Of a stretch of DNA of 64,000 nt, positions 1-64,000 are shown one piece after another. Both the position numbers and the translations under genes were made by a program. Positions within the stretch are counted from its first letter, which is position 1; each line of letters opens with the position of its first letter. The stretch comes from a virus (taxonomy: Duplodnaviria > Caudoviricetes), in the IMG/VR virus record IMGVR_UViG_3300028887_000100, positions 17,872 to 81,871 of that record. One strand, written 5' to 3'. Below the pieces are notes generated by a model that saw only the letters and a program-made list of their open reading frames with translations, had not been told where the DNA came from and did not search any database.

Positions 1-997
1 TAATACCATTTTCATCAAAGTATTTTTCAAAGATTTCATCTGAACTTAAGTCATTGTAAACATCTACCATTTCAACTGAACTCCAGCCAAAGAATTCTCG
101 TATAACATGATATGGTAAATTTAGTTTTATAAGTTTTGTATCAACGTAATGTCTAACAGCATGCCAATAGAAATTTTTATTAAGTAACTTTGAGAATACT
201 TCTTTCCACCAATCCATAGTATCTATCGAAATAGGTTCATTTGGATTAGCTTGTTTTGGAAATAGCCATTCGCTAACTATTCCTTTTTCTTCTCTTTCTT
301 TTAACCATAATCGTAAATATGGATCAAAAGTATGTTTAAGAGTATAACAATAAATCATTTTGCCTTTAGAAGTTCTACCTTTTGTTTTAACCTTTTCTGG
401 CGTTTTATAAATAGAACCATATAAGACATAATCATCATTAAAATACCATGATTTAAATCTAGGTATCTCAGCTTTTCTTCTTCCAGAATTCATAGCTAAA
501 CTCAAAGCACAAGCTTGTTTATATGCTTTATGTTCAACTAAAGTATTAAGTAGCCATTCAAGTTCTTCTTCTTTTAATACTGTTTTGTCTCTAACAGGAG
601 TTATTACTGGAGATTCAATTTTTCGTATAACAGAATGGTAACCAGCATATTCTTCTTCCTCATCCAGAATATTTTCAATAAAGTTTGAGAAAGATGAAAT
701 AGTTGCTTTAACTCTTCTTAAACGATTAGGACTCCACTCCCAAAAACTTAAAGCCCTTAATTGAAACTTCATAAACTCTCGTTTAGTAATTTCAATAAAG
801 AACTTATTGTTATTTTCTACAACATTCCAACAGAAGAAAATGTTTAAATCATTTCTGTACTGGTATATTGTAGTTGGTGATTTGTCGACAGAAATTAAAT
901 ACTCTTCAAAAGAATACATAAGTTTTCTGTTCTTTTCATTGATTTGCTTTAAGAGCTCCTCGTTACAGATGTTGTTGTGTTTTGTTTCTCGTGCCAT
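1..997 (-). CDS. Tyrosine recombinase (XerD/integrase family), 3' end runs off the window
   Basis: Translated by hand (not in the ORF track): MARETKHNN... open for 332 codons to the window edge. It carries SGRRKAE (catalytic Arg), WHAVRHY (HxxR) and FFGWSSVEMVDVY (H/W and catalytic Tyr), with a GGAG RBS upstream. Confidence 0.9.
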   Translation of the reverse strand, partial: MARETKHNNICNEELLKQINEKNRKLMYSFEEYLISVDKSPTTIYQYRNDLNIFFCWNVVENNNKFFIEITKREFMKFQLRALSFWEWSPNRLRRVKATISSFSNFIENILDEEEEYAGYHSVIRKIESPVITPVRDKTVLKEEELEWLLNTLVEHKAYKQACALSLAMNSGRRKAEIPRFKSWYFNDDYVLYGSIYKTPEKVKTKGRTSKGKMIYCYTLKHTFDPYLRLWLKEREEKGIVSEWLFPKQANPNEPISIDTMDWWKEVFSKLLNKNFYWHAVRHYVDTKLIKLNLPYHVIREFFGWSSVEMVDVYNDLSSDEIFEKYFDENGI

Positions 998-1025
998 TTT
1001 TTATTCGTCTCCTTTTAAAAATATT

Positions 1026-1058
1026 ATAGGAGACCATATGTTATATACAGTCTCCTAT
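1026..1058. terminator. Hairpin between the mini-cassettes and the recombinase
   Basis: Perfect 9-bp inverted repeat ataggagac/gtctcctat. Confidence 0.5.
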
Positions 1059-1098
1059 TTTGAAACGAATAAATTTTCGCGACACTAAAATTTTGGTT

Positions 1099-1200
1099 TT
1101 ATTGGGTTTCATCTTCTTTCCATAACCGCTTTAATCCTATCATCAAAGCAATTAAAGTGATTGCAACGCCTACTAAAAATCCTATAAGAAAATTAATCAT
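1099..1200 (-). CDS. 33-aa single-TM mini-protein (cassette A)
   Basis: MINFLIGFLVGVAITLIALMIGLKRLWKEDETQ; RBS upstream; stop codon lies inside the repeat motif. Confidence 0.6.
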   Translation of the reverse strand: MINFLIGFLVGVAITLIALMIGLKRLWKEDETQ

Positions 1201-1219
1201 CTTCCATCCTAAAATAGTT

Positions 1220-1360
1220 TTATTGGGTTACATCAGTTTCATCAAAAGGTGATGGATATTTTTCTTTCAATTTTTTATCTACTATCGGCAAAACAATAAA
1301 ATGGAAACCCAATCGCATCACCAACATAATTCCTAAACTAATTAATATATAAATATTCAT
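1220..1360 (-). CDS. 46-aa single-TM mini-protein (cassette B)
   Basis: MNIYILISLGIMLVMRLGFHFIVLPIVDKKLKEKYPSPFDETDVTQ; AGGAGAGG RBS; stop codon lies in the repeat. Confidence 0.6.
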   Translation of the reverse strand: MNIYILISLGIMLVMRLGFHFIVLPIVDKKLKEKYPSPFDETDVTQ

Positions 1361-1373
1361 ATCTTTCCTCTCC

Positions 1374-1398
1374 TAAAATGGTTATTTTATGGGGTTAC
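1374..1398. repeat. 25-bp direct repeat, left copy (att-like)
   Basis: taaaatggttattttatggggttac, identical to 63724-63748. Confidence 0.9.
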
Positions 1399-3209
1399 AC
1401 ATTAATCAAGCCTTTTATGTAATCTGCAAAACGATTATAAGTTTCGGCTAATTGTGCTACATCCGCCAAACTTGCCAACTCGCCGTTGTGGTAATCAAAC
1501 TGAATGTTTGTTCCGTTAGTAGACACATAAACGTAATCCTTTAAAAGGCTGATTTCCCGTGGTGTTAATTGAATGGTAAAGGGTGTGGCTAAAGGATATC
1601 CTACTTTCTGTCCTACAAGAGCAGTTTGTAAACTTGTTGCATCTGTGTATCTGCTATCAAAAACAATAAGCATTTGAGCATTGTTATAAAATCTTATAGA
1701 AGCATCTGGAATTTGCGGTGCTGGAACAGGTGCAGTTTGGTAACATGAACAAACTAAATCAGATGATGTATAAACCGCAGGGTACATATCTGTAATATTT
1801 TCACTTCTAAAATATGTATAACTTCCATCAACAATTTTTGTCCAAGCAAGATTCCCCATATCAACGGCGTTATGTGTAACCGTCAGCACACCCGTCCTAA
1901 CATCCAAAGTTGCCCCATACACCGTCCGCCCCAAGGATTCCGATAAATCTATGATTTTAATGGGTGGTTCGTAAGTAGATTGTGTACTTCCATATTCAAT
2001 TTGTGAATTTGCACAATTAGTAACTGTTCTAAACGCTATCCACCCTGTTATCGGAGCAATAATTGCTACACCGACGGTATATGTATATCGTGAAGAATCA
2101 TATGCTTGACTTGTTGCCGTGGGCTTATTGGTAAACCAAGCCATTGTCGCATTTCCATCTGACGATATTACATATGATGCACCTTTTACAACAGGAGCAT
2201 ATACCACATCATATCCTGTTTCACTTGCGAAAGTTCCGTTTGCATTGATAGCATAACCCGATAATTTACCGTCAACAAGATTCTTCCCACACGATAAAAC
2301 CTCAATTTTATCGTAGCCAGATATAGGACAGATGTTTTCGTATGGAGCAAAACTTGAATCGCTTTCCGTGGAAAGGCGTATCATGGGCTTGAATAACTTA
2401 TTTGTTGTCTGCCCTGCGAAACAAGTTATAGCAATATTATTACTTGCATATGTTGACGGATATGTATATGATGCACCGTTTCCAATATCACTTACACTAC
2501 CACCACCGTTCACCCATAAACCTAAAACATAAGAGTTTGAAGAACCACCACTCGGACAACCACTTAATATTATAGACTTACCTGCTACAGTATTAAAATA
2601 CGCTTCGACATTTTGTGTGATATAAAAAGTTGCTTGTGATGTAAAATTACCATTTGCTAAAATTCCTGTCACATTTCCTGCCGAATCAGTTTGTATGGTA
2701 AATGTTCCCCCATTAATTGTGTAAACATTACCATTCCATGTTCCTGCTATATTTTGACCTTTAATAGCCGAAATCTCCAATGGTGCAAGGTTCTTTCCCC
2801 CACCTGCGGGATAAGGCTTTGATTGCCCGTGTAAGTCCTGTATAGGCTCAAAGGTGATAACGGGATTTACCGCTAATTGCGAGGATTTTAAACCGCTTAT
2901 GGATAACGGATTGCCCGATACCGATTCCAATGAAACGTCTATTTTATCCTGAATGTCGCTAATATCCTCTTCTATTTCGTCAATAGCATCCTGCACGTTG
3001 GTCGCAGACAATCCGCTTGATGTGTTGTCATAATCAACGTCTTCGGCATCAGGTTTTACAACATCCACAATTCTTCCCAATTCTTCAGCTAATACATCTG
3101 CTATATTCCGTGGATTAGTCTCTGTGGTGTTTAAACTTTCATCCAATGCCATAGGTTTTGTAACTGTTGCCATATTTTGCCTCCTTATGTTGTTGTATAC
3201 GTTATACAA
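1395..3209 (-). CDS. Tail fibre / receptor-binding protein (likely start 3173, MATVTKPM)
   Basis: Last tail gene; AEDVDYDNTSSGLSATNVQDAIDEI fibre motif; beta-rich carbohydrate-binding-like repeats (GKNL...IE.GS..T.YEP). Confidence 0.7.
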   Translation of the reverse strand: MYNVYNNIRRQNMATVTKPMALDESLNTTETNPRNIADVLAEELGRIVDVVKPDAEDVDYDNTSSGLSATNVQDAIDEIEEDISDIQDKIDVSLESVSGNPLSISGLKSSQLAVNPVITFEPIQDLHGQSKPYPAGGGKNLAPLEISAIKGQNIAGTWNGNVYTINGGTFTIQTDSAGNVTGILANGNFTSQATFYITQNVEAYFNTVAGKSIILSGCPSGGSSNSYVLGLWVNGGGSVSDIGNGASYTYPSTYASNNIAITCFAGQTTNKLFKPMIRLSTESDSSFAPYENICPISGYDKIEVLSCGKNLVDGKLSGYAINANGTFASETGYDVVYAPVVKGASYVISSDGNATMAWFTNKPTATSQAYDSSRYTYTVGVAIIAPITGWIAFRTVTNCANSQIEYGSTQSTYEPPIKIIDLSESLGRTVYGATLDVRTGVLTVTHNAVDMGNLAWTKIVDGSYTYFRSENITDMYPAVYTSSDLVCSCYQTAPVPAPQIPDASIRFYNNAQMLIVFDSRYTDATSLQTALVGQKVGYPLATPFTIQLTPREISLLKDYVYVSTNGTNIQFDYHNGELASLADVAQLAETYNRFADYIKGLINV

Positions 3210-3535
3210 ACTTTACCATCTACAACAGAAAAGAAATCTGTTCCTCCACTACCTGAAGCCTGAATAGTAATCTTTTTGTTCTGTGCGTCAGGTGTAAGAA
3301 TTATGTTATTCCCAGCTTCAAATTCAAGAGTATCTTCACCACTTGCTGTAAGGGTTGTACTTGCGATTTTGACAGATTTATAGGCATCATTGACAGCTCC
3401 ACCTCCACCTTCCCCCCAAGTTCCATCAGCTTTGAGAACTTTACCATTACTAATATCTTGAGCAGTAGGCTTAGGCACTGTACCATTTCGGGAAGTATTA
3501 AAGGTCTCTTCTTCTTTAACGTATTTATGTCCCAT
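3185..3535 (-). CDS. Small tail-associated protein
   Basis: GTVPKPTAQD...VLKADGTW tail-fibre repeat; position in the tail module. Confidence 0.55.
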   Translation of the reverse strand: MGHKYVKEEETFNTSRNGTVPKPTAQDISNGKVLKADGTWGEGGGGAVNDAYKSVKIASTTLTASGEDTLEFEAGNNIILTPDAQNKKITIQASGSGGTDFFSVVDGKVCITYTTT

Positions 3536-3536
3536 A

Positions 3537-4226
3537 TTACACCTCCAATACTCTTGCGTCAGCTAATGCTTTAACTTTTATAGCGTCTGGCAAGGCTATA
3601 AAATCACTTGCCACTAAATCAGATACAGGTTCGCCGTCATTAATAGATTCGCTATCAACCTGTGCTAATGTGTGTGTTTCATTATTACCGCTTATTGTCG
3701 GAACACTTTCCCAATTATATGTTATAAGTGGCGCTATATTACCCTTTATCCACTGATACATTTCGTTTCCTTTATTGTTAGGTGTCCAATAGCAAACCCA
3801 ATCAGTAAAACCACCCGGCGCGTTTGCTTGATTTTTAAATAATAAACCAACTTTGCCACGTTGATTTTCTTCATCAATACCACAAACCAAATACGGTTTG
3901 TCGCCCTCCCAATACGAATTATTCGGCGCGCATGATAGCGCTTCACTCCAGCCACTTAAAATCTTGAATGAGCCTCCGGGTGGGTTAATATTATAATATG
4001 TAATTTGCACACTACCAACTGCAAGAGTAATTGTTCTTGATGGGTTAGCATCTATTCGTAAATCGCCCAAAACAAAAGTCGACGATACACTCGCGTATGG
4101 TATGTACTGTCCTTGATTGGGATTTCCCGTTGGATATTCATTAGCAAAAAGTGTTGTATCAACCAAACCACAAGTGGCGCCTACACCAAGTAAATCATTA
4201 CCACCTATTACATTTTCCCATGCCAT
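3537..4226 (-). CDS. Tail-associated protein
   Basis: Position; shares a YNWxSVxxISG...INDGE segment with 4254-5408. Confidence 0.5.
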   Translation of the reverse strand: MAWENVIGGNDLLGVGATCGLVDTTLFANEYPTGNPNQGQYIPYASVSSTFVLGDLRIDANPSRTITLAVGSVQITYYNINPPGGSFKILSGWSEALSCAPNNSYWEGDKPYLVCGIDEENQRGKVGLLFKNQANAPGGFTDWVCYWTPNNKGNEMYQWIKGNIAPLITYNWESVPTISGNNETHTLAQVDSESINDGEPVSDLVASDFIALPDAIKVKALADARVLEV

Positions 4227-4253
4227 TTCATCACCTCCGATAAAACAATCGTT

Positions 4254-5408
4254 TTAAATGCTTTGATTACTTGCAGATAACCATGTATAAATATCACTCA
4301 TTTGTTCATCAGTAGGCGTTTCCTGATTTATACTGTAATTAGTTCCGTCAAAGTAAACCAAAGAAGGCTTTGCAATTTCGTTAGTATCGTCTTTTAAGAA
4401 CTGAACATAAATCTTATTAGCATCTGATACTGTCGAACCTGCATAAGCGTTAAAACTGTAAATAACTGTTTCTCCAGAATAAAGCTTAAACAGGATATGC
4501 CCGTCACTAATTTGTGCAGTCATTGTGTTACTATTACCGCTATACAACAATATGACTTCTTCACCCATCCAACTTGTACGCACTGTATCAAAACTAACTG
4601 GTTCACTTTCGCTTATGTCAGTAAATATTACAAACCAATATGTGCTCCCATCAGCTATGCCTGAAATAATCTTTTCAGTACTTGATTGTGTAATATCAAT
4701 AGCTGTTCCATCCGTGTAAGAAGTAGGGATATAGTCTTTTTTATAAACAAGTTTAATATAACTATAGGTTTCATCCGGGATAGAGTAAGATACTGTTACA
4801 TTTGAATCTTCCTGTACTACAGCATCTATCAAAGCATCCAAAGCCGAACTTGCTGAAAGACTTATATTACCACTTAAACCTACATCATCAACAGCCTCAC
4901 CATCATTAATATTTAATATTTCTGTAAGCGATAAAATCCCATTTTTACCGCTTATTGCAGAAACACTTGTCCAGTTATATAATATAACTTGCTCGCCTAT
5001 ATATTCAAAATACGGCGTATAATCAACCGTATAGCCCGAGCCTGTCCCATGCAAGTGAAATGTCTCTAAAGCTGTCACGGGTTGCGAAGTGACTAAGCTA
5101 TAGCCGCCACTTGTGCCAACAAGAGCGGCATAATACCCTGTTGTACTATCGTATTGTATAGAGCCTAACTCACTATTCCCATTTACTTTTAGCATTGTCG
5201 GCTGGCTATCCCATATCATAAAACACGAAACACCGGAAAACTCATAAATACTTACACGTTCGCGCCACCAAGCAAAAGCAGAATTATAGCCACCGCCTGC
5301 CCAGCCCGAAACCGTGCTCGTATAATGAACAAATGCATCACAATTAACTATTGGCGCAATATCACACTCTATACCTGTAAAATAACCGGAAGGTCCTACT
5401 ATTTGCAT
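4254..5408 (-). CDS. Tail-associated protein
   Basis: C-terminal ~105 aa is homologous to the C-terminus of 5456-7531. Confidence 0.55.
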   Translation of the reverse strand: MQIVGPSGYFTGIECDIAPIVNCDAFVHYTSTVSGWAGGGYNSAFAWWRERVSIYEFSGVSCFMIWDSQPTMLKVNGNSELGSIQYDSTTGYYAALVGTSGGYSLVTSQPVTALETFHLHGTGSGYTVDYTPYFEYIGEQVILYNWTSVSAISGKNGILSLTEILNINDGEAVDDVGLSGNISLSASSALDALIDAVVQEDSNVTVSYSIPDETYSYIKLVYKKDYIPTSYTDGTAIDITQSSTEKIISGIADGSTYWFVIFTDISESEPVSFDTVRTSWMGEEVILLYSGNSNTMTAQISDGHILFKLYSGETVIYSFNAYAGSTVSDANKIYVQFLKDDTNEIAKPSLVYFDGTNYSINQETPTDEQMSDIYTWLSASNQSI

Positions 5409-5455
5409 TTAATCACCTCCATAAATAATCATTTTATATGGATAAAACCGTTATT

Positions 5456-7531
5456 TTATGCACTCGGTAATCCTGCCGAAAGCCAAGTATATATTAGACC
5501 CATTTCAGCATCAGTAGGACTTTCCTGATTGTAGCTATATACATCTGTACCTGTATAGTAAACAAATGAAGGTTTAGCAACCTCGTTAGTGTCATCTTTA
5601 AGGAAAGCAACGTGGATTTTATCAACGTCAGCTACGCTACTGCCAACAGGACTTGTAAAACTGTAAATCTCTGTATCGCCTGTATAAAGCTTAAATACGA
5701 TACTGCTATTGCTAATCTGAACTGTAAGGCTATTGCTGTCACCACTCCAAAGAATTTCTATTTCAGAACCATCCCATGTACCTGCACCACCCATGTGTAC
5801 GTCTGTGATAAGTGGTGCTAAGATTTCCTTACTTGTATTTACAGATATTACTTTTGTAAATCTGTAATCGCCCTTATCATCATAAGGAAAAATACCATAA
5901 TAATACTGTTTATTGATTTCGATATTACTATCAACAAAAGGTGTATTAGCATAAGCGTCTCTTGTTGTGCTATTAACAAGAATAGTTCCGTCCCAAGGAT
6001 ACCAAGGTTCAGAACCTTCCTTACGCACAACAACTGTGCCAGCCCAAGTAGCTGGTGCAGGACGAGAGTTGCTTATATCTTCCGGGTCAGTCCACATAAT
6101 ACCAACTTCACCGCTATCAGCATCATAGCTAACTGATATATGAGAAGGCTCTTGTAACATACGAAAACCTATATTTCGTATAGCTTTAACAAACTTTGTT
6201 TTCCAATCATCTTTAAGAACACTTATACCATCAGCACCGCTACCACTTGTTGCTACATCACTATCGCCTTGTTGCCATCTATCATTAGTTATCTTATAAC
6301 GTGGTTGCTTTCTATCTCCCTTTGCATAATACACATCTGTAAACTCTTGTAGACCCGTAAATTCACGTTTTAGTATATAAGAGTATAAATTCTTCACGAT
6401 AGGAGTCTCATCGTCAACTCCGTCTGTTTCCTCATCATAGGTGACGTTCTCAAGATTTATCCTATCTCCAACTTCATAGCATAAGTTTCCTTCGCACTCA
6501 CTCTCAATGGGATAATACCACATATGAGTTATCGTATTTCTCAGATTGAGTGCGGCTTGCTTTATTGCTTCAAGTCTACCTTCGATTCCGCTATTGTTTG
6601 TGAATACAAAGCTGTTTACAATATTATAAACGCTTGGATGAGTATAAGCTGAATTGCCCTCATAAGCAATTCTTATATTGTTTCTGTCCCAAATAGCAAC
6701 ATAGCCAATACCCCAAACATGATAGTCCTCATAGATGACAGGCTTAAAGCTGTCCTCTTCCGTAATAACTCTTTTAGGGTCTTGGTCGAATGTTTCAAGG
6801 CTAATATATCTAAATACGCCAGTTCTATCAATATGTCCAAATACTCCGTTTGCTTCAAGAAGTCCTTCCATTACAAAGCCAAAAGTGATAACATCGCTTT
6901 CAATACTGTTTTCTACTTCAAAGTCATCATTTATAAGTTCAACGGTCTCTTGAGATAATGTATATTCATATCCAGCACCTTTTATACCAATTGATGTTGT
7001 CTGACTCTTGGATGTTGTCAGCCACTCAAATATTGCATTTCTCCAATCCTCTATGGAGACAGTGGAATTTGACGCATACAGCTTGTTATACAACTTAGTG
7101 ATATCATAATCATATAAGTCCTGTAAAACGTCAAAACAAGTCAAATGGCGTGTTTCCCTGTCATCTGAATATTCATCCATCTTGACAACATACAAACCCA
7201 CTTGGAAAAGTGTACTGCTATCCTCATCAAAATAGATATATACTTTTATCTCATCATCTTTTAAGGATGTAATGCTTATATCATTAAAGATATCAATTTC
7301 AAACTTTGACGGATGCATTGAACCAAACTTCAGATTCTGGCTTTCGTTAAGTGCTTCAGCAAGGGCTATTGAATCTCCGTCCATATTTGCTTCAGTCAAT
7401 GTAAAATCAGCATCAGTTATTGTAGGTGCTGAATCTTCAACAGGAGTGACAGTAGCGGAAGAATTAACTATGATTAGATGTACTGTTTCATGTTCGGAAA
7501 ACAGGTCTATGTAATCGTATGTATCTATCAT
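5456..7531 (-). CDS. Baseplate hub / Tal-like tail protein with an FN3-like domain
   Basis: Follows the distal tail gene; VVVRKEG...DGT...YYYGIFPY FN3-like segment. Confidence 0.65.
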   Translation of the reverse strand: MIDTYDYIDLFSEHETVHLIIVNSSATVTPVEDSAPTITDADFTLTEANMDGDSIALAEALNESQNLKFGSMHPSKFEIDIFNDISITSLKDDEIKVYIYFDEDSSTLFQVGLYVVKMDEYSDDRETRHLTCFDVLQDLYDYDITKLYNKLYASNSTVSIEDWRNAIFEWLTTSKSQTTSIGIKGAGYEYTLSQETVELINDDFEVENSIESDVITFGFVMEGLLEANGVFGHIDRTGVFRYISLETFDQDPKRVITEEDSFKPVIYEDYHVWGIGYVAIWDRNNIRIAYEGNSAYTHPSVYNIVNSFVFTNNSGIEGRLEAIKQAALNLRNTITHMWYYPIESECEGNLCYEVGDRINLENVTYDEETDGVDDETPIVKNLYSYILKREFTGLQEFTDVYYAKGDRKQPRYKITNDRWQQGDSDVATSGSGADGISVLKDDWKTKFVKAIRNIGFRMLQEPSHISVSYDADSGEVGIMWTDPEDISNSRPAPATWAGTVVVRKEGSEPWYPWDGTILVNSTTRDAYANTPFVDSNIEINKQYYYGIFPYDDKGDYRFTKVISVNTSKEILAPLITDVHMGGAGTWDGSEIEILWSGDSNSLTVQISNSSIVFKLYTGDTEIYSFTSPVGSSVADVDKIHVAFLKDDTNEVAKPSFVYYTGTDVYSYNQESPTDAEMGLIYTWLSAGLPSA

Positions 7532-7543
7532 ACAAATTCCTCC

Positions 7544-7975
7544 TTAGTATCCTATAAGCTCCATCTCTGTAGCACTATATATGACTTTATTGCCCTCAGT
7601 CCTTAAAATCGTAAATTCAATATCAGGAATATAGAAATAGTCTGTAACATAGCCATTAATCTCAGGTATCCAAATGCTTGCTTTTACTTTTTTCTGACGC
7701 TTCTTGACATAATGTAGCTGTATCAATTCCAAGATACCAAAAAGCTGAGTATTGTCCATCTGTCTGAAAGTAAATTTACAATGACCGACTTTATGCGGAT
7801 ATGTTGTTCTTCTAAGTTTACCAGTGCCAGCTCGCTTTGCATCCTCATCCAATACTGAGTATGTGGCTTTATAGCTTTCATACACAATAGCTCCCATTGG
7901 AATCACGTAATCCCAATCTGCTGTTTGACTTCCAGATATTGCCTTTATTTTAATCAAGTATCCTTCATAAGCCAA
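7544..7975 (-). CDS. Distal tail protein (Dit-like)
   Basis: Immediately after the tape measure; size and beta pattern fit. Confidence 0.55.
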   Translation of the reverse strand: MAYEGYLIKIKAISGSQTADWDYVIPMGAIVYESYKATYSVLDEDAKRAGTGKLRRTTYPHKVGHCKFTFRQMDNTQLFGILELIQLHYVKKRQKKVKASIWIPEINGYVTDYFYIPDIEFTILRTEGNKVIYSATEMELIGY

Positions 7976-8007
7976 TTATAACACACCTTCTTTCTATTTA
8001 CAACTAC

Positions 8008-10680
8008 TTAAACAAGACTCTCATTGGGAAACTGCATTAAGTAGACTTTGGCTTCTTTCTGCCATGCCTTGAACAATCCTTTAGGGTCTCCCTTAACATC
8101 AAATGTAACTTTGACTCCCATCTTTGACACTACATTTGCAACTGCCTGTTCTATTGTTGACAAAGGAGCTTCTACGTTTGTACCGTTCGTCTGGTCTCCA
8201 ACCATCGCCAAGAATGGTTTATTAGGAGGAAGTACCATACCACTTGCTCCAAAAGGAATACGACCAAACTTCTTTTTTATATTTTCAAGCTCTTCTGGTG
8301 TAAGATTTTTCCATTTCTCTCCGACATCTCCAGCAACAAGCTGATGACGCTTTGCATCCTGTACTGCCTTATTATACTCTTCCTCAGTCTCGCCATATCT
8401 TGCAAGATGCACGTTATCAAGCTCTATACCAATAAGACTACTTACAGCATTTGCGGCATCGATTGCGGCGTTAATTAACCACTCTATTGCTGATATAATT
8501 GCATTGAATGCTCCAAAGAATATCTTCTTGAGTCCTTCCATAGCTTGTTCCATATCGCCTGAGAACACGCCAGTTATGAAATCTACTATACCACTAAGTA
8601 TCTGCTTGAAATCCTTAAATAGATTTCCAAGTGAGCCTATAGTGTTCTTTATAAGCCTTGCTACAGAACGTATAGCACTCTGTAATAGTATTGTAAGGAA
8701 TCCAAACAGATATTCAAGTATTGGCATAACGACTGTATCTAAGAAGTCAAACACACCTTGTAATGTATCTGAAAAATCACCATCTAAAAATTCCTGTATG
8801 TCCTCAATGATGTCTAAAAGTGCTTCTCCAAGAGTCTCAGCAATCGGCTTAATTACATTGTCAATCAACCACTCAAGCTTAGGTTCTACCCACTCTAAAA
8901 ACTTAGTGATTTTGTCAAACACACTTCCCGCTAAATCACCTAAAACAGGAAGCAATTTTTCAACTAACCACTTGCCAAGGGGAAGTAAAATGTCTTTCCA
9001 AATCTTGCGTAAAAGCTTGAATATCGGCTGTAAAAATTCATGCACCTTTTCAAGTAGTCCTTTAACTGTCGTTAATAGTGGAGCTAAATCAAGGTCAACT
9101 GCCCACTCTGCTAAATCTTCTGTAATATCTGCAACAAAATTATAGATATCTGCAAATATACCGAGCAAAGCTTCAGCAATTCCATCACCGATTCCAGCTG
9201 TATTCCAAGCTTTGTCAAAAGCAGTTATAAGTCCGTTTACAAACTTTAAGATGCCTTCAAGCCTTCTCTGCATTGCTCCGAGTATCTTTTCGCCAGCACC
9301 ATTTTCCCATGCTTTCTTGAATGATGCACCAATATCCTTAATAAGCTTCAGCGCATTTTCAAGAGTCTTAAAAAGCTGATTATCCGCAAGACTTACTGTA
9401 TCAAAGTATTTCTTAGCATAATGTACAGTATCTTTAGTGAGTCCTACGCCGTTCTTCTGCTGAGATATTACATTCAGTTTATCAAATCCGGCAAGTGAAC
9501 CGCTCGCTTCTTCCACGCTCTTTGCATAGTCTACATAATCTACAGATGCTTCATAGATGTAATTCTGTCCCGCAAGCATAGCAAAAAGCTGTGCCATCTT
9601 GTTCATCAATTCAGTAACCTTCTGAATCGCTAATGTAATTGCAGGCGCAAAAGCCTGTATAAATGGCTGTACAAGTGTTCCAACTGAAGCTTTCAAGCCC
9701 TTAAATGCTGTAACGATATCCGATACAGCTTTGTTCATCTCAGGTATCTCTTGTACCATTACTTTGATTGCTTCTTTTGCTACACTTCGCAAGCGTCTGA
9801 ATAAAAAATACAAACTCCTGATACCAAGCGTGTATTTAAGCAAAGTCATAAGACCACGCTTCATTGACTTGCCTAAATCATCTGTGTGTCTGCTACTGCT
9901 TCTTGAATGCTTGGATAATAAACTAAGAGGATTAATCATGCGTAAAAGAGTTCTGGTTAATCCTGCCATAGCTGACGCTGTTGCTTTTGAAGCTTTTCCA
10001 AGACTTGCCAATGACAGCTTGTGTGATTCTTCCTCTTTAGTTGCTTCTTGTGCAAGCTGTATTTCTTCACCAAGCGTTAAATCAAGCTTTTCCTCATCAT
10101 CGATGACCTGCTCGGCTCCCATATGTGTCTCTGCATACTTCTCTTTAAGTATATTGGCAGCCTGTACTGCTTGCATTAATGATGCGGCTTTATTTTTATA
10201 CTCTTGAGTAGTTGTACCGCTTACAGTATCCTGACCAAGCTCTTCCATCTTTGCTATATTGCCAGATACCTTCTCATATCGTTTCTGAAGTCTTTCCAGT
10301 TCTTCACCAAGCTCTTTATACTCAGAACCGTATTTCTCGCCTTTATTTAAAAGCTTTTTGCGCTCGGCTTCAACTTCTTCCATGCGCTTTTTTGTCTGTT
10401 CAAGTAGTTTGTTTAAAGATTCATAACGCTCCGTAGGTATTCTTGTATCCGCAAGCTTCTGAGCTTCACCAGCAAGCTTTTCCATGCGGTTAGCGACATT
10501 AGTAAGATTCTTGATATAAGACAAAGTTTTAGCATCAAGCTTACTCATATCGATATTGGATAAAATACGTTTAAGCTCGTTGCCTAACTGTTTTGCATCT
10601 TTTAAAGCCGTGTCAAAGTTAAGACCTACTGGTATTTTTACACTTCCATCGGGCATAGTTATTGACCTCCCGTATTCCAA
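8008..10680 (-). CDS. Tape measure protein
   Basis: 890 aa, helical, amphipathic W/F repeats; LAGFDKLN and GDQ..G..VEAPL motifs; position. Confidence 0.85.
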   Translation of the reverse strand: MEYGRSITMPDGSVKIPVGLNFDTALKDAKQLGNELKRILSNIDMSKLDAKTLSYIKNLTNVANRMEKLAGEAQKLADTRIPTERYESLNKLLEQTKKRMEEVEAERKKLLNKGEKYGSEYKELGEELERLQKRYEKVSGNIAKMEELGQDTVSGTTTQEYKNKAASLMQAVQAANILKEKYAETHMGAEQVIDDEEKLDLTLGEEIQLAQEATKEEESHKLSLASLGKASKATASAMAGLTRTLLRMINPLSLLSKHSRSSSRHTDDLGKSMKRGLMTLLKYTLGIRSLYFLFRRLRSVAKEAIKVMVQEIPEMNKAVSDIVTAFKGLKASVGTLVQPFIQAFAPAITLAIQKVTELMNKMAQLFAMLAGQNYIYEASVDYVDYAKSVEEASGSLAGFDKLNVISQQKNGVGLTKDTVHYAKKYFDTVSLADNQLFKTLENALKLIKDIGASFKKAWENGAGEKILGAMQRRLEGILKFVNGLITAFDKAWNTAGIGDGIAEALLGIFADIYNFVADITEDLAEWAVDLDLAPLLTTVKGLLEKVHEFLQPIFKLLRKIWKDILLPLGKWLVEKLLPVLGDLAGSVFDKITKFLEWVEPKLEWLIDNVIKPIAETLGEALLDIIEDIQEFLDGDFSDTLQGVFDFLDTVVMPILEYLFGFLTILLQSAIRSVARLIKNTIGSLGNLFKDFKQILSGIVDFITGVFSGDMEQAMEGLKKIFFGAFNAIISAIEWLINAAIDAANAVSSLIGIELDNVHLARYGETEEEYNKAVQDAKRHQLVAGDVGEKWKNLTPEELENIKKKFGRIPFGASGMVLPPNKPFLAMVGDQTNGTNVEAPLSTIEQAVANVVSKMGVKVTFDVKGDPKGLFKAWQKEAKVYLMQFPNESLV

Positions 10681-11255
10681 TTTGCAAGAACCTCATCAAG
10701 AAATTCCTGCTCTTCTTTCGTAAAATTATCATTACGCTTGAAAAGTTCGGGATTGCTATTAACATACTCCTGCTCATACTTCTCAAGCTTTTTACCTTTA
10801 ATTATTTTTCTGCGTATATTAACTACAGTGGCTAATGTACATTCGCCTATCGCCATATAATAAGACATGAATGTCCACCAATGTAGATATTTTTCAGCTC
10901 TTATCTCTTTACCAGCAACATTGTTAATCGCTGATATTATCATTAATGCATCTTTGTCCCAATCAATAACTTTTGCTTCCGCTTTTAAGCCGGGTGTTTC
11001 TTCTTGACCACAATTAAAAAAGGAGAACATTTGCTTGACTGCCTCTTCTATGTCGCCAAGCTGTTGAATGTCATTGATATCATTCAACCCATCATAGAAT
11101 ACCACTAAACAAGCCAATATTCTCTCATCTTCTTCAAGCTCTGCATCCTGTAATAATCTAAAGCAGTCCAGAACCATACGGAAGTCTCCGTCCCTCCGTA
11201 TGGCGTGGGCTGTATCATTGAGTATCACAGAAGTTGGTAACTCATACTCAAGCAT
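10659..11255 (-). CDS. Gp15-like tail assembly chaperone
   Basis: IRRDGDFR..., IDWDKDA.MIISA...YLHWWTFM pattern of A118 Gp15; precedes the tape measure. Confidence 0.75.
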   Translation of the reverse strand: MLEYELPTSVILNDTAHAIRRDGDFRMVLDCFRLLQDAELEEDERILACLVVFYDGLNDINDIQQLGDIEEAVKQMFSFFNCGQEETPGLKAEAKVIDWDKDALMIISAINNVAGKEIRAEKYLHWWTFMSYYMAIGECTLATVVNIRRKIIKGKKLEKYEQEYVNSNPELFKRNDNFTKEEQEFLDEVLANWNTGGQ

Positions 11256-11257
11256 GA

Positions 11258-11749
11258 TTATTTATTCCCATTCTTGACATAAGCGGGAAGCTTTTTATCG
11301 ATACGGGACTTTAAAGCATAATACTCTTTGTTAATATTGTTTTCATAAAGCTTTGTGAGTGCGTTGATGATGTGTTCAAAACGTAACTCGCCATCAATTA
11401 CATCAAACATATATCCGCTTCCTTCGGGAGCGCATACTTCAGATACTGGAGCACTGAATATATAGTCCATGATGTTTCGCATCTTTAAGTCCATCTCTTT
11501 CATTACATCTAAGAATTTTGAGATGTCCTCACCACTCTCATCAGCGGGCTCCTCTGACTCGGCTGTATCACCCATCTTTGTTTTAAGCTCTGCAAACGTA
11601 TCATATAACTGCTTCAAACCGTCCTGCATACGATTGTAAACGCCAAAATCTGAAAGATTAAGTGTAAAGCTTTTGTCAGGGTTACCATCCACCTGAATCT
11701 TAGTACCTTTAGTTGACGATAAATCAAGATTTAAAACCTTCTGTTCCAT
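11258..11749 (-). CDS. Tail assembly chaperone
   Basis: Between the major tail gene and the Gp15-like gene. Confidence 0.55.
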   Translation of the reverse strand: MEQKVLNLDLSSTKGTKIQVDGNPDKSFTLNLSDFGVYNRMQDGLKQLYDTFAELKTKMGDTAESEEPADESGEDISKFLDVMKEMDLKMRNIMDYIFSAPVSEVCAPEGSGYMFDVIDGELRFEHIINALTKLYENNINKEYYALKSRIDKKLPAYVKNGNK

Positions 11750-11816
11750 AATTCAATCCTCCTGTGATATCAAATGTTATTTAATTGTGTTAAAAAGTAC
11801 GGAGCCTTATACTACA

Positions 11817-12350
11817 TCAAAGACCTGATGTAGTAGTGGTAGTGCTGTCAGGTGTAAACTGGAAGTCTGAAGTAAGCTTATCTACAGTACCTGTAGTAAT
11901 CTTGTTACTGAAGTAAACAGTAATAGGCATATCAGTCTTGGTATCACCACCGATGCTGTTATAAACGATTGTACAACCGGTATGCTTCTCAGCCTGATAT
12001 TCTCCATCCTGCTTCTTGAATGCTGTGATAACATAAACTGTAAAATCGCCAAGCTCTGACAGTGCGTTTCTACGTCTCTTCTCATTCAGGAACTCTGCTA
12101 AATCATTTCCACCTGTGATGGTGAAAGGCTCGAAACTCTGCTGAGGCTGTGACTTGTTAACATCAGTATAGTTCTCACCAAGAATATCGGTTATGGTAGA
12201 AATATCATGATTGTAATCAATCTGTGATGACTCGATACGCTGTCCGAGAATCTGTCTCTTGGGTGATACACTACCTGTTTCAGTCCACTCAGCCACAGTG
12301 ATGAGAAGTTTTCTATCCGCTCTCTGACCTGTAGTCAACTCAAAACCCAT
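11817..12350 (-). CDS. Major tail protein
   Basis: Position, size and beta-rich tube-protein pattern. Confidence 0.7.
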   Translation of the reverse strand: MGFELTTGQRADRKLLITVAEWTETGSVSPKRQILGQRIESSQIDYNHDISTITDILGENYTDVNKSQPQQSFEPFTITGGNDLAEFLNEKRRRNALSELGDFTVYVITAFKKQDGEYQAEKHTGCTIVYNSIGGDTKTDMPITVYFSNKITTGTVDKLTSDFQFTPDSTTTTTSGL

Positions 12351-12364
12351 TGTATTTTCCTCCT

Positions 12365-12844
12365 TTAAGTAATTACTTTGCTATTGTCGATATAGTCAAT
12401 CTGAATAGTAAAGCTGTATTTTGCTAACGCAGGTTTCAACTGCGTGTCCACTCCGTTCAATACAGGATTATCAGTTACAACACGCATTTCCTCAATCTGA
12501 CATTTACTGCCAAAATTGGGATAGACTTTAGCTTCTTCCTGTTCGCCAATCCAATCGATAATCTCTTGTATATCTGCATACTCCTGCACATTCTCATTTG
12601 TATAACCTTGAGTCTTAACGATTGCCTGATAACTGACTGACCTATAATCAATCAGCGTAAAGCTATAACGCTTCATCACACTGCCATCAATATAGGGTCT
12701 GTTGATGTTCTTATCATTGCCCATCGTGACAATCTGCTTGTTATCATCTTTTGCATTGATAAAGTTAAAGAATAAAGGATTGCTCTGTATTGCTGGGCAT
12801 GTGCATAAAAAATCTATGACTGCCTTTTCTTTACTATCTGCCAT
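12365..12844 (-). CDS. Tail terminator / neck protein
   Basis: Position in the A118-type head-tail block. Confidence 0.55.
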   Translation of the reverse strand: MADSKEKAVIDFLCTCPAIQSNPLFFNFINAKDDNKQIVTMGNDKNINRPYIDGSVMKRYSFTLIDYRSVSYQAIVKTQGYTNENVQEYADIQEIIDWIGEQEEAKVYPNFGSKCQIEEMRVVTDNPVLNGVDTQLKPALAKYSFTIQIDYIDNSKVIT

Positions 12845-13343
12845 AAATCTCTCTTGCCCTCCTCAACAATATATTTTCAACGTCTTTGGTAAATTCATCA
12901 CCCTGCTCCTGCATCATGACCTCATCCCAATGTGCTGTAGCTCTCGGATGCTTTTCTGTGCTGTAGTTCATTGACCTACCTGTAGGTGATTTTGGCATAT
13001 TTGGTATGCTGAACCATCCGACAATTACACCATTTTCAAATATCGGGATATTAGGCCCGTAGACATTACCCTCATACAGATAATGTGCATACGGAACAGC
13101 TTCATTTCCCCATTGTACGTATTCTGGAGTTATCTGCGCAAATGCTGATTGTGAAAGGGCACCTTCGTCCATAGGAACATACGGGTCACATCGCTTTGCA
13201 AAAGCTGTATGAATTTCAAGCATAGTTGCATCATCAACAATATCCTGTAACTGCTGTAATATTATGTTGCTGATATCAACCGATACTGACATGTCATACT
13301 CCCTGCGCTCTGTAATGCGGAAGTCCTCGACCGGGCCCAACAT
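12834..13343 (-). CDS. Neck / minor capsid protein
   Basis: CDPYVPMDEGALSQS, PYAHYLYEG and HPRATAHW motifs. Confidence 0.7.
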   Translation of the reverse strand: MLGPVEDFRITERREYDMSVSVDISNIILQQLQDIVDDATMLEIHTAFAKRCDPYVPMDEGALSQSAFAQITPEYVQWGNEAVPYAHYLYEGNVYGPNIPIFENGVIVGWFSIPNMPKSPTGRSMNYSTEKHPRATAHWDEVMMQEQGDEFTKDVENILLRRAREIYGR

Positions 13344-13776
13344 TTACTGCGGCGACTTCAATCTCAAAACAACCCTGCAATTCTTTGTACTTCTCAATCA
13401 CATCAGATGAGCGATGTCCAGAAACATATTCATTGATAGTATCATCAACTTCGCCTTTAACGATGATATCTCCCTGTCCAAGTGTAAAAAATTGAGCTTT
13501 AACATCAGCAGGAAGATTTATCCATACGCCTTTTTCTTTGAAGCTGTCAGACTCGCGTATTCTGCATACTGTACTGTTTGTCTCAAGAACTGTATCTCTG
13601 ATTGTTATTTTATCATGTACATACTTCCAAAAACAACCATTAACAACATGCTTATACCATGTGACCAGCTGTGTGACTGCATCTGTGTGCTTGTTGTAGA
13701 TTGTAACAGTGGTATCCCACCAAACAGGATATTTACTCATTCGGATATACTCCTCTATAAAGCACTTTCTGTCCAA
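13294..13776 (-). CDS. Head closure protein
   Basis: TVTIYN...W pattern; position. Confidence 0.55.
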   Translation of the reverse strand: MDRKCFIEEYIRMSKYPVWWDTTVTIYNKHTDAVTQLVTWYKHVVNGCFWKYVHDKITIRDTVLETNSTVCRIRESDSFKEKGVWINLPADVKAQFFTLGQGDIIVKGEVDDTINEYVSGHRSSDVIEKYKELQGCFEIEVAAVNVGPGRGLPHYRAQGV

Positions 13777-14152
13777 GACTATTCTTGACAGCTGAAAGAT
13801 ACTGGTCGACTATCTGTTTAATCTGCGTCTTACTGTTTTCAACCACATCTTTTGCATTAAGCACATTATAGCTTACAGATACGCCATCGTTGGACTGACT
13901 CGCGATTCCAGCGCCTTCTGAATTGTTCTGCGCTGATGCTGTATCAAGCCCATTGACCTGCTGTTGTGCTACAATGTACTGAATAATCTTGTAAACACAT
14001 CTCTTTACAGCTTCAGGATATTCGTTTTCATTCTGAAGCCTGTTAAATGTGTACCAATCAACAACGGAAGAAGCTTCAAACTCTAAATCATTAAAGGTGG
14101 TCTCATCAGCTGTTCCACCATAATTCTGATATTCAAGATATGTCAGATACAT
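13733..14152 (-). CDS. Head-tail adaptor
   Basis: YLTY.EY...GG and SQSNDGVSVSY motifs. Confidence 0.75.
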   Translation of the reverse strand: MYLTYLEYQNYGGTADETTFNDLEFEASSVVDWYTFNRLQNENEYPEAVKRCVYKIIQYIVAQQQVNGLDTASAQNNSEGAGIASQSNDGVSVSYNVLNAKDVVENSKTQIKQIVDQYLSAVKNSLGQKVLYRGVYPNE

Positions 14153-14171
14153 TGACTACACCACCTTCCAA

Positions 14172-14522
14172 TTATTTTGCTTTCTTAGTTCTCTTAGATG
14201 CAGGTTTCTCGACTTCAGCTGTGGCTTCGGTCTCTACAACTGACTTTGAAGTTGGAGCATTAAGCTCCGCATTTTCAGCTTTGAGCTTTGCATTTTCAGC
14301 TTTAAGCTCTGCTATCTGCTTCTTTAAATCAGCGATTTCTGCCACATGCTTATCATATGCAAACTTTAATGAGTTAGGGTCATTCGGAACATGCTCTTTA
14401 ATCACGTTTCCAAGCGAATCCACGACATCATAGCCCTTAGACATATATTTGTCTACTGCATCCACAGGAACGTCTAAATAGACGTTCCTGCGCTTTACTG
14501 TAACTGTCTTAGCGTCTGTCAT
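14172..14522 (-). CDS. Hypothetical head-associated protein with a coiled coil
   Basis: Directly after the major capsid gene; K/A-rich tail. Confidence 0.5.
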   Translation of the reverse strand: MTDAKTVTVKRRNVYLDVPVDAVDKYMSKGYDVVDSLGNVIKEHVPNDPNSLKFAYDKHVAEIADLKKQIAELKAENAKLKAENAELNAPTSKSVVETEATAEVEKPASKRTKKAK

Positions 14523-14544
14523 AACTGACTCCTTTTATCAACTA

Positions 14545-15555
14545 TCATTCAGTTGTTTCTGTGGTCTCGGTAGTCTCAGTTGTCTCTGTAGTGCCGGTTG
14601 TGCCAGCATCAGTGATATTGAACTGAATTGCATCTGACTTCTTGTTAAGAATGAATGCGTCCTCGAAAGACTCCTCGTAGTAAACATACTTGCCTTCTGA
14701 CATTGCTGAAGGAGCATCAAGTCTTGAGAAGGTGTAGCTTACAGGTGTGATGACTGCAAGCGGATGAACAAGGAACATGTTAATCTGCTTTGCTCCGGGA
14801 GCTACTTCCCAACCTGTAGTAAACTTATAAGCTGTTTTCATAAGTGTTGAAGGAACACCAATGATTTCAACCTCATCAAGTCTGTTTACTCTACGGTCGA
14901 TTGCGTTAGGTCCTGAAGTGATGTCCATTGAACGTGAAATCTTATCAGCATTGCCGATGAGCTTCTTAACTTCATTGGTTACATACAGGATACGACCTGT
15001 AGGAGGTACCATTGCATTATCCATCTTCAGCATTAAGTCATCAAATACATTGAGGACATTCTGAAGAGTAAGAACTGTGGTATCAGGAGTATGAGTCTCC
15101 TGAGTACGAGGATTCTTTGTCTCAAGCCAATCTGTGTAAATCTTGGAAATGAGGTAAGCATCCATTTCGGGGAACTTCTGCTCTGTATTAAATACGTTAG
15201 TGATGTTAGCGATGGTTGCTACCATGTTGGTCTGGTCAATGTCCATAGGATGAACAAGTGTAGACCACTTTCTCTGATTCTCAAGGGTCTTGGGCTCCCA
15301 AGCGTTGTCGTAATTACGCTGTGCAAATGCTACGGTATCTCTGTCAGCATTAACACGACCGGAAGTTGAAATGCTGGGAATCTCGATAGTCTTTGCACTT
15401 GTCCAACGATATCTACCATTGTTAGGTGTGCTGTAGAGCTTACCAAAGTTGAGGACGTAAGGCCACATCTGTGATAACGCTCTTGAATACTCGGTAGCAT
15501 AATTGATGCCACCCTGTGCGGTTGTGCCATTGTTTGCGGGTGCTACATAAGGCAT
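14545..15555 (-). CDS. Major capsid protein
   Basis: 336 aa, follows the scaffold; AKTIEIP.IS.SG, PEMDAY and YYEESFEDAFIL motifs; C-terminal TTE repeats. Confidence 0.85.
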   Translation of the reverse strand: MPYVAPANNGTTAQGGINYATEYSRALSQMWPYVLNFGKLYSTPNNGRYRWTSAKTIEIPSISTSGRVNADRDTVAFAQRNYDNAWEPKTLENQRKWSTLVHPMDIDQTNMVATIANITNVFNTEQKFPEMDAYLISKIYTDWLETKNPRTQETHTPDTTVLTLQNVLNVFDDLMLKMDNAMVPPTGRILYVTNEVKKLIGNADKISRSMDITSGPNAIDRRVNRLDEVEIIGVPSTLMKTAYKFTTGWEVAPGAKQINMFLVHPLAVITPVSYTFSRLDAPSAMSEGKYVYYEESFEDAFILNKKSDAIQFNITDAGTTGTTETTETTETTETTE

Positions 15556-15583
15556 AGTATTTTCCTCCTATATAAAAATGATT

Positions 15584-16258
15584 TTACGGCATAGGTCTAA
15601 TCGGCGTAAAGTGCATCGCATTTAAAAAGCCTCCAGTCGGGTCACCTGCGTTTACATCTTCAGCTCCGGGTGTAGAACCTACGAACTGCGGTTTGCTCTC
15701 AGAACCTTCATTAAACTGATTTAAGTCAATCTCAGTAATGAACGCGTCCTGATTGCTTTCGGTGTATGACTTCAAAAAGTCATCAGCACCAAGAATGGAG
15801 TCATTCTCCATCTTTAACTGCTTTGCAAGCATAGACTGTATGAAGTCTCTTTTAGCGGCCGTACTTGAGAACGTCTGTCCATCAGCATACCTATTAACTG
15901 CATACTTATAGGCCTGCTCCTGTAACTGCTTCTTATAAGCTTTTGAATCCTCATCATACTTAGACTGTAAAGTCTGAAGCTGTGTGGTAAGCTCGGCAAG
16001 CTTTGTAGTATCTGCGCCTGCACTCTCAAGCTGTTTCTTTAGAGTCTCCAAGTCTGTGTCGCGTGTTGAGATTGTACCTGTAAGAGTCTCAATCTCTCTT
16101 GCTTTTGACTCAAGCTCGGCATCAAACTTACTCTTGGACACATATGCGCCCTCACTCAAATCAGCAAACTTAGCATTGCCAGCTTTAGCTAATTCGGAAA
16201 ACTGTTCATAAGTCAATACGCCATTCTCTGCTTTGTCAAAAATTTCTTTGATGTTCAT
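15584..16258 (-). CDS. Capsid scaffolding protein (GP20-like)
   Basis: YVSKSKFD motif, coiled coil, precedes the major capsid gene. Confidence 0.8.
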   Translation of the reverse strand: MNIKEIFDKAENGVLTYEQFSELAKAGNAKFADLSEGAYVSKSKFDAELESKAREIETLTGTISTRDTDLETLKKQLESAGADTTKLAELTTQLQTLQSKYDEDSKAYKKQLQEQAYKYAVNRYADGQTFSSTAAKRDFIQSMLAKQLKMENDSILGADDFLKSYTESNQDAFITEIDLNQFNEGSESKPQFVGSTPGAEDVNAGDPTGGFLNAMHFTPIRPMP

Positions 16259-16278
16259 AAATTTCCTCCATTCTTTAT

Positions 16279-16364
16279 GTCTGTTATTTGTAAACGCGGA
16301 TTACAGTGTCCGCTGAATGTGCGTTCTTTAAACGACTTTACGCTGGTCGTATATATCAACAGGC
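16279..16364 (-). ncRNA. Candidate structured cis-regulatory RNA upstream of the scaffold gene
   Basis: Enclosing stem cuguu/aacag with inner hairpins acgac/gucgu and gcgga/uccgc. Confidence 0.4.
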
Positions 16365-16367
16365 TAT

Positions 16368-16691
16368 TCAACCTTTTGATATCTGCTTTTCCGCTGATTC
16401 CATGCGTCTTTCAAGATTGTGTACTTTCTCAATTAAGACGGGTACCTGCTCGATACCAGCACTGTGTTTTTCCACCTGTGCTGTGATATAATCAAGCTTA
16501 ATATTCATCTCCGACTGATTGATTTCCAATTTATGCTCAATCTGTCTATTCGACATGATATTGGTAAAAATTATTCCAATCAACGCTAAAACACCAGTAA
16601 TAATTGAGGGCAGTATGTTTTCCATAAGCGACCTCCTTTGAGAATATTTATTCTCACTTTGTAGTATAGCATCTTTTGGTGAAAAATACAA
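16368..16691 (-). CDS. Small membrane protein (TM + coiled coil; likely start MENILPS)
   Basis: Hydrophobic N-terminal helix followed by heptads. Confidence 0.5.
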   Translation of the reverse strand: MYFSPKDAILQSENKYSQRRSLMENILPSIITGVLALIGIIFTNIMSNRQIEHKLEINQSEMNIKLDYITAQVEKHSAGIEQVPVLIEKVHNLERRMESAEKQISKG

Positions 16692-16701
16692 GTGGTTTTT
16701 A

Positions 16702-17922
16702 TCATTTCACCGAAATTTTTTTGTAACCATTTACCTGTATCTTGCCAAGCTTCATAGACAATCCACAAGCTTTGGAAAACGCGCTGTATTCTGCGGTATA
16801 TCTATTTATCTTGACTTGATATTCCTTAGCTAATTCCATGTCTCCTGCGCTTTGTGCGGCTATCTGACCATCTTTAGCCTGTCTTATCTTTGTTTCAAGC
16901 ATTCGCTGTCGCTGTGTGCATTCATACATTGTGAGATGTTTACCATTTGGAAATGTATATCCCTCTTGATTCTTCTTGAGTATTTCCTGTAACTGTTTAT
17001 CTGTGTACGTCTGACCTTCAACACCTATAACTATTGATATCGCAAAGTGCCTACAGTTCAAAGTGCCTACAGCTCTTTCAAAGCCTTGATATTCTCTGCC
17101 TTGTACATCTTTGAAGTTTTCAGCGTTCTGCATCTTCTCAAATTCAGCTTTTGAGTACTGGTGCCCTTGCATCTCTGCATGGTCAGGAGCGGGATTCATA
17201 TGTACTGAGATTTCAACACCATCAGCTCCAAACTCTTCACCGACTATATTCTGCATCTGCTGGTTTATAGCTCTCATTCCGTCTTGAAGATTTCGCCTGA
17301 CAGCTGTATCAAGTCTCTGCGCGTATGTTCTTCCACTCTCTGTATTGTAGACTACATAACGTATACCATTCTCGCATAACTGCTTTAAAGTGTTGTGCAT
17401 CGCTGTCCTGTAATCAACTCCACCAGATGCGGCCTGTACTGCTTCATCCACGATTCTTTGATATGTTCTGGCAACATTTGTTGGTATGAATCTCTTAGGA
17501 TTTTTAGGGTCTCTGACCATAAAAGCCTGTGCTTTCGCGATGTTCTTATAGCTGTCTGATGTCTGACGCGCCATAGCTTCTACGCGTCTTTTCAACACTG
17601 TATTTTCATCATATGGTATATATGACTTCTTCCTAAAATCATAGAATGGCTTTGCGCTTCTGTATGCATCTTTAGCAACAAATCTTACCAGATTCTGTAT
17701 ATCTGCAACCTGTAAAGCTGTAAGACTTGCAAGCTCTTCCATTATCTTCTTTGCATCTGCGCCTGTATTTCTTAGATTAATCAGTGTTTGGACATCAGAA
17801 GGTAGCACCTCGCCAACTTCTTTTATGCGCTGTGCTATCTTCTTGATTAACCAAGTGTTTATTCTCTGCTGTCGATTGATTATAGGCTCTATGAGTCTGT
17901 TTAATGCATCATCTGGTAACAT
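16702..17922 (-). CDS. Minor capsid protein (MuF-like, phage minor capsid 2), without a toxin extension
   Basis: LDTAVRRN, VEISVH..PAPDHA.MQG, GTLNCRH and YECTQRQR.LE motifs. Confidence 0.85.
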   Translation of the reverse strand: MLPDDALNRLIEPIINRQQRINTWLIKKIAQRIKEVGEVLPSDVQTLINLRNTGADAKKIMEELASLTALQVADIQNLVRFVAKDAYRSAKPFYDFRKKSYIPYDENTVLKRRVEAMARQTSDSYKNIAKAQAFMVRDPKNPKRFIPTNVARTYQRIVDEAVQAASGGVDYRTAMHNTLKQLCENGIRYVVYNTESGRTYAQRLDTAVRRNLQDGMRAINQQMQNIVGEEFGADGVEISVHMNPAPDHAEMQGHQYSKAEFEKMQNAENFKDVQGREYQGFERAVGTLNCRHFAISIVIGVEGQTYTDKQLQEILKKNQEGYTFPNGKHLTMYECTQRQRMLETKIRQAKDGQIAAQSAGDMELAKEYQVKINRYTAEYSAFSKACGLSMKLGKIQVNGYKKISVK

Positions 17923-17923
17923 T

Positions 17924-18148
17924 TTACTCCTCTGCGTTTGTTGTGGTCGTAGTATCGATTATAGCCTTGATACTCAGCACGGGTGTTAAAAGCTCCCAAT
18001 GCTTTACTTCGCTCTCCTTGATATCACTGGAAAGACTTTCAAAGCCTGTCGATTTCAAACTTACAATCTCAGCTCCCGTACTCATCTCATGAATATTGAC
18101 TGTTACGCTGGGTGTGGTCAGTGTTGATAAAAGGTCTCTAAGTGTCAT
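17924..18148 (-). CDS. Hypothetical protein
   Basis: Co-oriented and translationally coupled to the portal gene. Confidence 0.5.
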   Translation of the reverse strand: MTLRDLLSTLTTPSVTVNIHEMSTGAEIVSLKSTGFESLSSDIKESEVKHWELLTPVLSIKAIIDTTTTTNAEE

Positions 18149-19815
18149 GAATCGAATCCTCCTTTGTTTTTGTTGAAGTTATTATTATCCTCGTTATTGC
18201 TTCCCATAATCATGTCATTTTCTGCGCTCTGTATGTTCTCTTTGTCGATTTCCTGAAGTGCCTGCTCTGCCTGTCTCTTTGTCTCTCCAAAATACCACAT
18301 TCTGACTTCTACTTTGCTTGCAAGACCAGCATTCATGAGTGATAATCTCTTATTCAGCTCGGTATCTACATCTACCAAGATTGAATCGTCCCACTCAAAT
18401 GATGCATCATAATCTCCATCGGGTGTGATGTCGTATAAGTCACAGTATGCATTCATGATGTAAATGACATCGCGCAAAGTATCTTCCAATGAATCCTGTA
18501 TGTCTTTATTCGTCTGGAATGCTCTCTGCTTCATGGATTTAATCTCTGTTGCTGTCTTAGCTTCCATTGTAGCGTCTGAAAGACTGCCTCGTCCTAATCC
18601 AGCGACATCTTCAATTCTCATGAGTATTGCATTAAGTCCTTGTATATAAGACGAATCCCGCAACGTAGGTGCGTAGGGCTGATATGTATTGGATTCGCCC
18701 AAGTCGATAGTTCTGAAAAGTCTTGCCTGTAAGTGGTTCATGACTGTCTGTCCGCCGCCCTTGCCATCTTCTCTAAACTGCATAGCATCACGGTCAATAT
18801 CGATTGCCATCTCGCCTGCTTCATACTCCCACAGCATTCTTGAATACTGAAAATCTGCATCTTTGATGAGGTCTTTTACTCTGCTGTATCCAGATACACC
18901 AAGCGGTGATGATGTATCAATCGTATTAGCTTCTGGCATTCTGAAGTATGCAAAAAGCGGTTTCTGTATATTCTTGATAGTCACTGTCTCTTTTAAGTCT
19001 TTCCATGACGATACGCTCGACAGAGGAACTTCCTGACCTAAATCCAATCCGTTTAAATCATCTTGATTTCCTTTGTTTGTCGTAGACTTGAATGCCTTGT
19101 TGATAATGGTCACTGTGTTATTCTTCCACTTGTGATATTCAAGTCTCCTGAAAATGATGTCTTTTTCTATCTGAGTCTGTACAAAAGCGGCCTCTGTAAT
19201 CTGTCCACTTGCGTCAAAAGCTAACGGGAAAAAGCTGTCTGCCTGTATGAAGTCAAATTCAATCTGCCAGTCAGTGTCTTTACCATCTACTTCATTAGCT
19301 ACAAGATACGGCTTGATAACAAGTCCACCCTTTGCTATGCCATACTCTAACTGCTTTCTAAGCTGTTTCTTTAGCTTCTTGTATTGCTCGTTGAGATATT
19401 CAGCTCTATCAGTAGGACCAATAGCTCTGTCCTCTGTAATTGTCTTAGGCTCTAAGCTCGGCATGATATTGCCATACTCATCAGGCTCAGGCTCTTTGTA
19501 TTTAGGATTAGGTCTTTCGACTTCTTCAGTAGGAGTGGTAATCTCGCTTTCAAACTCAAGCAAAGCTGTCCTTGCCTTCTCGCTTGCTATCATTGCAGGT
19601 AAGCCAAGCGATGCAATCCTCACAGGGTCCTGCGGAGTAGGTTCTTTAAGCCATGGAGCCTGATTCTTGTACATGTCAGCCCAAAGCTGTATAGCGTGTT
19701 CCATCTGTGATGACATAATAGGTGTTACGTGTAAAGTCTGTTCGATTGTCCTTGCTCCTATCATCTTCTTCAATATCTCCTTTAATTTTGATATTATACT
19801 TGACCAAAATGCCAT
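18145..19815 (-). CDS. Portal protein (A118/SPP1-type)
   Basis: 556 aa; PLFAYFRMPEAN.ID..SPLGVS and FEWDDSI motifs. Confidence 0.9.
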   Translation of the reverse strand: MAFWSSIISKLKEILKKMIGARTIEQTLHVTPIMSSQMEHAIQLWADMYKNQAPWLKEPTPQDPVRIASLGLPAMIASEKARTALLEFESEITTPTEEVERPNPKYKEPEPDEYGNIMPSLEPKTITEDRAIGPTDRAEYLNEQYKKLKKQLRKQLEYGIAKGGLVIKPYLVANEVDGKDTDWQIEFDFIQADSFFPLAFDASGQITEAAFVQTQIEKDIIFRRLEYHKWKNNTVTIINKAFKSTTNKGNQDDLNGLDLGQEVPLSSVSSWKDLKETVTIKNIQKPLFAYFRMPEANTIDTSSPLGVSGYSRVKDLIKDADFQYSRMLWEYEAGEMAIDIDRDAMQFREDGKGGGQTVMNHLQARLFRTIDLGESNTYQPYAPTLRDSSYIQGLNAILMRIEDVAGLGRGSLSDATMEAKTATEIKSMKQRAFQTNKDIQDSLEDTLRDVIYIMNAYCDLYDITPDGDYDASFEWDDSILVDVDTELNKRLSLMNAGLASKVEVRMWYFGETKRQAEQALQEIDKENIQSAENDMIMGSNNEDNNNFNKNKGGFDS

Positions 19816-19825
19816 TTACTTCACC

Positions 19826-20722
19826 TCATTTTTTGCGCTCTTTGCGGTCTGATTTTGACTCTATTGTAAGTGGTACCATGTATTCAAGCTCTCCATTTGT
19901 TGACATCTGTCCCCACGTATCAATTGGTCGTAACTGCATACTTGATACTTTTGGCTCTCCACCATGCTGTGAACCCGTAGCTCCATCTTTACCATATGCA
20001 AAATTCTCAGCTATCTTTTTATCTGGTGTATATGATGTAAACACATCATCCGAAACAAGTTTTTGACCAGATGTTCCTCTATAAACTGTTATTGGCGTAT
20101 ATAACCAAGTCTTATAATCCATAGGTTTTTCATTTTTATCCAAACCAGTTTTATAATTGTGATATGCCACATTAAGTGATGCATTAAGTACGCCTTTATT
20201 ATAAAACATTTGCTCGGCAATACGAGGCTTATATGATGAGTCTCCGTTTCTAAACCAGCCTGAAATATGACTTGCTTTAATTGAGTCCGTAATTTTATCA
20301 ATCGCATCATCCATCGACATTTCATGTAGATTTTTGATTTCTTCTTGACGCTTCATCTCGTACCACAACTGCCGTATGGAATCCAGACCCTCATTTGCAC
20401 CAAACTGCTTAAACAATCTATTAGATAGATTTTTATCTATAAACTCATCCACATCATCAGCATCTTTTAGTGGTCCTAATGACTTAATATCAAAATTATC
20501 AATCATGGAAGCATTTTTATCTTCGGCTCGTTTTTGTATCTCAGCTTGTTTCTTGCTTGCATCTATCTGCCGTTGCTTTTCGTCATTCTCTTTTTTGACC
20601 TCATTCTGACGCGCTGTAAAATTCTTGATTGCATCGTCTTTCGATTGACCTTCCATAATGGGTATATGCTGTCCATTAATTGTTATCCAAGCTTTCACTC
20701 CTGCCATGTATCTTCTCCTCAA
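19826..20722 (-). CDS. Leader-bearing effector with a C-terminal ADP-ribosyltransferase domain
   Basis: WITINGQHIPI leader; VYRG, TSYT and GELEYMV match the R-S-E catalytic pattern. Confidence 0.7.
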   Translation of the reverse strand: MRRRYMAGVKAWITINGQHIPIMEGQSKDDAIKNFTARQNEVKKENDEKQRQIDASKKQAEIQKRAEDKNASMIDNFDIKSLGPLKDADDVDEFIDKNLSNRLFKQFGANEGLDSIRQLWYEMKRQEEIKNLHEMSMDDAIDKITDSIKASHISGWFRNGDSSYKPRIAEQMFYNKGVLNASLNVAYHNYKTGLDKNEKPMDYKTWLYTPITVYRGTSGQKLVSDDVFTSYTPDKKIAENFAYGKDGATGSQHGGEPKVSSMQLRPIDTWGQMSTNGELEYMVPLTIESKSDRKERKK

Positions 20723-21353
20723 GCTCTTTTATCAAGTCATCATCTGTCCAATACTGCGCTCTTACCGGCTCTTTACGTTTTCCACCACTGCCACCGCCTA
20801 AAAGATAGTCTACATGGTCAACAAGATTCGGCATTATATTTAAGGCACAGCAATCACGCTGAAACTCTTTTAAATACTGTCTGAATGCCCAATCATCATT
20901 GACTCCCTTTTCCCAATACTGACGGTAAACAGGATTTCCAATGATGTATTTATTTACCCACTCAGCACACCAACGTGCCCACATGTTGGGTATTCTGATG
21001 CAAGGAAAACTAAACCACATACGCGCTCTCGGCACTGCTCCTCTCTTGTTTGCTTCATCACCATCGTAAAGCTTACTTGAGAATCCACACACAAGTCCGT
21101 TATCATACCACTCTGTCCTCTGCTTAAAATCTTTACAGATGAGAACATCATCTTGCAAATGCCAAGTGCCTCCGATATCGTTTGGACAGCTTGCAAATGC
21201 GCTCATACAAGCCCGCAAGTTGCCTTCTCCCTTACTGTCATTATACACTGTAATGTCATCTTTTGCAATACCTTGTGCCAACATTGATGGAATTAAATAT
21301 TGCTCTACATACCACAGCCTTTTCGGATATGTGTGTATCATGTATTTTGCCAT
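20676..21353 (-). CDS. GT-A fold glycosyltransferase-like protein
   Basis: WHLQDDV DxD-like motif; PNLVDH. Confidence 0.6.
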   Translation of the reverse strand: MAKYMIHTYPKRLWYVEQYLIPSMLAQGIAKDDITVYNDSKGEGNLRACMSAFASCPNDIGGTWHLQDDVLICKDFKQRTEWYDNGLVCGFSSKLYDGDEANKRGAVPRARMWFSFPCIRIPNMWARWCAEWVNKYIIGNPVYRQYWEKGVNDDWAFRQYLKEFQRDCCALNIMPNLVDHVDYLLGGGSGGKRKEPVRAQYWTDDDLIKELEEKIHGRSESLDNN

Positions 21354-22868
21354 TTACTTTCTCCTGTCTATCTCTGTCTGACTGCCTTTCCGCAACCAGT
21401 TATAGTAATACATCAAAGCATCAAATTCCACCACTCTCAATCGCTTTGAAAACATCTGCCTATGAAACTGCACATCACTCTTGGAACGTACATTTCCAAA
21501 TCTTGAATCTCCGATGCTTGTGCGTTTCCAAGCTTTATTCCATGTCGCTATCCAATACCCACCAGTTGGTAATTGTGGTCTTGCATACAGCCAATCTTTG
21601 AAAATAAAGCTGAAGCATAGAATATCTGGCTCGTTCTCTTCTCTCAGCTTTCGGTCAAGTTCTGTCAATACATATTCATGTATCCACCAGTCATCGTCAT
21701 CCATGAAGAGTATGTAATCGCCTTTAGCTTCTTCAATACCTCTATTTCTCGTTGGTCCATCACAGTGATTTTCAACTGTAAACACTTTGTCGGTGTATTC
21801 TCTGGCTATGCTTTCAGTGTTGTCCGTACAACTGTCACATACGATTATCAACTCGAAATCGCGAAAAATCTGCATTTTTATGCTTTTCAACGCTTTTCGG
21901 ATGTGGTTTTCAGCGTTAAAAGCTGGAATTATGATGCTGAATCTTGGCTGGTATATACGCTTTGCAAGTGCTTTTATACCCTCTTGGAATTGATGTCTTT
22001 CGTGTCTTATAGACTGTCGGTAACCATCAAAATCTGACTTACATGTCTCATAATGCTTCAGCACTTCCCGAATCTTCTCACATATTGCTGGCAAGTTCTT
22101 GCTGTCTCTGTCAAATTTGTATTCCTCTGGTATGTTCACATCGTCTCGATATTTGGCACTACCTTCTCTGTCTGTGATTATACAACAACCTCTGGACGCT
22201 GATTCTCTTGGCATTCTATCTTTGCCGGGATGCTCACCAAAGTCAATATACAGCTTGCTACTGTCCATCAGACTTATAATCTGTGTCTGTGTCAAGTTGC
22301 ATATTGGCATAAATGTCACATCAGGCATTCGTGATATTATCTGCTCCGTAAAATCCATACCCTTTTTAGGATTATACAGTACAATATCCGAACGCTCTGT
22401 GACGCTCATATTTGACAAATAAGCTGGGTTTATATAATCACCTGTATAAATTATCTGCTTCGCATCAATACCGCTCTTTATGAGAAAATCTGACGCATAA
22501 AATGACTGTGTGAGATGCAAAATCCTATTGTATTCTTTCGGAACTGCATCTCTGCCAGTCCACTTCTTGTAGTTATCTACACTTTCCCAGAAAATAATGC
22601 TTCGATTGTTCTTGAATCGCTCTATCTTCTTGGCCCAGATTTCTGGAAATATCAGAACTGCATCACTGTCTGGACTGTCTGTAACGATGTAATTACACCC
22701 ATATGCTTTAGTATATCGCTCTGGCTGTGGATTGTTCAACTGCTTTGCGATATACCACATTTTTGCACATATATCGGCTTGCTGATTCAATTCCCAGCAT
22801 AACTGATGTAAAAGCTCTATTCCACCTGTTTCGCAACGCTCTGGACATGCTACAAACACATTGACCAT
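21354..22868 (-). CDS. Two-domain glycosyltransferase (GT-B-like N-terminus + GT2 C-terminus)
   Basis: TGGIELLHQL...PGKDRMPRE in the N half; SIIIPAFNAE...CDSCTD...FMDDDD in the C half. Confidence 0.85.
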   Translation of the reverse strand: MVNVFVACPERCETGGIELLHQLCWELNQQADICAKMWYIAKQLNNPQPERYTKAYGCNYIVTDSPDSDAVLIFPEIWAKKIERFKNNRSIIFWESVDNYKKWTGRDAVPKEYNRILHLTQSFYASDFLIKSGIDAKQIIYTGDYINPAYLSNMSVTERSDIVLYNPKKGMDFTEQIISRMPDVTFMPICNLTQTQIISLMDSSKLYIDFGEHPGKDRMPRESASRGCCIITDREGSAKYRDDVNIPEEYKFDRDSKNLPAICEKIREVLKHYETCKSDFDGYRQSIRHERHQFQEGIKALAKRIYQPRFSIIIPAFNAENHIRKALKSIKMQIFRDFELIIVCDSCTDNTESIAREYTDKVFTVENHCDGPTRNRGIEEAKGDYILFMDDDDWWIHEYVLTELDRKLREENEPDILCFSFIFKDWLYARPQLPTGGYWIATWNKAWKRTSIGDSRFGNVRSKSDVQFHRQMFSKRLRVVEFDALMYYYNWLRKGSQTEIDRRK

Positions 22869-22871
22869 ATA

Positions 22872-24218
22872 TCAATTACCCTTTCTGTTAGCGTATTTCT
22901 GTAATGCATAACGCACCGCATCTATTGAATGGTTGTTTTCGTCTGGATATGCGCTTATGAAGTTGCCATCTCTGTCCTGCTCATATTCATACTGAGTAAA
23001 TTCCTTATAGGTCTCGGGACATCTTCTTGCATCGATGTAAATATGATTTAAGCCTTGCAACCACTTTATGCCATATCGTACCGAATCTGGTCCTTTGTCA
23101 GCGCCTCGAATGAATGCTCCATATGCTTTAAAGTCTGCGATTGATTTTTCCTCTGCGCTGTCGGCTATTACCAGCTCATCCTTGCGTACTTTCTTCAGGT
23201 CATTGTATAAAATATCGAATACAACCTGATTTCGCGTTTTTACTGTGTTGTACTCATCAAAGATGTATAAATCCAAGTGCTTGATATCAAAATGCATTCT
23301 GACATAGCGGAACGGGTCTCTCGCAAAACCCCAATCGATTCCATTGTATATCTCGCTGAACGTCTGCCACATCGGCACTTTTTTGTCCTCAATTCCCATG
23401 CCGTTGTAATGAGATACAAGCTTAGTCATATCCAAATCGCAAGCATTCGGAAATACATCTCCACCTGTTCCTACAGGAACTCCCATGTATTCATGCTCAT
23501 ACGCTCTCGGATTCTTCTCTTTCAGCTCGTTTGCTTCTTCAAGAAACTCTGGTCCTAACCAGCTCTTAGGCACTTGTAAATATGTGGTTCTTACTACCAG
23601 TGTAGACTTTTGAGGTCTCAGCTCATATCCTTCTACAAACTCATTAGCCCAATTATTCTTTGAGATAGGCGGGTTAAACGTTCTGAAATCCCAAAACAGC
23701 TCGCCACCACGCTTTGTAGACTGTGTTACTTTTCTAAGCTCGCGCTCGCCCGCGAATTGGTCAAGCTCCTCGAACCAGTCTATACCGATGTATCCGAATG
23801 CCGGCTTTATTGATTTTACTTTGTCCGGGTCATCAAGTCCCATGAAGTAGATTTTCTGACCTGTTGGTATGTACTCGATTGGTGTTGAATAGTTTTTAGA
23901 TATCTTAAATAAATCCTGCAATCCAAGCTGATAGATTCCCCAAACTACCTGTGGGAATATCGATGTCTGAATCGTATTGGCTATCTTTCTAAAACAGACT
24001 GCATGTATATTTGGGTATGCTGTGATTAACAGCGGTATCGCTATTCCACCAACAAATGATGACTTTGTGCTTCCTCGTCCTCCCGGAAATATGTACCTGC
24101 TATGTCGATGGTCAAGTATATCTTCTAAAACATCAAAAAAGTCAGGTATAATACAGTCACGGAGAGGGATATTAATTTGTGGCATATCTGACTGCATCCT
24201 TTCCTGTAAAATCAGCAA
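22872..24218 (-). CDS. terL: Terminase large subunit (PBSX family)
   Basis: GGRGSTKS Walker A, WFEELDQF Walker B, GIDWGF and NHSIDAVRYA nuclease motifs. Confidence 0.95.
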   Translation of the reverse strand: MLILQERMQSDMPQINIPLRDCIIPDFFDVLEDILDHRHSRYIFPGGRGSTKSSFVGGIAIPLLITAYPNIHAVCFRKIANTIQTSIFPQVVWGIYQLGLQDLFKISKNYSTPIEYIPTGQKIYFMGLDDPDKVKSIKPAFGYIGIDWFEELDQFAGERELRKVTQSTKRGGELFWDFRTFNPPISKNNWANEFVEGYELRPQKSTLVVRTTYLQVPKSWLGPEFLEEANELKEKNPRAYEHEYMGVPVGTGGDVFPNACDLDMTKLVSHYNGMGIEDKKVPMWQTFSEIYNGIDWGFARDPFRYVRMHFDIKHLDLYIFDEYNTVKTRNQVVFDILYNDLKKVRKDELVIADSAEEKSIADFKAYGAFIRGADKGPDSVRYGIKWLQGLNHIYIDARRCPETYKEFTQYEYEQDRDGNFISAYPDENNHSIDAVRYALQKYANRKGN

Positions 24219-24238
24219 AAAGCAGGTTGGTAGCCTGC

Positions 24239-25399
24239 TTAGATGTTATACTGTTTTTTAAGTTTTAAAACGTCCTGCATATAATTATCAATCTGCTTTT
24301 CGTTAAGCGTGAACTCGCCAGATGACTCGCTGAAGCGTTTCCATGATGCTTGGTCTTTTATGCTTAGACCTTTTCCAGCTTTGCTCTCTGCTGTGAGTCT
24401 CAGATTTCTGCCAGCATTGTCATATACTTTAAGTGAATCAACAACACCAGACAGCTTTTGTACCGCGTCATATGCTTTTCTATGTGCGGCTGTCAGCTGA
24501 TGCAATGGAACAAGTCTTTTCTGCTTCACGAATCTATCCAAGCTGTTTTGTCTTACCGTTTTGAAATCGCTGTAAACAAATGACATCTCGGTCTTGTAAC
24601 CAGCTTTCTTTGCGGTATCTAAAAGCTTATAAACTCCACTGCCTGTAGCTGTACCGTCATACAGTGTCGGATAGTTGTTCTGTAAAGCTGTGTTGTATAT
24701 CTGCTTTGCAAGTGCTGAAGATTCCTCATGATAATACGCTGTGAGTCTTTCATCCATCTCTTTTCCATCAGCTTTAGCAAGTGCTTTTTTGATATCATCA
24801 GGGTCAATCAGCATCGGGTTTTTATTCTGTGAGTAAAAATCTCCAATATTCTTACTGAATACACCCTTACCAGATGCGGCACCACCACCCGTAAACATAG
24901 CGACTTTTTCCTCACCCGGCGCATACGGCTTATGGTCTTTGAAATAATTTTCCATAATCTGTCTGTGTACTTCAGCACGTTCAGGAGATAAATTACCATT
25001 TTTATCAAGATGGTCAGCAAATGATTGTTCACCAGCGTTTCCTGCTTCTGATGTGTCTATCTTATCAACTTCCTTGCCCTTAAACATCATCTTGCCATTG
25101 CTCATTGTGACTTTATCGCCTTTTGCCAATTCATCTCTGTACTTAGACTCATTATTAAGCTTTTCCGCGTCTGTTTTGTTCTTAGCTATATCTTTATCTT
25201 TCTTATGTGCATCTAAGCTGTTTCCTGTCATTTTAGAGCTATTGGAAGCTGTATTTGACTTGTTGCTCTGCGTAGACTTCTTTCCTGTTGCTTCCGCTAC
25301 TCTGTTTTTGATGTCTGCGTCAGTATCACCAGCATATATCGGAATATGTTTTCCACCCTTTAGTGTTATCCATCTTTCGGGTTCGCGCTCTTTTGCCAT
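24239..25399 (-). CDS. Leader-bearing effector with a zeta-toxin family P-loop kinase
   Basis: WITLKGGKHIPI leader; FTGGGAASGKG, IDPDDIK, LYDGT and KVYDN motifs. Confidence 0.8.
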   Translation of the reverse strand: MAKEREPERWITLKGGKHIPIYAGDTDADIKNRVAEATGKKSTQSNKSNTASNSSKMTGNSLDAHKKDKDIAKNKTDAEKLNNESKYRDELAKGDKVTMSNGKMMFKGKEVDKIDTSEAGNAGEQSFADHLDKNGNLSPERAEVHRQIMENYFKDHKPYAPGEEKVAMFTGGGAASGKGVFSKNIGDFYSQNKNPMLIDPDDIKKALAKADGKEMDERLTAYYHEESSALAKQIYNTALQNNYPTLYDGTATGSGVYKLLDTAKKAGYKTEMSFVYSDFKTVRQNSLDRFVKQKRLVPLHQLTAAHRKAYDAVQKLSGVVDSLKVYDNAGRNLRLTAESKAGKGLSIKDQASWKRFSESSGEFTLNEKQIDNYMQDVLKLKKQYNI

Positions 25400-25411
25400 G
25401 ATGCTCTCCTC

Positions 25412-25678
25412 TCACATTAATCCATATTGTATCGCTGAAGCTGTCTCATATAATGCCAGATTGTAATACTTAAACTCTGCATCATTCTTGAACGCTGACC
25501 GTTCACGTGCCTGTTTCTTTGATGTGACATCACTATTGGCCATATTGCTTATCTGTGTCAATCTGTCAGCATCTACCTGCTTCGCGTCTGCATCAGTAAA
25601 CTCTGCGCCTTTGGCTTTACTCTTGTAATAAGCTATCTCTTTATCATTCAGTTTCGCCATTGCTCTTCCTCCAATCAA
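25412..25678 (-). CDS. Small helical protein, candidate zeta antitoxin
   Basis: About 82-88 aa, directly upstream of the zeta-like gene. Confidence 0.4.
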   Translation of the reverse strand: MIGGRAMAKLNDKEIAYYKSKAKGAEFTDADAKQVDADRLTQISNMANSDVTSKKQARERSAFKNDAEFKYYNLALYETASAIQYGLM

Positions 25679-26303
25679 GCTTTATTGTCATGACGTTATC
25701 AGGTACACCCTTAACTCTGTTGTCTATGTCTACTGTCCTCTTTGCAAGCTCCTGACCAGCTTTTATTCTATCTGCTAATGTCGCATCAAGTCCAAATTGG
25801 TCTTTGATTTCGCCATTCATCACCTTGGTCAAAAACTTCATAACGTCTGCGGCTGTCGCGATTGCATGTTCCTCTTTCTTGGCATTGAGTCGGTCGATTT
25901 CCTTTTTCACCTTCTCCAGTGTCAACAAACGCGATGCCTGCTTACACGCTGTTGTTTCCTTATACCCTGCTCTTATGGCTGACTGCTGTCCATTGCTTGT
26001 TTCTGCATAATAGATACAGAATAATTTCTGCTGTTGGTTAAGTACATCTGGACAGTTTCTTTTCTGCTTGAATCCTTTTTGTCTCTGTACTCTTGGTTTC
26101 TTTTCTTTCTTTGGTTCTTCTGTTTTCTTTTCTGTTTTTGCTTTCTTTTCTTTCTGCTTTTTTTCTTCTTCCTGTTTGTATGTATCTTGTAATAGTTTTA
26201 ATGTACTTCTATGTGTTGTTTTGGAGCTTTTCGATGTGCTTTTCTTTTTTATGGATTTTCCCGCCGATTTTTTTGTTTTCTTCTTCTCAGTGTCTTTATC
26301 CAT
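25644..26303 (-). CDS. terS: Terminase small subunit
   Basis: QQKLFCIYY...QSAIRAGY...ASRLL, EVMKFLT-like and IKAGQELAKR motifs; K-rich N-terminal extension. Confidence 0.9.
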   Translation of the reverse strand: MDKDTEKKKTKKSAGKSIKKKSTSKSSKTTHRSTLKLLQDTYKQEEEKKQKEKKAKTEKKTEEPKKEKKPRVQRQKGFKQKRNCPDVLNQQQKLFCIYYAETSNGQQSAIRAGYKETTACKQASRLLTLEKVKKEIDRLNAKKEEHAIATAADVMKFLTKVMNGEIKDQFGLDATLADRIKAGQELAKRTVDIDNRVKGVPDNVMTIKLDWRKSNGETE

Positions 26304-26321
26304 TGTATCAGCTCCTTTTTA

Positions 26322-26537
26322 TTAATACATCATGTCTAAACAGCTTGCTGTTGCCTGTGGCATATATGCAGGTATATTTCTTTTACTGAATCCGTCATAA
26401 TGCTTTTTTAACAGGCTGTCTACATCTGGTTGCTTAAAATAGGTATCTGTCTCTGCATCAGTATAATTACCGCACTGCTTAAAATATGTCTTTACCGACT
26501 GTGTATACTCCTGTAATGTCATCTTTAAACCCTCCAA
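26322..26537 (-). CDS. Small protein, candidate immunity protein for 26538-27338
   Basis: Abuts the effector's stop codon. Confidence 0.4.
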   Translation of the reverse strand: MEGLKMTLQEYTQSVKTYFKQCGNYTDAETDTYFKQPDVDSLLKKHYDGFSKRNIPAYMPQATASCLDMMY

Positions 26538-27338
26538 CTATTTTATGAATTTATCTCTATACTTCATTGCATCATCATATCCATTTTCACCCGTAAAGGG
26601 CTTATTATTATTCTTAAACTCTTCAAGGTCTGTATTCTTTACTTTACCAATACCAACATATCGGTAAAATACTACATCTTCACGACCACATCCGCTTTCT
26701 TTCCATCCTTTTGGCGCATATTTCTCATTGAACTTTGTATAACTTACAGGCTCAAATCCACAGCTTACATAAAATTCATGATTACCATCAAAACTATCAA
26801 GCTTTCTGCCTCCAAGTTTTACTGCTTCAGCCATCAGCTCTCTGCCTTTCATTTTATCATTGGTATTCTTGCATAGGCTGATTATATCACCATTTCTGTC
26901 TACTGCTACTGTAGAACCACCTTTACTGACATAACATGCACAACCACGTGCTTTATAATCCTCTATTGTATGTGTATCATCTACTCTCCACTTATCAGCA
27001 ATAGGACGGCTCTCTTTAGCAGTTACTAATGATTTATTAAATGATGCTGGGTTAACTGTCTGTAAAGCTTTTGTGGTATTTTCTGATTGCTTCGCATTAT
27101 CTGCTTCTTTCTGATTTCTTGCTATCTGCTGGTCTTTCTCATCTTCATTTTTGGCGATGCTCTTCTGGTCATCTGACTGCTTGGTCGCTGTCTTTTTATC
27201 AACTGTTTTGTCTGATACTGTCTTTGTCTTGCTCTGCTTTCCTACAAAGCTCTTTACTGCATCAGCTTTAGACTGACCTTTCATGATAGGGACTCTGTTA
27301 CCGTTTACAGTTATCCACTGTTCTATCTCTTTAGACAT
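26538..27338 (-). CDS. Leader-bearing effector with a GNAT-like C-terminal domain
   Basis: WITVNGNRVPI leader; GDIISL...GRELMAEAVKLGGRKLDSFD...FYVSCGF pattern. Confidence 0.55.
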   Translation of the reverse strand: MSKEIEQWITVNGNRVPIMKGQSKADAVKSFVGKQSKTKTVSDKTVDKKTATKQSDDQKSIAKNEDEKDQQIARNQKEADNAKQSENTTKALQTVNPASFNKSLVTAKESRPIADKWRVDDTHTIEDYKARGCACYVSKGGSTVAVDRNGDIISLCKNTNDKMKGRELMAEAVKLGGRKLDSFDGNHEFYVSCGFEPVSYTKFNEKYAPKGWKESGCGREDVVFYRYVGIGKVKNTDLEEFKNNNKPFTGENGYDDAMKYRDKFIK

Positions 27339-27339
27339 A

Positions 27340-27525
27340 TCATTCTACCTCTTCCAAATCTTCTTCTCCTACTGCGTAGACTTCATCCAAATCTGACATC
27401 ACTCCCCACGCGTCAAGCTCTCTGTCATATCCACGTACTTCATAAATCTTACCTTTTTCAAAAGCTCCATTAGTCTCTCCGATGTACTTAGCTTTACTTC
27501 CTTTGTGTAACATTTTCATCCTCAC
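27340..27525 (-). CDS. Small SH3-like protein, candidate immunity protein
   Basis: KAKYIGET...KGKIYEV pattern, which I recognise from small genes that follow MuF toxin tips. Confidence 0.55.
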   Translation of the reverse strand: MRMKMLHKGSKAKYIGETNGAFEKGKIYEVRGYDRELDAWGVMSDLDEVYAVGEEDLEEVE

Positions 27526-28070
27526 TTTCTGTCCTCAAGATTCTTCTCATGAATCTTGATAAATGCTTCACGAACATATCCATCTTTACCCTGTACCCAA
27601 TGTACTTCTCTATCTAACACTTTAGAGCCGTTTGTTATCTTAGCGAATCCAGCACAATGTTGCCAATCTTCGGGATTTTTACCGCTCTCTGGATATCTCT
27701 TTGCGTACTTCTCTGCATCTCTGAATACTTTGGAACAACCTTTACCCGCAAATACATAAGCACCTGTAATACTTGTGCCTTCTTTAAATCTAAACCGCTC
27801 TTTTGTCTTGAGATGCAAGACGTCAGAAAACTTGTTAGCATCTTTGGCAGGTATATCGCTGAGACGTAAACGCTTAGGCGGTTCTTGTTTATTTCTCTTA
27901 TCTGCTTCAGCTTTACTCTTTGACATCTGACTGTTTTTTCTTCTGTCATCTTCCATCATCTTGGTAAATCTGCCAACAGCGTCATCTTTTGACTCGCCCT
28001 CATATATTGGTACATGATGTCCGTTGACTGTTATCCACTCTGTTATGTTTTTCATGTCATCGTTCCTCAA
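27522..28070 (-). CDS. Leader-bearing effector with a MuF-type toxin tip domain
   Basis: WITVNGHHVPI leader; FKEGT.I...VFAGKG...W...G...REVHW pattern. Confidence 0.55.
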   Translation of the reverse strand: MRNDDMKNITEWITVNGHHVPIYEGESKDDAVGRFTKMMEDDRRKNSQMSKSKAEADKRNKQEPPKRLRLSDIPAKDANKFSDVLHLKTKERFRFKEGTSITGAYVFAGKGCSKVFRDAEKYAKRYPESGKNPEDWQHCAGFAKITNGSKVLDREVHWVQGKDGYVREAFIKIHEKNLEDRK

Positions 28071-28389
28071 TCTTAACTAAGCTATAATCAATGTTTTTCC
28101 TCTTCTTGATTATTTCCCATTCTGCATTATCTGTTGGTATTTCCTGACCTTGAATGTAACACCAGATATCACGTAAAAAGAATACTATCTGAATCATTGA
28201 TGTGGACTCAAAAAGCTTCTCTTTCTTGTGCTTAGTCTCAGTATCTAACGATTGACAGATTTTGTATATAGTGATTGGTCGATTTTGGTCTTTACTGAAA
28301 AACTGCGATTTCTCATAGAGGATTCTTCCTCCACTTTGATTTATCGCGTTTTGTAGCTTGTGTATCATCACACGATTAGAAGCAGGCAT
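28057..28389 (-). CDS. Hypothetical protein, first gene of the late block
   Basis: GGAGGTGA RBS; promoter-like sequence at about 28429-28457. Confidence 0.6.
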   Translation of the reverse strand: MPASNRVMIHKLQNAINQSGGRILYEKSQFFSKDQNRPITIYKICQSLDTETKHKKEKLFESTSMIQIVFFLRDIWCYIQGQEIPTDNAEWEIIKKRKNIDYSLVKIEER

Positions 28390-28442
28390 ATCTCACCTCC
28401 TGCAAAAACCTATACTCATCTACAATTCATTATATAACAAAA

Positions 28443-28598
28443 TCAAGAAAAAGTAAACAACTTTTTTTGTCGCTTACTCTTTTTTATTTTCTCCCAACAT
28501 ATCTTGCCATATCCTCGCTGTCTATATTCAAGCTTTTTCAACTTTTTACCACATCGCTTACAGACTTTATACAGCTCCACTCTTGATATCTCTATCAT
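28443..28598 (-). CDS. Small zinc-finger protein (DUF6011-like)
   Basis: Translated by hand: CKRCGKKL...RGYGKIC. Confidence 0.6.
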   Translation of the reverse strand: MIEISRVELYKVCKRCGKKLKKLEYRQRGYGKICWEKIKKSKRQKKLFTFS

Positions 28599-28607
28599 GA
28601 TATCACC

Positions 28608-29090
28608 TCACTCATAACAGAATAATTCTGGTTTATCTCCTTTTACTTTGATGGTCAAATATACACTTGAACCGTTTTTACCTTGTCCTTGATATACTAC
28701 ATTTTTTGGACATACCCATTTAGTTCCATATATCAGTAGGTATTTTGCTAATAACACTGTTCGTTCTTTTGCTTGCCGTGTTTTAAATCCTTTACGTGTT
28801 ACACTTGCATACTGACCTTTTGCAAGTATGACTTTCTCTATTGTATCACCACTCCATCTTGGTGAATTTACTCGGTTTATTACAACTGCACCTGTCAATA
28901 GTAATCGTATCATATCTTGCAACTCACTATAACCACCAGGATTTTCATTCTCTATCGCCATAGTTCCTGATAAGTGTTGAAGTGCTGTAGCATTTACATC
29001 TCCTAATTGTGATGGTGAAGTTATCACGCCTTTAAGTATCAGCACTAAGACTATAGGTGCTATACACTGCATCCGTATATAGTTTATCAT
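28608..29090 (-). CDS. SleB-like cell wall hydrolase (Hydrolase_2)
   Basis: AIE...GAVVINRVNSPRW...IEKVILAKGQY motif; N-terminal hydrophobic segment. Confidence 0.75.
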   Translation of the reverse strand: MINYIRMQCIAPIVLVLILKGVITSPSQLGDVNATALQHLSGTMAIENENPGGYSELQDMIRLLLTGAVVINRVNSPRWSGDTIEKVILAKGQYASVTRKGFKTRQAKERTVLLAKYLLIYGTKWVCPKNVVYQGQGKNGSSVYLTIKVKGDKPELFCYE

Positions 29091-29099
29091 GTATTCTCC

Positions 29100-29342
29100 T
29101 CATGCTGTTATTGTTTGCTTTGTGCTTATGCCTAACAAATAGTCTGTGCTGATATTCAGCACCACTGCTAATCTTGCTAATACTAAAGCACTTGGTGTTA
29201 TCATATCGTAACGATACTGCCAAAGCATGTGTCTTGATATTTTAGCTCGGTTACATATTTCTGTTAATGTTAAAGGACATTCATTTATTGCCCGTTCAAG
29301 TTTCTCATGTAGTCCCTGCACTATTGTTATACTTTTAGCCAT
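29100..29342 (-). CDS. XRE-family HTH regulator
   Basis: LTEICNRAKISRHMLWQY...PSA.VLARLAVVLNISTDYLLG. Confidence 0.85.
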   Translation of the reverse strand: MAKSITIVQGLHEKLERAINECPLTLTEICNRAKISRHMLWQYRYDMITPSALVLARLAVVLNISTDYLLGISTKQTITA

Positions 29343-32329
29343 TCTTAATCTCCTTATCTTTCGCCCAATGCCGACACCAACCTGTCATAACCTCGGTGTA
29401 GCCTAAATATCTATCATTATCAATATCGCAAAGGCAAATAGTACCACCGTTATGTATATCCTTTTTTCTTACGTTATGCCGACAATTACAACAAACCTTT
29501 CCGTTTTCCACGCTCATTCCTGTACCTCCATCTTGCTACCGCAGTTAGGGCAATATTTGCTTTTAATTGCGTGTTTTGGTGAATTACCACATTCAGAACA
29601 TCTTAAAACAATACAAACACTTCTCTTATTCAGTATCTTTATCCATTTTCCTGTCTTTTCCTTTGGTGTGACGGAGGGTAAATGAAGAATGTCTCGCATT
29701 ATAGTTGCGGTACTTCTTCCTCTTGACATACACAATCTTTCATCACTTATTGCCCTTGCCAATTCATCAACTAAATCATTAACCGCCTGTCTGCTTATGG
29801 CATCCTCACAAGACTGTTGCTCTAATATTTCAGATATTGCTTCAAGATTTTCTATAATCTCTCCTAAGTTTCCGGCTTCGTATTGAGTAGGGCAATTTTC
29901 ATCACATACTTTGCCACTTACTTCACATTTCATACAAGTGATTAAATGCTTTAGTTTTTTGTTTCTTTCTTCATTCGTCATTCACTCACCTCCTTGTCTG
30001 CCTCGACTACGCAAGGGAATCTTGCTATTACATTACAATCAACATATTTATGTCCCTCTATCTGATTTTGGCAGTAATCCATAAGTTGACCTGCATCTAA
30101 CAAAGCGTCATGCCCTTTAGGAAGTACAGTGCCATTTGCGATACTGCGATAAATATAATCTTCTAAAGAACTTATTTTAATTTCTGTACGTTTACAGTAT
30201 CTCTTAATTCCTTCTATTTCTCGTTTCGGAATCCTAATCACAACCTCAACTGTTTCCATCTGTATCACCTGCCTCAAAATATTCTTTTACTATCTCTATT
30301 GCTTTACCGAAACCGATTGCTTCAAGCCAATGCAGTTTTTTAACATTTCTTTCATATTCAGCATTAAGCCTTTGGATTAATTCATCCGTAGATTTAAGTG
30401 GACAATGTTCGGATTTAAAATTAGGTTCACTCTCTAATTTTTTTGTATTGAACCATGATTCCGTTAAATATCCATCCTCGTTCATAGGGCATAATTGATA
30501 GTGGTCTTTATAATAGCCTGTATCGTCAGAAGGGAAATATATAACTTTTCGTTTCGGACAATGTATGCAATTTTCCGGCATTTCCATACCTGTTAATATC
30601 ACACTCATTCTGTATCACCTGCCTCTGTATAACTGTATATGCTCTCAATTTCGTAGCTGTTGGAACAACAATCTGGATATAACCCTGTACACAATTCTGT
30701 TAAATACTCATTAGCCATTTTCTCCGCTTCTTCCTTTGTGTCGCATAAAAATGATGTTTTAATCTCTATAGTTGCTTCAACTTTCCATTCTTTATCAAAG
30801 CTCATTCCTTACCTCACGTTCTGTCTTGTACTTGTCAATTACGTCAAGACACCAACATAATGCTTTTGCTCTATCTATATTTGAATTTTGATTGATTTTT
30901 GTGTGCTCCTCAATCTCTGCCCTTATCTTATCCAATGTTTCTTTCAACCTTTTAATCTCTTTTAATGCATCAAGATAACTCATGGATTCGTCTGTCATTC
31001 TGTATCACCTGCTTCGTCGGTTTTCAACATCATTGCTTGACATATACAGCATTTTTCCTTTGGTTTATCCTCGATATTACCACATTCAGAACATTTATAT
31101 ACTATTTTATCTTTTATAACTAATTTATCCCAGCGTCCTAAACGTGTTCTCATTTTATCTCTCTCCATAGTTTTAAACAATCAGGATTCACATAGTTACC
31201 TCTAACTGGAATTCCCATAAATCCTAATTCTAACAACTCACTTAAAATATTATGATTCTCGGGCAGTAGTGCTCCAACAACGCTTCTGCCCATTTCCCAT
31301 TCGTAGTTACCTTCCTGATGTACCAGCTCATCATACAATTTTGAATCTGCTACAAGTGCTTTGCACTTAGTTATAATATCTTCAGCCTTCATCATTGTCC
31401 TCCTTCATACCCATAAGCTTCTGCATGAACTCTGAAAAACTCATAGGTTCATCCTTTGTGAAATCTGCCGACTTGATATCCTCTTTATCATGCTCCTCAT
31501 TAAGTTCTCTGTCAGCATCAGCAAGCGCAAAACTCAACAGCTTAATAAGTCTGCTCTGTATAGCCTCCTGTAATACAGGTAAAGATACAAATGGTATTGA
31601 TGCTTTAGCATTCTTAATTGACTGCTTATAAACACCACCAACTGCTGTTGCTACTGCTTCAAACATCTCTTTGGTTGTTCCTTCTGCTTCAATCATTACT
31701 CCATCTTTGTCTGCTTTAATATTCAACATGTTAAATTAACCTCCTCTTGTGTAAGCGCGTATTTTGCGTTTTAAGCGTCTTTTGTGTCTCAGTAGTATAT
31801 TTTATCGTCTGAGATATGAAATCGTCATTTCCAAGCGTTCTGATGCGTTCTATGATATCTTCATCAAGATTTATCCCGCTGTTTTCAAAATCATAAATGA
31901 TTGGTATCTTATTCTGCATCAAGAAGTTGTACAGTCTGGTAGGTATCACCAGACTGCTACCTCTCTTTTCAAGTTTATATATCATGACTTCTCCCAAAGC
32001 TGAAATACTGTAAATCCATCGTATTCAAACGACATACGTCCCATATCGTCATAAACGTTAGGCTCATATGTTATGGTCTTGCCAAGATAAAAAGCTAAAG
32101 TCTCAAGATTGTTATTTCCGTTGTTGTAAATGTGTATTGACTTTTCTAATCCAGCAATCGTTATTCCAAACTCGTTGTAATTCTTGTTTCCGTAATGTAG
32201 TAAAGCTTTCTGGTGCTTTACTACATTATCAAGCCAATTTTTTGCACCAACTCTCTTACTCTCAAACTCTGCACTAATCATACCTCTTCCTCCTTTGTAA
32301 TCGCTGACTTTATTATCCAACCTTCCCAC
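29335..32329 (-). other. Cluster of about 11 small coupled hypothetical genes, several Cys-rich zinc-ribbon proteins
   Basis: ORF-track minus-strand ORFs 29335, 29514, 29978, 30246, 30605, 30795, 30995, 31150, 31382, 31731 and 31982 overlap stop-to-start. Confidence 0.6.
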
Positions 32330-32844
32330 TTTACATCAACAAGCTTTTCGCTGATGCCATCAACATCATTTATATCAAGATTGATTCCTATCTTGCTAAG
32401 ACAGATAGGACCGATTCCGTACTTTCTTGATATTGGGTTAGTAAGCTCTTTGCCACAACAGCAACAAGTAATTGTAGGCTTAGCTAATCCATGAAGCTTC
32501 ATGTAAACCATACCTCGCGTCTCTTTCTCTTTTGTACCTGTCATTATTCGCATGGGCATGGGATTATTATTGTTCCACTTAGCCATGAAGTCAAAAAGCG
32601 GGGTTGCTGTCTCTGTCATGTACTTCTTAACAGTTATCTGAATCTCTCCAAGCTTTGGACTAATGCTCTGTATGCTCTGTGATGCATCAGAATCGATTTT
32701 AAGCACTGTTTCCTTCTTCGGTGATAACTTTATATGTATCGGGCCCTTAGACGTCTTAAAAGCTGAAATTGCGCTTTCTATGCTGTCATAGTTTTCTCCG
32801 TTGACTACTACCGAACCTTTCCAATTCTTTAATGCTGTAATCAT
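32278..32844 (-). CDS. Protein with a DUF6011-like zinc finger
   Basis: CCCCGKELTNPISRKYGIGPIC. Confidence 0.65.
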   Translation of the reverse strand: MITALKNWKGSVVVNGENYDSIESAISAFKTSKGPIHIKLSPKKETVLKIDSDASQSIQSISPKLGEIQITVKKYMTETATPLFDFMAKWNNNNPMPMRIMTGTKEKETRGMVYMKLHGLAKPTITCCCCGKELTNPISRKYGIGPICLSKIGINLDINDVDGISEKLVDVKWEGWIIKSAITKEEEV

Positions 32845-32859
32845 GCAATCACCTCCGCA

Positions 32860-33974
32860 TCAAACAAGCTCTGTCATCTTTGTATCGCTCTTTGTATCGT
32901 ACACGATGTAGGTCTTTCCATCTATCGTGTAGCTGTACATCGTGCTGAATAAGTACCCGTTCCTGCTGACAACTCGTAAGTCATCATTGTAGCCAGCTGT
33001 CTCTTTTGCTCTTTTCTCAATCGCTTTCCAGATGCTGACTTTCTTTGCTGAAGGCTTACCGTATGCATCGTAAATACTGCCTTTGTTGCTCCACTTCTTA
33101 TCGTTGAAAATCGCATTGATGCTCTCAGCTTCTTTTGTCCATTTTTTAATCTCTCTCATAGTGTTTTCTCCTTTCGATGTCTTAGAATCTCGATGCTATG
33201 TAGTATCCAACAATCTTTACTGCGTTTTCCCACGGATAATCAATCTTGCTTTCACACATCTCAATATATTCCTCGGTAAACTCATCACGAATGAAAAGCA
33301 CATATCCGAAATACTCATCTCTGTCCTGCTTGATTGATATCGGCGTTGTTTCGTAATCGCGCATCTTTATCCAAATCTCATTGTTATTGACCTTCTCGAT
33401 AATGATGTCTTTCTTGGTAAAACCGCTTTGCTCGTCTTTAAACTTCTTAGCTAATGCGCTCTTGATTTTTTCGATGTTCATAGGCTCGCTCCTTTCAAGC
33501 TATTGCTGACTTAGGAATCCATACTTTGTAACCAGTGTACTCAGTAAAATTGACTCTCTGACTGTATGTTCCGTGATACCAATAACAGCAATCATAACAA
33601 ATTGCCTTTTCTGTCTCTTTCACAACACTATTAACCTTAATGCTGAAAAGCTCGATTTCCTCACCTTTATCATCGTAATCAAGAAGCTTTTCCCAAATAA
33701 TTGTCTTACCTTTTGTAAATGCATCGCTCTGAATCTTCTTGTATATCCAATCTTTAATCTTAATTGTCATATCTCATCCCTCCTGCATCTCATTAAGCTT
33801 TTTATCTGCATTCTCAAGAACCATCTTTACAAACTCAACCATCTTCCAAGCTTCCTGCTCTGTCAAATCTTTACCAGTATTTTCTTTCCAAATCTTGTTT
33901 AATTCATTCATCATATCTCGTACCTCGTTCTTTCTTGTGTCGTATCTCTCAATCACAATAACATTATATAACAC
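32860..33974 (-). other. Four small early hypothetical genes (32860-33159, 33182-33481, 33495-33770, and 33774-33914 from the internal start)
   Basis: Each has an RBS; they lie downstream of the promoter at 33963-33991. Confidence 0.6.
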
Positions 33975-33991
33975 GTTTAATCATTTGTCAA
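33963..33991 (-). promoter_or_regulatory. Consensus sigma-A promoter
   Basis: TTGACA-17-TATAAT with AAACGTGT in the spacer. Confidence 0.85.
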
Positions 33992-34042
33992 CACTTTTTT
34001 GAAAAATTTTTGGTTAATTTTAAATTTCTTACAAAAAAGAAA

Positions 34043-34068
34043 GGAAGTCGTTGTTTCTAACGACTTCC
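34043..34068 (-). terminator. Intrinsic terminator after recA
   Basis: 10-bp stem ggaagtcgtt/aacgacttcc followed by a U tract on the minus strand. Confidence 0.8.
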
Positions 34069-34144
34069 TCTCCCGGGTAAAGATAAAAATGTGTATGGGG
34101 TTACACTATGAAGTAAAAATGTCTGTTGACGTATTAACAGTATA

Positions 34145-35254
34145 TCAATTTATACTTGCGTTGTCAAGCGCAATATTCATAGCATGGTCTACCAGCTCTT
34201 CTACGTACTTTAAAAGATTATCATCACAGCTCAAAGCGTCTTTAACCTTACTCATTCCCTGCAATTTATCGTTAATGACTTCTCCGCTCTCGATATCAAC
34301 AATCTTATACCACGCTCCAGACTTCTCGACAATATTGTATTTTATAGCCACATCAATAAGGTCGTGTATATAATCAATTCCGTCTGAATATGTCAGCGTA
34401 TAAAATCCTGTTCTACGCGATGGCGGACATGATTTCGTCTTTGTAATACTCATCAGCACGATATTTCCATACGGGTTCTCTGCACCTCGTGTAAGTTCAT
34501 TTCCTTTATCATCAATGTATTTACCTTTGCTGAAGTGTAAGCGCATAGTACACATGAACTTCCAGCACTTACCGCCGGGTGTTTTCATACCACCCCACTG
34601 ACTCTTTAAGTCCTCGCGCTCTTGATTGATGCCTATCAATGTGCAATGATATTTATGGCAAGCTGTCTCAGCTTTCTTGCTAAACTTTGTCAGTGGTCCT
34701 GCAATACCTGCATATGTAGCATCTCCAATCTCTTTTTCAATCTCTTGTGCTGACATCAAAGCGGCCAAACTGTCAATTATGACTAATCCTACTTCCTCAC
34801 TCTCTATCATCACAAGAATCATCTGGAAAAGCTCTTCAGCTGATTGGGATTTTGGCTGTATGATATACAGTCTGTCTACATCAACACCAAGCTTTCTTGC
34901 CCACTCTACATCAAATGTGTTCTCAGAATCTACCCACAGCACATCTTTGTCAGGATACATGTTCTGAAAGTTTGCTACAATGTCCAAAGCTGATGTAGTC
35001 TTGCCTCCGCTTTCTTCGCCGTAAAACTCAATCAGTCTGCCTTCAGGTATACCACCATATGTGCAATAATTCATTCTTGGACTCGTAAACGGAATGCGCT
35101 TAAACTGCTCATAATTAGTGAGTCCCCTGGTCATGATTTCTTCTTTTTGCTCTTTGTTAATACTCTTTATAAGCTCATCAAGCTTTTTTCCCATAGATTT
35201 CCTCCCGTGATTTTTCTGTAACCCAGCCATTTTTAATCCATGCTGTAGGAACAC
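34145..35254 (-). CDS. recA: RecA-family recombinase (likely start MGKKLDELI)
   Basis: GRLIEFYGEESGGKTT, LVIIDSLAAL and TPGGKCWKF motifs. Confidence 0.92.
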   Translation of the reverse strand: MFLQHGLKMAGLQKNHGRKSMGKKLDELIKSINKEQKEEIMTRGLTNYEQFKRIPFTSPRMNYCTYGGIPEGRLIEFYGEESGGKTTSALDIVANFQNMYPDKDVLWVDSENTFDVEWARKLGVDVDRLYIIQPKSQSAEELFQMILVMIESEEVGLVIIDSLAALMSAQEIEKEIGDATYAGIAGPLTKFSKKAETACHKYHCTLIGINQEREDLKSQWGGMKTPGGKCWKFMCTMRLHFSKGKYIDDKGNELTRGAENPYGNIVLMSITKTKSCPPSRRTGFYTLTYSDGIDYIHDLIDVAIKYNIVEKSGAWYKIVDIESGEVINDKLQGMSKVKDALSCDDNLLKYVEELVDHAMNIALDNASIN

Positions 35255-35911
35255 AGAATTGATAATTTTCTTTGTACATCGGATGATTAGGTAAGTATTT
35301 TGACCTTATTCTACCTATCTTATTTCCAGCATCTGTAGGAACAAAACTATATCCGCCCTTTGCGTGTGTATAACTTACCATCAGTTTCCTCCCATTCTCG
35401 TAAGTTCCATCTCTGTCATACGTCTTGTAAGAACCTTTTTACAGCTCTGTAAAAGCTCTTGCGCGTTCTCCACTTTTGCCTTCATTGTTTTCCACGCTCT
35501 TGTATAGCATATGCTCGTTAATAGCTCTTGCTGACTGTTAAGCTCGGCAATGCTGTCTTTATCAGCTACAGTGCCTTTGTCTTGCGATGCTCTTGTGGCA
35601 TGATACATCTCCTTATATACAGCTCTTGCGATATCATCTCTGATTCCAAGCTGTTCTACCATACCTCCTGCAAAGTAGATGTATGTTGAAAGATTCATGC
35701 AAAAATCATCCAGCTCCGCATCTGTAGGTGGATTTTGTCCATCTGCAAGACAATCCTTGATAAAAAGCACATAATCATCTAAATCCTTACAATAGGGTTG
35801 AATTATACTGTTTACAATGTCATTAAGTTGCTTAGAACTGTTTTCAACATGAAGTTGTATATCCTTCACCTTGTCCAATTTAATCTCATCATAGAGATTT
35901 ATTTTTGACAT
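35178..35911 (-). other. Two hypothetical genes (35178-35381 and 35381-35911); the latter is helical and possibly a recombination mediator
   Basis: Coupled between RecU and RecA. Confidence 0.45.
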
Positions 35912-36471
35912 GTAGTAGTCACCTCCTTTAAAAATTGTTCCACATCATACTCAAAAAATACACGTTTCTTTTTCCCAGATATCTCAATGGCACTTCGATT
36001 CAAGTATAGGTCAATCGTTGGTGCCTGTTCAATGAGATTGTATGGAATACTCTTAAATCCAGAATCATACAGATACTTTAACAAGTGAATGCTCAAAAAC
36101 ATTGTAACATCTTTGTCAACCCACCAACATATAACTCCTGCTGTAACTCCCACTATCTTTGACTTCTCAAGCAACCCTTCCCACTGTGTATCTGTGATAT
36201 TTCCATAAAAGCCATGCAACACACCATGTTTATCTGCTTTCGGAATACTGTGAATGCTCAAAGTGTTTCCATGTACACTCTTACACTCAAAGTAATACTC
36301 GAACGGCTTTCGGTACACGATAAAATCACAGATATTTGAACTTCCCAGGTAACCATTTGTCTGGTCATGTAGTCTATCAATGCTGACTCCGTCAACTTTC
36401 TCAAATGCTTCTCTGATTTTGCTTTCAAACTGCTTGCCCCTGTTTACTGCCATTATCCGTCCTTTCTGCAC
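35899..36471 (-). CDS. recU: RecU-like Holliday junction resolvase
   Basis: NRGKQFE, ICDFI, FECKS and TDTQW motifs. Confidence 0.8.
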   Translation of the reverse strand: MQKGRIMAVNRGKQFESKIREAFEKVDGVSIDRLHDQTNGYLGSSNICDFIVYRKPFEYYFECKSVHGNTLSIHSIPKADKHGVLHGFYGNITDTQWEGLLEKSKIVGVTAGVICWWVDKDVTMFLSIHLLKYLYDSGFKSIPYNLIEQAPTIDLYLNRSAIEISGKKKRVFFEYDVEQFLKEVTTTCQK

Positions 36472-37256
36472 TGTGTTTTAAATCCACAATACTCACAAGC
36501 TTTCTTGCTGATATTCAAAGGCTTAGGCGGTATTTTAAGCTTCTTGATATAGCTGTCACAGTTTGAAATCAAGCCAACAAGGTCCTGCTTCATATCATCA
36601 GTTGGCGTAAACATAAACGACTTCATATCCGATGTATCTCTGTTGATATAAACAAAGACAACATCATCGATTCCCAACGCGATTGAATAAGCTATTCCTT
36701 GATTGAAGTGGTCAGGATTCACACTCTCGCGGTTATAGAACTTGTTCGCGTTCTCTGTTTTCAGCTCAAGTATATAATACTTACCCATATACTTGATTAT
36801 ACCATCACATAAAAAGCTCATGTTAAGCTCTTTGTGATAAAGCTTTGTCTCGTATGAACCATGCTCAAAATCCGGCTCCTGTTTAATTTCCAAATAATCA
36901 AGATTTCTGCTTTTCACAAAGTCGGCAACATTGATATACTCACAGTCCATGCCATTACTTTTCATATCAAGCACTGCCTGCTGTATTCTTTGATGTGTAT
37001 CTGTTCCAGAATTGCATATTCCTATACTCATATAAGATTCAGGCGTTTCATCTACAGGCTTTCCATAAATGATATAAGCCATCTGTCGTATGCAATGCAT
37101 CGCGCTCGGCTTATATGTTCTACTGCCCGAACCTCTGTTTTTACTTGCTGTAAGCTCTATGCTACGCTTTAAGTCCTGCAAGAATGCTTTTTCTATTGGC
37201 ATCTGCTCCGTAGCTTTGTTTACAAGCTTTACAAGATTTTTTAAATTTCTTGCCAT
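36453..37256 (-). CDS. Cas4-like PD-(D/E)xK exonuclease
   Basis: PSAMHC, CDGI, ELKT, QGIAY and CEYCGFKTQC motifs. Confidence 0.8.
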   Translation of the reverse strand: MARNLKNLVKLVNKATEQMPIEKAFLQDLKRSIELTASKNRGSGSRTYKPSAMHCIRQMAYIIYGKPVDETPESYMSIGICNSGTDTHQRIQQAVLDMKSNGMDCEYINVADFVKSRNLDYLEIKQEPDFEHGSYETKLYHKELNMSFLCDGIIKYMGKYYILELKTENANKFYNRESVNPDHFNQGIAYSIALGIDDVVFVYINRDTSDMKSFMFTPTDDMKQDLVGLISNCDSYIKKLKIPPKPLNISKKACEYCGFKTQCRKDG

Positions 37257-37264
37257 ATATCACC

Positions 37265-38236
37265 TCATAAAATATTTACTAAAATCTGTGGTACTGCTAC
37301 CTCTTCATCAATCAATCCTGACTTTATACCAACCTCTGCATTGCGTATAATCTGCATTGCATTGATTAGCTCTTTGACAGAATAATTGCCTATGTGTTTT
37401 TTAGCGTTGTTTATCTGCCAAGTGTTTAATCCTGTACTCTTTGCGATGTCTCGACTTTTGCACGATTTTACCTGCAATGTCGCTTTAAAGTTGCTGTATA
37501 GATTCGATATCATCACCAACGTAGCTTCACCGCTGTCATAGCTTTCCTGCATCAGCTTAAATGCCGTATAGGCATCTCTCTGCATTACAGCATCTACAAA
37601 ATCAAAGATAACATCTTTGGCGGGCTGATATATCGTTCCATCTTGAAGTAATGATATAAAAGACTGGTCGTATAATCGCTCTGTGACTATATGAAATCTC
37701 TTTATCTTATCAATCTCCAAAAGACATCTACCATAATCGTTTTCACATATCTCCATCAATCTCGTACAGTTTTTATCTGACAGACCGATTTCCTTTTGTA
37801 TGTACTTCTTCAGGATTTCGCTTTTAAGCGTCTCAAATTCTACGATGATATCTTTATACTGCTTGTACAGTTTAACGCGCTTATCAAGCGTTGTAAACAT
37901 GCACACAAGCATATTTTTTCCTATGCATCTCTGCACTGCTTCAAGTGCTTTATCATTTTTCAAAATCTCTGATGATTCAGACAGAACATATAATGATTTT
38001 GAAGCTATCATGGATTTCTTTCTGCTTGACTGTATTATGTCTGAAACTTCATCAATCCATTTGATTTCAAACTTGCCAAGCTTTGCTATCTGCTTTAGAT
38101 AAATTCCTCTAACTTCAATCTCGGTGCCTGTAAAAATGTATATCTGACGCATTCTACCTGACATCATTTCAGCTTTCAGCTCTGCAAGTGTCATATACAT
38201 CACCTCGTCCAATATCTTCGCATTTCGATTATCCAA
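37265..38236 (-). CDS. holA: Clamp loader delta subunit (HolA-like)
   Basis: IYIFTG.E...; CENDYGR..LEIDK; VIFDFVDAV. Confidence 0.75.
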   Translation of the reverse strand: MDNRNAKILDEVMYMTLAELKAEMMSGRMRQIYIFTGTEIEVRGIYLKQIAKLGKFEIKWIDEVSDIIQSSRKKSMIASKSLYVLSESSEILKNDKALEAVQRCIGKNMLVCMFTTLDKRVKLYKQYKDIIVEFETLKSEILKKYIQKEIGLSDKNCTRLMEICENDYGRCLLEIDKIKRFHIVTERLYDQSFISLLQDGTIYQPAKDVIFDFVDAVMQRDAYTAFKLMQESYDSGEATLVMISNLYSNFKATLQVKSCKSRDIAKSTGLNTWQINNAKKHIGNYSVKELINAMQIIRNAEVGIKSGLIDEEVAVPQILVNIL

Positions 38237-39054
38237 GCATCAATCAACATTGACTTTGATACACCTCTAATGCCAAGCTGACTCATGTACTTACTTGTGA
38301 TTGATGTACCTGTCGCATATTTAAGCGGATTCTCTTTCTTCATACGCTCCGCACACACTGCCATAAATGCTCGTAAAAACAGCTTTACATCATATCCTTC
38401 ATCGTCTCGTAAAGCTAACTTGACAGATGCTTTAAAAACATTTGCTCCATCAGCTGTATCAATGTTGTCAATGACCTTATTGACATACCCATAAAAATCC
38501 TTAACTCCATATATCAGCATATGCTCGACATCTCCCGGAACATCGCATATATCACAAATCATGCCAAGCTCATCTGCTTTAGATACTCCCAAACGCTTGG
38601 AATATGCTCTAATTTCGTCGGAAGTATATGGGTCTAACTGAAATATCGATGCTCGACTCTTAACTGTCTCTAAAGTCATTTCCGTGCTTTCCAGCGTCAT
38701 AACAAAATAAGCGTTATTTGGTGGTTCTTCCGTTATCTTCAATAGTGAATTTTTAGCTTGTACTGACATTGTATCCGCATCTGCGATTATGTAGATAATT
38801 GGATTCACTGCGCGATAGCTCGTAGCTATCATCTCTCGTATAGTATCTATCTTGACATCAGGAAGCTTATATGATGTGATTGACGGATTGCATTTTCTGA
38901 ACTCATCGACTATCCAATCGCACATTGTCTTTTTACCACTTCCTACCTGTCCTGTTAAGATGCAAAATCTTGGAAAATCGCTGTTGTGTATAAGCATCTT
39001 AAATATATCTTGTAATCTCTTCTGACCTGTCATTCTTTGCCTCCCTCTATCCAA
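38200..39054 (-). CDS. holB: Clamp loader delta-prime subunit (HolB-like)
   Basis: GQVGSGKKT, AKNSLLKITEEPP and TVKSRA (SRC-like) motifs. Confidence 0.8.
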   Translation of the reverse strand: MDRGRQRMTGQKRLQDIFKMLIHNSDFPRFCILTGQVGSGKKTMCDWIVDEFRKCNPSITSYKLPDVKIDTIREMIATSYRAVNPIIYIIADADTMSVQAKNSLLKITEEPPNNAYFVMTLESTEMTLETVKSRASIFQLDPYTSDEIRAYSKRLGVSKADELGMICDICDVPGDVEHMLIYGVKDFYGYVNKVIDNIDTADGANVFKASVKLALRDDEGYDVKLFLRAFMAVCAERMKKENPLKYATGTSITSKYMSQLGIRGVSKSMLIDAWIIEMRRYWTR

Positions 39055-40073
39055 AGCAGTAATCTTGCTTCTATGTCGTATTTAGGTGCGGAACTATACT
39101 TGATATCATTATCAATCTTTACAATCTCATTCAGCAAATCCGTAAAGATGTCGTTATCTTTTAACCACTTATCAAGTCTCTTCTCATACTCATCAAGTCT
39201 TGGTATGTTCATCTGCTTCCAATCACATCCAAGTGCGTATTTGTTGACATCAAGTAAAAACTGCACATAGCTCTTGATAAATCGCTTTAAATCTTTGCCC
39301 TGTGCGTGTATATCGTCTATGATTGACCACATCGCCATAGTATCACCATACACCAACTTATCTGTCAACTGAAACATAGTATCATAGTTTGTAACACCAA
39401 GTGCTTTCACAACATTTTCAAGTGTCAAGTCAAGGCTGTAAGATAAAGCTTTATCCATAAGTGTGATTGCATCCCGCATACCACCATCTGCTATCTTTGC
39501 TATGTACTCAACTGCTTCTAAATCTTGATGGTCACCTGTCGGTATATTTCCTACTTCAACTTCTTGTGCTAATATCCAATCAAGCCTTTTTACAATACCT
39601 TGGTGACTTATCCTTTGAAAATCATACCTCTGTACTCTTGAAAGAATCGTCTTAGGTATTTTCTGCGGGTCTGTTGTACAGAAAATAAAAATGCTCTTAG
39701 CAGGTGGCTCTTCAAGAAGCTTCAGAAAAGCTTGCCAACCCATTAAACTGATTGCGTGGCACTCATCTATGATGAACACCTTATATTCACTATCAAGTGA
39801 TTTTGTTTTTGCCTGCTGAATGATGTTTCTTACATCTTCCACGCTACTATTTGACGCGGCATCCATCTCAATAGGATTGCCTTTGCCTTTATTTATCTCT
39901 GATGCAAAAATACGCGCACATGTTGTTTTACCTGTACCAGCTCCACCACAAAATAAATATGCATGTTTTACTTCATTACTCTCCAACTGTTGCTTCAAAA
40001 TCACTTTGATGCTCTCCTGCTCTGTTACGTCATCAAATGACTTAGGTCTATATTTTACTGCTAACGATATCAT
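39030..40073 (-). CDS. dnaX: Clamp loader gamma/tau subunit (DnaX-like)
   Basis: LAVKYRPKSF, GGAGTGKTT, IIDECH, FLKLLEEPP, TILSRVQ and GGMRDA motifs. Confidence 0.93.
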   Translation of the reverse strand: MISLAVKYRPKSFDDVTEQESIKVILKQQLESNEVKHAYLFCGGAGTGKTTCARIFASEINKGKGNPIEMDAASNSSVEDVRNIIQQAKTKSLDSEYKVFIIDECHAISLMGWQAFLKLLEEPPAKSIFIFCTTDPQKIPKTILSRVQRYDFQRISHQGIVKRLDWILAQEVEVGNIPTGDHQDLEAVEYIAKIADGGMRDAITLMDKALSYSLDLTLENVVKALGVTNYDTMFQLTDKLVYGDTMAMWSIIDDIHAQGKDLKRFIKSYVQFLLDVNKYALGCDWKQMNIPRLDEYEKRLDKWLKDNDIFTDLLNEIVKIDNDIKYSSAPKYDIEARLLLWIEGGKE

Positions 40074-40273
40074 TTTTCCTCCTCATACTTGATAAATGCT
40101 AAAGCTAATCCACACCCTAAACAGATGACTATACCAGTAATCCATAATTTAATCTGTGATGTAAGTCCACTCGCTTCAGATGTCTCAGAAAAGAAACAAA
40201 TCAATCCGAATATAAATCCTACAACAAGCACTATCTTGATAATCAATAAACATGCTTTCATAACTTTGTACAT
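40070..40273 (-). CDS. Small two-TM membrane protein
   Basis: Two hydrophobic helices. Confidence 0.55.
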   Translation of the reverse strand: MYKVMKACLLIIKIVLVVGFIFGLICFFSETSEASGLTSQIKLWITGIVICLGCGLALAFIKYEEEK

Positions 40274-40276
40274 GTA

Positions 40277-40501
40277 TCATTTCCCCTTTCCTACAAGTGC
40301 GTATTCAGCGTAATTAGTTACATGTCCATAACGATTTATCGTAGTACACATATTGGTCAGAATATTCATTCCGTGATGATGTCTCAACACATGAATGATT
40401 GCCGAAAGTCTTGTGATGCCTAAGTCAAAAGCTTCCATACTTGTGACTCTCTCGCCATCTTCAAGTTTCTGCTTAATAATGCTTAATTGTGTTGCGTCCA
40501 T
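40277..40501 (-). CDS. Winged-helix DNA-binding protein
   Basis: VTSMEAF.LGITRLSAII..LR. Confidence 0.7.
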   Translation of the reverse strand: MDATQLSIIKQKLEDGERVTSMEAFDLGITRLSAIIHVLRHHHGMNILTNMCTTINRYGHVTNYAEYALVGKGK

Positions 40502-40818
40502 TGTAATACCTCCTTAAAAGTCTTTTCATCTATGATGTAATAGCGACTGACATTATCACCAAAGTCAAAACATAAAGCATTATAGCTTTTATTCATTGCG
40601 AATGCTTCTTCCTTGTTCTTATCAAGCCAATCACGTTTGATGCTGAATGATGCTTTTTCTGTCGTTGCTGTCTTGCATTCTATCAGCCAATCTTCTGTCG
40701 TAACATCACCCTTTTTAAACTCTGTAGCTCCGCTGTTTGCTGTCTGCTTTCCTTTAATAACTTTAGCAACCGCCTTTTCTTGACGGTTGCTATAAAATCT
40801 CGTAGGTCTTTTGTTCAT
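40483..40818 (-). CDS. PD-(D/E)xK nuclease / resolvase-like protein
   Basis: QE..VAK, SGAT..KGDV and LIECK motifs. Confidence 0.7.
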   Translation of the reverse strand: MNKRPTRFYSNRQEKAVAKVIKGKQTANSGATEFKKGDVTTEDWLIECKTATTEKASFSIKRDWLDKNKEEAFAMNKSYNALCFDFGDNVSRYYIIDEKTFKEVLQWTQHN

Positions 40819-40819
40819 G

Positions 40820-42430
40820 TCATCTCCAAATTAACCACTGTAGTATATTGTTTTCAAGCACATATCCAAGATTGTACTCTAAAGAACACGGGTATTTTTT
40901 ATCATCTTCCCTAAATTCTTTGCATTGATTCTTGATACATTCCAGCGACTTCTTAACTGCATCAACAAGCTCATTATAAAGTGTTTTACTCATTTCAAGC
41001 TGTTTTTCAAGTGATACAATCAGATAATCAAGCTGACTAATACGCTTCTTTATCTGTTCAAAAAGCTCATCAGGCGTGTATAGATAAGTGGGAATCGTAC
41101 AACTGTAATAGGGTTTATCTGCTTTCTCTCTGCGCGGGTCATCTTTCGGTAAATCAGTAACATTGATGTAAGCCCAAATCGTATAACTACAATTCACACC
41201 ACGACTGTTTCTACCACTCACAGTAAGTACCGGATGGTGGTCATCTGAATATCTCTCACACCCATAATTCGCATTCTTGAAACTCTTTGCTCTTGAAGCA
41301 AAATCTGAACCATCTTTCTTCTTCAGAATCTTGACTTTTGACCAAAGCTCTTTCTCAAGCTTTGCTGTCTCAATGCTGTCAAGAAGTGAACGCCTTACAT
41401 CTTCAAAATCTCTGATTTCTTTATTCATAAGCTTTCCTCCTTTCACGCGATGGTGATGCTGATGTATGAATTGTCATTGTCATCTGTAAAACTGATTACA
41501 CGCTCAACTGTGCGGATAAGGGTCTTGTAAAGCTCATCGGGGTCTGTTGTAGCTCTGAAGTTTGCACAAGCTCCTTCATAAATCAAATTGCCATTTGTAT
41601 CTTCAATGCGAATCTGCTCCCAACCAACAATAACTGAAAGAATGTTTGTTAATACCATAATCATTTCTCCTTTCGATGCTTACGAATTTTTCAAGTGTCT
41701 CATCTCAACTGACAAGAACATTATACAACACGTTTTTGTATTTGTCAACAACTTTTTTGAAAAAATTTTATTTTTTATTTTTCTCGATGTAAAACTGCTG
41801 TCCTAAGCTATCTTCCCACAGATTCTCATCTACTTTCTTAAATCCTGCTGATGCAAGCGTTATCTCTGCTTCTTTCTTTGTCTTGAAACCCGGATGTGCA
41901 ATTCTTGACTTACCATTTACTGTCGCCATAACTAACCATTTTCCAAAAGCTTTCATATTGTCTCTCCTTTCACGCAAACCAAGCACTGTTGAATCCGAAC
42001 ATTAATAACAGCTGTCCTCGATTTCTTCAATCTCTGCACCAGTAAGCCCGCACTCTTTCTGAAGTATTCGCTCTTTATCGGTGATTGAAGCTGAAATAAT
42101 CATCTTTTCCTCTGCGCTGTATCTTGCACTAAGAAACATCTTCATAAGCTTTTTAACACCAGATATAAGCTCGTTCTTAATATGCTCATCAATATCTTTC
42201 TTGCTATTGAAAACAACGTGGTCAATGTAGTAGCCTCTGTATTTTGTCATATCTCGTACCTCACTCTATTACAAATCTTGAAAATCTATCATCAATATCA
42301 TCTTTGCAAGCATCAACAAACTTATTTGCCCAATTAACTGAATTAAATGTTGCTATCAAATCTTTGCTCTGAACCTCTCCGCAATAATTAAAGAACTCGA
42401 TGTACACATTAACTTTGTTTGTTTTCTTCA
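40820..42430 (-). other. Small early genes (40820, 41443, 41768, 42002, and about 42264-42430)
   Basis: RBS-bearing ORFs downstream of the promoters at 41720-41748 and 42479-42507. Confidence 0.6.
41720..41748 (-). promoter_or_regulatory. Consensus sigma-A promoter
   Basis: TTGACA-17-TATAAT with AAACGTGT. Confidence 0.85.
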
Positions 42431-42478
42431 TATCTCGTACCTCACTTTTCTGTCGCTGTCTCTCTCAATCACAAGAAC

Positions 42479-42507
42479 ATTATATAACACGTTTAGCCAT
42501 TTGTCAA
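42479..42507 (-). promoter_or_regulatory. Consensus sigma-A promoter
   Basis: TTGACA-17-TATAAT with AAACGTGT. Confidence 0.85.
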
Positions 42508-42532
42508 CACTTTTTTTAAATTTTTTTTCAAA

Positions 42533-42564
42533 AAAATAAGAGACCCTCTCGGACCTCTTATTTT
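42533..42564 (-). terminator. Hairpin after dnaN
   Basis: aaaataagag/ctcttatttt inverted repeat. Confidence 0.65.
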
Positions 42565-42578
42565 ATCAAGCTTTAAGC

Positions 42579-43718
42579 TTACGCATTATCTTCCTCAAAC
42601 AAGCTCAAAATCTGCACGATATCACCATCAATAAGCTTGATTGCTGACTCATCACCAAACTGAAGTTCTACAGTATCTGTGGACTGCGCTTTTACATGCT
42701 TTGTAAATGCTACAGAATCAACAGTACATTCAAACTTATCCTTACTTCCTGACATATACGTAATATCTTCCACGCCTGTGCTTGCAAGTGATGATATCTT
42801 GACAGCTTTACCATCAAATGTCAGCTTGATTGCGTTGTCATCATATGCACCTATAAACAATGATATTCTATCAAGCGCCTGCATCAGTGCATTCTTTGAC
42901 AGCTTACAGCTGTAAGGCATATTTGCGTCTTTAAACTGCTTCAGTGCTTCTACGGGATAATCGTCAATACCTTCCATCGCATGTGTGTAAATCTGAATAT
43001 CTGAAGCGTAGAACAAAAGCACTCCCTCATCGTATCTCTCGACTGAAAACTTATCATCAGCTGACAATGCTAACAGCTCTATAACTGTCGGAGACAGTAT
43101 TACAGGCTCTTCCATAAGCTCTGCACTGTAAATGCTCATCTCATCTCCGTTTGTCGCGGCAATGATGTCTCCTGCATAATAACCTGTAAGATATGGTGCA
43201 TCCATCGAAACAGCAAGCGCGGGCTTTACAGAATTAAGCATCTTTGATACCACTGAAAGTTTGATATTGCCCGTTCCTGCTTCAGGCATCACTAAGTCAC
43301 TAATCGGGTCAGGATACTGTATGGAATTTCCCATTTCGTCATACTGTAAAGCTATAGTGTACTTTCCGTTACCTGTAACATTAAGCTTATCAGCATCAGC
43401 TTCCATCGTGATTTTCTCACAGGTCTGCTTTTCTATCAGCTTTGCAAACTGGTCAGCAAGCACTGTGGCATAGAACTCTCCTTCAATGTTCTTCTGTCTC
43501 ACATACAGATAATTGGTTCCTGTCTCATCTGACACAATCAGCGTAAGCTCTCCATCTTTTACTCTGATGCACATCAACTGTGTAAGTGGTAAAAGCTTGT
43601 TATTACCTACTCCCTTGTAAGCTTTGCTTACCAATGTTTTGAATGTCTCCGCTGAAATCGTCAGCGCATTTGCTTTTACTGCTTCTGTCTTTGTCTCTGT
43701 CTTTTTCTTCCCTGCCAT
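42579..43718 (-). CDS. dnaN: Beta sliding clamp (DnaN-like)
   Basis: 379 aa with a three-domain pattern; IAATNG, YPV...F and LMQALDRISL motifs. Confidence 0.75.
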   Translation of the reverse strand: MAGKKKTETKTEAVKANALTISAETFKTLVSKAYKGVGNNKLLPLTQLMCIRVKDGELTLIVSDETGTNYLYVRQKNIEGEFYATVLADQFAKLIEKQTCEKITMEADADKLNVTGNGKYTIALQYDEMGNSIQYPDPISDLVMPEAGTGNIKLSVVSKMLNSVKPALAVSMDAPYLTGYYAGDIIAATNGDEMSIYSAELMEEPVILSPTVIELLALSADDKFSVERYDEGVLLFYASDIQIYTHAMEGIDDYPVEALKQFKDANMPYSCKLSKNALMQALDRISLFIGAYDDNAIKLTFDGKAVKISSLASTGVEDITYMSGSKDKFECTVDSVAFTKHVKAQSTDTVELQFGDESAIKLIDGDIVQILSLFEEDNA

Positions 43719-43903
43719 GATGTCTCTCCTTTACGCTTTAACTTCTTTTGAATACTCTTTCCATGCATCAGAAAATCTTCCAGCTTTGATGCAATCATGC
43801 ACTGAAATACCTAAAATGTGCATATTGTTTTTTGCAACCATTCTGTCAATCTTTCGCGTGTGTACTCTGCGAAACGGCTTTTGTCTTGTTCTTCCCATAA
43901 CTG

Positions 43904-44755
43904 TTATCCTTTCTTGAATTTATCGCTTATTATTTTTGGCACTGCATGGTCCCAATCTATGAGATGATGAATCCTCTTGTGTCCACAACCCATCTCTGAT
44001 ATTTTAACACATGAGGGATTTCCCATAACAGTGTAAAAAGACTTCACATATGTGCCCATCTGTAAGTAGGCGTCTGTTAAACCACCGCTGTTCTGCTGTG
44101 TGTCGTGCTGGTTTAATGTCATATCTGAGATTGTAAAAAACAGCTTGCCTCTACTTCCCAATGATACATAAGCGTTGACATCTTCATTAATTCTACCATA
44201 AAAATCAAAAGGTCTGTCAACTTTACAAAAAAAGCTGTTCATTGCTTTTCTCAGAATCTTTTCTTTAAACAGCTTACAGCCACTACCACCAATGAAATCT
44301 CCTGTCTGTCCAAATGCCACTGTCGTTGCTCCACTCGTTTCAAGGAAATCTATTGTCTCATCTATCACCGAATCTAAATCTGTACAGTAGACTGTGGCAA
44401 GCTTATCTCCGTCCCACATTCGACTTCTGAAGATTGTATAATCATCATCAAGCTCTAAAAAATATGTCAGGCCAAGCTTCTTAGCTATCTCAAAACAGCT
44501 GTTACGTGCAAACAATACAATATTTCGATTATCAACTAAATCCATTGTATCACAGCTCTTGGCTTTCTTCTTTTTGTCAAACATAATGACATTTTCAGCA
44601 CCAAATCGCTGTCGATATAAATCTGCCTGCTTATCCTCATTATCGATGATATAATAGATTCTATTTGTATTTCCGCATCGCTTTAATGTATCTGTCGTTA
44701 TCACATTATCAGCTCTGCCATGTGTCAGTATGAAAATGGCAAAATCAGCTCTCAT
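43904..44755 (-). CDS. TAGT/GREB1-like glycosyltransferase
   Basis: FILTHGRAD, RN..FEIA, ELDDDY, GRINEDV and KSFYTVM motifs. Confidence 0.75.
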   Translation of the reverse strand: MRADFAIFILTHGRADNVITTDTLKRCGNTNRIYYIIDNEDKQADLYRQRFGAENVIMFDKKKKAKSCDTMDLVDNRNIVLFARNSCFEIAKKLGLTYFLELDDDYTIFRSRMWDGDKLATVYCTDLDSVIDETIDFLETSGATTVAFGQTGDFIGGSGCKLFKEKILRKAMNSFFCKVDRPFDFYGRINEDVNAYVSLGSRGKLFFTISDMTLNQHDTQQNSGGLTDAYLQMGTYVKSFYTVMGNPSCVKISEMGCGHKRIHHLIDWDHAVPKIISDKFKKG

Positions 44756-45140
44756 CTTTTGTCCTTCTTCCTGTCTGGTCCATAATCTGCTTAATGTTTT
44801 TACTCAGCTTTACATACCCATTCACAATAGCATCATTGATATCAATTATCACCAACGCTGATTCTTCCATCAATCTCTGCACTTCAGGTTCTGCATGGGC
44901 ATAAAAGTCTGCTATCTTTGCATAATTGAACACTATATGCCTTGTTGCTCCAAGCTTCAGAAAGTCTTTAATTTCGTCTGGAATATCGGACTTGTTGATA
45001 TTCTGCATAAGCTTTTTATACTGTGCTAAATCACAAAGCTCATGCATCTTAGGAGCTATTGCACTTGGTAAATACTGAGGTGGTAATACTTTTGCTGTGT
45101 ATTTGGTATCAACTTCTTTTTTGATTTTAAACAATGGCAT
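44745..45140 (-). CDS. Small partner of the TAGT-like gene
   Basis: ATRHIVFNYAKIADFYA...IIDINDAIVNGY. Confidence 0.65.
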   Translation of the reverse strand: MPLFKIKKEVDTKYTAKVLPPQYLPSAIAPKMHELCDLAQYKKLMQNINKSDIPDEIKDFLKLGATRHIVFNYAKIADFYAHAEPEVQRLMEESALVIIDINDAIVNGYVKLSKNIKQIMDQTGRRTKDES

Positions 45141-45958
45141 TAAACTATCCTCCTGTATTCTGGACTGATTATCTTAGGTGTAAAACTTGCATAAGGTATT
45201 GTAGGTCTGTCCAATGCAACAGGTCTCTGACCTAATAGAACAAGATGCTGGTAATACTCTGACTTACTCATATTACCATAACAATCTGTTGTGGTGTGAG
45301 GGTCTCGGCAACATACTTGTAATCCAAATGGACATATCGACATCTTACCAATTTTGTTGTTCTGCAATATAATGTCCATATCTTCAAGTATGCTTGTTCT
45401 CAAAACGTCTGGCATTCTTTCAACATCATAGATAAACATATTTCCATATCTTGTAGAATACTTATCCGCACAAGTGCTGTTAACCCCAATATAAAAGCTT
45501 GAATTTGGTGGTCCAACAAGAACCAAATCATCACTCGAATTTAACAGATTAACATACATGTCCATCATTCTATCAAAGTCAAATTTTCTTGTTGATTTAA
45601 CCTTGTTCTCAGCACTTACATATCGAATCTGAAAATACTGTATATCATCAAAAAGATAACAAACGTATTTCACACCAAGCTGAAGTGCAAAGTCCTGAAC
45701 TGCTAATCTCGAATATGTACACACTTTATGAGTTTTAGCATAAACACCAATATCATCTATTTTGTCGATATAATCAGCTTTATCAAACACCAAAAGGTTA
45801 TCTTTGTATGTGGTCTTATACTCTTCAAGCTTAGGGTCATCAGTACCTACAACTATGTAGATAGGATATTTTACATCATGCTCTTTAAGCTGTTGTAACG
45901 TCATAATGTTATCAGGCTTACCATAGCTTGCTATGAAATAAGCAAAGTTATTTTTCAT
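45140..45958 (-). CDS. Second TAGT/GREB1-like glycosyltransferase (divergent paralogue)
   Basis: FIASYGKPD, LLVFDK, YLFDDI and SILEDM motifs. Confidence 0.7.
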   Translation of the reverse strand: MKNNFAYFIASYGKPDNIMTLQQLKEHDVKYPIYIVVGTDDPKLEEYKTTYKDNLLVFDKADYIDKIDDIGVYAKTHKVCTYSRLAVQDFALQLGVKYVCYLFDDIQYFQIRYVSAENKVKSTRKFDFDRMMDMYVNLLNSSDDLVLVGPPNSSFYIGVNSTCADKYSTRYGNMFIYDVERMPDVLRTSILEDMDIILQNNKIGKMSICPFGLQVCCRDPHTTTDCYGNMSKSEYYQHLVLLGQRPVALDRPTIPYASFTPKIISPEYRRIV

Positions 45959-46304
45959 CTACAATATCCTCCAATAACATTGAATAGTCATTAAGATACT
46001 TGAAATAACCTGATTCTATAGCTTTATCTGTATCTACTATCACGCTCTTTAAGGCTTCAAGCCAACGCTTAATATTAGCGTCTTTTGTGCTTGCGTATAA
46101 ATCTGCTAACTTCTCATACTTAAACACGATAAATCGCGTGGCAAGAATCTTAAAAAAGTTCTTATCATTTGTTGTCAAGCTACTATCTCCATCAATAGCT
46201 TTAACAAGCTCTAAATACTCAGTTAAATCCACACACTTGTTTTTATCAGTCATATCAAGATGTGGCTCGTAATAAAACTTAGGTTTAACTTCAAATAGTG
46301 CCAT
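45948..46304 (-). CDS. Small partner protein, paralogue of 44745-45140
   Basis: ATRFIVFKYEKLADLYA...IVDTDKAIESGY. Confidence 0.65.
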   Translation of the reverse strand: MALFEVKPKFYYEPHLDMTDKNKCVDLTEYLELVKAIDGDSSLTTNDKNFFKILATRFIVFKYEKLADLYASTKDANIKRWLEALKSVIVDTDKAIESGYFKYLNDYSMLLEDIVDEK

Positions 46305-46319
46305 AAAATTTATCTCCTC

Positions 46320-48635
46320 TTAGATTTCGACTGTCTGTCCATACCATTCTTTTGTTATCTCGACATCGCACTTGATTGGCATCTTCAAAATTTCCTCAGC
46401 GGCCTCTGACATCGTTTTTGCCAACAGCTCGGAACATTCTTTGATGTTTTCCTCAGGACACTCTGCTATGACCTCATCATGTACGGGTATAAGCAATCTG
46501 AATCCAAGCTCTTTTAATCTTTCACTTTTACTCAGCTTTATCATGGCAAGCTTTGTCAAATCAGCGGCGCTACCTTGTATTCTCGAATTTACAACCTGTC
46601 GTGTAGCATCTGCGATTTTACCACCGTTGTCAATTATCAGGATTCCCTTTTCCTGCGCTTCTTTTTTGATTTTAAGCTTATCCTTAAACCAAGCTCGTTT
46701 AAGACGCTTCCTGAGCAAATCCTGCGTTTTGGCGGGTACTTCCTGCTCTAACTGTACGGGCTTCCCATTCTCATCAAAAGGTAAATCACTGCTGAAGTCT
46801 AAAACGTCATCATCTACAGGAACACCATTGATATATTTAAACTCATATTCCTCAAGCTGAAGCTCTGGCAATCTACGCTTTCTTCCACATACTGTTGTGA
46901 CATAACCTAAATCATATGCCATATCAAGTGAATCTTGCTCAAATTTCTCAATCGCTGGAAATCCTCTGAATACACTGCTTTTTATTGCTTTAGCTTTTTC
47001 CTCTGTACAGCCTAATTGCTCCGCTATACTTGCTTCACCTCTGCCATACAAAACTCCCAACAGAATGCTCTTTGCCTGCGTTCTACGCTCCTTACCTTCT
47101 TTGTTTTTGCTTCCGTCTGCATTGAACTCTCTGCACTCATCATAAGGCTTGTTAAAAGCTTTGGAAGCAATCTCAGAATACAAATCCTTACCTGCCATAA
47201 ATGTGTTATACATCTGTGGGTCTCCTGCTTCTTTACAAAGTGCGGCAAGACATTTAGGTTCCTGCTGTGAAAAGTCGCTACTCATCAGCAAGTATCCGGG
47301 TGATGCTGTAAACATCTTTCTGATGTCTTTATTATGACTTGGTATATTCTGAAGATTTGGCTCACTGCTTGACATTCTACCTGTCTTTGCCCCATATTGA
47401 TTGAACTTACAATGTATCTTTCCATCATCGGGATTGACACACTCAGGAAGCTTATCTATGAACGTGGAAACAAGTGTTGCCAAGCTTCTATGCTCTAATA
47501 CTGCTTTTGATACATCATTATTTATCTTTGTAAGCGTCTCCTCATCTGTACTTCTCGGAGACTTCTTGTTTACAGGCTCTATACCCATGATATCGTAAAA
47601 TAATATCGCAAGCTGTGCGGAACTGCCTATATTGATTGGATTGTCAAGCTTTGCTCCATTCTTTCGTGCTTTATCTATCTCAGCTTTATATGGCTTCAAA
47701 GTCTCGTAAAAAGCTTGCACCTTTTCGTCAAGTAGTGCATTATACTTTTCCGACAAACTCTTGCTATACTCTGTATTAATCAAAACACCAGTATCTTCCA
47801 TATCTGCTACAACAGGAACACAAGCCATCTCAATATTCTTGAACACCCAATAAAGCTGTCGCATATCTTCACGCTCATGGTCAGGTCTCAAATACTGTCT
47901 CTGATAATCAGAAAACTCTGTTGTAATTATAGTGTCGTGTGCGGCATACAGATATCCAATATTGTATGGTATCAATGTAAACGGTATACCTTTAAACAGC
48001 TCATCAAATGTGAACGCATCACCCTGTCCATTCATTACATACTTTTGATGTAATGGCTTCAGCTTGTTTGTAGGCTCGTTTTCGTTAAGAATACGCGCGC
48101 CTAAATAAGCATCCCATGTACAGTAGATATCTGGAACACCAAAGTGTCGCATGACTCTGATATCAAAATCAGCATTGAACATGTCAATATCTGGCTTTTT
48201 CTTCAGTAATCGCTTGAACTCCTCACGCACAAAATCAGCATCAAGCTGTCCAACAGCTTTCTGTTGTGTGATATAGCTAATATGATTGATTGGAATGTAT
48301 GCACTCTTTTGACCATATGTGTAAATACATGGTCCCGCAATCTTATTACGCATCGGGTCAAGACCATCAGTCTCAGTATCAAGCGAAAAGTATCCATTGC
48401 CTATACATTCTGTGATGTAATCATGAAGCACTTCCTTATCTGTGATACATAAATACTCATCACGATACTTTCCAAGATTCTTTTCGACCATCTGCTTAAT
48501 CTGTTCAATTCTACCGATTAAACTGGTCCCGCCCTTTAATGACGGGACCACTTGTTTTGCTGTAGCTGTCTTGCCTGCGATTGACTTATCTAAAGCTCTA
48601 TTTGTCTTTGTCTTAGGCAACGTAAACAACGGCAT
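46320..48635 (-). CDS. polA: Family A DNA polymerase with 3'-5' exonuclease
   Basis: SLDTETDG, TGRMSSSEPNLQNIP, SDFSQQEP, AKSILLGVLYG and PVHDEV motifs. Confidence 0.96.
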   Translation of the reverse strand: MPLFTLPKTKTNRALDKSIAGKTATAKQVVPSLKGGTSLIGRIEQIKQMVEKNLGKYRDEYLCITDKEVLHDYITECIGNGYFSLDTETDGLDPMRNKIAGPCIYTYGQKSAYIPINHISYITQQKAVGQLDADFVREEFKRLLKKKPDIDMFNADFDIRVMRHFGVPDIYCTWDAYLGARILNENEPTNKLKPLHQKYVMNGQGDAFTFDELFKGIPFTLIPYNIGYLYAAHDTIITTEFSDYQRQYLRPDHEREDMRQLYWVFKNIEMACVPVVADMEDTGVLINTEYSKSLSEKYNALLDEKVQAFYETLKPYKAEIDKARKNGAKLDNPINIGSSAQLAILFYDIMGIEPVNKKSPRSTDEETLTKINNDVSKAVLEHRSLATLVSTFIDKLPECVNPDDGKIHCKFNQYGAKTGRMSSSEPNLQNIPSHNKDIRKMFTASPGYLLMSSDFSQQEPKCLAALCKEAGDPQMYNTFMAGKDLYSEIASKAFNKPYDECREFNADGSKNKEGKERRTQAKSILLGVLYGRGEASIAEQLGCTEEKAKAIKSSVFRGFPAIEKFEQDSLDMAYDLGYVTTVCGRKRRLPELQLEEYEFKYINGVPVDDDVLDFSSDLPFDENGKPVQLEQEVPAKTQDLLRKRLKRAWFKDKLKIKKEAQEKGILIIDNGGKIADATRQVVNSRIQGSAADLTKLAMIKLSKSERLKELGFRLLIPVHDEVIAECPEENIKECSELLAKTMSEAAEEILKMPIKCDVEITKEWYGQTVEI

Positions 48636-49390
48636 TATTTATCTCCTCTTCTTGACGGTGTACGTCTTTCAGAACGTGCGGAACTACGTCTTGTGGGCTT
48701 CTCATCTTCTTCCTCATCATCTTCCGCATCTTCTTCCTCATCGCGCTTACTTGAACGTTTGCGCGTAGTTGTCTCTTCTCTGCTTGAACGTCTGCGCGGT
48801 CTCTCTTCTTCCTCATCGTCATCGGGCGGAAACTCTTTTTCTTCAAGATAATACTCCATGTCATCAGCTGACTTATCAAGAACAAGACCTCCAAGAAGCT
48901 TCGGCATATCGTCCTCAAAATCTTCAAGCTGTGTATCATCTTTCTCGACCTCGTAAATCTCATAGGTCGTGTTTGTGTCTTTGGGCTTTCCGTTTCTCTC
49001 GACTTCAAAGATATGCTGTACAAGATTATCCTTGTTCGCGTATCTGCTACACAAACTGGACATCTTTTCAAACATCTTCTTGCCTCTGTCCCAAACCTGT
49101 ACTTGGTCCTCATCTACATTGTAGACAGGAATTAAAAGCTTGACCTGTGTTTTCATCTGTTCACGACAGAACGGACACATATCAACCGGGTCTCTGTAAG
49201 TACGTAAACAGTTTACGTACCTCTTCTTATCACCAATATCTACTTCATGAACGCTGAAGCCCTCAATATCGTCCTCGTTGTTATAAAGAAATCTGACTCT
49301 CTTTACGCCTTTGTGTTCTGAAATACTGAAGAAGCCTCCGCCTCCCTGTCCGCCATAATTTGCGGACTCACTCGCATTAAATCGTGCCAT
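48635..49390 (-). CDS. Single-stranded DNA-binding protein (gp32-like)
   Basis: OB-like core, CPFC, acidic and Arg-rich tail; directly upstream of polA. Confidence 0.7.
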   Translation of the reverse strand: MARFNASESANYGGQGGGGFFSISEHKGVKRVRFLYNNEDDIEGFSVHEVDIGDKKRYVNCLRTYRDPVDMCPFCREQMKTQVKLLIPVYNVDEDQVQVWDRGKKMFEKMSSLCSRYANKDNLVQHIFEVERNGKPKDTNTTYEIYEVEKDDTQLEDFEDDMPKLLGGLVLDKSADDMEYYLEEKEFPPDDDEEEERPRRRSSREETTTRKRSSKRDEEEDAEDDEEEDEKPTRRSSARSERRTPSRRGDK

Positions 49391-49428
49391 AAGTTTTCTC
49401 CTCTCATGATGCTTTTGAATTTTATATC

Positions 49429-50145
49429 TTACGCCTGGGAAAGTGCTTTAATCACACTTTCCAGCGTATTGATATCTACTTTACTGAAGTATTCAAACTT
49501 CTCTTTTGAATCAACTACTTTGAAACCTGCGGTCTCTACAATGGTCTTGACTGCTTCGCCATTGAAGTAGACTGTAAACAGCTTTGCACCGATGTAAACA
49601 ACAGCTATCTTAGCTACCGGGTCGATAATCAGCAAATCATCGCTTCTACCTTTTATCTTGAAGTCAAAACCAGACTTCTTGATTATCTCAATCGCTACCT
49701 CTTTGCTCGGCTTTTCGCTGGAATCAACTTTCTTGCTTTTCTGCTTCTTTTCTTTAACAATCTCAACCTTATCAGCATCGATTGACGGACACTCAATTCC
49801 AAGCTCTTTCTTCTGCTCCATGACTTCTGCCACATACTCATCATCAGGAATATCATCAGGATTCGTAATTTCTTTCTTTGCTTTCTGCTTCTTCTCAGCT
49901 TTCCTCTTGTCCTGAATCTTCTTGACTTCCTTATCAACGTCTGCAAGCTTCTCAGCTCCGGGCATAGGAACAAGCTTTGACTCATCGACCTTCATCTCAT
50001 CTGCCTGCTTCTTCTCAGCTTCAAGAATCTTTGCTACTGCTTTTGACTTTGCGCCTTTCTTATCAATCTTGATACCAAGCTTGTTAGCAACCTCAACTAA
50101 GCAACCCATTGTCATCGAATAAAGCTTTTCTTCACGTGTCATCAT
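49429..50145 (-). CDS. Hypothetical K/E-rich protein
   Basis: First gene after the promoter at 50216-50244. Confidence 0.6.
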   Translation of the reverse strand: MMTREEKLYSMTMGCLVEVANKLGIKIDKKGAKSKAVAKILEAEKKQADEMKVDESKLVPMPGAEKLADVDKEVKKIQDKRKAEKKQKAKKEITNPDDIPDDEYVAEVMEQKKELGIECPSIDADKVEIVKEKKQKSKKVDSSEKPSKEVAIEIIKKSGFDFKIKGRSDDLLIIDPVAKIAVVYIGAKLFTVYFNGEAVKTIVETAGFKVVDSKEKFEYFSKVDINTLESVIKALSQA

Positions 50146-50215
50146 AACCGTTTCCTCCTTGTGATGTCTTTGATTTTTGTGATTTTGTCAGCGTATCTCT
50201 CTCACTGACAAGAAC

Positions 50216-50244
50216 ATTATACTACACGTTTTTGTGTTTGTCAA
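50216..50244 (-). promoter_or_regulatory. Consensus sigma-A promoter
   Basis: TTGACA-17-TATAAT with AAACGTGT. Confidence 0.85.
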
Positions 50245-50312
50245 CACTTTTTTTTAAATTTTTCTGAATTTTTTTTTCAGAGCATCATGCGGACTTGCGC
50301 CCGCTTGATATT

Positions 50313-50720
50313 TCAAGCACAAAGCTCGATTGTCTCATATGTCTTGTATGACTTTGTACTGTAAATCTCTACTGACTTCGGATAGTAACAAGACCAAAGC
50401 TCTTTCTCATTGATAATGAATGTTACGCTCTGCATACATACATATTTTCGCTGTATATACTCAGTAATAACGCTGTCAAGCTTCTCTTTCTTCTCATAGT
50501 CTGTATAGTGTGTGCAAGACTCTTTAAGCTCTTTGGCAAGCTTCTTCATGTCTTTAATTAAACCACTTAAAGGCTTCAGTGCAAAACGCTTCTTGTTAAG
50601 TGTCTTAACGAACTCTTCCTTGCTCAACTCTGTTGCCATGTACATCGGCTCAATTATGTTGTTATAATCATCGATGCTAACCTCATAACCAGCAATCTGC
50701 TCAAATTCAAACTTCATCAT
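50313..50720 (-). CDS. Hypothetical early protein
   Basis: Has its own promoter (50774-50802) and RBS. Confidence 0.65.
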   Translation of the reverse strand: MMKFEFEQIAGYEVSIDDYNNIIEPMYMATELSKEEFVKTLNKKRFALKPLSGLIKDMKKLAKELKESCTHYTDYEKKEKLDSVITEYIQRKYVCMQSVTFIINEKELWSCYYPKSVEIYSTKSYKTYETIELCA

Positions 50721-50773
50721 ATCTTGTGCCCTCCTTCAAGTCTTTCAAGTGTCTCATCTCATCTGACAATAAC

Positions 50774-50802
50774 ATTATATAACACGTTTTTCTATCTGTC
50801 AA
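50774..50802 (-). promoter_or_regulatory. Consensus sigma-A promoter
   Basis: TTGACA-17-TATAAT with AAACGTGT. Confidence 0.85.
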
Positions 50803-50859
50803 GCACTTTTTTGAATTTTTTTTTCAAGAATGAGCAAGCGGGCATAAGCCCGCTTTGAT

Positions 50860-51387
50860 TTATCTGTTGCACCAGCGATTAGCTTTCTCAGCAACTTCCT
50901 GCATCTCATCATCGTTAAGCGGAATCAGCTTTGCTACTGTCTGACAGTGAATGTCAACTCTGCCAACCTTGAAAAGCTGAACATACGCAAACTTTGACTC
51001 ATCACTGAACTGACAAAGACCAACGATATCTTCTGTCTGCACGATGGGAAGATTAGCACTGTTTGCAAGCTCCATCAAGTCGCTGTACCCGAATGAACCA
51101 GAAAGACAGCAACCCCAACTCGTAATCTCCCAATCTGAAGAACCATCAGCATTAATTGTCTGACCGATACTGCATGTCACATCGATGCTACCACGTGATG
51201 TCTGCTTGTTGACTTTGATGATGTCGCGCCAGCTCTTATATGTGTCATACTCTTGCTTCTTATCAAGGTCAATCTTGACTGTCTTTATCTTTCCGCTATT
51301 GAATGTGTAAGCATAACCCTGTCTGCCACCAATAAAGTTTTTGTTAATCTGAATGTCATTTGCTCTCATAAGCGTTTCTCCTCTCAA
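50860..51387 (-). CDS. Hypothetical early protein
   Basis: Has its own promoter (51429-51457); hairpin aagcgggc/gcccgctt at 50836-50855 downstream. Confidence 0.65.
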   Translation of the reverse strand: MRGETLMRANDIQINKNFIGGRQGYAYTFNSGKIKTVKIDLDKKQEYDTYKSWRDIIKVNKQTSRGSIDVTCSIGQTINADGSSDWEITSWGCCLSGSFGYSDLMELANSANLPIVQTEDIVGLCQFSDESKFAYVQLFKVGRVDIHCQTVAKLIPLNDDEMQEVAEKANRWCNR

Positions 51388-51428
51388 GTCTTGTGATTTT
51401 TTCGACTGTCATCTCAACTGACAAGAAC

Positions 51429-51457
51429 ATTATATAACACGTTTTTAAATTTGTCAA
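51429..51457 (-). promoter_or_regulatory. Consensus sigma-A promoter
   Basis: TTGACA-17-TATAAT with AAACGTGT. Confidence 0.85.
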
Positions 51458-51475
51458 CTACTTTTTTAAAAATTT

Positions 51476-52432
51476 TTAAAATTTTTTCTTGAGACCTAAA
51501 AAGTAGTCTCTTGACATAGCTCCAATATCTTTAAAAGTCTTGATATTCCAACGATATTCAGTGATTATCTTGTTATCTATCTCTTCTCGTATTCGTTCTC
51601 TCGCCTTTAGTCCTGCTTTGTCCATATCTGTAGCAAGTATTAGCTCTCTGCATGGAAGTTCTCTCAGCTGTCTAAACTGTAAATCATTACCTAATCCATT
51701 AAGTGCTACAGCATATTTGCCAAACACCCAACACTTCAGCGCATCAAACATACCTTCACAGACTATAACCTCTTTTGGAAACTCAACTAACTGCTGATAT
51801 AGCTCAAATATACCATAAAGCGGTTTCTCTACTCCTTCGGGATAGTGATATCTCTTTGTCTTAACAGCTCTCGTAGCAACAAAAAGGGTGTTGCCAGAAA
51901 TATCACGGACAGGGAAAGTAATACAATCACTGCTTTTATCGTAGCCAATATCAAAAGTCTCAATAATCTCATCGTCCAGACCACGCTCATACATATAAGG
52001 GTGAGTATAGCGATACTTGTCCAATACATCTTCAGACACATACTCCTTTCTTTTGTGCTTTTTACTTCTTGACATATCAAGCGGTATATCATTTCTGCTT
52101 TCTGTCTCAAGATGTGAAAAGTTCTTGAGCAACCACTTGTTTCCAAACTTGCCTAATATGTCATCATCTTTACCAAAACAGAATGAAATCACTTCCGGCA
52201 AGCTGTGAATCTCGCCACATGCGAAACAATGAAACTTTCCATCATCTTTTCTCAGTCCTGCGGAAGGCTTCTTCTCTTGCCCTCCGCTATGATATGGACA
52301 TTGAACCATAATATGCGTCTGTAGATTGTTACGCTTTTGTAAAAGCTGTATTCCATTAGCTTGTAGCTGAATAGCCAGCTCATCAAGAATATCTGACAGC
52401 TCGACATTGTAATAGGTCTCGCCTATCTTCAT
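51476..52432 (-). CDS. DnaG-type primase
   Basis: CPYH...FHCFACG zinc finger; CEGMFDA and ATDMD..G TOPRIM motifs. Confidence 0.92.
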   Translation of the reverse strand: MKIGETYYNVELSDILDELAIQLQANGIQLLQKRNNLQTHIMVQCPYHSGGQEKKPSAGLRKDDGKFHCFACGEIHSLPEVISFCFGKDDDILGKFGNKWLLKNFSHLETESRNDIPLDMSRSKKHKRKEYVSEDVLDKYRYTHPYMYERGLDDEIIETFDIGYDKSSDCITFPVRDISGNTLFVATRAVKTKRYHYPEGVEKPLYGIFELYQQLVEFPKEVIVCEGMFDALKCWVFGKYAVALNGLGNDLQFRQLRELPCRELILATDMDKAGLKARERIREEIDNKIITEYRWNIKTFKDIGAMSRDYFLGLKKKF

Positions 52433-53733
52433 CAGAATACGTCCTCCTTAGCATCTGACTTTTTAGTATTGCGCTTTCTTTCTTCACGCGGTTTATTGTC
52501 ACGCGCTACAGCATCATCAACAGTAGGTAAGTATGTGAATGTTCCAGTATCAATATCCCAATTATAAGCTACTTCACCACCAACTGTACCATATCGATTC
52601 TTCTTGACTCCAATCTTCAGCACGTTGTCTTTTGTCTGTCTGATTGACAGAACTTTTGTAGCATTCATGGCTATGCCATCGCTGTCTCTGATGCTCTCAA
52701 GCTCAGGTACCCCCTCTTTGTCAGCATCTATAACTCCATTTCTGTTCGCCTGAACAACTACCATGACTGGAATCTCAAGTTCTACACTCAGCGCGATTAA
52801 ATCCTCACTTATGTTTGTAAGCATCGTGGTTTTTGAATCTCCACGCTTATATCGCTCATCTGAAAGATACGTGATGCCATCAATCGCGATACAATCAAGC
52901 TTGTACTTCTTAACCCAATTCTTTAGCTTGGTCACTGTTATCTGTCGTTGAAAATCTGCTGGCGTAGCCACTATGAATTTATTATCACGCTCTGCGACTT
53001 CCTCAGTATATGCTTTATAGTCTGCATCATCAACACCATCTTTTGACCACATCAAGCCTGTATTTGAATAATTCTTATACAGCGTATCAAAACGATAACC
53101 TACACTGCTTGCTGACATCTCTGGTGATACATACCCAACATTGTAACCAATCTCCCATATGTGCGTACATATCTTTTCAAGCACAAAGCTTTTACCCATG
53201 TTAGTACGCGCTACGATGACGATAAATTCCTCTTTACGCTGTATGCAATGAATCAGACCATCAAGTTCCTCAAAGCCACATGTGAAGAACCAGTCATTTT
53301 GATGTGTCTTTCTCTCTTGATACTGCCTATATCTGTTTACAGCATCCTTGATGATATCAACACCACCAACATCGTACTCAGGCTGTAAATGTCGCATCTC
53401 GCTTATAAGATACTCAGCGGCCACGTTTGAATCTGTCTTTAAAAGCTCTGCGGCCTTTGTAATGACAGGAACTGACCTGAAGTAAAGATATTCCTCTCGT
53501 ATCTTCTCGACCAAGTATCTGTCGCTCTCTGCGACTTCTACAAGCTCGACATCTGAAAATTCGTTAAGGAATGTTGCTTTATCCGGCACGTTTCCATACT
53601 TCTCATAATGCTCTAATATATATTCAATTTCCTCTTTGTATTCGGGAAAATAATCTGCTGTGATGTTATTGTCCTGCATAATGGCAAGGCTTCTTGTACT
53701 CAGCACTTTTGATATAATCTGCAAATCAACCAT
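52432..53733 (-). CDS. DnaB-like replicative helicase
   Basis: ARTNMGKS, SPEMS, IDGITY, QANR and SDGI motifs. Confidence 0.92.
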   Translation of the reverse strand: MVDLQIISKVLSTRSLAIMQDNNITADYFPEYKEEIEYILEHYEKYGNVPDKATFLNEFSDVELVEVAESDRYLVEKIREEYLYFRSVPVITKAAELLKTDSNVAAEYLISEMRHLQPEYDVGGVDIIKDAVNRYRQYQERKTHQNDWFFTCGFEELDGLIHCIQRKEEFIVIVARTNMGKSFVLEKICTHIWEIGYNVGYVSPEMSASSVGYRFDTLYKNYSNTGLMWSKDGVDDADYKAYTEEVAERDNKFIVATPADFQRQITVTKLKNWVKKYKLDCIAIDGITYLSDERYKRGDSKTTMLTNISEDLIALSVELEIPVMVVVQANRNGVIDADKEGVPELESIRDSDGIAMNATKVLSIRQTKDNVLKIGVKKNRYGTVGGEVAYNWDIDTGTFTYLPTVDDAVARDNKPREERKRNTKKSDAKEDVF

Positions 53734-54392
53734 TATCTCATGTCTCCGCCTTTCAGTGTTATTATCTCACTTGCCCCATATATTCTGCTTGTTAGTCTCT
53801 CGCCTAAAATCTTCTCAAGCTCATTTTCAGTCATTATGTTTGAAGTAAATATATTTGACTTGCCTGCCAATATTCTGTTGTTTATTGCTGTGAAAAGCTG
53901 TGTATAATCATACTGTGATATTCCTGTGATTGCTACATCGTCCCACACAACAAGCGGAACATTCTCAAGATTATCCTTATACTCTTTTGATAGTGGGCTG
54001 TTGAAGTCTTTAAGCTTTATCAGATAATCTGAAACTGAAACAAACATGCCCTGCAACCTCTCGTAGTTTCCTGCCGACTTCTTGTGAAAGTACGTATGAA
54101 GCATTCTTACAGCCCAACTTGTTTTGCCGTTTCCAGCTCTTCCACAGATATACAGATTATTTCCGTCAGCCACAAACTTTTCGATATCTGCTTTAATAGC
54201 TTTTAAACGCACGTAAGCGGGTCTATCTACGCGATTTACATCGTTGATATACATTTCTATAGGCTGACGCAATTTAACCGGTAATCCGCTGTTTTCCATC
54301 TGCCAGCGCATCTCTAAAAATGTCCGACACATAAAGCATCTATCTGTACAAACATCTTTATACCAGCACTCAGAATTTCTCTGATTTTCCAT
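53733..54392 (-). CDS. DnaC/IstB-like helicase loader ATPase
   Basis: GRAGNGKT, VWDDV, FTSN and RLTSRI motifs. Confidence 0.85.
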   Translation of the reverse strand: MENQRNSECWYKDVCTDRCFMCRTFLEMRWQMENSGLPVKLRQPIEMYINDVNRVDRPAYVRLKAIKADIEKFVADGNNLYICGRAGNGKTSWAVRMLHTYFHKKSAGNYERLQGMFVSVSDYLIKLKDFNSPLSKEYKDNLENVPLVVWDDVAITGISQYDYTQLFTAINNRILAGKSNIFTSNIMTENELEKILGERLTSRIYGASEIITLKGGDMR

Positions 54393-55194
54393 TTTTTATT
54401 TCCTCTCTAAATTGTATCTTATCTACCTTCTTGCGCTCATCATCGTAAGTGTCAAAATCTGATTTTGATTTGCTCTTGCAATCATACTTGCCTTCAAGTA
54501 TGCTGATAAACTTATCCTCACGTAGAATGAAATCAATATCAGCTTTCCAACCTCTATCATTCTTTCCTGTAAGAAAACTCGATTTCTGCGCTTTTGTAAA
54601 CACTGCTTTGATATCTTCAAGTGAATACTTCTTTATCAGCTTCTTTATAGCTTTTTCTCTTTTCTCTGTAAGCTTTACACATTTAGGTAAATCAATGCAT
54701 ATTTGGTGATATAATTCTACGAATGTAGAAATTTCAGAATCCGTTTTTTCACTCTTAGCATTAATAGATTTATCTATTAATGCCTTTTTATTTATATTCT
54801 TATTACTTTGATTATTACTTAAGTTAAATTTTTCAACATCAAGTTCTTTAATTTTTTCAGAACTTGTTTGTAAAAATGTGAATAGCTTGTTTTCATCTAT
54901 TTTGAAATATTTAGTAGCTGGGAGTCCTTTTAATTTTGTTTCAAGTATACCCACATTCTTGAGTGATTGTATTGCCTGTCGTTGTTGATACTCTGAAAGT
55001 CCTGTATTATCTTCAAGCTTTGTCGCTGTACAATAAAACATACCGTCATCTGTTAGTAGTTCTTTTTCTTCCCAATGCTCATGCTCGGAACAAAGCTCAC
55101 CAAGTATTACTGATTCAGCTAATCCAAATATTTTGATTAGAGTTTTGTTTACGCTGATATAGTTTGATGATGCTAAAATCTTTAATACTGACAT
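54370..55194 (-). CDS. Replication initiator protein (start at 55194 chosen from the RBS)
   Basis: N-terminal wHTH (GLSEYQQRQAI..L); C-terminal FLTGKNDRGWKADIDFIL. Confidence 0.8.
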   Translation of the reverse strand: MSVLKILASSNYISVNKTLIKIFGLAESVILGELCSEHEHWEEKELLTDDGMFYCTATKLEDNTGLSEYQQRQAIQSLKNVGILETKLKGLPATKYFKIDENKLFTFLQTSSEKIKELDVEKFNLSNNQSNKNINKKALIDKSINAKSEKTDSEISTFVELYHQICIDLPKCVKLTEKREKAIKKLIKKYSLEDIKAVFTKAQKSSFLTGKNDRGWKADIDFILREDKFISILEGKYDCKSKSKSDFDTYDDERKKVDKIQFREEIKNGKSEKF

Positions 55195-55387
55195 AATATT
55201 TACTCCTTTTCTAAAAAGTAAAAAGTACAAATTCTTCATCGCTCCCACACGATGCTGAATTTGTACTTTGCCGGGGTCAAGTACGCTTCTCTTGAATATG
55301 AGGTCTCATATACAGCGACAACTGTGGGAGAAGCCGTCACTTGACCTATTTGTTTAGCATATAACAGTTAATCACTGTCATAATAGT

Positions 55388-55416
55388 AGTATAACATGTT
55401 TATTTCAGATTGTCAA
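55388..55416 (-). promoter_or_regulatory. Promoter of the replication operon
   Basis: TTGACA-17-TATACT, with the variant AAACATGT in the spacer. Confidence 0.7.
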
Positions 55417-55419
55417 CAA

Positions 55420-56102
55420 CTATTTAAAAGTCCTTGAAATATCTTCAATCTGATTGTCGCACTCAGCATTTACAGTATCCCATAAAAACTGTCTTTCTTT
55501 CTCGATATCTACTCCTGTAACGTCAGGAATTGCTCTTTCCTCGTGATATTCTACTGTAAAGTAGTTATCCTTTATCTTTACGCTTGCACGACTCGTAGCC
55601 GCGATTACCGTGATTTTGGCAATGCTTTCGTAAGCTTTCTCTTTTGCTTTTGTAGTCTTTGTTGTTACTTTCTTTGTTGTCTTTACTGGCACAATGCTCA
55701 TCCTTTCTTCTGGCTTATTCTCAAGCTGACTGTGACTGATTTCTCTTTACAGCTTGACATCTCTTCAACAAACTTAGGTCCTACAAGATTGTTGTAAATA
55801 GCGTTCTCAAGCGCGTTCTCATCAACTTGCTCAACAGTCTTAATCAGCTTCATTTCCTTCAACTGCTTCTTAGTGAAAGTGTTATGAAGCAAATATAACA
55901 ACTTTTCCTCGTTCATGCTCTCTTTTACAGCTTCGACATAGTTTGCCACATAGCCGTCTGATTCGTACTTCTTGATTCCTTCTTGTAACATGATTTCTTT
56001 GATTTCTGCGTTTTCGGAGTCGCATACTTTCTTCAACTCGCCGGCTTCTGCTTTATGTTGTGCAAACTTAGGTATTAACTCATCCAACTTCTGTGTACTC
56101 AT
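55420..56102 (-). other. Two hypothetical genes (55420-55701 and 55698-56102)
   Basis: Coupled ORFs with RBS. Confidence 0.55.
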
Positions 56103-56112
56103 AATTTCCTCC

Positions 56113-56394
56113 TTATATAGGTAAACTCAAATCAATCTTTTCAATCTCTGCGCGTATCTCAAGTACATGTAAATACTTGCCCATAAGTTTTGCCTGCTTA
56201 CGTAAAAGCTCAAGACTACATGCGGGTTCAAAACCAAGCGTATTTGCTTCCATCTTTACAATAGTTGAATGCAATTTGTCATATCTGATTTTTGTCTGCT
56301 TATACTCAGCTACAAAACGTTCCCTATAATCTGTTGACAACATCAAATCAACAGTGTTTTCTAATGTCATAGTATCACTCTCCCTTTTTAACAT
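56113..56394 (-). CDS. crAss001_48-like protein
   Basis: MLSTDYRERFVAEYKQTKIRYDKL...QAKLMGKYLHVLEIRAEIE. Confidence 0.7.
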   Translation of the reverse strand: MLKRESDTMTLENTVDLMLSTDYRERFVAEYKQTKIRYDKLHSTIVKMEANTLGFEPACSLELLRKQAKLMGKYLHVLEIRAEIEKIDLSLPI

Positions 56395-56659
56395 ACTTCT
56401 GTGTTATTGCACCCATAGCTCCATTACGACCGATGGGTATTTTCTCTTTAAATTCTTTGACTTTCCAGATGTCACTGAATTTCCAGCTTCTTGTACCTCT
56501 TGCATGGTCCTGCTCAAAGTCAGGAAGAAGCTTTGACAGCTCATGGTCAGGCTCTGCCTGTTTGAATGCATACCAGTTATTAATTGTCTTAACAGATACA
56601 CCAACTGACAGCGCAAGCTCCTCAACTTTGATACGTCTTTCTTTAGTTGCCATATTCAT
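56375..56659 (-). CDS. MerR/excisionase-like HTH protein
   Basis: ELALSVGVSVKTINNWY. Confidence 0.65.
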   Translation of the reverse strand: MNMATKERRIKVEELALSVGVSVKTINNWYAFKQAEPDHELSKLLPDFEQDHARGTRSWKFSDIWKVKEFKEKIPIGRNGAMGAITQKYVKKGE

Positions 56660-56738
56660 TCCTCCTTTCTATAAACATTTACTTTAAACATAACATAACA
56701 CATTTAAAATGCGCTGTCAATCTCTTTTTTTAACTGTC

Positions 56739-58466
56739 TCACGACAGGAGGAAGTCAATGACTTCCTCTTTGTTGACTGTAAGTTTTCCATCTACTAACA
56801 TATCTGCCATCGCGCCTTTCTTGTAAACAAGCTGATGTATTCTCTCATCGATGGTGTTCTTTGCAAGCAGTGTATAGATTGTTACGTTCTCTTTTGTACC
56901 AACTCTGTGGCATCTATCTTCTGCCTGCTCTTTGTTAGCTCTGTTCCAAGGCTCATCCATGAAGATTTCTACTGTGCCAGCTGTAAGTGTTAAGCCTGTT
57001 CCCATCGCTCCTGTCGTTCCGATGATGACTTTACACTTGGGATTGTTCTGGAACTCATTCTTTGCTGTCTCTCTTGCTTCAGCATTAAGCTCGCCAGTGA
57101 TTGATACACAATAATACTTTTTCTCAAGTCTTTCACGAATTGGTGTTGTCATCTGTGTCCAGTTGCTGAAGATGACAACTTTCTTTTCATTTGCTACAGC
57201 TTCTTCAACAAGCTCTTCCATTCTGTCAAGCTTTGCGCTCTCTCTGATACTGCTTGAAAGAATGCCGGTGTAACCAGTCGCCTGTCTCATTCTGATTAAC
57301 TCAGCAAGTGGATTACTTGCTTTCTTTATCTGGTCGATGTTTGCTTGAATATCTGCTGTAACTTCTTTGTAAATCTGTAACTGCTTAGGTGTAAGCTCGA
57401 CAAACTCATCAATGTAAAGCTTTTCGGGAAGGTCAAGCACATCACTCTTTAAACGTCTTAGCATGATTTCATTAAGTCTCTCGCCAAGTTCATCAAGATT
57501 CTTGTAACCGATGATTTCATACCCTCCGTATCCACCATACTCGCAATAGTGCTTTTTGAAGCTGTAAAAGGCATGACTCTCATATCCTAACCACTTTAGT
57601 ATGATGAACAAGTCAATGGGCTGATTCATAACGGGTGTACCTGTCATCGCGATTCTTACCTTAGGCTCAAGCTTTAACAGTGCTTTACCCTGCTGACTTG
57701 TTGGGTCTTTACATTTATGTACCTCATCAACAGCAATGATACCAATCTTACCTGATTTGCAAAGCTCGCTTATCTTAGTCTGTATTGACTCATCGCGGAT
57801 GCTCTCTATATTTGTGATAATGAAGTAGCTGTCTATGTCATCGATGTTCTCTAAATCAGCCAGCTTCTCTTTGTTACCCTTTACTTTGCCGTTTCTGTTA
57901 CCAAGAATGTAACCAGTTTCGTTGCTGTGAATGCTTATCTCATTCTGCCAGTTATACTTCAGACCATTGACACAACAGATAATCAAGCATTTGCTGATTT
58001 TGTACTGAAGCTTCTTAGCTACTGCGATATCGATTACCTGCTTTGTCTTTCCAAGTCCTTGCTCATCAGCAAGCAACCATCTGTCATGATTCAGTCCGTA
58101 ATTGAAGCCATCTATCTGATGCTCAAAGGGCTTTGTCTTAAATTCAAAACCCTTAGGCATTTTGACTTCGCGCTTTGTAAGTGACACATACTCATCAGCG
58201 TTAATCTCAATCTCAAAATCTGAAGCTTTCTCAATGAACTCAGCAAGCTTGTTGAATGGAATCTCCCACTCTTTGTTCTTAGCATCCCAATGCTTCATGG
58301 GAAAGCTTCTCACTGTATCAACAAGTGACTGATTGTATGGGAAAGAAATAAACAAGCTGTTATCATCTATACCGACATTTTCTCTCTTGCGAATATCGAT
58401 TTTTACTGTCATACGTTTGCTCCTTTCAAGTGTCTTATCTCTCTCGACAAGAACATTATATAACAC
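56739..58466 (-). CDS. SNF2-family helicase with a HARP-like N-terminus (likely start MTVKID)
   Basis: ADEQGLGKT, VDEVH, MTGTP and QAEDRCHRVG motifs. Confidence 0.92.
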   Translation of the reverse strand: MLYNVLVERDKTLERSKRMTVKIDIRKRENVGIDDNSLFISFPYNQSLVDTVRSFPMKHWDAKNKEWEIPFNKLAEFIEKASDFEIEINADEYVSLTKREVKMPKGFEFKTKPFEHQIDGFNYGLNHDRWLLADEQGLGKTKQVIDIAVAKKLQYKISKCLIICCVNGLKYNWQNEISIHSNETGYILGNRNGKVKGNKEKLADLENIDDIDSYFIITNIESIRDESIQTKISELCKSGKIGIIAVDEVHKCKDPTSQQGKALLKLEPKVRIAMTGTPVMNQPIDLFIILKWLGYESHAFYSFKKHYCEYGGYGGYEIIGYKNLDELGERLNEIMLRRLKSDVLDLPEKLYIDEFVELTPKQLQIYKEVTADIQANIDQIKKASNPLAELIRMRQATGYTGILSSSIRESAKLDRMEELVEEAVANEKKVVIFSNWTQMTTPIRERLEKKYYCVSITGELNAEARETAKNEFQNNPKCKVIIGTTGAMGTGLTLTAGTVEIFMDEPWNRANKEQAEDRCHRVGTKENVTIYTLLAKNTIDERIHQLVYKKGAMADMLVDGKLTVNKEEVIDFLLS

Positions 58467-58483
58467 GTTTAAAAATCTGTCAA
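58455..58483 (-). promoter_or_regulatory. Consensus sigma-A promoter
   Basis: TTGACA-17-TATAAT with AAACGTGT. Confidence 0.85.
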
Positions 58484-58834
58484 GCGTTTTTTGAAAAATT
58501 TTTGTAAATCGTCCAAAGTCTTGTAAATATGCGCTCTTTCATCAGCTGAATGGGTTGAGATGTGCAATGCAATTATAAATTCTTTTATCTCCTTGCATAA
58601 ATCACGCATTAAATTTATAACAGCTCTTTCTCCTGCATTTCCAAGCTCATATTCGCGTTTTATGTTTGCATATGAAGAATATGTCGGCAAAATATCAAAA
58701 AGCTCTTTTTGAGTGCTTTCCGTGCGTTGTAGATGGTCTCTGACAATGTACAGAGACGCTAACTTCTGGCATGAGTCATAAGAGCTGTCTTGTAGTAGTC
58801 TTTTAATCTCGCTGTTTATATCGTCTGTATTCAT
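58469..58834 (-). CDS. Hypothetical protein
   Basis: AAGGAGG RBS; follows the unknown-function operon. Confidence 0.65.
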   Translation of the reverse strand: MNTDDINSEIKRLLQDSSYDSCQKLASLYIVRDHLQRTESTQKELFDILPTYSSYANIKREYELGNAGERAVINLMRDLCKEIKEFIIALHISTHSADERAHIYKTLDDLQKFFKKRLTDF

Positions 58835-58848
58835 ATATCCTCCTTAAA

Positions 58849-58876
58849 AAAGGCACCTCATCGCTGAAGTGCCTTT
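58849..58876 (-). terminator. Intrinsic terminator
   Basis: aaaggcac/gtgccttt stem with a U tract. Confidence 0.7.
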
Positions 58877-58880
58877 AAAA

Positions 58881-59432
58881 TCATTTAATCTTCATGATGC
58901 AGTCTTTAATCGCCTGTCGTTCATGTTCGCTCATGGTATCATCCATCAGTGTTTCTAACTTCTGTACCATCTTCTTTCTGGAAGCGTCTCTGCTATATTC
59001 GTTGGAATTTCCTTCTGCATTTGACCATCCTCTATCCTGACTATTACGAAAGTTATCTCTGCTTTCGTTGTACCGACCATCACCATCTCCGTCTCGGCCT
59101 CTACGTGCATTTGACTGACCTTCATAAGAATTGTTAGACTGACCATCATATGTATTTCCCATCCAAGGTCTCATGTTAGATGTGCCTTCCATTGAATAAG
59201 GGTATCTTGCATAAGAATTTCTTCCGTAGCTGTTATTACTCATCTCACCCTTTTTCTCCTGCTCTTCCATCTCATGGCGGTCAATACATTTATTAACGAC
59301 TTTTAAAGCGGCAGTGAGTTTATAAAGATTATCAAGTGAATCTTTGTTCAAATCATGCCTTCTTTCGATTTCACCAACCTCACGCTCAAGCATATCACGG
59401 AGGTTTTCGTACATCTGCAATTTATGTCCCAT
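58881..59432 (-). CDS. Hypothetical protein with a low-complexity R/G/N/S/Y middle
   Basis: Helical ends; SYARY...RRGRDGDGDGRY. Confidence 0.7.
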   Translation of the reverse strand: MGHKLQMYENLRDMLEREVGEIERRHDLNKDSLDNLYKLTAALKVVNKCIDRHEMEEQEKKGEMSNNSYGRNSYARYPYSMEGTSNMRPWMGNTYDGQSNNSYEGQSNARRGRDGDGDGRYNESRDNFRNSQDRGWSNAEGNSNEYSRDASRKKMVQKLETLMDDTMSEHERQAIKDCIMKIK

Positions 59433-59446
59433 AATAAATCTCCTTT

Positions 59447-59899
59447 CTATGCTATTCTGTTAATTGTAAGATTAGCGTTCTGTACGCTGATTACGGGTGT
59501 AGGAACAGCTGTCGGGTCATCTGTGATGCCTGACACATAATCTACGCTCATGTTGAAACAGCAACCACGTGGAACTGTGATTATAGCTGTACTTGTTACA
59601 TTACCATATTCATCAACCGCTTGCGGTGTGAATATCGCTCTGCTTGTAAGTCTCGGTTCGCCACTAACTGCTATCGCAATAGCTATGGGTGTAAGTTCAC
59701 CGCCTTCAGGAACTGCAATATTTCCATTGAAAGTTACCTGATATCTTGCAAAACAGTTATTGGTCATTCCACGCAAAGTAAAAATTCCTGTTTCATCTTC
59801 ATGATAGATGTATCCTTTACAACAAGGAATAGAAGCTGTAAAAATGATTGGTGCGTTAAGTGCTACATTCTGCACCGCATTTGCTAAATACTCTGCCAT
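59447..59899 (-). CDS. Beta-sandwich protein (BclA-C/C1q-like by pattern)
   Basis: YQVTFNGNI...ANLTINRI. Confidence 0.5.
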   Translation of the reverse strand: MAEYLANAVQNVALNAPIIFTASIPCCKGYIYHEDETGIFTLRGMTNNCFARYQVTFNGNIAVPEGGELTPIAIAIAVSGEPRLTSRAIFTPQAVDEYGNVTSTAIITVPRGCCFNMSVDYVSGITDDPTAVPTPVISVQNANLTINRIA

Positions 59900-59914
59900 A
59901 GAATCACCTCCGGA

Positions 59915-60730
59915 TTACATCCCACATCCACAAGTGTTCTGATTGCAAGTGAAGATGGGTGTTCTTCCATAAACGGGTGTGGAAGGAACAGGACAGTTAT
60001 TCAGCCTGTTGTAAAGCTGGTCAACTTCATTTGAGAAGCCCTGAGCGATAAATGCGTTCTGTGCAATCTGTGAAGCCGCTAAATCTTTCATAGCAAGTGA
60101 CTGCCTGAGATTTGCTATCTCATCATTCTTTGCATCAATCTTGTCCTGACATAACTGGTCCTTTATAGACTGAATGCCGCCATTGATTACGTTAAGAATA
60201 GACTGTGTATTCTGTGTGTCATTTGTGCGGGTAGCGCAAGCTTCTCTTGCAATATCAGAACCTATACCTGCAATTCCAAGTCTGTTATCTGCGCTTGCCT
60301 GTGCTAACTGCGACTGAAGCCCAAACATTGTCTGCATATTAGCAATCTGTCTTGTATTTGCTCCCTGTTCTACTCCGGCAAAGCCATTTGCAAGTGCCAT
60401 CTGCATATCTGAGCAACATCCGCATAACTGTGTTGAAAGACCTGAGATGCCATCACGTATAGAAGTGATACCATCATTAATCATTGCATCTCTGAAGCCG
60501 TTGTTGGTGTTAGTGTTGATATTCTGCTGACCATTCATAAGCCAAGGAAACTCATAGCCTCCACCAAAACCACCGAATCCACCGTTACCCCAACCGCCGC
60601 CTGCGAAAAGAAGTAAGAGAATAATCCACCAGCCGTCTCCTCCGAAACCGCCAAAACCATTGTTACCACCTGCATATGCAGGAGCTACAGGCATATAGAA
60701 GCCTGTTCCGTTGTCTGTTGATAATGACAT
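59915..60730 (-). CDS. Protein with a Gly-rich hydrophobic N-terminus, coiled coil and Cys-rich end
   Basis: GFGGDGWWIILLLLFAGGGWG; heptads; CGCC; CGCGM. Confidence 0.7.
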   Translation of the reverse strand: MSLSTDNGTGFYMPVAPAYAGGNNGFGGFGGDGWWIILLLLFAGGGWGNGGFGGFGGGYEFPWLMNGQQNINTNTNNGFRDAMINDGITSIRDGISGLSTQLCGCCSDMQMALANGFAGVEQGANTRQIANMQTMFGLQSQLAQASADNRLGIAGIGSDIAREACATRTNDTQNTQSILNVINGGIQSIKDQLCQDKIDAKNDEIANLRQSLAMKDLAASQIAQNAFIAQGFSNEVDQLYNRLNNCPVPSTPVYGRTPIFTCNQNTCGCGM

Positions 60731-60805
60731 AAAATTTTCCTCCTATAAATTTTTTAGGGTAGTGACAGTAAACTGTCAGTTTATAACAAAGTCGGCCGAA
60801 CTTTA

Positions 60806-61048
60806 TTATCTAAATAACTTTTGTATCTCAGGATTGTTCTTTAACTGCATAGCTGAATTGACCTGAGATTGGGAAATCTGACCTGTATTAAGAAGATGCT
60901 GTACAATGTCTTGTGGACTGTTGATACCCTGCGGTATATTATATTTTGATGCCAACATCTGCATGGGATTAGATTTAAACTGTGAAATCATCTGTAAAAG
61001 ATTAGCGTTCAACATCTCCAGCTCCCTCCGTTCTTTTTCGATTATCAC
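60806..61048 (-). CDS. Small Q/N/M-rich protein
   Basis: NPMQML...PQDIVQHLLNTGQISQ. Confidence 0.65.
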   Translation of the reverse strand: MIIEKERRELEMLNANLLQMISQFKSNPMQMLASKYNIPQGINSPQDIVQHLLNTGQISQSQVNSAMQLKNNPEIQKLFR

Positions 61049-61394
61049 CCTTTAATGCTAAGAGTTCTTCCTGTAAGTCCATAATCTTATTCACCAAGTC
61101 TGCTAAATCGCTTTTTAAAGCGTATTTCTCACTCGGCCGTATATTTTCTGCAATCTCCTCTTTAATCAGCTTATATCGCTCAAATACGGGTCTGTCCAGC
61201 TGTGAAAAACCCATTGTCTTTGTGTAGATATAAGGCTGATTTTCATCTTTGAATGTTACAGAGTTTCCCGGAGCTATTGGATACATTCTTGCCTCATTCT
61301 CATCTCTTACGCTGACTAAATTACCGCTTTGTATAGCGGGCTGTGTCTGTTGATTCTGATAATATGGATTGTAGTTTTGTGGATAGTAATTCAT
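61002..61394 (-). CDS. Hypothetical protein with a Y/N/Q-rich N-terminus
   Basis: EARMYPIAPGNSV..KDENQPYIYTKT. Confidence 0.7.
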   Translation of the reverse strand: MNYYPQNYNPYYQNQQTQPAIQSGNLVSVRDENEARMYPIAPGNSVTFKDENQPYIYTKTMGFSQLDRPVFERYKLIKEEIAENIRPSEKYALKSDLADLVNKIMDLQEELLALKGDNRKRTEGAGDVER

Positions 61395-61829
61395 TTAAGC
61401 CTCCTTCTGCCAATAGTAAATTGGTATTTCGTTACCACTGTCCCATGTGTCAAAGTAATTTCCGTCTTTGACAGCTACTACATGCGTACCAGTCGCTAAA
61501 AGATATTCGCCCTGTGGATAGTCTCTTGTAAAATCTTTTATTGTGTAGCAATCGGGACAAGTGTTAGGGATTGTTCTACGCTGAAAACCATTTTGATGTA
61601 AGAACGCTCCCCAAACTGCATTAGAAGATGGCATGTCGTGCATCATGAATCCTTGTAGAACTATGTTCATATACGCTGTTTCCCAATCCTGTTTCATTAA
61701 CAGACTTATTCCGCGTATCACGCAATCTCCCGTCAGATTGTTTGAGGGATTTGGATTGATGTAGATGTACGCCATTTTCATCACCTTCTTTGAACATGAG
61801 AAAAGCGCATAGTGATGTACAATGCTCAT
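61395..61829 (-). CDS. Papain-fold Cys peptidase-like protein (likely start MAYIYINPNP)
   Basis: GDCVIR...THVVAV...DTWDS gives a Cys-His-Asp pattern. Confidence 0.55.
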   Translation of the reverse strand: MSIVHHYALFSCSKKVMKMAYIYINPNPSNNLTGDCVIRGISLLMKQDWETAYMNIVLQGFMMHDMPSSNAVWGAFLHQNGFQRRTIPNTCPDCYTIKDFTRDYPQGEYLLATGTHVVAVKDGNYFDTWDSGNEIPIYYWQKEA

Positions 61830-61911
61830 TCTTCATAGTGGTTGCTAATAGATTGCTTATGTCCATCATATGCGCTGTCCTCCTTCGTTTGATGATGAGA
61901 TTATAAAACAA

Positions 61912-61942
61912 AAAAGAAATCTCAACTTGTGAGATTTCTTTT
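61912..61942 (-). terminator. Hairpin upstream of the unknown-function operon
   Basis: 13-bp stem aaaagaaatctca/tgagatttctttt. Confidence 0.7.
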
Positions 61943-61987
61943 AAGAAAATGTTATGAAGTTGTTGAAAAACTATTCAAAAACTGTTT

Positions 61988-62749
61988 TTATACTAATGGG
62001 TAGAACTTTATCTCAGCACTCTCTGATGCTGAAACATATTCACACATCATACCTTTTTCAACCATTATCTCTTTACTTTGATTATCACGTTCTGTATATT
62101 TGCTCAAAGTAAAGTAGGTCTTGCCACTTGCTCCGTAAATCCTTACTTCAGCATGTTCAATGCCCTCGGCTTTAAACTCAAGTGTTACATATCCCTTTGT
62201 AGGAAATACAAACTTGTTATCACCAATGTAATTATGGTCAATCGTAATTATCTTTCCAAAGTGATTGCTTGAAACATCTGGCTTATTATCCCAACGCTCC
62301 ATATCTTCTTCAGTGATACATGATGTATAGAAGGGGAGTTCTGATACATAATGTACACCGTCACCCATTTTAGAACGGGGATAATCAACACCTTTTTCAG
62401 TTCTGTAATCTGTATAAACGTATTCCTGACCTTTAACTGAAAGAAAGTCTGGCTGTCTTGCCCATTCAATCATTGTGTGTAATATTCTTTGCTGACAGTT
62501 ACCACAACTTGGATATTGCTGTGGATAAGTTGCTTTGCGTACATTCTGTCTCAAGACTTCATCAATCTTATCCCGCATCTTTCTTTTTGTCGTAGCTACT
62601 TTAGAATCTGAACAATTCAATGCAAACGCCAATTCAATGTCTGAAGCATCTTTAATCTTCATCTCAAAACAGGTTCGCTCCTCATCAGTAAAAGAACACT
62701 TATCACGGAAGAGATTTAATTCGTCTGTTGTAAATGCTGATATCTTCAT
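61988..62749 (-). CDS. HTH (LuxR/sigma region 4-like) fused to a tail-protein-like domain
   Basis: FTDEER.CF...IELAFALNCSDSKV...; K(M)GDGVHYVSELPF. Confidence 0.5.
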   Translation of the reverse strand: MKISAFTTDELNLFRDKCSFTDEERTCFEMKIKDASDIELAFALNCSDSKVATTKRKMRDKIDEVLRQNVRKATYPQQYPSCGNCQQRILHTMIEWARQPDFLSVKGQEYVYTDYRTEKGVDYPRSKMGDGVHYVSELPFYTSCITEEDMERWDNKPDVSSNHFGKIITIDHNYIGDNKFVFPTKGYVTLEFKAEGIEHAEVRIYGASGKTYFTLSKYTERDNQSKEIMVEKGMMCEYVSASESAEIKFYPLV

Positions 62750-63514
62750 TTAACCTCCCCATTCAAAACCGAGTGCTTCCGCAGTCTTTTTACCAACTGT
62801 TCCTGTTTCAGATTTAAGACCAGCATCGTGTTTGAAGTTCTTACTCGCTATTTCAGTTTTCTTACCAAACACACCGTCTGCTTTTCCACAATTATATCCC
62901 AGCTCATTAAGTCTTTCTTGTACGTGTTTTACATCATCGCCTCTCATACAAGGGTCTGTGAGATATAATGTTCTTGTAAGTACATACTTTTCAGCTTCAT
63001 ACCAATCCGGTCTGGCCGCATAATTCCAACCACGCTCTGAAATGATTGTTTTAGTAACACCTACATCATGATTCTGACTTTCAATAGCATACTTGTCAGA
63101 TACTGCATAACCAACATGATGTTTGTTTTTGTCGTTACCTTGGAACAAATAATCACCATTCCTGACTTCATTTAAAGGAATACGTTTACCATGAGGCGGT
63201 GTAGTATCAGTTCCTACAATGTAATCCCATAATCCGTTTGCGGTCATATCGTGTTTGATTATTTTATCTTCAAGTAACTTCCTGACAGCTAACCCAGAAC
63301 AATCTTCGCCTCTGATTTCATACACACTTATTTCCTGAAGTAACCTTTTTGAAAGTAACGTCAAAACTCTATCAACATCATTAAGTGACTTTTCCATTGA
63401 TGTGAGTTTTGGCATTAATGTAATTATTGTTTCTCCGTTACCACCATAAACATATACATCAATACCTACTCTCGATTCAAGATAATTATCCCAATCGTTC
63501 AGTTTTATCGTCAT
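62750..63514 (-). CDS. Endolysin: NlpC/P60-like peptidase + peptidoglycan-binding domain
   Basis: EDCSGL...HHVGY; GDDVKHVQERL..LGY.CG.ADGVFG.KT. Confidence 0.85.
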   Translation of the reverse strand: MTIKLNDWDNYLESRVGIDVYVYGGNGETIITLMPKLTSMEKSLNDVDRVLTLLSKRLLQEISVYEIRGEDCSGLAVRKLLEDKIIKHDMTANGLWDYIVGTDTTPPHGKRIPLNEVRNGDYLFQGNDKNKHHVGYAVSDKYAIESQNHDVGVTKTIISERGWNYAARPDWYEAEKYVLTRTLYLTDPCMRGDDVKHVQERLNELGYNCGKADGVFGKKTEIASKNFKHDAGLKSETGTVGKKTAEALGFEWGG

Positions 63515-63707
63515 TCAGCTCTTCCTCCTTTTCCCGTTTTCCAGTTTGTGTCCCAAAATAAAAGCTGACAACCATAGTAAATACTGTAAGAAACTGCTCA
63601 CCACTGATTACACCTTTCACCGATAAATACGCAAACACTCCTGTAAGCACAAATGTTACGATTGACTTTACATCTAATAACTTTGCAAGTCTTTTAAGTA
63701 TTGTCAT
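63486..63707 (-). CDS. Holin
   Basis: Two TM helices; VVSFYFGTQ motif; precedes the endolysin. Confidence 0.8.
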   Translation of the reverse strand: MTILKRLAKLLDVKSIVTFVLTGVFAYLSVKGVISGEQFLTVFTMVVSFYFGTQTGKREKEEELNDDKTERLG

Positions 63708-63723
63708 AGAATCACTCCTTCCT

Positions 63724-63748
63724 TAAAATGGTTATTTTATGGGGTTAC
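63724..63748. repeat. 25-bp direct repeat, right copy
   Basis: Identical to 1374-1398. Confidence 0.9.
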
Positions 63749-63856
63749 TTTGTTTTGCTTTTCATTTGCTATTTTTGAACCTATCAGTAATCCAATAATT
63801 AAACCACCTAATGTGCCAACAGTTAAACCACACATAAATCCTATAAATCCAATCAT
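63737..63856 (-). CDS. 39-aa single-TM mini-protein (cassette C)
   Basis: MIGFIGFMCGLTVGTLGGLIIGLLIGSKIANEKQNKVTP; AGGAGG RBS. Confidence 0.6.
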   Translation of the reverse strand: MIGFIGFMCGLTVGTLGGLIIGLLIGSKIANEKQNKVTP

Positions 63857-63873
63857 CTTTTCCTCCTAAAATG

Positions 63874-64000
63874 GTTTTATTGGGTTACATCAGTTTCATC
63901 AAAAGGTGATGGATATTTTTCTTTCAATTTTTTATCTACTATCGGCAAAACAATAAAATGGAAACCCAATCGCATCACCAACATAATTCCTAAACTAATT
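63874..64000. repeat. Exact 127-bp copy of 1217-1343 (cassette B), cut by the window edge
   Basis: Base-by-base comparison. Confidence 0.92.

What the first reader, a model, noticed from the sequence alone, without database searches (positions are those of the whole stretch)
19826..28070. Family of four phage effectors with a shared N-terminal leader and swapped toxin domains, interleaved with the packaging genes
Seen in the sequence: four separate genes begin with the same motif. They are AWITINGQHIPIMEGQSKDDAI (19826-20722), RWITLKGGKHIPIYAGDTDADI (24239-25399), QWITVNGNRVPIMKGQSKADAV (26538-27338) and EWITVNGHHVPIYEGESKDDAV (27522-28070). Each then has a variable K/S/T-rich spacer and a second coiled-coil motif (DEKQRQIDASKKQA / KKDKDIAKNKTDA / DEKDQQIARNQKEA / RKNSQMSKSKAEA). 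The C-terminal domains are unrelated: ART, zeta kinase, GNAT-like and a MuF-type tip. Three have a small adjacent ORF. The genes sit before terS, between terS and terL, and just before the portal. Established: MuF polymorphic toxins and polyvalent phage proteins carry such domains on head proteins, and T4 uses a short N-terminal capsid-targeting sequence. Here the MuF-like gene (16702-17922) has no toxin tip. Inference: the ~30-aa leader is a portable capsid-loading or injection tag that turns standalone genes into a polymorphic virion-delivered effector arsenal, independent of MuF fusion.
Basis: partly seen in the sequence, partly recalled or inferred. Interest (0 to 1): 0.88.

Follow-up and report, generated by a model that had tools for sequence, protein, structure and literature searches.

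The report
Shared carrier tag on phage effectors
A cattle-gut phage starts four unrelated enzyme or toxin-like genes in its DNA-packaging and head gene block with the same ~55-residue N-terminal module; this undescribed module is found in over a thousand protein clusters and most likely loads swappable cargo into the phage head, though no experiment shows that yet.

Summary
Four minus-strand genes share an N-terminal module, and the complete 81.9-kb virus record has only these four. The true ATG starts are 28055, 27338, 25399 and 20707.

The module is M-x6-9-WITxNGxH(I/V)PI(F/Y)EGESKxDA, a K-rich spacer of variable length, then a helix motif NEDxKxKQIAxNKxEAD. AlphaFold2 models it as a beta-hairpin plus a long helix (pLDDT above 90 in one of two models). 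Synonymous sites differ between paralogues, so selection acts on the peptide.

An exhaustive profile search finds 1231 protein clusters. The module starts at residue 1 in 161 of 167 proteins examined, followed by at least 76 unrelated C-terminal cargo types.

Related cattle and sheep gut phages carry 1-6 such genes, always among terS, terL and portal.

Three results link the module to the capsid:
- One cargo and its small partner ORF recur on the end of a MuF-type minor capsid protein.
- The core motif sits inside scaffold/protease proteins and at the C-termini of head-module ORFs in unrelated myophages.
- Near-identical phages swap cargo plus partner ORF exactly after the helix motif.

Cargo calls: zeta kinase confirmed, MuF-type tip supported, ART only suggestive, GNAT-like unsupported.

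No library or paper searched describes the module.

This scan has noted other, unrelated leader tags on other phages, but not this one.

The parts
27522..28055 (-). Gene 4 (177 aa). N-terminal carrier module is residues 1-55 (27891-28055). C-terminal 'tip' domain is residues ~65-167.
   Evidence: Leader profile E 4e-18. RBS plus ATG at 28055. The tip is 42% identical to the C-terminal tip of the Phage_min_cap2 protein P0169. AF2 gives a hairpin at 4-18 and a helix at 23-54, with tip pLDDT 75-91. No fold match.
27340..27525 (-). Small partner ORF (up to 61 aa) directly after gene 4; candidate immunity or neutralising protein.
   Evidence: Homologous (34% identity, E 1e-6 pairwise) to the 51-aa ORF directly after the MuF-tip fusion in L038. 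Conserved after the same cargo in L001-L003.
26538..27338 (-). Gene 3 (266 aa). Carrier module is residues 1-80 (27099-27338): leader, K/T/S spacer, motif 2. The cargo family is unknown (PHROG 2563).
   Evidence: Leader E 2.5e-18. phrog_2563, unknown function, 1.8e-7. No Pfam, NCBIfam or Atlas family. The cassette-swap breakpoint lies at about 27100.
26322..26537 (-). Small ORF after gene 3 (66-71 aa); candidate partner.
   Evidence: It is replaced together with the cargo in the near-identical phage L002. Conserved with this cargo in L001. No family hit.
25644..26303 (-). Terminase small subunit, with an ~85-aa K/S/T/E-rich N-terminal extension.
   Evidence: Terminase_2, 8.4e-24, residues 88-197.
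25412..25660 (-). Small ORF (82 aa from the ATG at 25660) upstream of the zeta-type gene; candidate antitoxin.
   Evidence: A homologue lies directly upstream of the zeta-type leader gene in L003, L005, L019 and L020. RBS plus ATG at 25660. No family hit.
24239..25399 (-). Gene 2 (386 aa). Carrier module is residues 1-82 (25154-25399). The zeta-toxin kinase domain is residues 151-332.
   Evidence: Leader E 3.8e-15. Zeta_toxin 4.8e-24. The Walker A motif GGGAASGKG is visible in the translation.
22872..24218 (-). Terminase large subunit.
   Evidence: Terminase_3 at 2.3e-31 and Terminase_3C at 4.4e-16.
19826..20707 (-). Gene 1 (293 aa). Carrier module is residues 1-58 (20534-20707). It continues with a helical middle domain and a C-terminal region carrying an ART-like YRG...ExE pattern.
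   Evidence: Leader E 1.7e-17. AF2 gives a hairpin at 4-18 and a helix at 23-70 with pLDDT 91-97, but the C-terminus is below 50. Invariant R210, G211, E273 and E275 in six relatives. Relative P0157 hits Pfam ART only at E 0.06.
18145..19815 (-). Portal protein (context; candidate docking partner).
   Evidence: SPP1_portal, 3.8e-9.
16702..17922 (-). MuF-type minor capsid protein without a toxin tip (context; candidate docking partner).
   Evidence: Phage_min_cap2, 3.5e-55, residues 4-382 of 406.
14545..16258 (-). Scaffold (15584-16258) and major capsid protein (14545-15555). These are context and candidate docking partners. No prohead protease gene lies between portal and capsid genes.
   Evidence: Phage_scaffold, 2e-17. 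The capsid gene is conserved at 70-78% in related loci. The ORFs between portal and MCP have no protease family hit.

Best explanation
The four genes belong to a large, undescribed family of phage-encoded polymorphic effectors.

Each protein has three parts:
- A conserved N-terminal carrier module: a beta-hairpin WITxNGxH(I/V)PI and a helix beginning EGESKxDA.
- An optional Lys-rich spacer, then a second helix motif NEDxKxKQIAxNKxEAD.
- A freely exchangeable C-terminal cargo, often with its own small neutralising partner ORF.

The proposed mechanism runs as follows:
1. The genes are expressed with the late packaging and head genes.
2. The hairpin docks on a component of the assembling procapsid. 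The partner may be the portal, the MuF-type minor capsid protein, the scaffold or the inner capsid face; it is not identified.
3. The cargo is therefore enclosed in the head and leaves with the DNA at the next infection. This resembles SPP1 gp7/MuF-carried toxins, T4 Alt and internal proteins, and P1 DarB.
4. Partner ORFs keep toxic cargo inert in the producing cell.

What is shown: the module, its strict N-terminal position, protein-level selection, the cargo diversity, cassette swapping at the module boundary, the tie to packaging and head genes, the sharing of a cargo-plus-partner cassette with a MuF-type carrier, and the presence of the core motif in scaffold/protease proteins.

What is inferred: docking, encapsidation, injection, toxicity and immunity.
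For: Family size and position:
- An exhaustive profile search gives 1231 clusters at E<=1e-3 and 266 at E<=1e-10.
- In 161 of 167 proteins examined the module starts at residue 1, with Trp at position 7-12.
- Trp and Pro are invariant, and motif 2 is the majority consensus over 143 representatives.

Structure:
- AF2 models a hairpin plus long helix. pLDDT is 91-97 in the gene 1 model and about 80-85 in the gene 4 model.

Selection on the peptide:
- The paralogous leaders are about 58% identical in nucleotides.
- Only 35-50% of identical residues use the same codon.

Cargo diversity:
- 34 cargo clusters occur among 54 non-redundant proteins.
- 76 occur among 150.
- The recognisable cargoes are 3 zeta toxins, 3 ADPrib_exo_Tox and 1 ART-PolyVal among 143.

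Genomic context:
- 32 IMG/VR loci carry 1-6 leader genes each.
- All lie on the strand of terS, terL and portal and in the same three slots.
- A terminator-like plus promoter-like pair at 28482-28429 precedes the block.

Link to the MuF carrier:
- The gene 4 tip matches the C-terminal tip of Phage_min_cap2 protein P0169 (E 4.6e-11 database-wide, 42% identity).
- P0169 is encoded next to an SPP1-type portal.
- The small ORFs that follow the two tips are homologous to each other.

Link to the capsid interior:
- The motif is internal in two DUF2213/Pa193_gp24 proteins, which PHROG names head maturation protease.
- Both are encoded between MuF and the capsid genes of E217-like myophages.
- Pa193 gp24 is bound to the inner capsid surface in the virion (PMC11456595).
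- Three ORFs between that gene and the capsid gene in L033 end with the core motif.

Cassette exchange:
- Window and L002 are 93% identical through leader, spacer and motif 2.
- Identity falls to about 41% from window position ~27100, and the downstream small ORF is also replaced.

Precedent:
- The N-terminal 30 residues of P1 DarB suffice to load a reporter into capsids (PMC9024508).
Against: - There is no direct evidence that any family member is in a virion.
- No cultured phage among 50,697 GenBank records carries a close copy, so no proteome exists.
- The docking partner is unidentified.
- The window phage has no recognisable prohead protease, so T4-style processing cannot apply.
- About nine in ten cargoes have no recognisable family, so 'effector' is shown for few.
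- The folds of the gene 1, 3 and 4 cargoes were not identified.
- The gene-neighbourhood evidence comes largely from one clade of related phages, with terL 65-100% identical.
- A module that works N-terminally, internally and C-terminally could equally be a general protein-protein or oligomerisation element.
Confidence: 0.55

Rival explanations
1. The module is a shared adaptor or oligomerisation domain that acts in the cytoplasm of the producing cell. It might bring different enzymes to one host or phage target, or to DNA. Nothing is packaged under this reading.
For: The hairpin plus long amphipathic helix looks like a generic interaction or coiled-coil element. The spacers are 19% Lys and could bind nucleic acid. 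The motif works at either end or inside proteins. One member joins it to the oligomerisation core of terS.
Against: It does not explain why the genes always lie among terS, terL and portal. It does not explain why one cargo-plus-partner cassette is shared with a MuF-type minor capsid protein. It does not explain why scaffold/protease proteins and head-module ORFs of unrelated myophages carry the motif.
Confidence: 0.2
2. The proteins are bacteriocin-like toxins released at lysis. The module would serve uptake or receptor binding on neighbouring cells, and the partner ORFs would protect kin. A role in competition has been discussed for MuF toxins.
For: The layout is polymorphic-toxin-like: a conserved N-terminus, variable C-terminus, small adjacent ORF and cassette swapping. 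Jamet et al. define polymorphic toxin families by the N-terminal domain and discuss a role in competition (PMC5576092).
Against: A module of about 55 residues with no hydrophobic or receptor-binding features is small for uptake and translocation. The phage encodes its own replisome, and integrase genes were not searched for, so a lysogen that benefits was not looked for. The occurrence in scaffold/protease proteins is not explained.
Confidence: 0.1
3. The motif is a recognition or cleavage signal for a head maturation protease. It would mark proteins to be processed, and would mark the joints in multi-module proteins.
For: The motif lies right after the protease-like domain in P0018. It occurs twice in P0159. 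It occurs six times between modules of the 2440-aa P0030.
Against: The window phage and its clade have a separate Phage_scaffold protein and no recognisable protease between portal and capsid genes, yet they keep the motif nearly invariant. A folded hairpin at the extreme N-terminus is an odd cleavage site.
Confidence: 0.05
4. The conserved 5' ends are only a DNA-level recombination handle that lets cassettes move. The peptide would have no function of its own.
For: The cassette-swap breakpoint lies exactly at the end of the module between near-identical phages.
Against: Paralogues within one genome are only about 58% identical in DNA and differ at synonymous sites, while the peptide is kept. 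Trp and Pro are invariant over 143 clusters that are at most 50% identical overall. The start-to-Trp distance is fixed.
Confidence: 0.03

Closest known systems
MuF polymorphic toxins (Jamet et al. 2017, PMC5576092): MuF/Phage_min_cap2 N-terminal domain with variable C-terminal toxin and downstream immunity ORF.
   Same: The N-terminus is conserved and the C-terminus variable. A small adjacent ORF is present. The genes lie beside portal and terminase. One tip-plus-small-ORF cassette is literally shared.
   Different: The carrier is a hairpin-helix module of about 55 aa with no MuF domain. There are several carriers per genome, beside a tip-less MuF gene. MuF toxins were reported only from temperate phages; whether this phage is temperate was not tested.
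[quoted passage not shown]
   Same: A short N-terminal element is shared by, or transferable to, unrelated cargo that is loaded into the head and injected.
   Different: The sequence is unrelated. The module is longer and predicted to be folded. The window phage has no prohead protease to remove it. The motif also occurs internally and C-terminally. Function is shown for T4 and P1, and not here.
Polyvalent proteins of phages and conjugative elements (Iyer et al. 2017, PMC5512222).
   Same: Diverse conflict-type enzyme domains are encoded among head genes and predicted to be injected. One family member carries ART-PolyVal. P0168 has two cargoes. P0030 strings six motif-led modules.
   Different: Most members are single-cargo standalone genes. 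The defining feature here is the common N-terminal module, and no term search of that paper found such a module.
Pa193 gp24 / DUF2213 scaffold-protease family (PMC11456595).
   Same: Two members (P0018, P0159) contain the core motif. The family is a capsid-interior protein.
   Different: The four window proteins have no DUF2213 domain. Whether Pa193 gp24 itself has the motif was not checked.
Encapsulin cargo-loading peptides (from my own knowledge; an analogy only).
   Same: A short terminal peptide at either end addresses varied cargo to the inside of an HK97-fold shell.
   Different: There is no sequence relation. Binding to the capsid protein is not shown here.

Membership tests
MuF polymorphic toxins | N-terminal MuF-superfamily domain (PF04233, PF06152, MuF3/4). 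| tested here: not met
   No MuF or Phage_min_cap2 hit in any of the four proteins, even at E<=10. The only MuF-type gene is the separate one at 16702-17922.
MuF polymorphic toxins | Variable C-terminal toxin followed by a small ORF, with the gene beside portal or terminase. | tested here: met
   34 cargo clusters among 54 proteins. Three of four genes have small adjacent ORFs. Position among terS, terL and portal. One cassette is shared with MuF-type protein P0169.
T4-type capsid targeting sequence | About 10 N-terminal residues removed by the prohead protease at an (L/I)xE site. | tested here: not met
   The module is 55-80 aa and predicted to be folded. No protease gene is recognisable between portal and capsid genes.
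T4/P1-type capsid targeting sequence | The element is sufficient to load a foreign protein into capsids. | not testable with these tools
   This needs an experiment.
Zeta toxin kinases (gene 2 cargo) | Zeta_toxin P-loop kinase domain with Walker A. | tested here: met
   PF06414 at 4.8e-24, residues 151-332. GGGAASGKG is visible in the translation.
R-S-E ADP-ribosyltransferases (gene 1 cargo) | ART fold with Arg, Ser-x-Ser and ExE motifs. | tested here: inconclusive
   YRG and ExE are invariant in six relatives, but the Ser motif is not fixed. There is no Pfam or PDB profile hit. The AF2 C-terminus has pLDDT below 50. Relative P0157 hits PF01129 at E 0.06.
GNAT acetyltransferases (gene 3 cargo) | GNAT fold with an acetyl-CoA binding motif. 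| tested here: inconclusive
   No Pfam, NCBIfam or Atlas family. The only hit is phrog_2563, of unknown function. No structure was predicted.
Polyvalent proteins | 2-15 conflict-related domains in one polypeptide, encoded with virion or transfer genes. | tested here: not met
   The four window proteins carry one cargo each. Relatives P0168 (two cargoes) and P0030 (six modules) do fit.

The most novel reading that the evidence does not exclude
The WIT hairpin would be a position-independent address label for the inside of the procapsid. Scaffold/protease proteins and swappable cargo would both use it, in unrelated siphophage and myophage lineages of gut Clostridia. It would be a phage counterpart of encapsulin cargo-loading peptides, and a ready-made tag for packing chosen proteins into phage heads.
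Probability: 0.4. Interest if true: 0.8.

Novelty: new variant of a known kind. Interest (0 to 1): 0.66.

Why it matters
If the module is a head-loading tag, it defines a second, MuF-independent carrier for phage-delivered toxins and host-modifying enzymes. It would also flag more than a thousand mostly unknown cargo families as candidate injected effectors or counter-defence proteins of gut and rumen phages.

It would give a compact, predicted-folded tag for loading proteins into capsids of phages that lack a T4-style protease. That idea can be tested directly with reconstituted procapsids.

If it is not a loading tag, it is still a very widespread, strongly conserved phage module with no family assignment.

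Tried and rejected
Family and literature look-ups for the leader:
- Pfam, PHROGs and NCBIfam have no family for it.
- A weak DUF7194 hit on gene 1 scores 13 bits against a cut-off of 27. It is absent from the other three leaders and also appears in control genomes, so it was rejected as noise.
- Literature searches found no description of the module.

Cargo identification:
- PDB sequence-profile searches for the gene 1 and gene 4 families found nothing.
- ESM Atlas gave no named family for the gene 3 or gene 4 cargo.
- Foldseek against BFVD and PDB on the gene 1 model gave nothing at E<=0.001.
- Foldseek against PDB and VIA-align wide on the gene 4 model gave only weak NTF2-like or coiled-coil rows, with Z at most 4.1.
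- No longer relatives of the gene 1 cargo were found.

Searches in cultured phages and genomes:
- Megablast of the region against GenBank phages found no match.
- tblastn of two leaders against GenBank phages found no relevant match.
- The first genome-contig scan with A2 found nothing, and A3 was too variable for that tool.
- A DNA pattern scan then found five real copies in Clostridia MAG contigs and one chance-like hit in a Saprospiraceae MAG.

Other checks:
- The conserved C-terminus of the MuF-type proteins (V-x-G-Y-x-K-I) looked like the hairpin by eye, but the leader profile does not detect it. I dropped it.

Tools that did not run:
The population-level view of cassette variation was therefore not obtained.

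Full report
**The observation**

The region holds one co-oriented minus-strand gene block. In order of transcription it reads:
- a 110-aa ORF
- gene 4
- a 61-aa ORF
- gene 3
- a 71-aa ORF
- terS
- an 82-88-aa ORF
- gene 2
- terL
- two glycosyltransferase genes
- gene 1
- portal
- a 74-aa ORF
- a Phage_min_cap2 (MuF-type) gene
- a 107-aa ORF
- scaffold
- major capsid protein

Ribosome-binding sites put the true starts of the four genes at ATGs 28055, 27338, 25399 and 20707. All four then begin M-x5-8-W-I-T-x-(N/K)-G-x-H/R-(I/V)-P-I.

A profile built from related leaders hits these four frames at E 4e-15 to 2.5e-18. Nothing else in the window scores better than E 0.4. The window is part of an 81,871-bp virus record that CheckV rates complete, and that record has exactly four copies.

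**The paralogues are kept by selection on the peptide**

The leaders are about 58% identical in DNA. Only 35-50% of the identical residues share a codon.

**What the module is**

I collected leaders from 32 IMG/VR loci and used 56 of them as a profile for an exhaustive search of 1.84 billion cluster representatives. That search gave 1231 clusters at E<=0.001 and 266 at E<=1e-10.

In 161 of the 167 proteins I could inspect, the module starts at residue 1, with Trp at position 7-12 and a mode of 9.

The consensus over 143 representatives is MAEREVKQWITVNGKHVPIFEGESKxDAVKR, then NEDxKxKQIAKNKxEADKLN. Trp and Pro are invariant. It follows the leader directly or after a Lys-rich spacer (19% Lys).

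AlphaFold2 models a beta-hairpin (residues 4-18) followed by one long helix in both proteins. pLDDT is 91-97 over the first 60 residues of gene 1 and about 80-85 over the first 30 of gene 4.

No Pfam, PHROG or NCBIfam model covers the module. None of my literature searches found it described.

**The cargo**

The C-terminal parts are unrelated to one another. They fall into 34 clusters among 54 non-redundant proteins from the viral loci, and 76 clusters among 150 representatives.

Few are recognisable. Among 143 representatives, Pfam finds:
- 3 zeta toxins
- 3 ADPrib_exo_Tox
- 1 ART-PolyVal
- 4 MSSS SH3 domains

Little else is found.

For the four window genes:
- Gene 2 is a zeta-type kinase (E 4.8e-24) with Walker A.
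- Gene 1 keeps an invariant YRG...ExE pattern across six relatives. It has no profile or fold support, and one relative touches Pfam ART at E 0.06. ART is plausible but not shown.
- Gene 3 matches only PHROG 2563, of unknown function. 'GNAT-like' is unsupported.
- Gene 4's tip is discussed below. Its AF2 model (tip pLDDT 75-91) has no clear fold match.

**Link to packaging and head genes**

In the 32 viral loci there are 1-6 leader genes per phage. All lie on the strand of the terminase and portal genes. They sit in the same three slots: upstream of terS, between terS and terL, and between terL/glycosyltransferases and portal.

A terminator-like hairpin followed by a promoter-like site at 28482-28429 lies just upstream of the block. 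The leader genes are therefore probably co-transcribed with the late genes. This is an inference.

These phages are relatives of one another, with terL 65-100% identical. On its own this is one clade's gene order.

**Independent links to the capsid**

First, gene 4's tip (residues 65-167) is 42% identical to the C-terminal tip of P0169 (E 4.6e-11 database-wide). P0169 is a 487-aa Phage_min_cap2 protein encoded directly after an SPP1-type portal in an unrelated phage. The small ORFs that follow the two tips are also homologous. The same cargo-plus-partner cassette therefore rides either on a MuF-type minor capsid protein or on the WIT module. Jamet et al. used the same kind of argument for MuF toxins (PMC5576092).

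Second, the core motif is internal in two DUF2213/Pa193_gp24 proteins, P0018 and P0159.
- PHROGs name this family head maturation protease.
- Both genes lie between MuF and the cement/capsid genes of E217-like myophages.
- Cryo-EM places Pa193 gp24 on the inner capsid surface of the virion (PMC11456595).

Third, in locus L033 three ORFs between that gene and the capsid gene end with the core motif, in the form K-W-I-T-T-K-x-G-K-K-I-P-I-Y-E-stop.

Fourth, a 2440-aa protein (P0030) contains six motif-led modules, and P0168 carries two cargoes behind one leader. These link the family to polyvalent proteins (PMC5512222).

**Cassette exchange**

The window and locus L002 are 93% identical in DNA through the end of the upstream ORF, the leader, the spacer and motif 2. 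Identity then drops to about 41% at window position ~27100, which is codon 80 of gene 3. A different cargo and a different downstream small ORF follow.

The zeta-type cargo is always preceded by a homologue of the 82-aa ORF (25412-25660) in four other phages.

This is the behaviour of polymorphic toxin systems. A carrier is held constant, and toxin and partner move together.

**Mechanism**

I think the module is a carrier that docks cargo into the assembling procapsid, so that the cargo is delivered with the DNA. [quoted passage not shown]

The window clade has a separate scaffold and no recognisable prohead protease. T4-style removal of the tag is therefore unlikely there.

I could not identify the partner.

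No cultured phage among 50,697 GenBank records has a close copy, so no virion proteome can be consulted.

I put 0.55 on packaging. I put far more on the weaker statement that this is a new carrier-defined family of polymorphic phage proteins.

**Habitat and host**

The stretch is held by several bovine gut metagenome runs, one of which may be the source. The IMG/VR relatives share the clade.

A DNA pattern scan finds true copies in five Clostridia MAG contigs: Christensenellaceae, Acutalibacteraceae, Candidatus Neoclostridium and two unclassified Clostridia. The nearest cultured terminases are from Blautia and Clostridium phages, at about 45% identity.

The phage encodes its own PolA, DnaB-type helicase, primase, RecA and an SNF2 helicase.

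**Novelty**

The concept of an N-terminal head-loading signal, and that of phage-borne polymorphic toxins, are both known. This module is not described, and it differs in four ways:
- It is unrelated in sequence to the known signals.
- It is predicted to be folded.
- It is independent of a protease in this clade.
- It is usable at either end of a protein.

I class it as a new variant of a known kind.

Earlier notes of this scan report other, unrelated leader tags in large phages, but not this one.

Noticed in passing
window 14545-14600 (MCP C-terminus) and 20676-22868: The major capsid protein ends in a Thr/Glu repeat (TTGTTETTETTETTETTE). A 225-aa ORF and a 504-aa protein with a GT2 domain sit between terL and portal, and both are conserved across the clade. 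This may indicate virion glycosylation.
   Followed up: partly
window 43904-44755 and 45140-45958: Two TET-associated glycosyltransferase (TAGT) genes (E 2.5e-38 and 2.9e-13). They suggest glycosylated, hypermodified cytosines in the phage DNA.
   Followed up: partly
window 26049-26303 (terS N-terminus); protein P0091: terS has an ~85-aa K/S/T/E-rich N-terminal extension that resembles the leader spacers. In another phage, P0091 joins leader plus motif 2 to the terS oligomerisation core without the DNA-binding part (39.5% identity to terS residues 126-211).
   Followed up: partly
L033:12943-15480: In an E217-like myophage, three ORFs between the scaffold/protease gene and the cement/capsid genes end with the core motif (KWITTKxGKKIPIYE-stop). 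Here the tag is C-terminal.
   Followed up: partly
L034:10001-17323 (P0030): A 2440-aa protein downstream of a terminase-like gene contains six copies of a variant motif (WITVKGSAVFIPxGxDKGxAIKxHF) spaced 190-940 residues apart. It looks like a string of leader-cargo modules.
   Followed up: partly
window 28429-28482: A 14-pair terminator-like hairpin overlaps a promoter-like site (TTTACT-17-TATAAT) just upstream of the 110-aa ORF. This is a likely start of the late packaging and head transcription unit.
   Followed up: no
window 34145-58466: The phage encodes its own replication and recombination set: RecA, family A DNA polymerase with 3'-5' exonuclease, DnaB-type helicase, Toprim primase and an SNF2 helicase.
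   Followed up: partly
L043, L045, L047 (Clostridia MAG contigs): This looks like a sub-family in which the motif is not at the start. It follows an acidic GKGE(D/N)xD stretch 25-60 residues into the ORF, as in P0021 and P0147.
   Followed up: no
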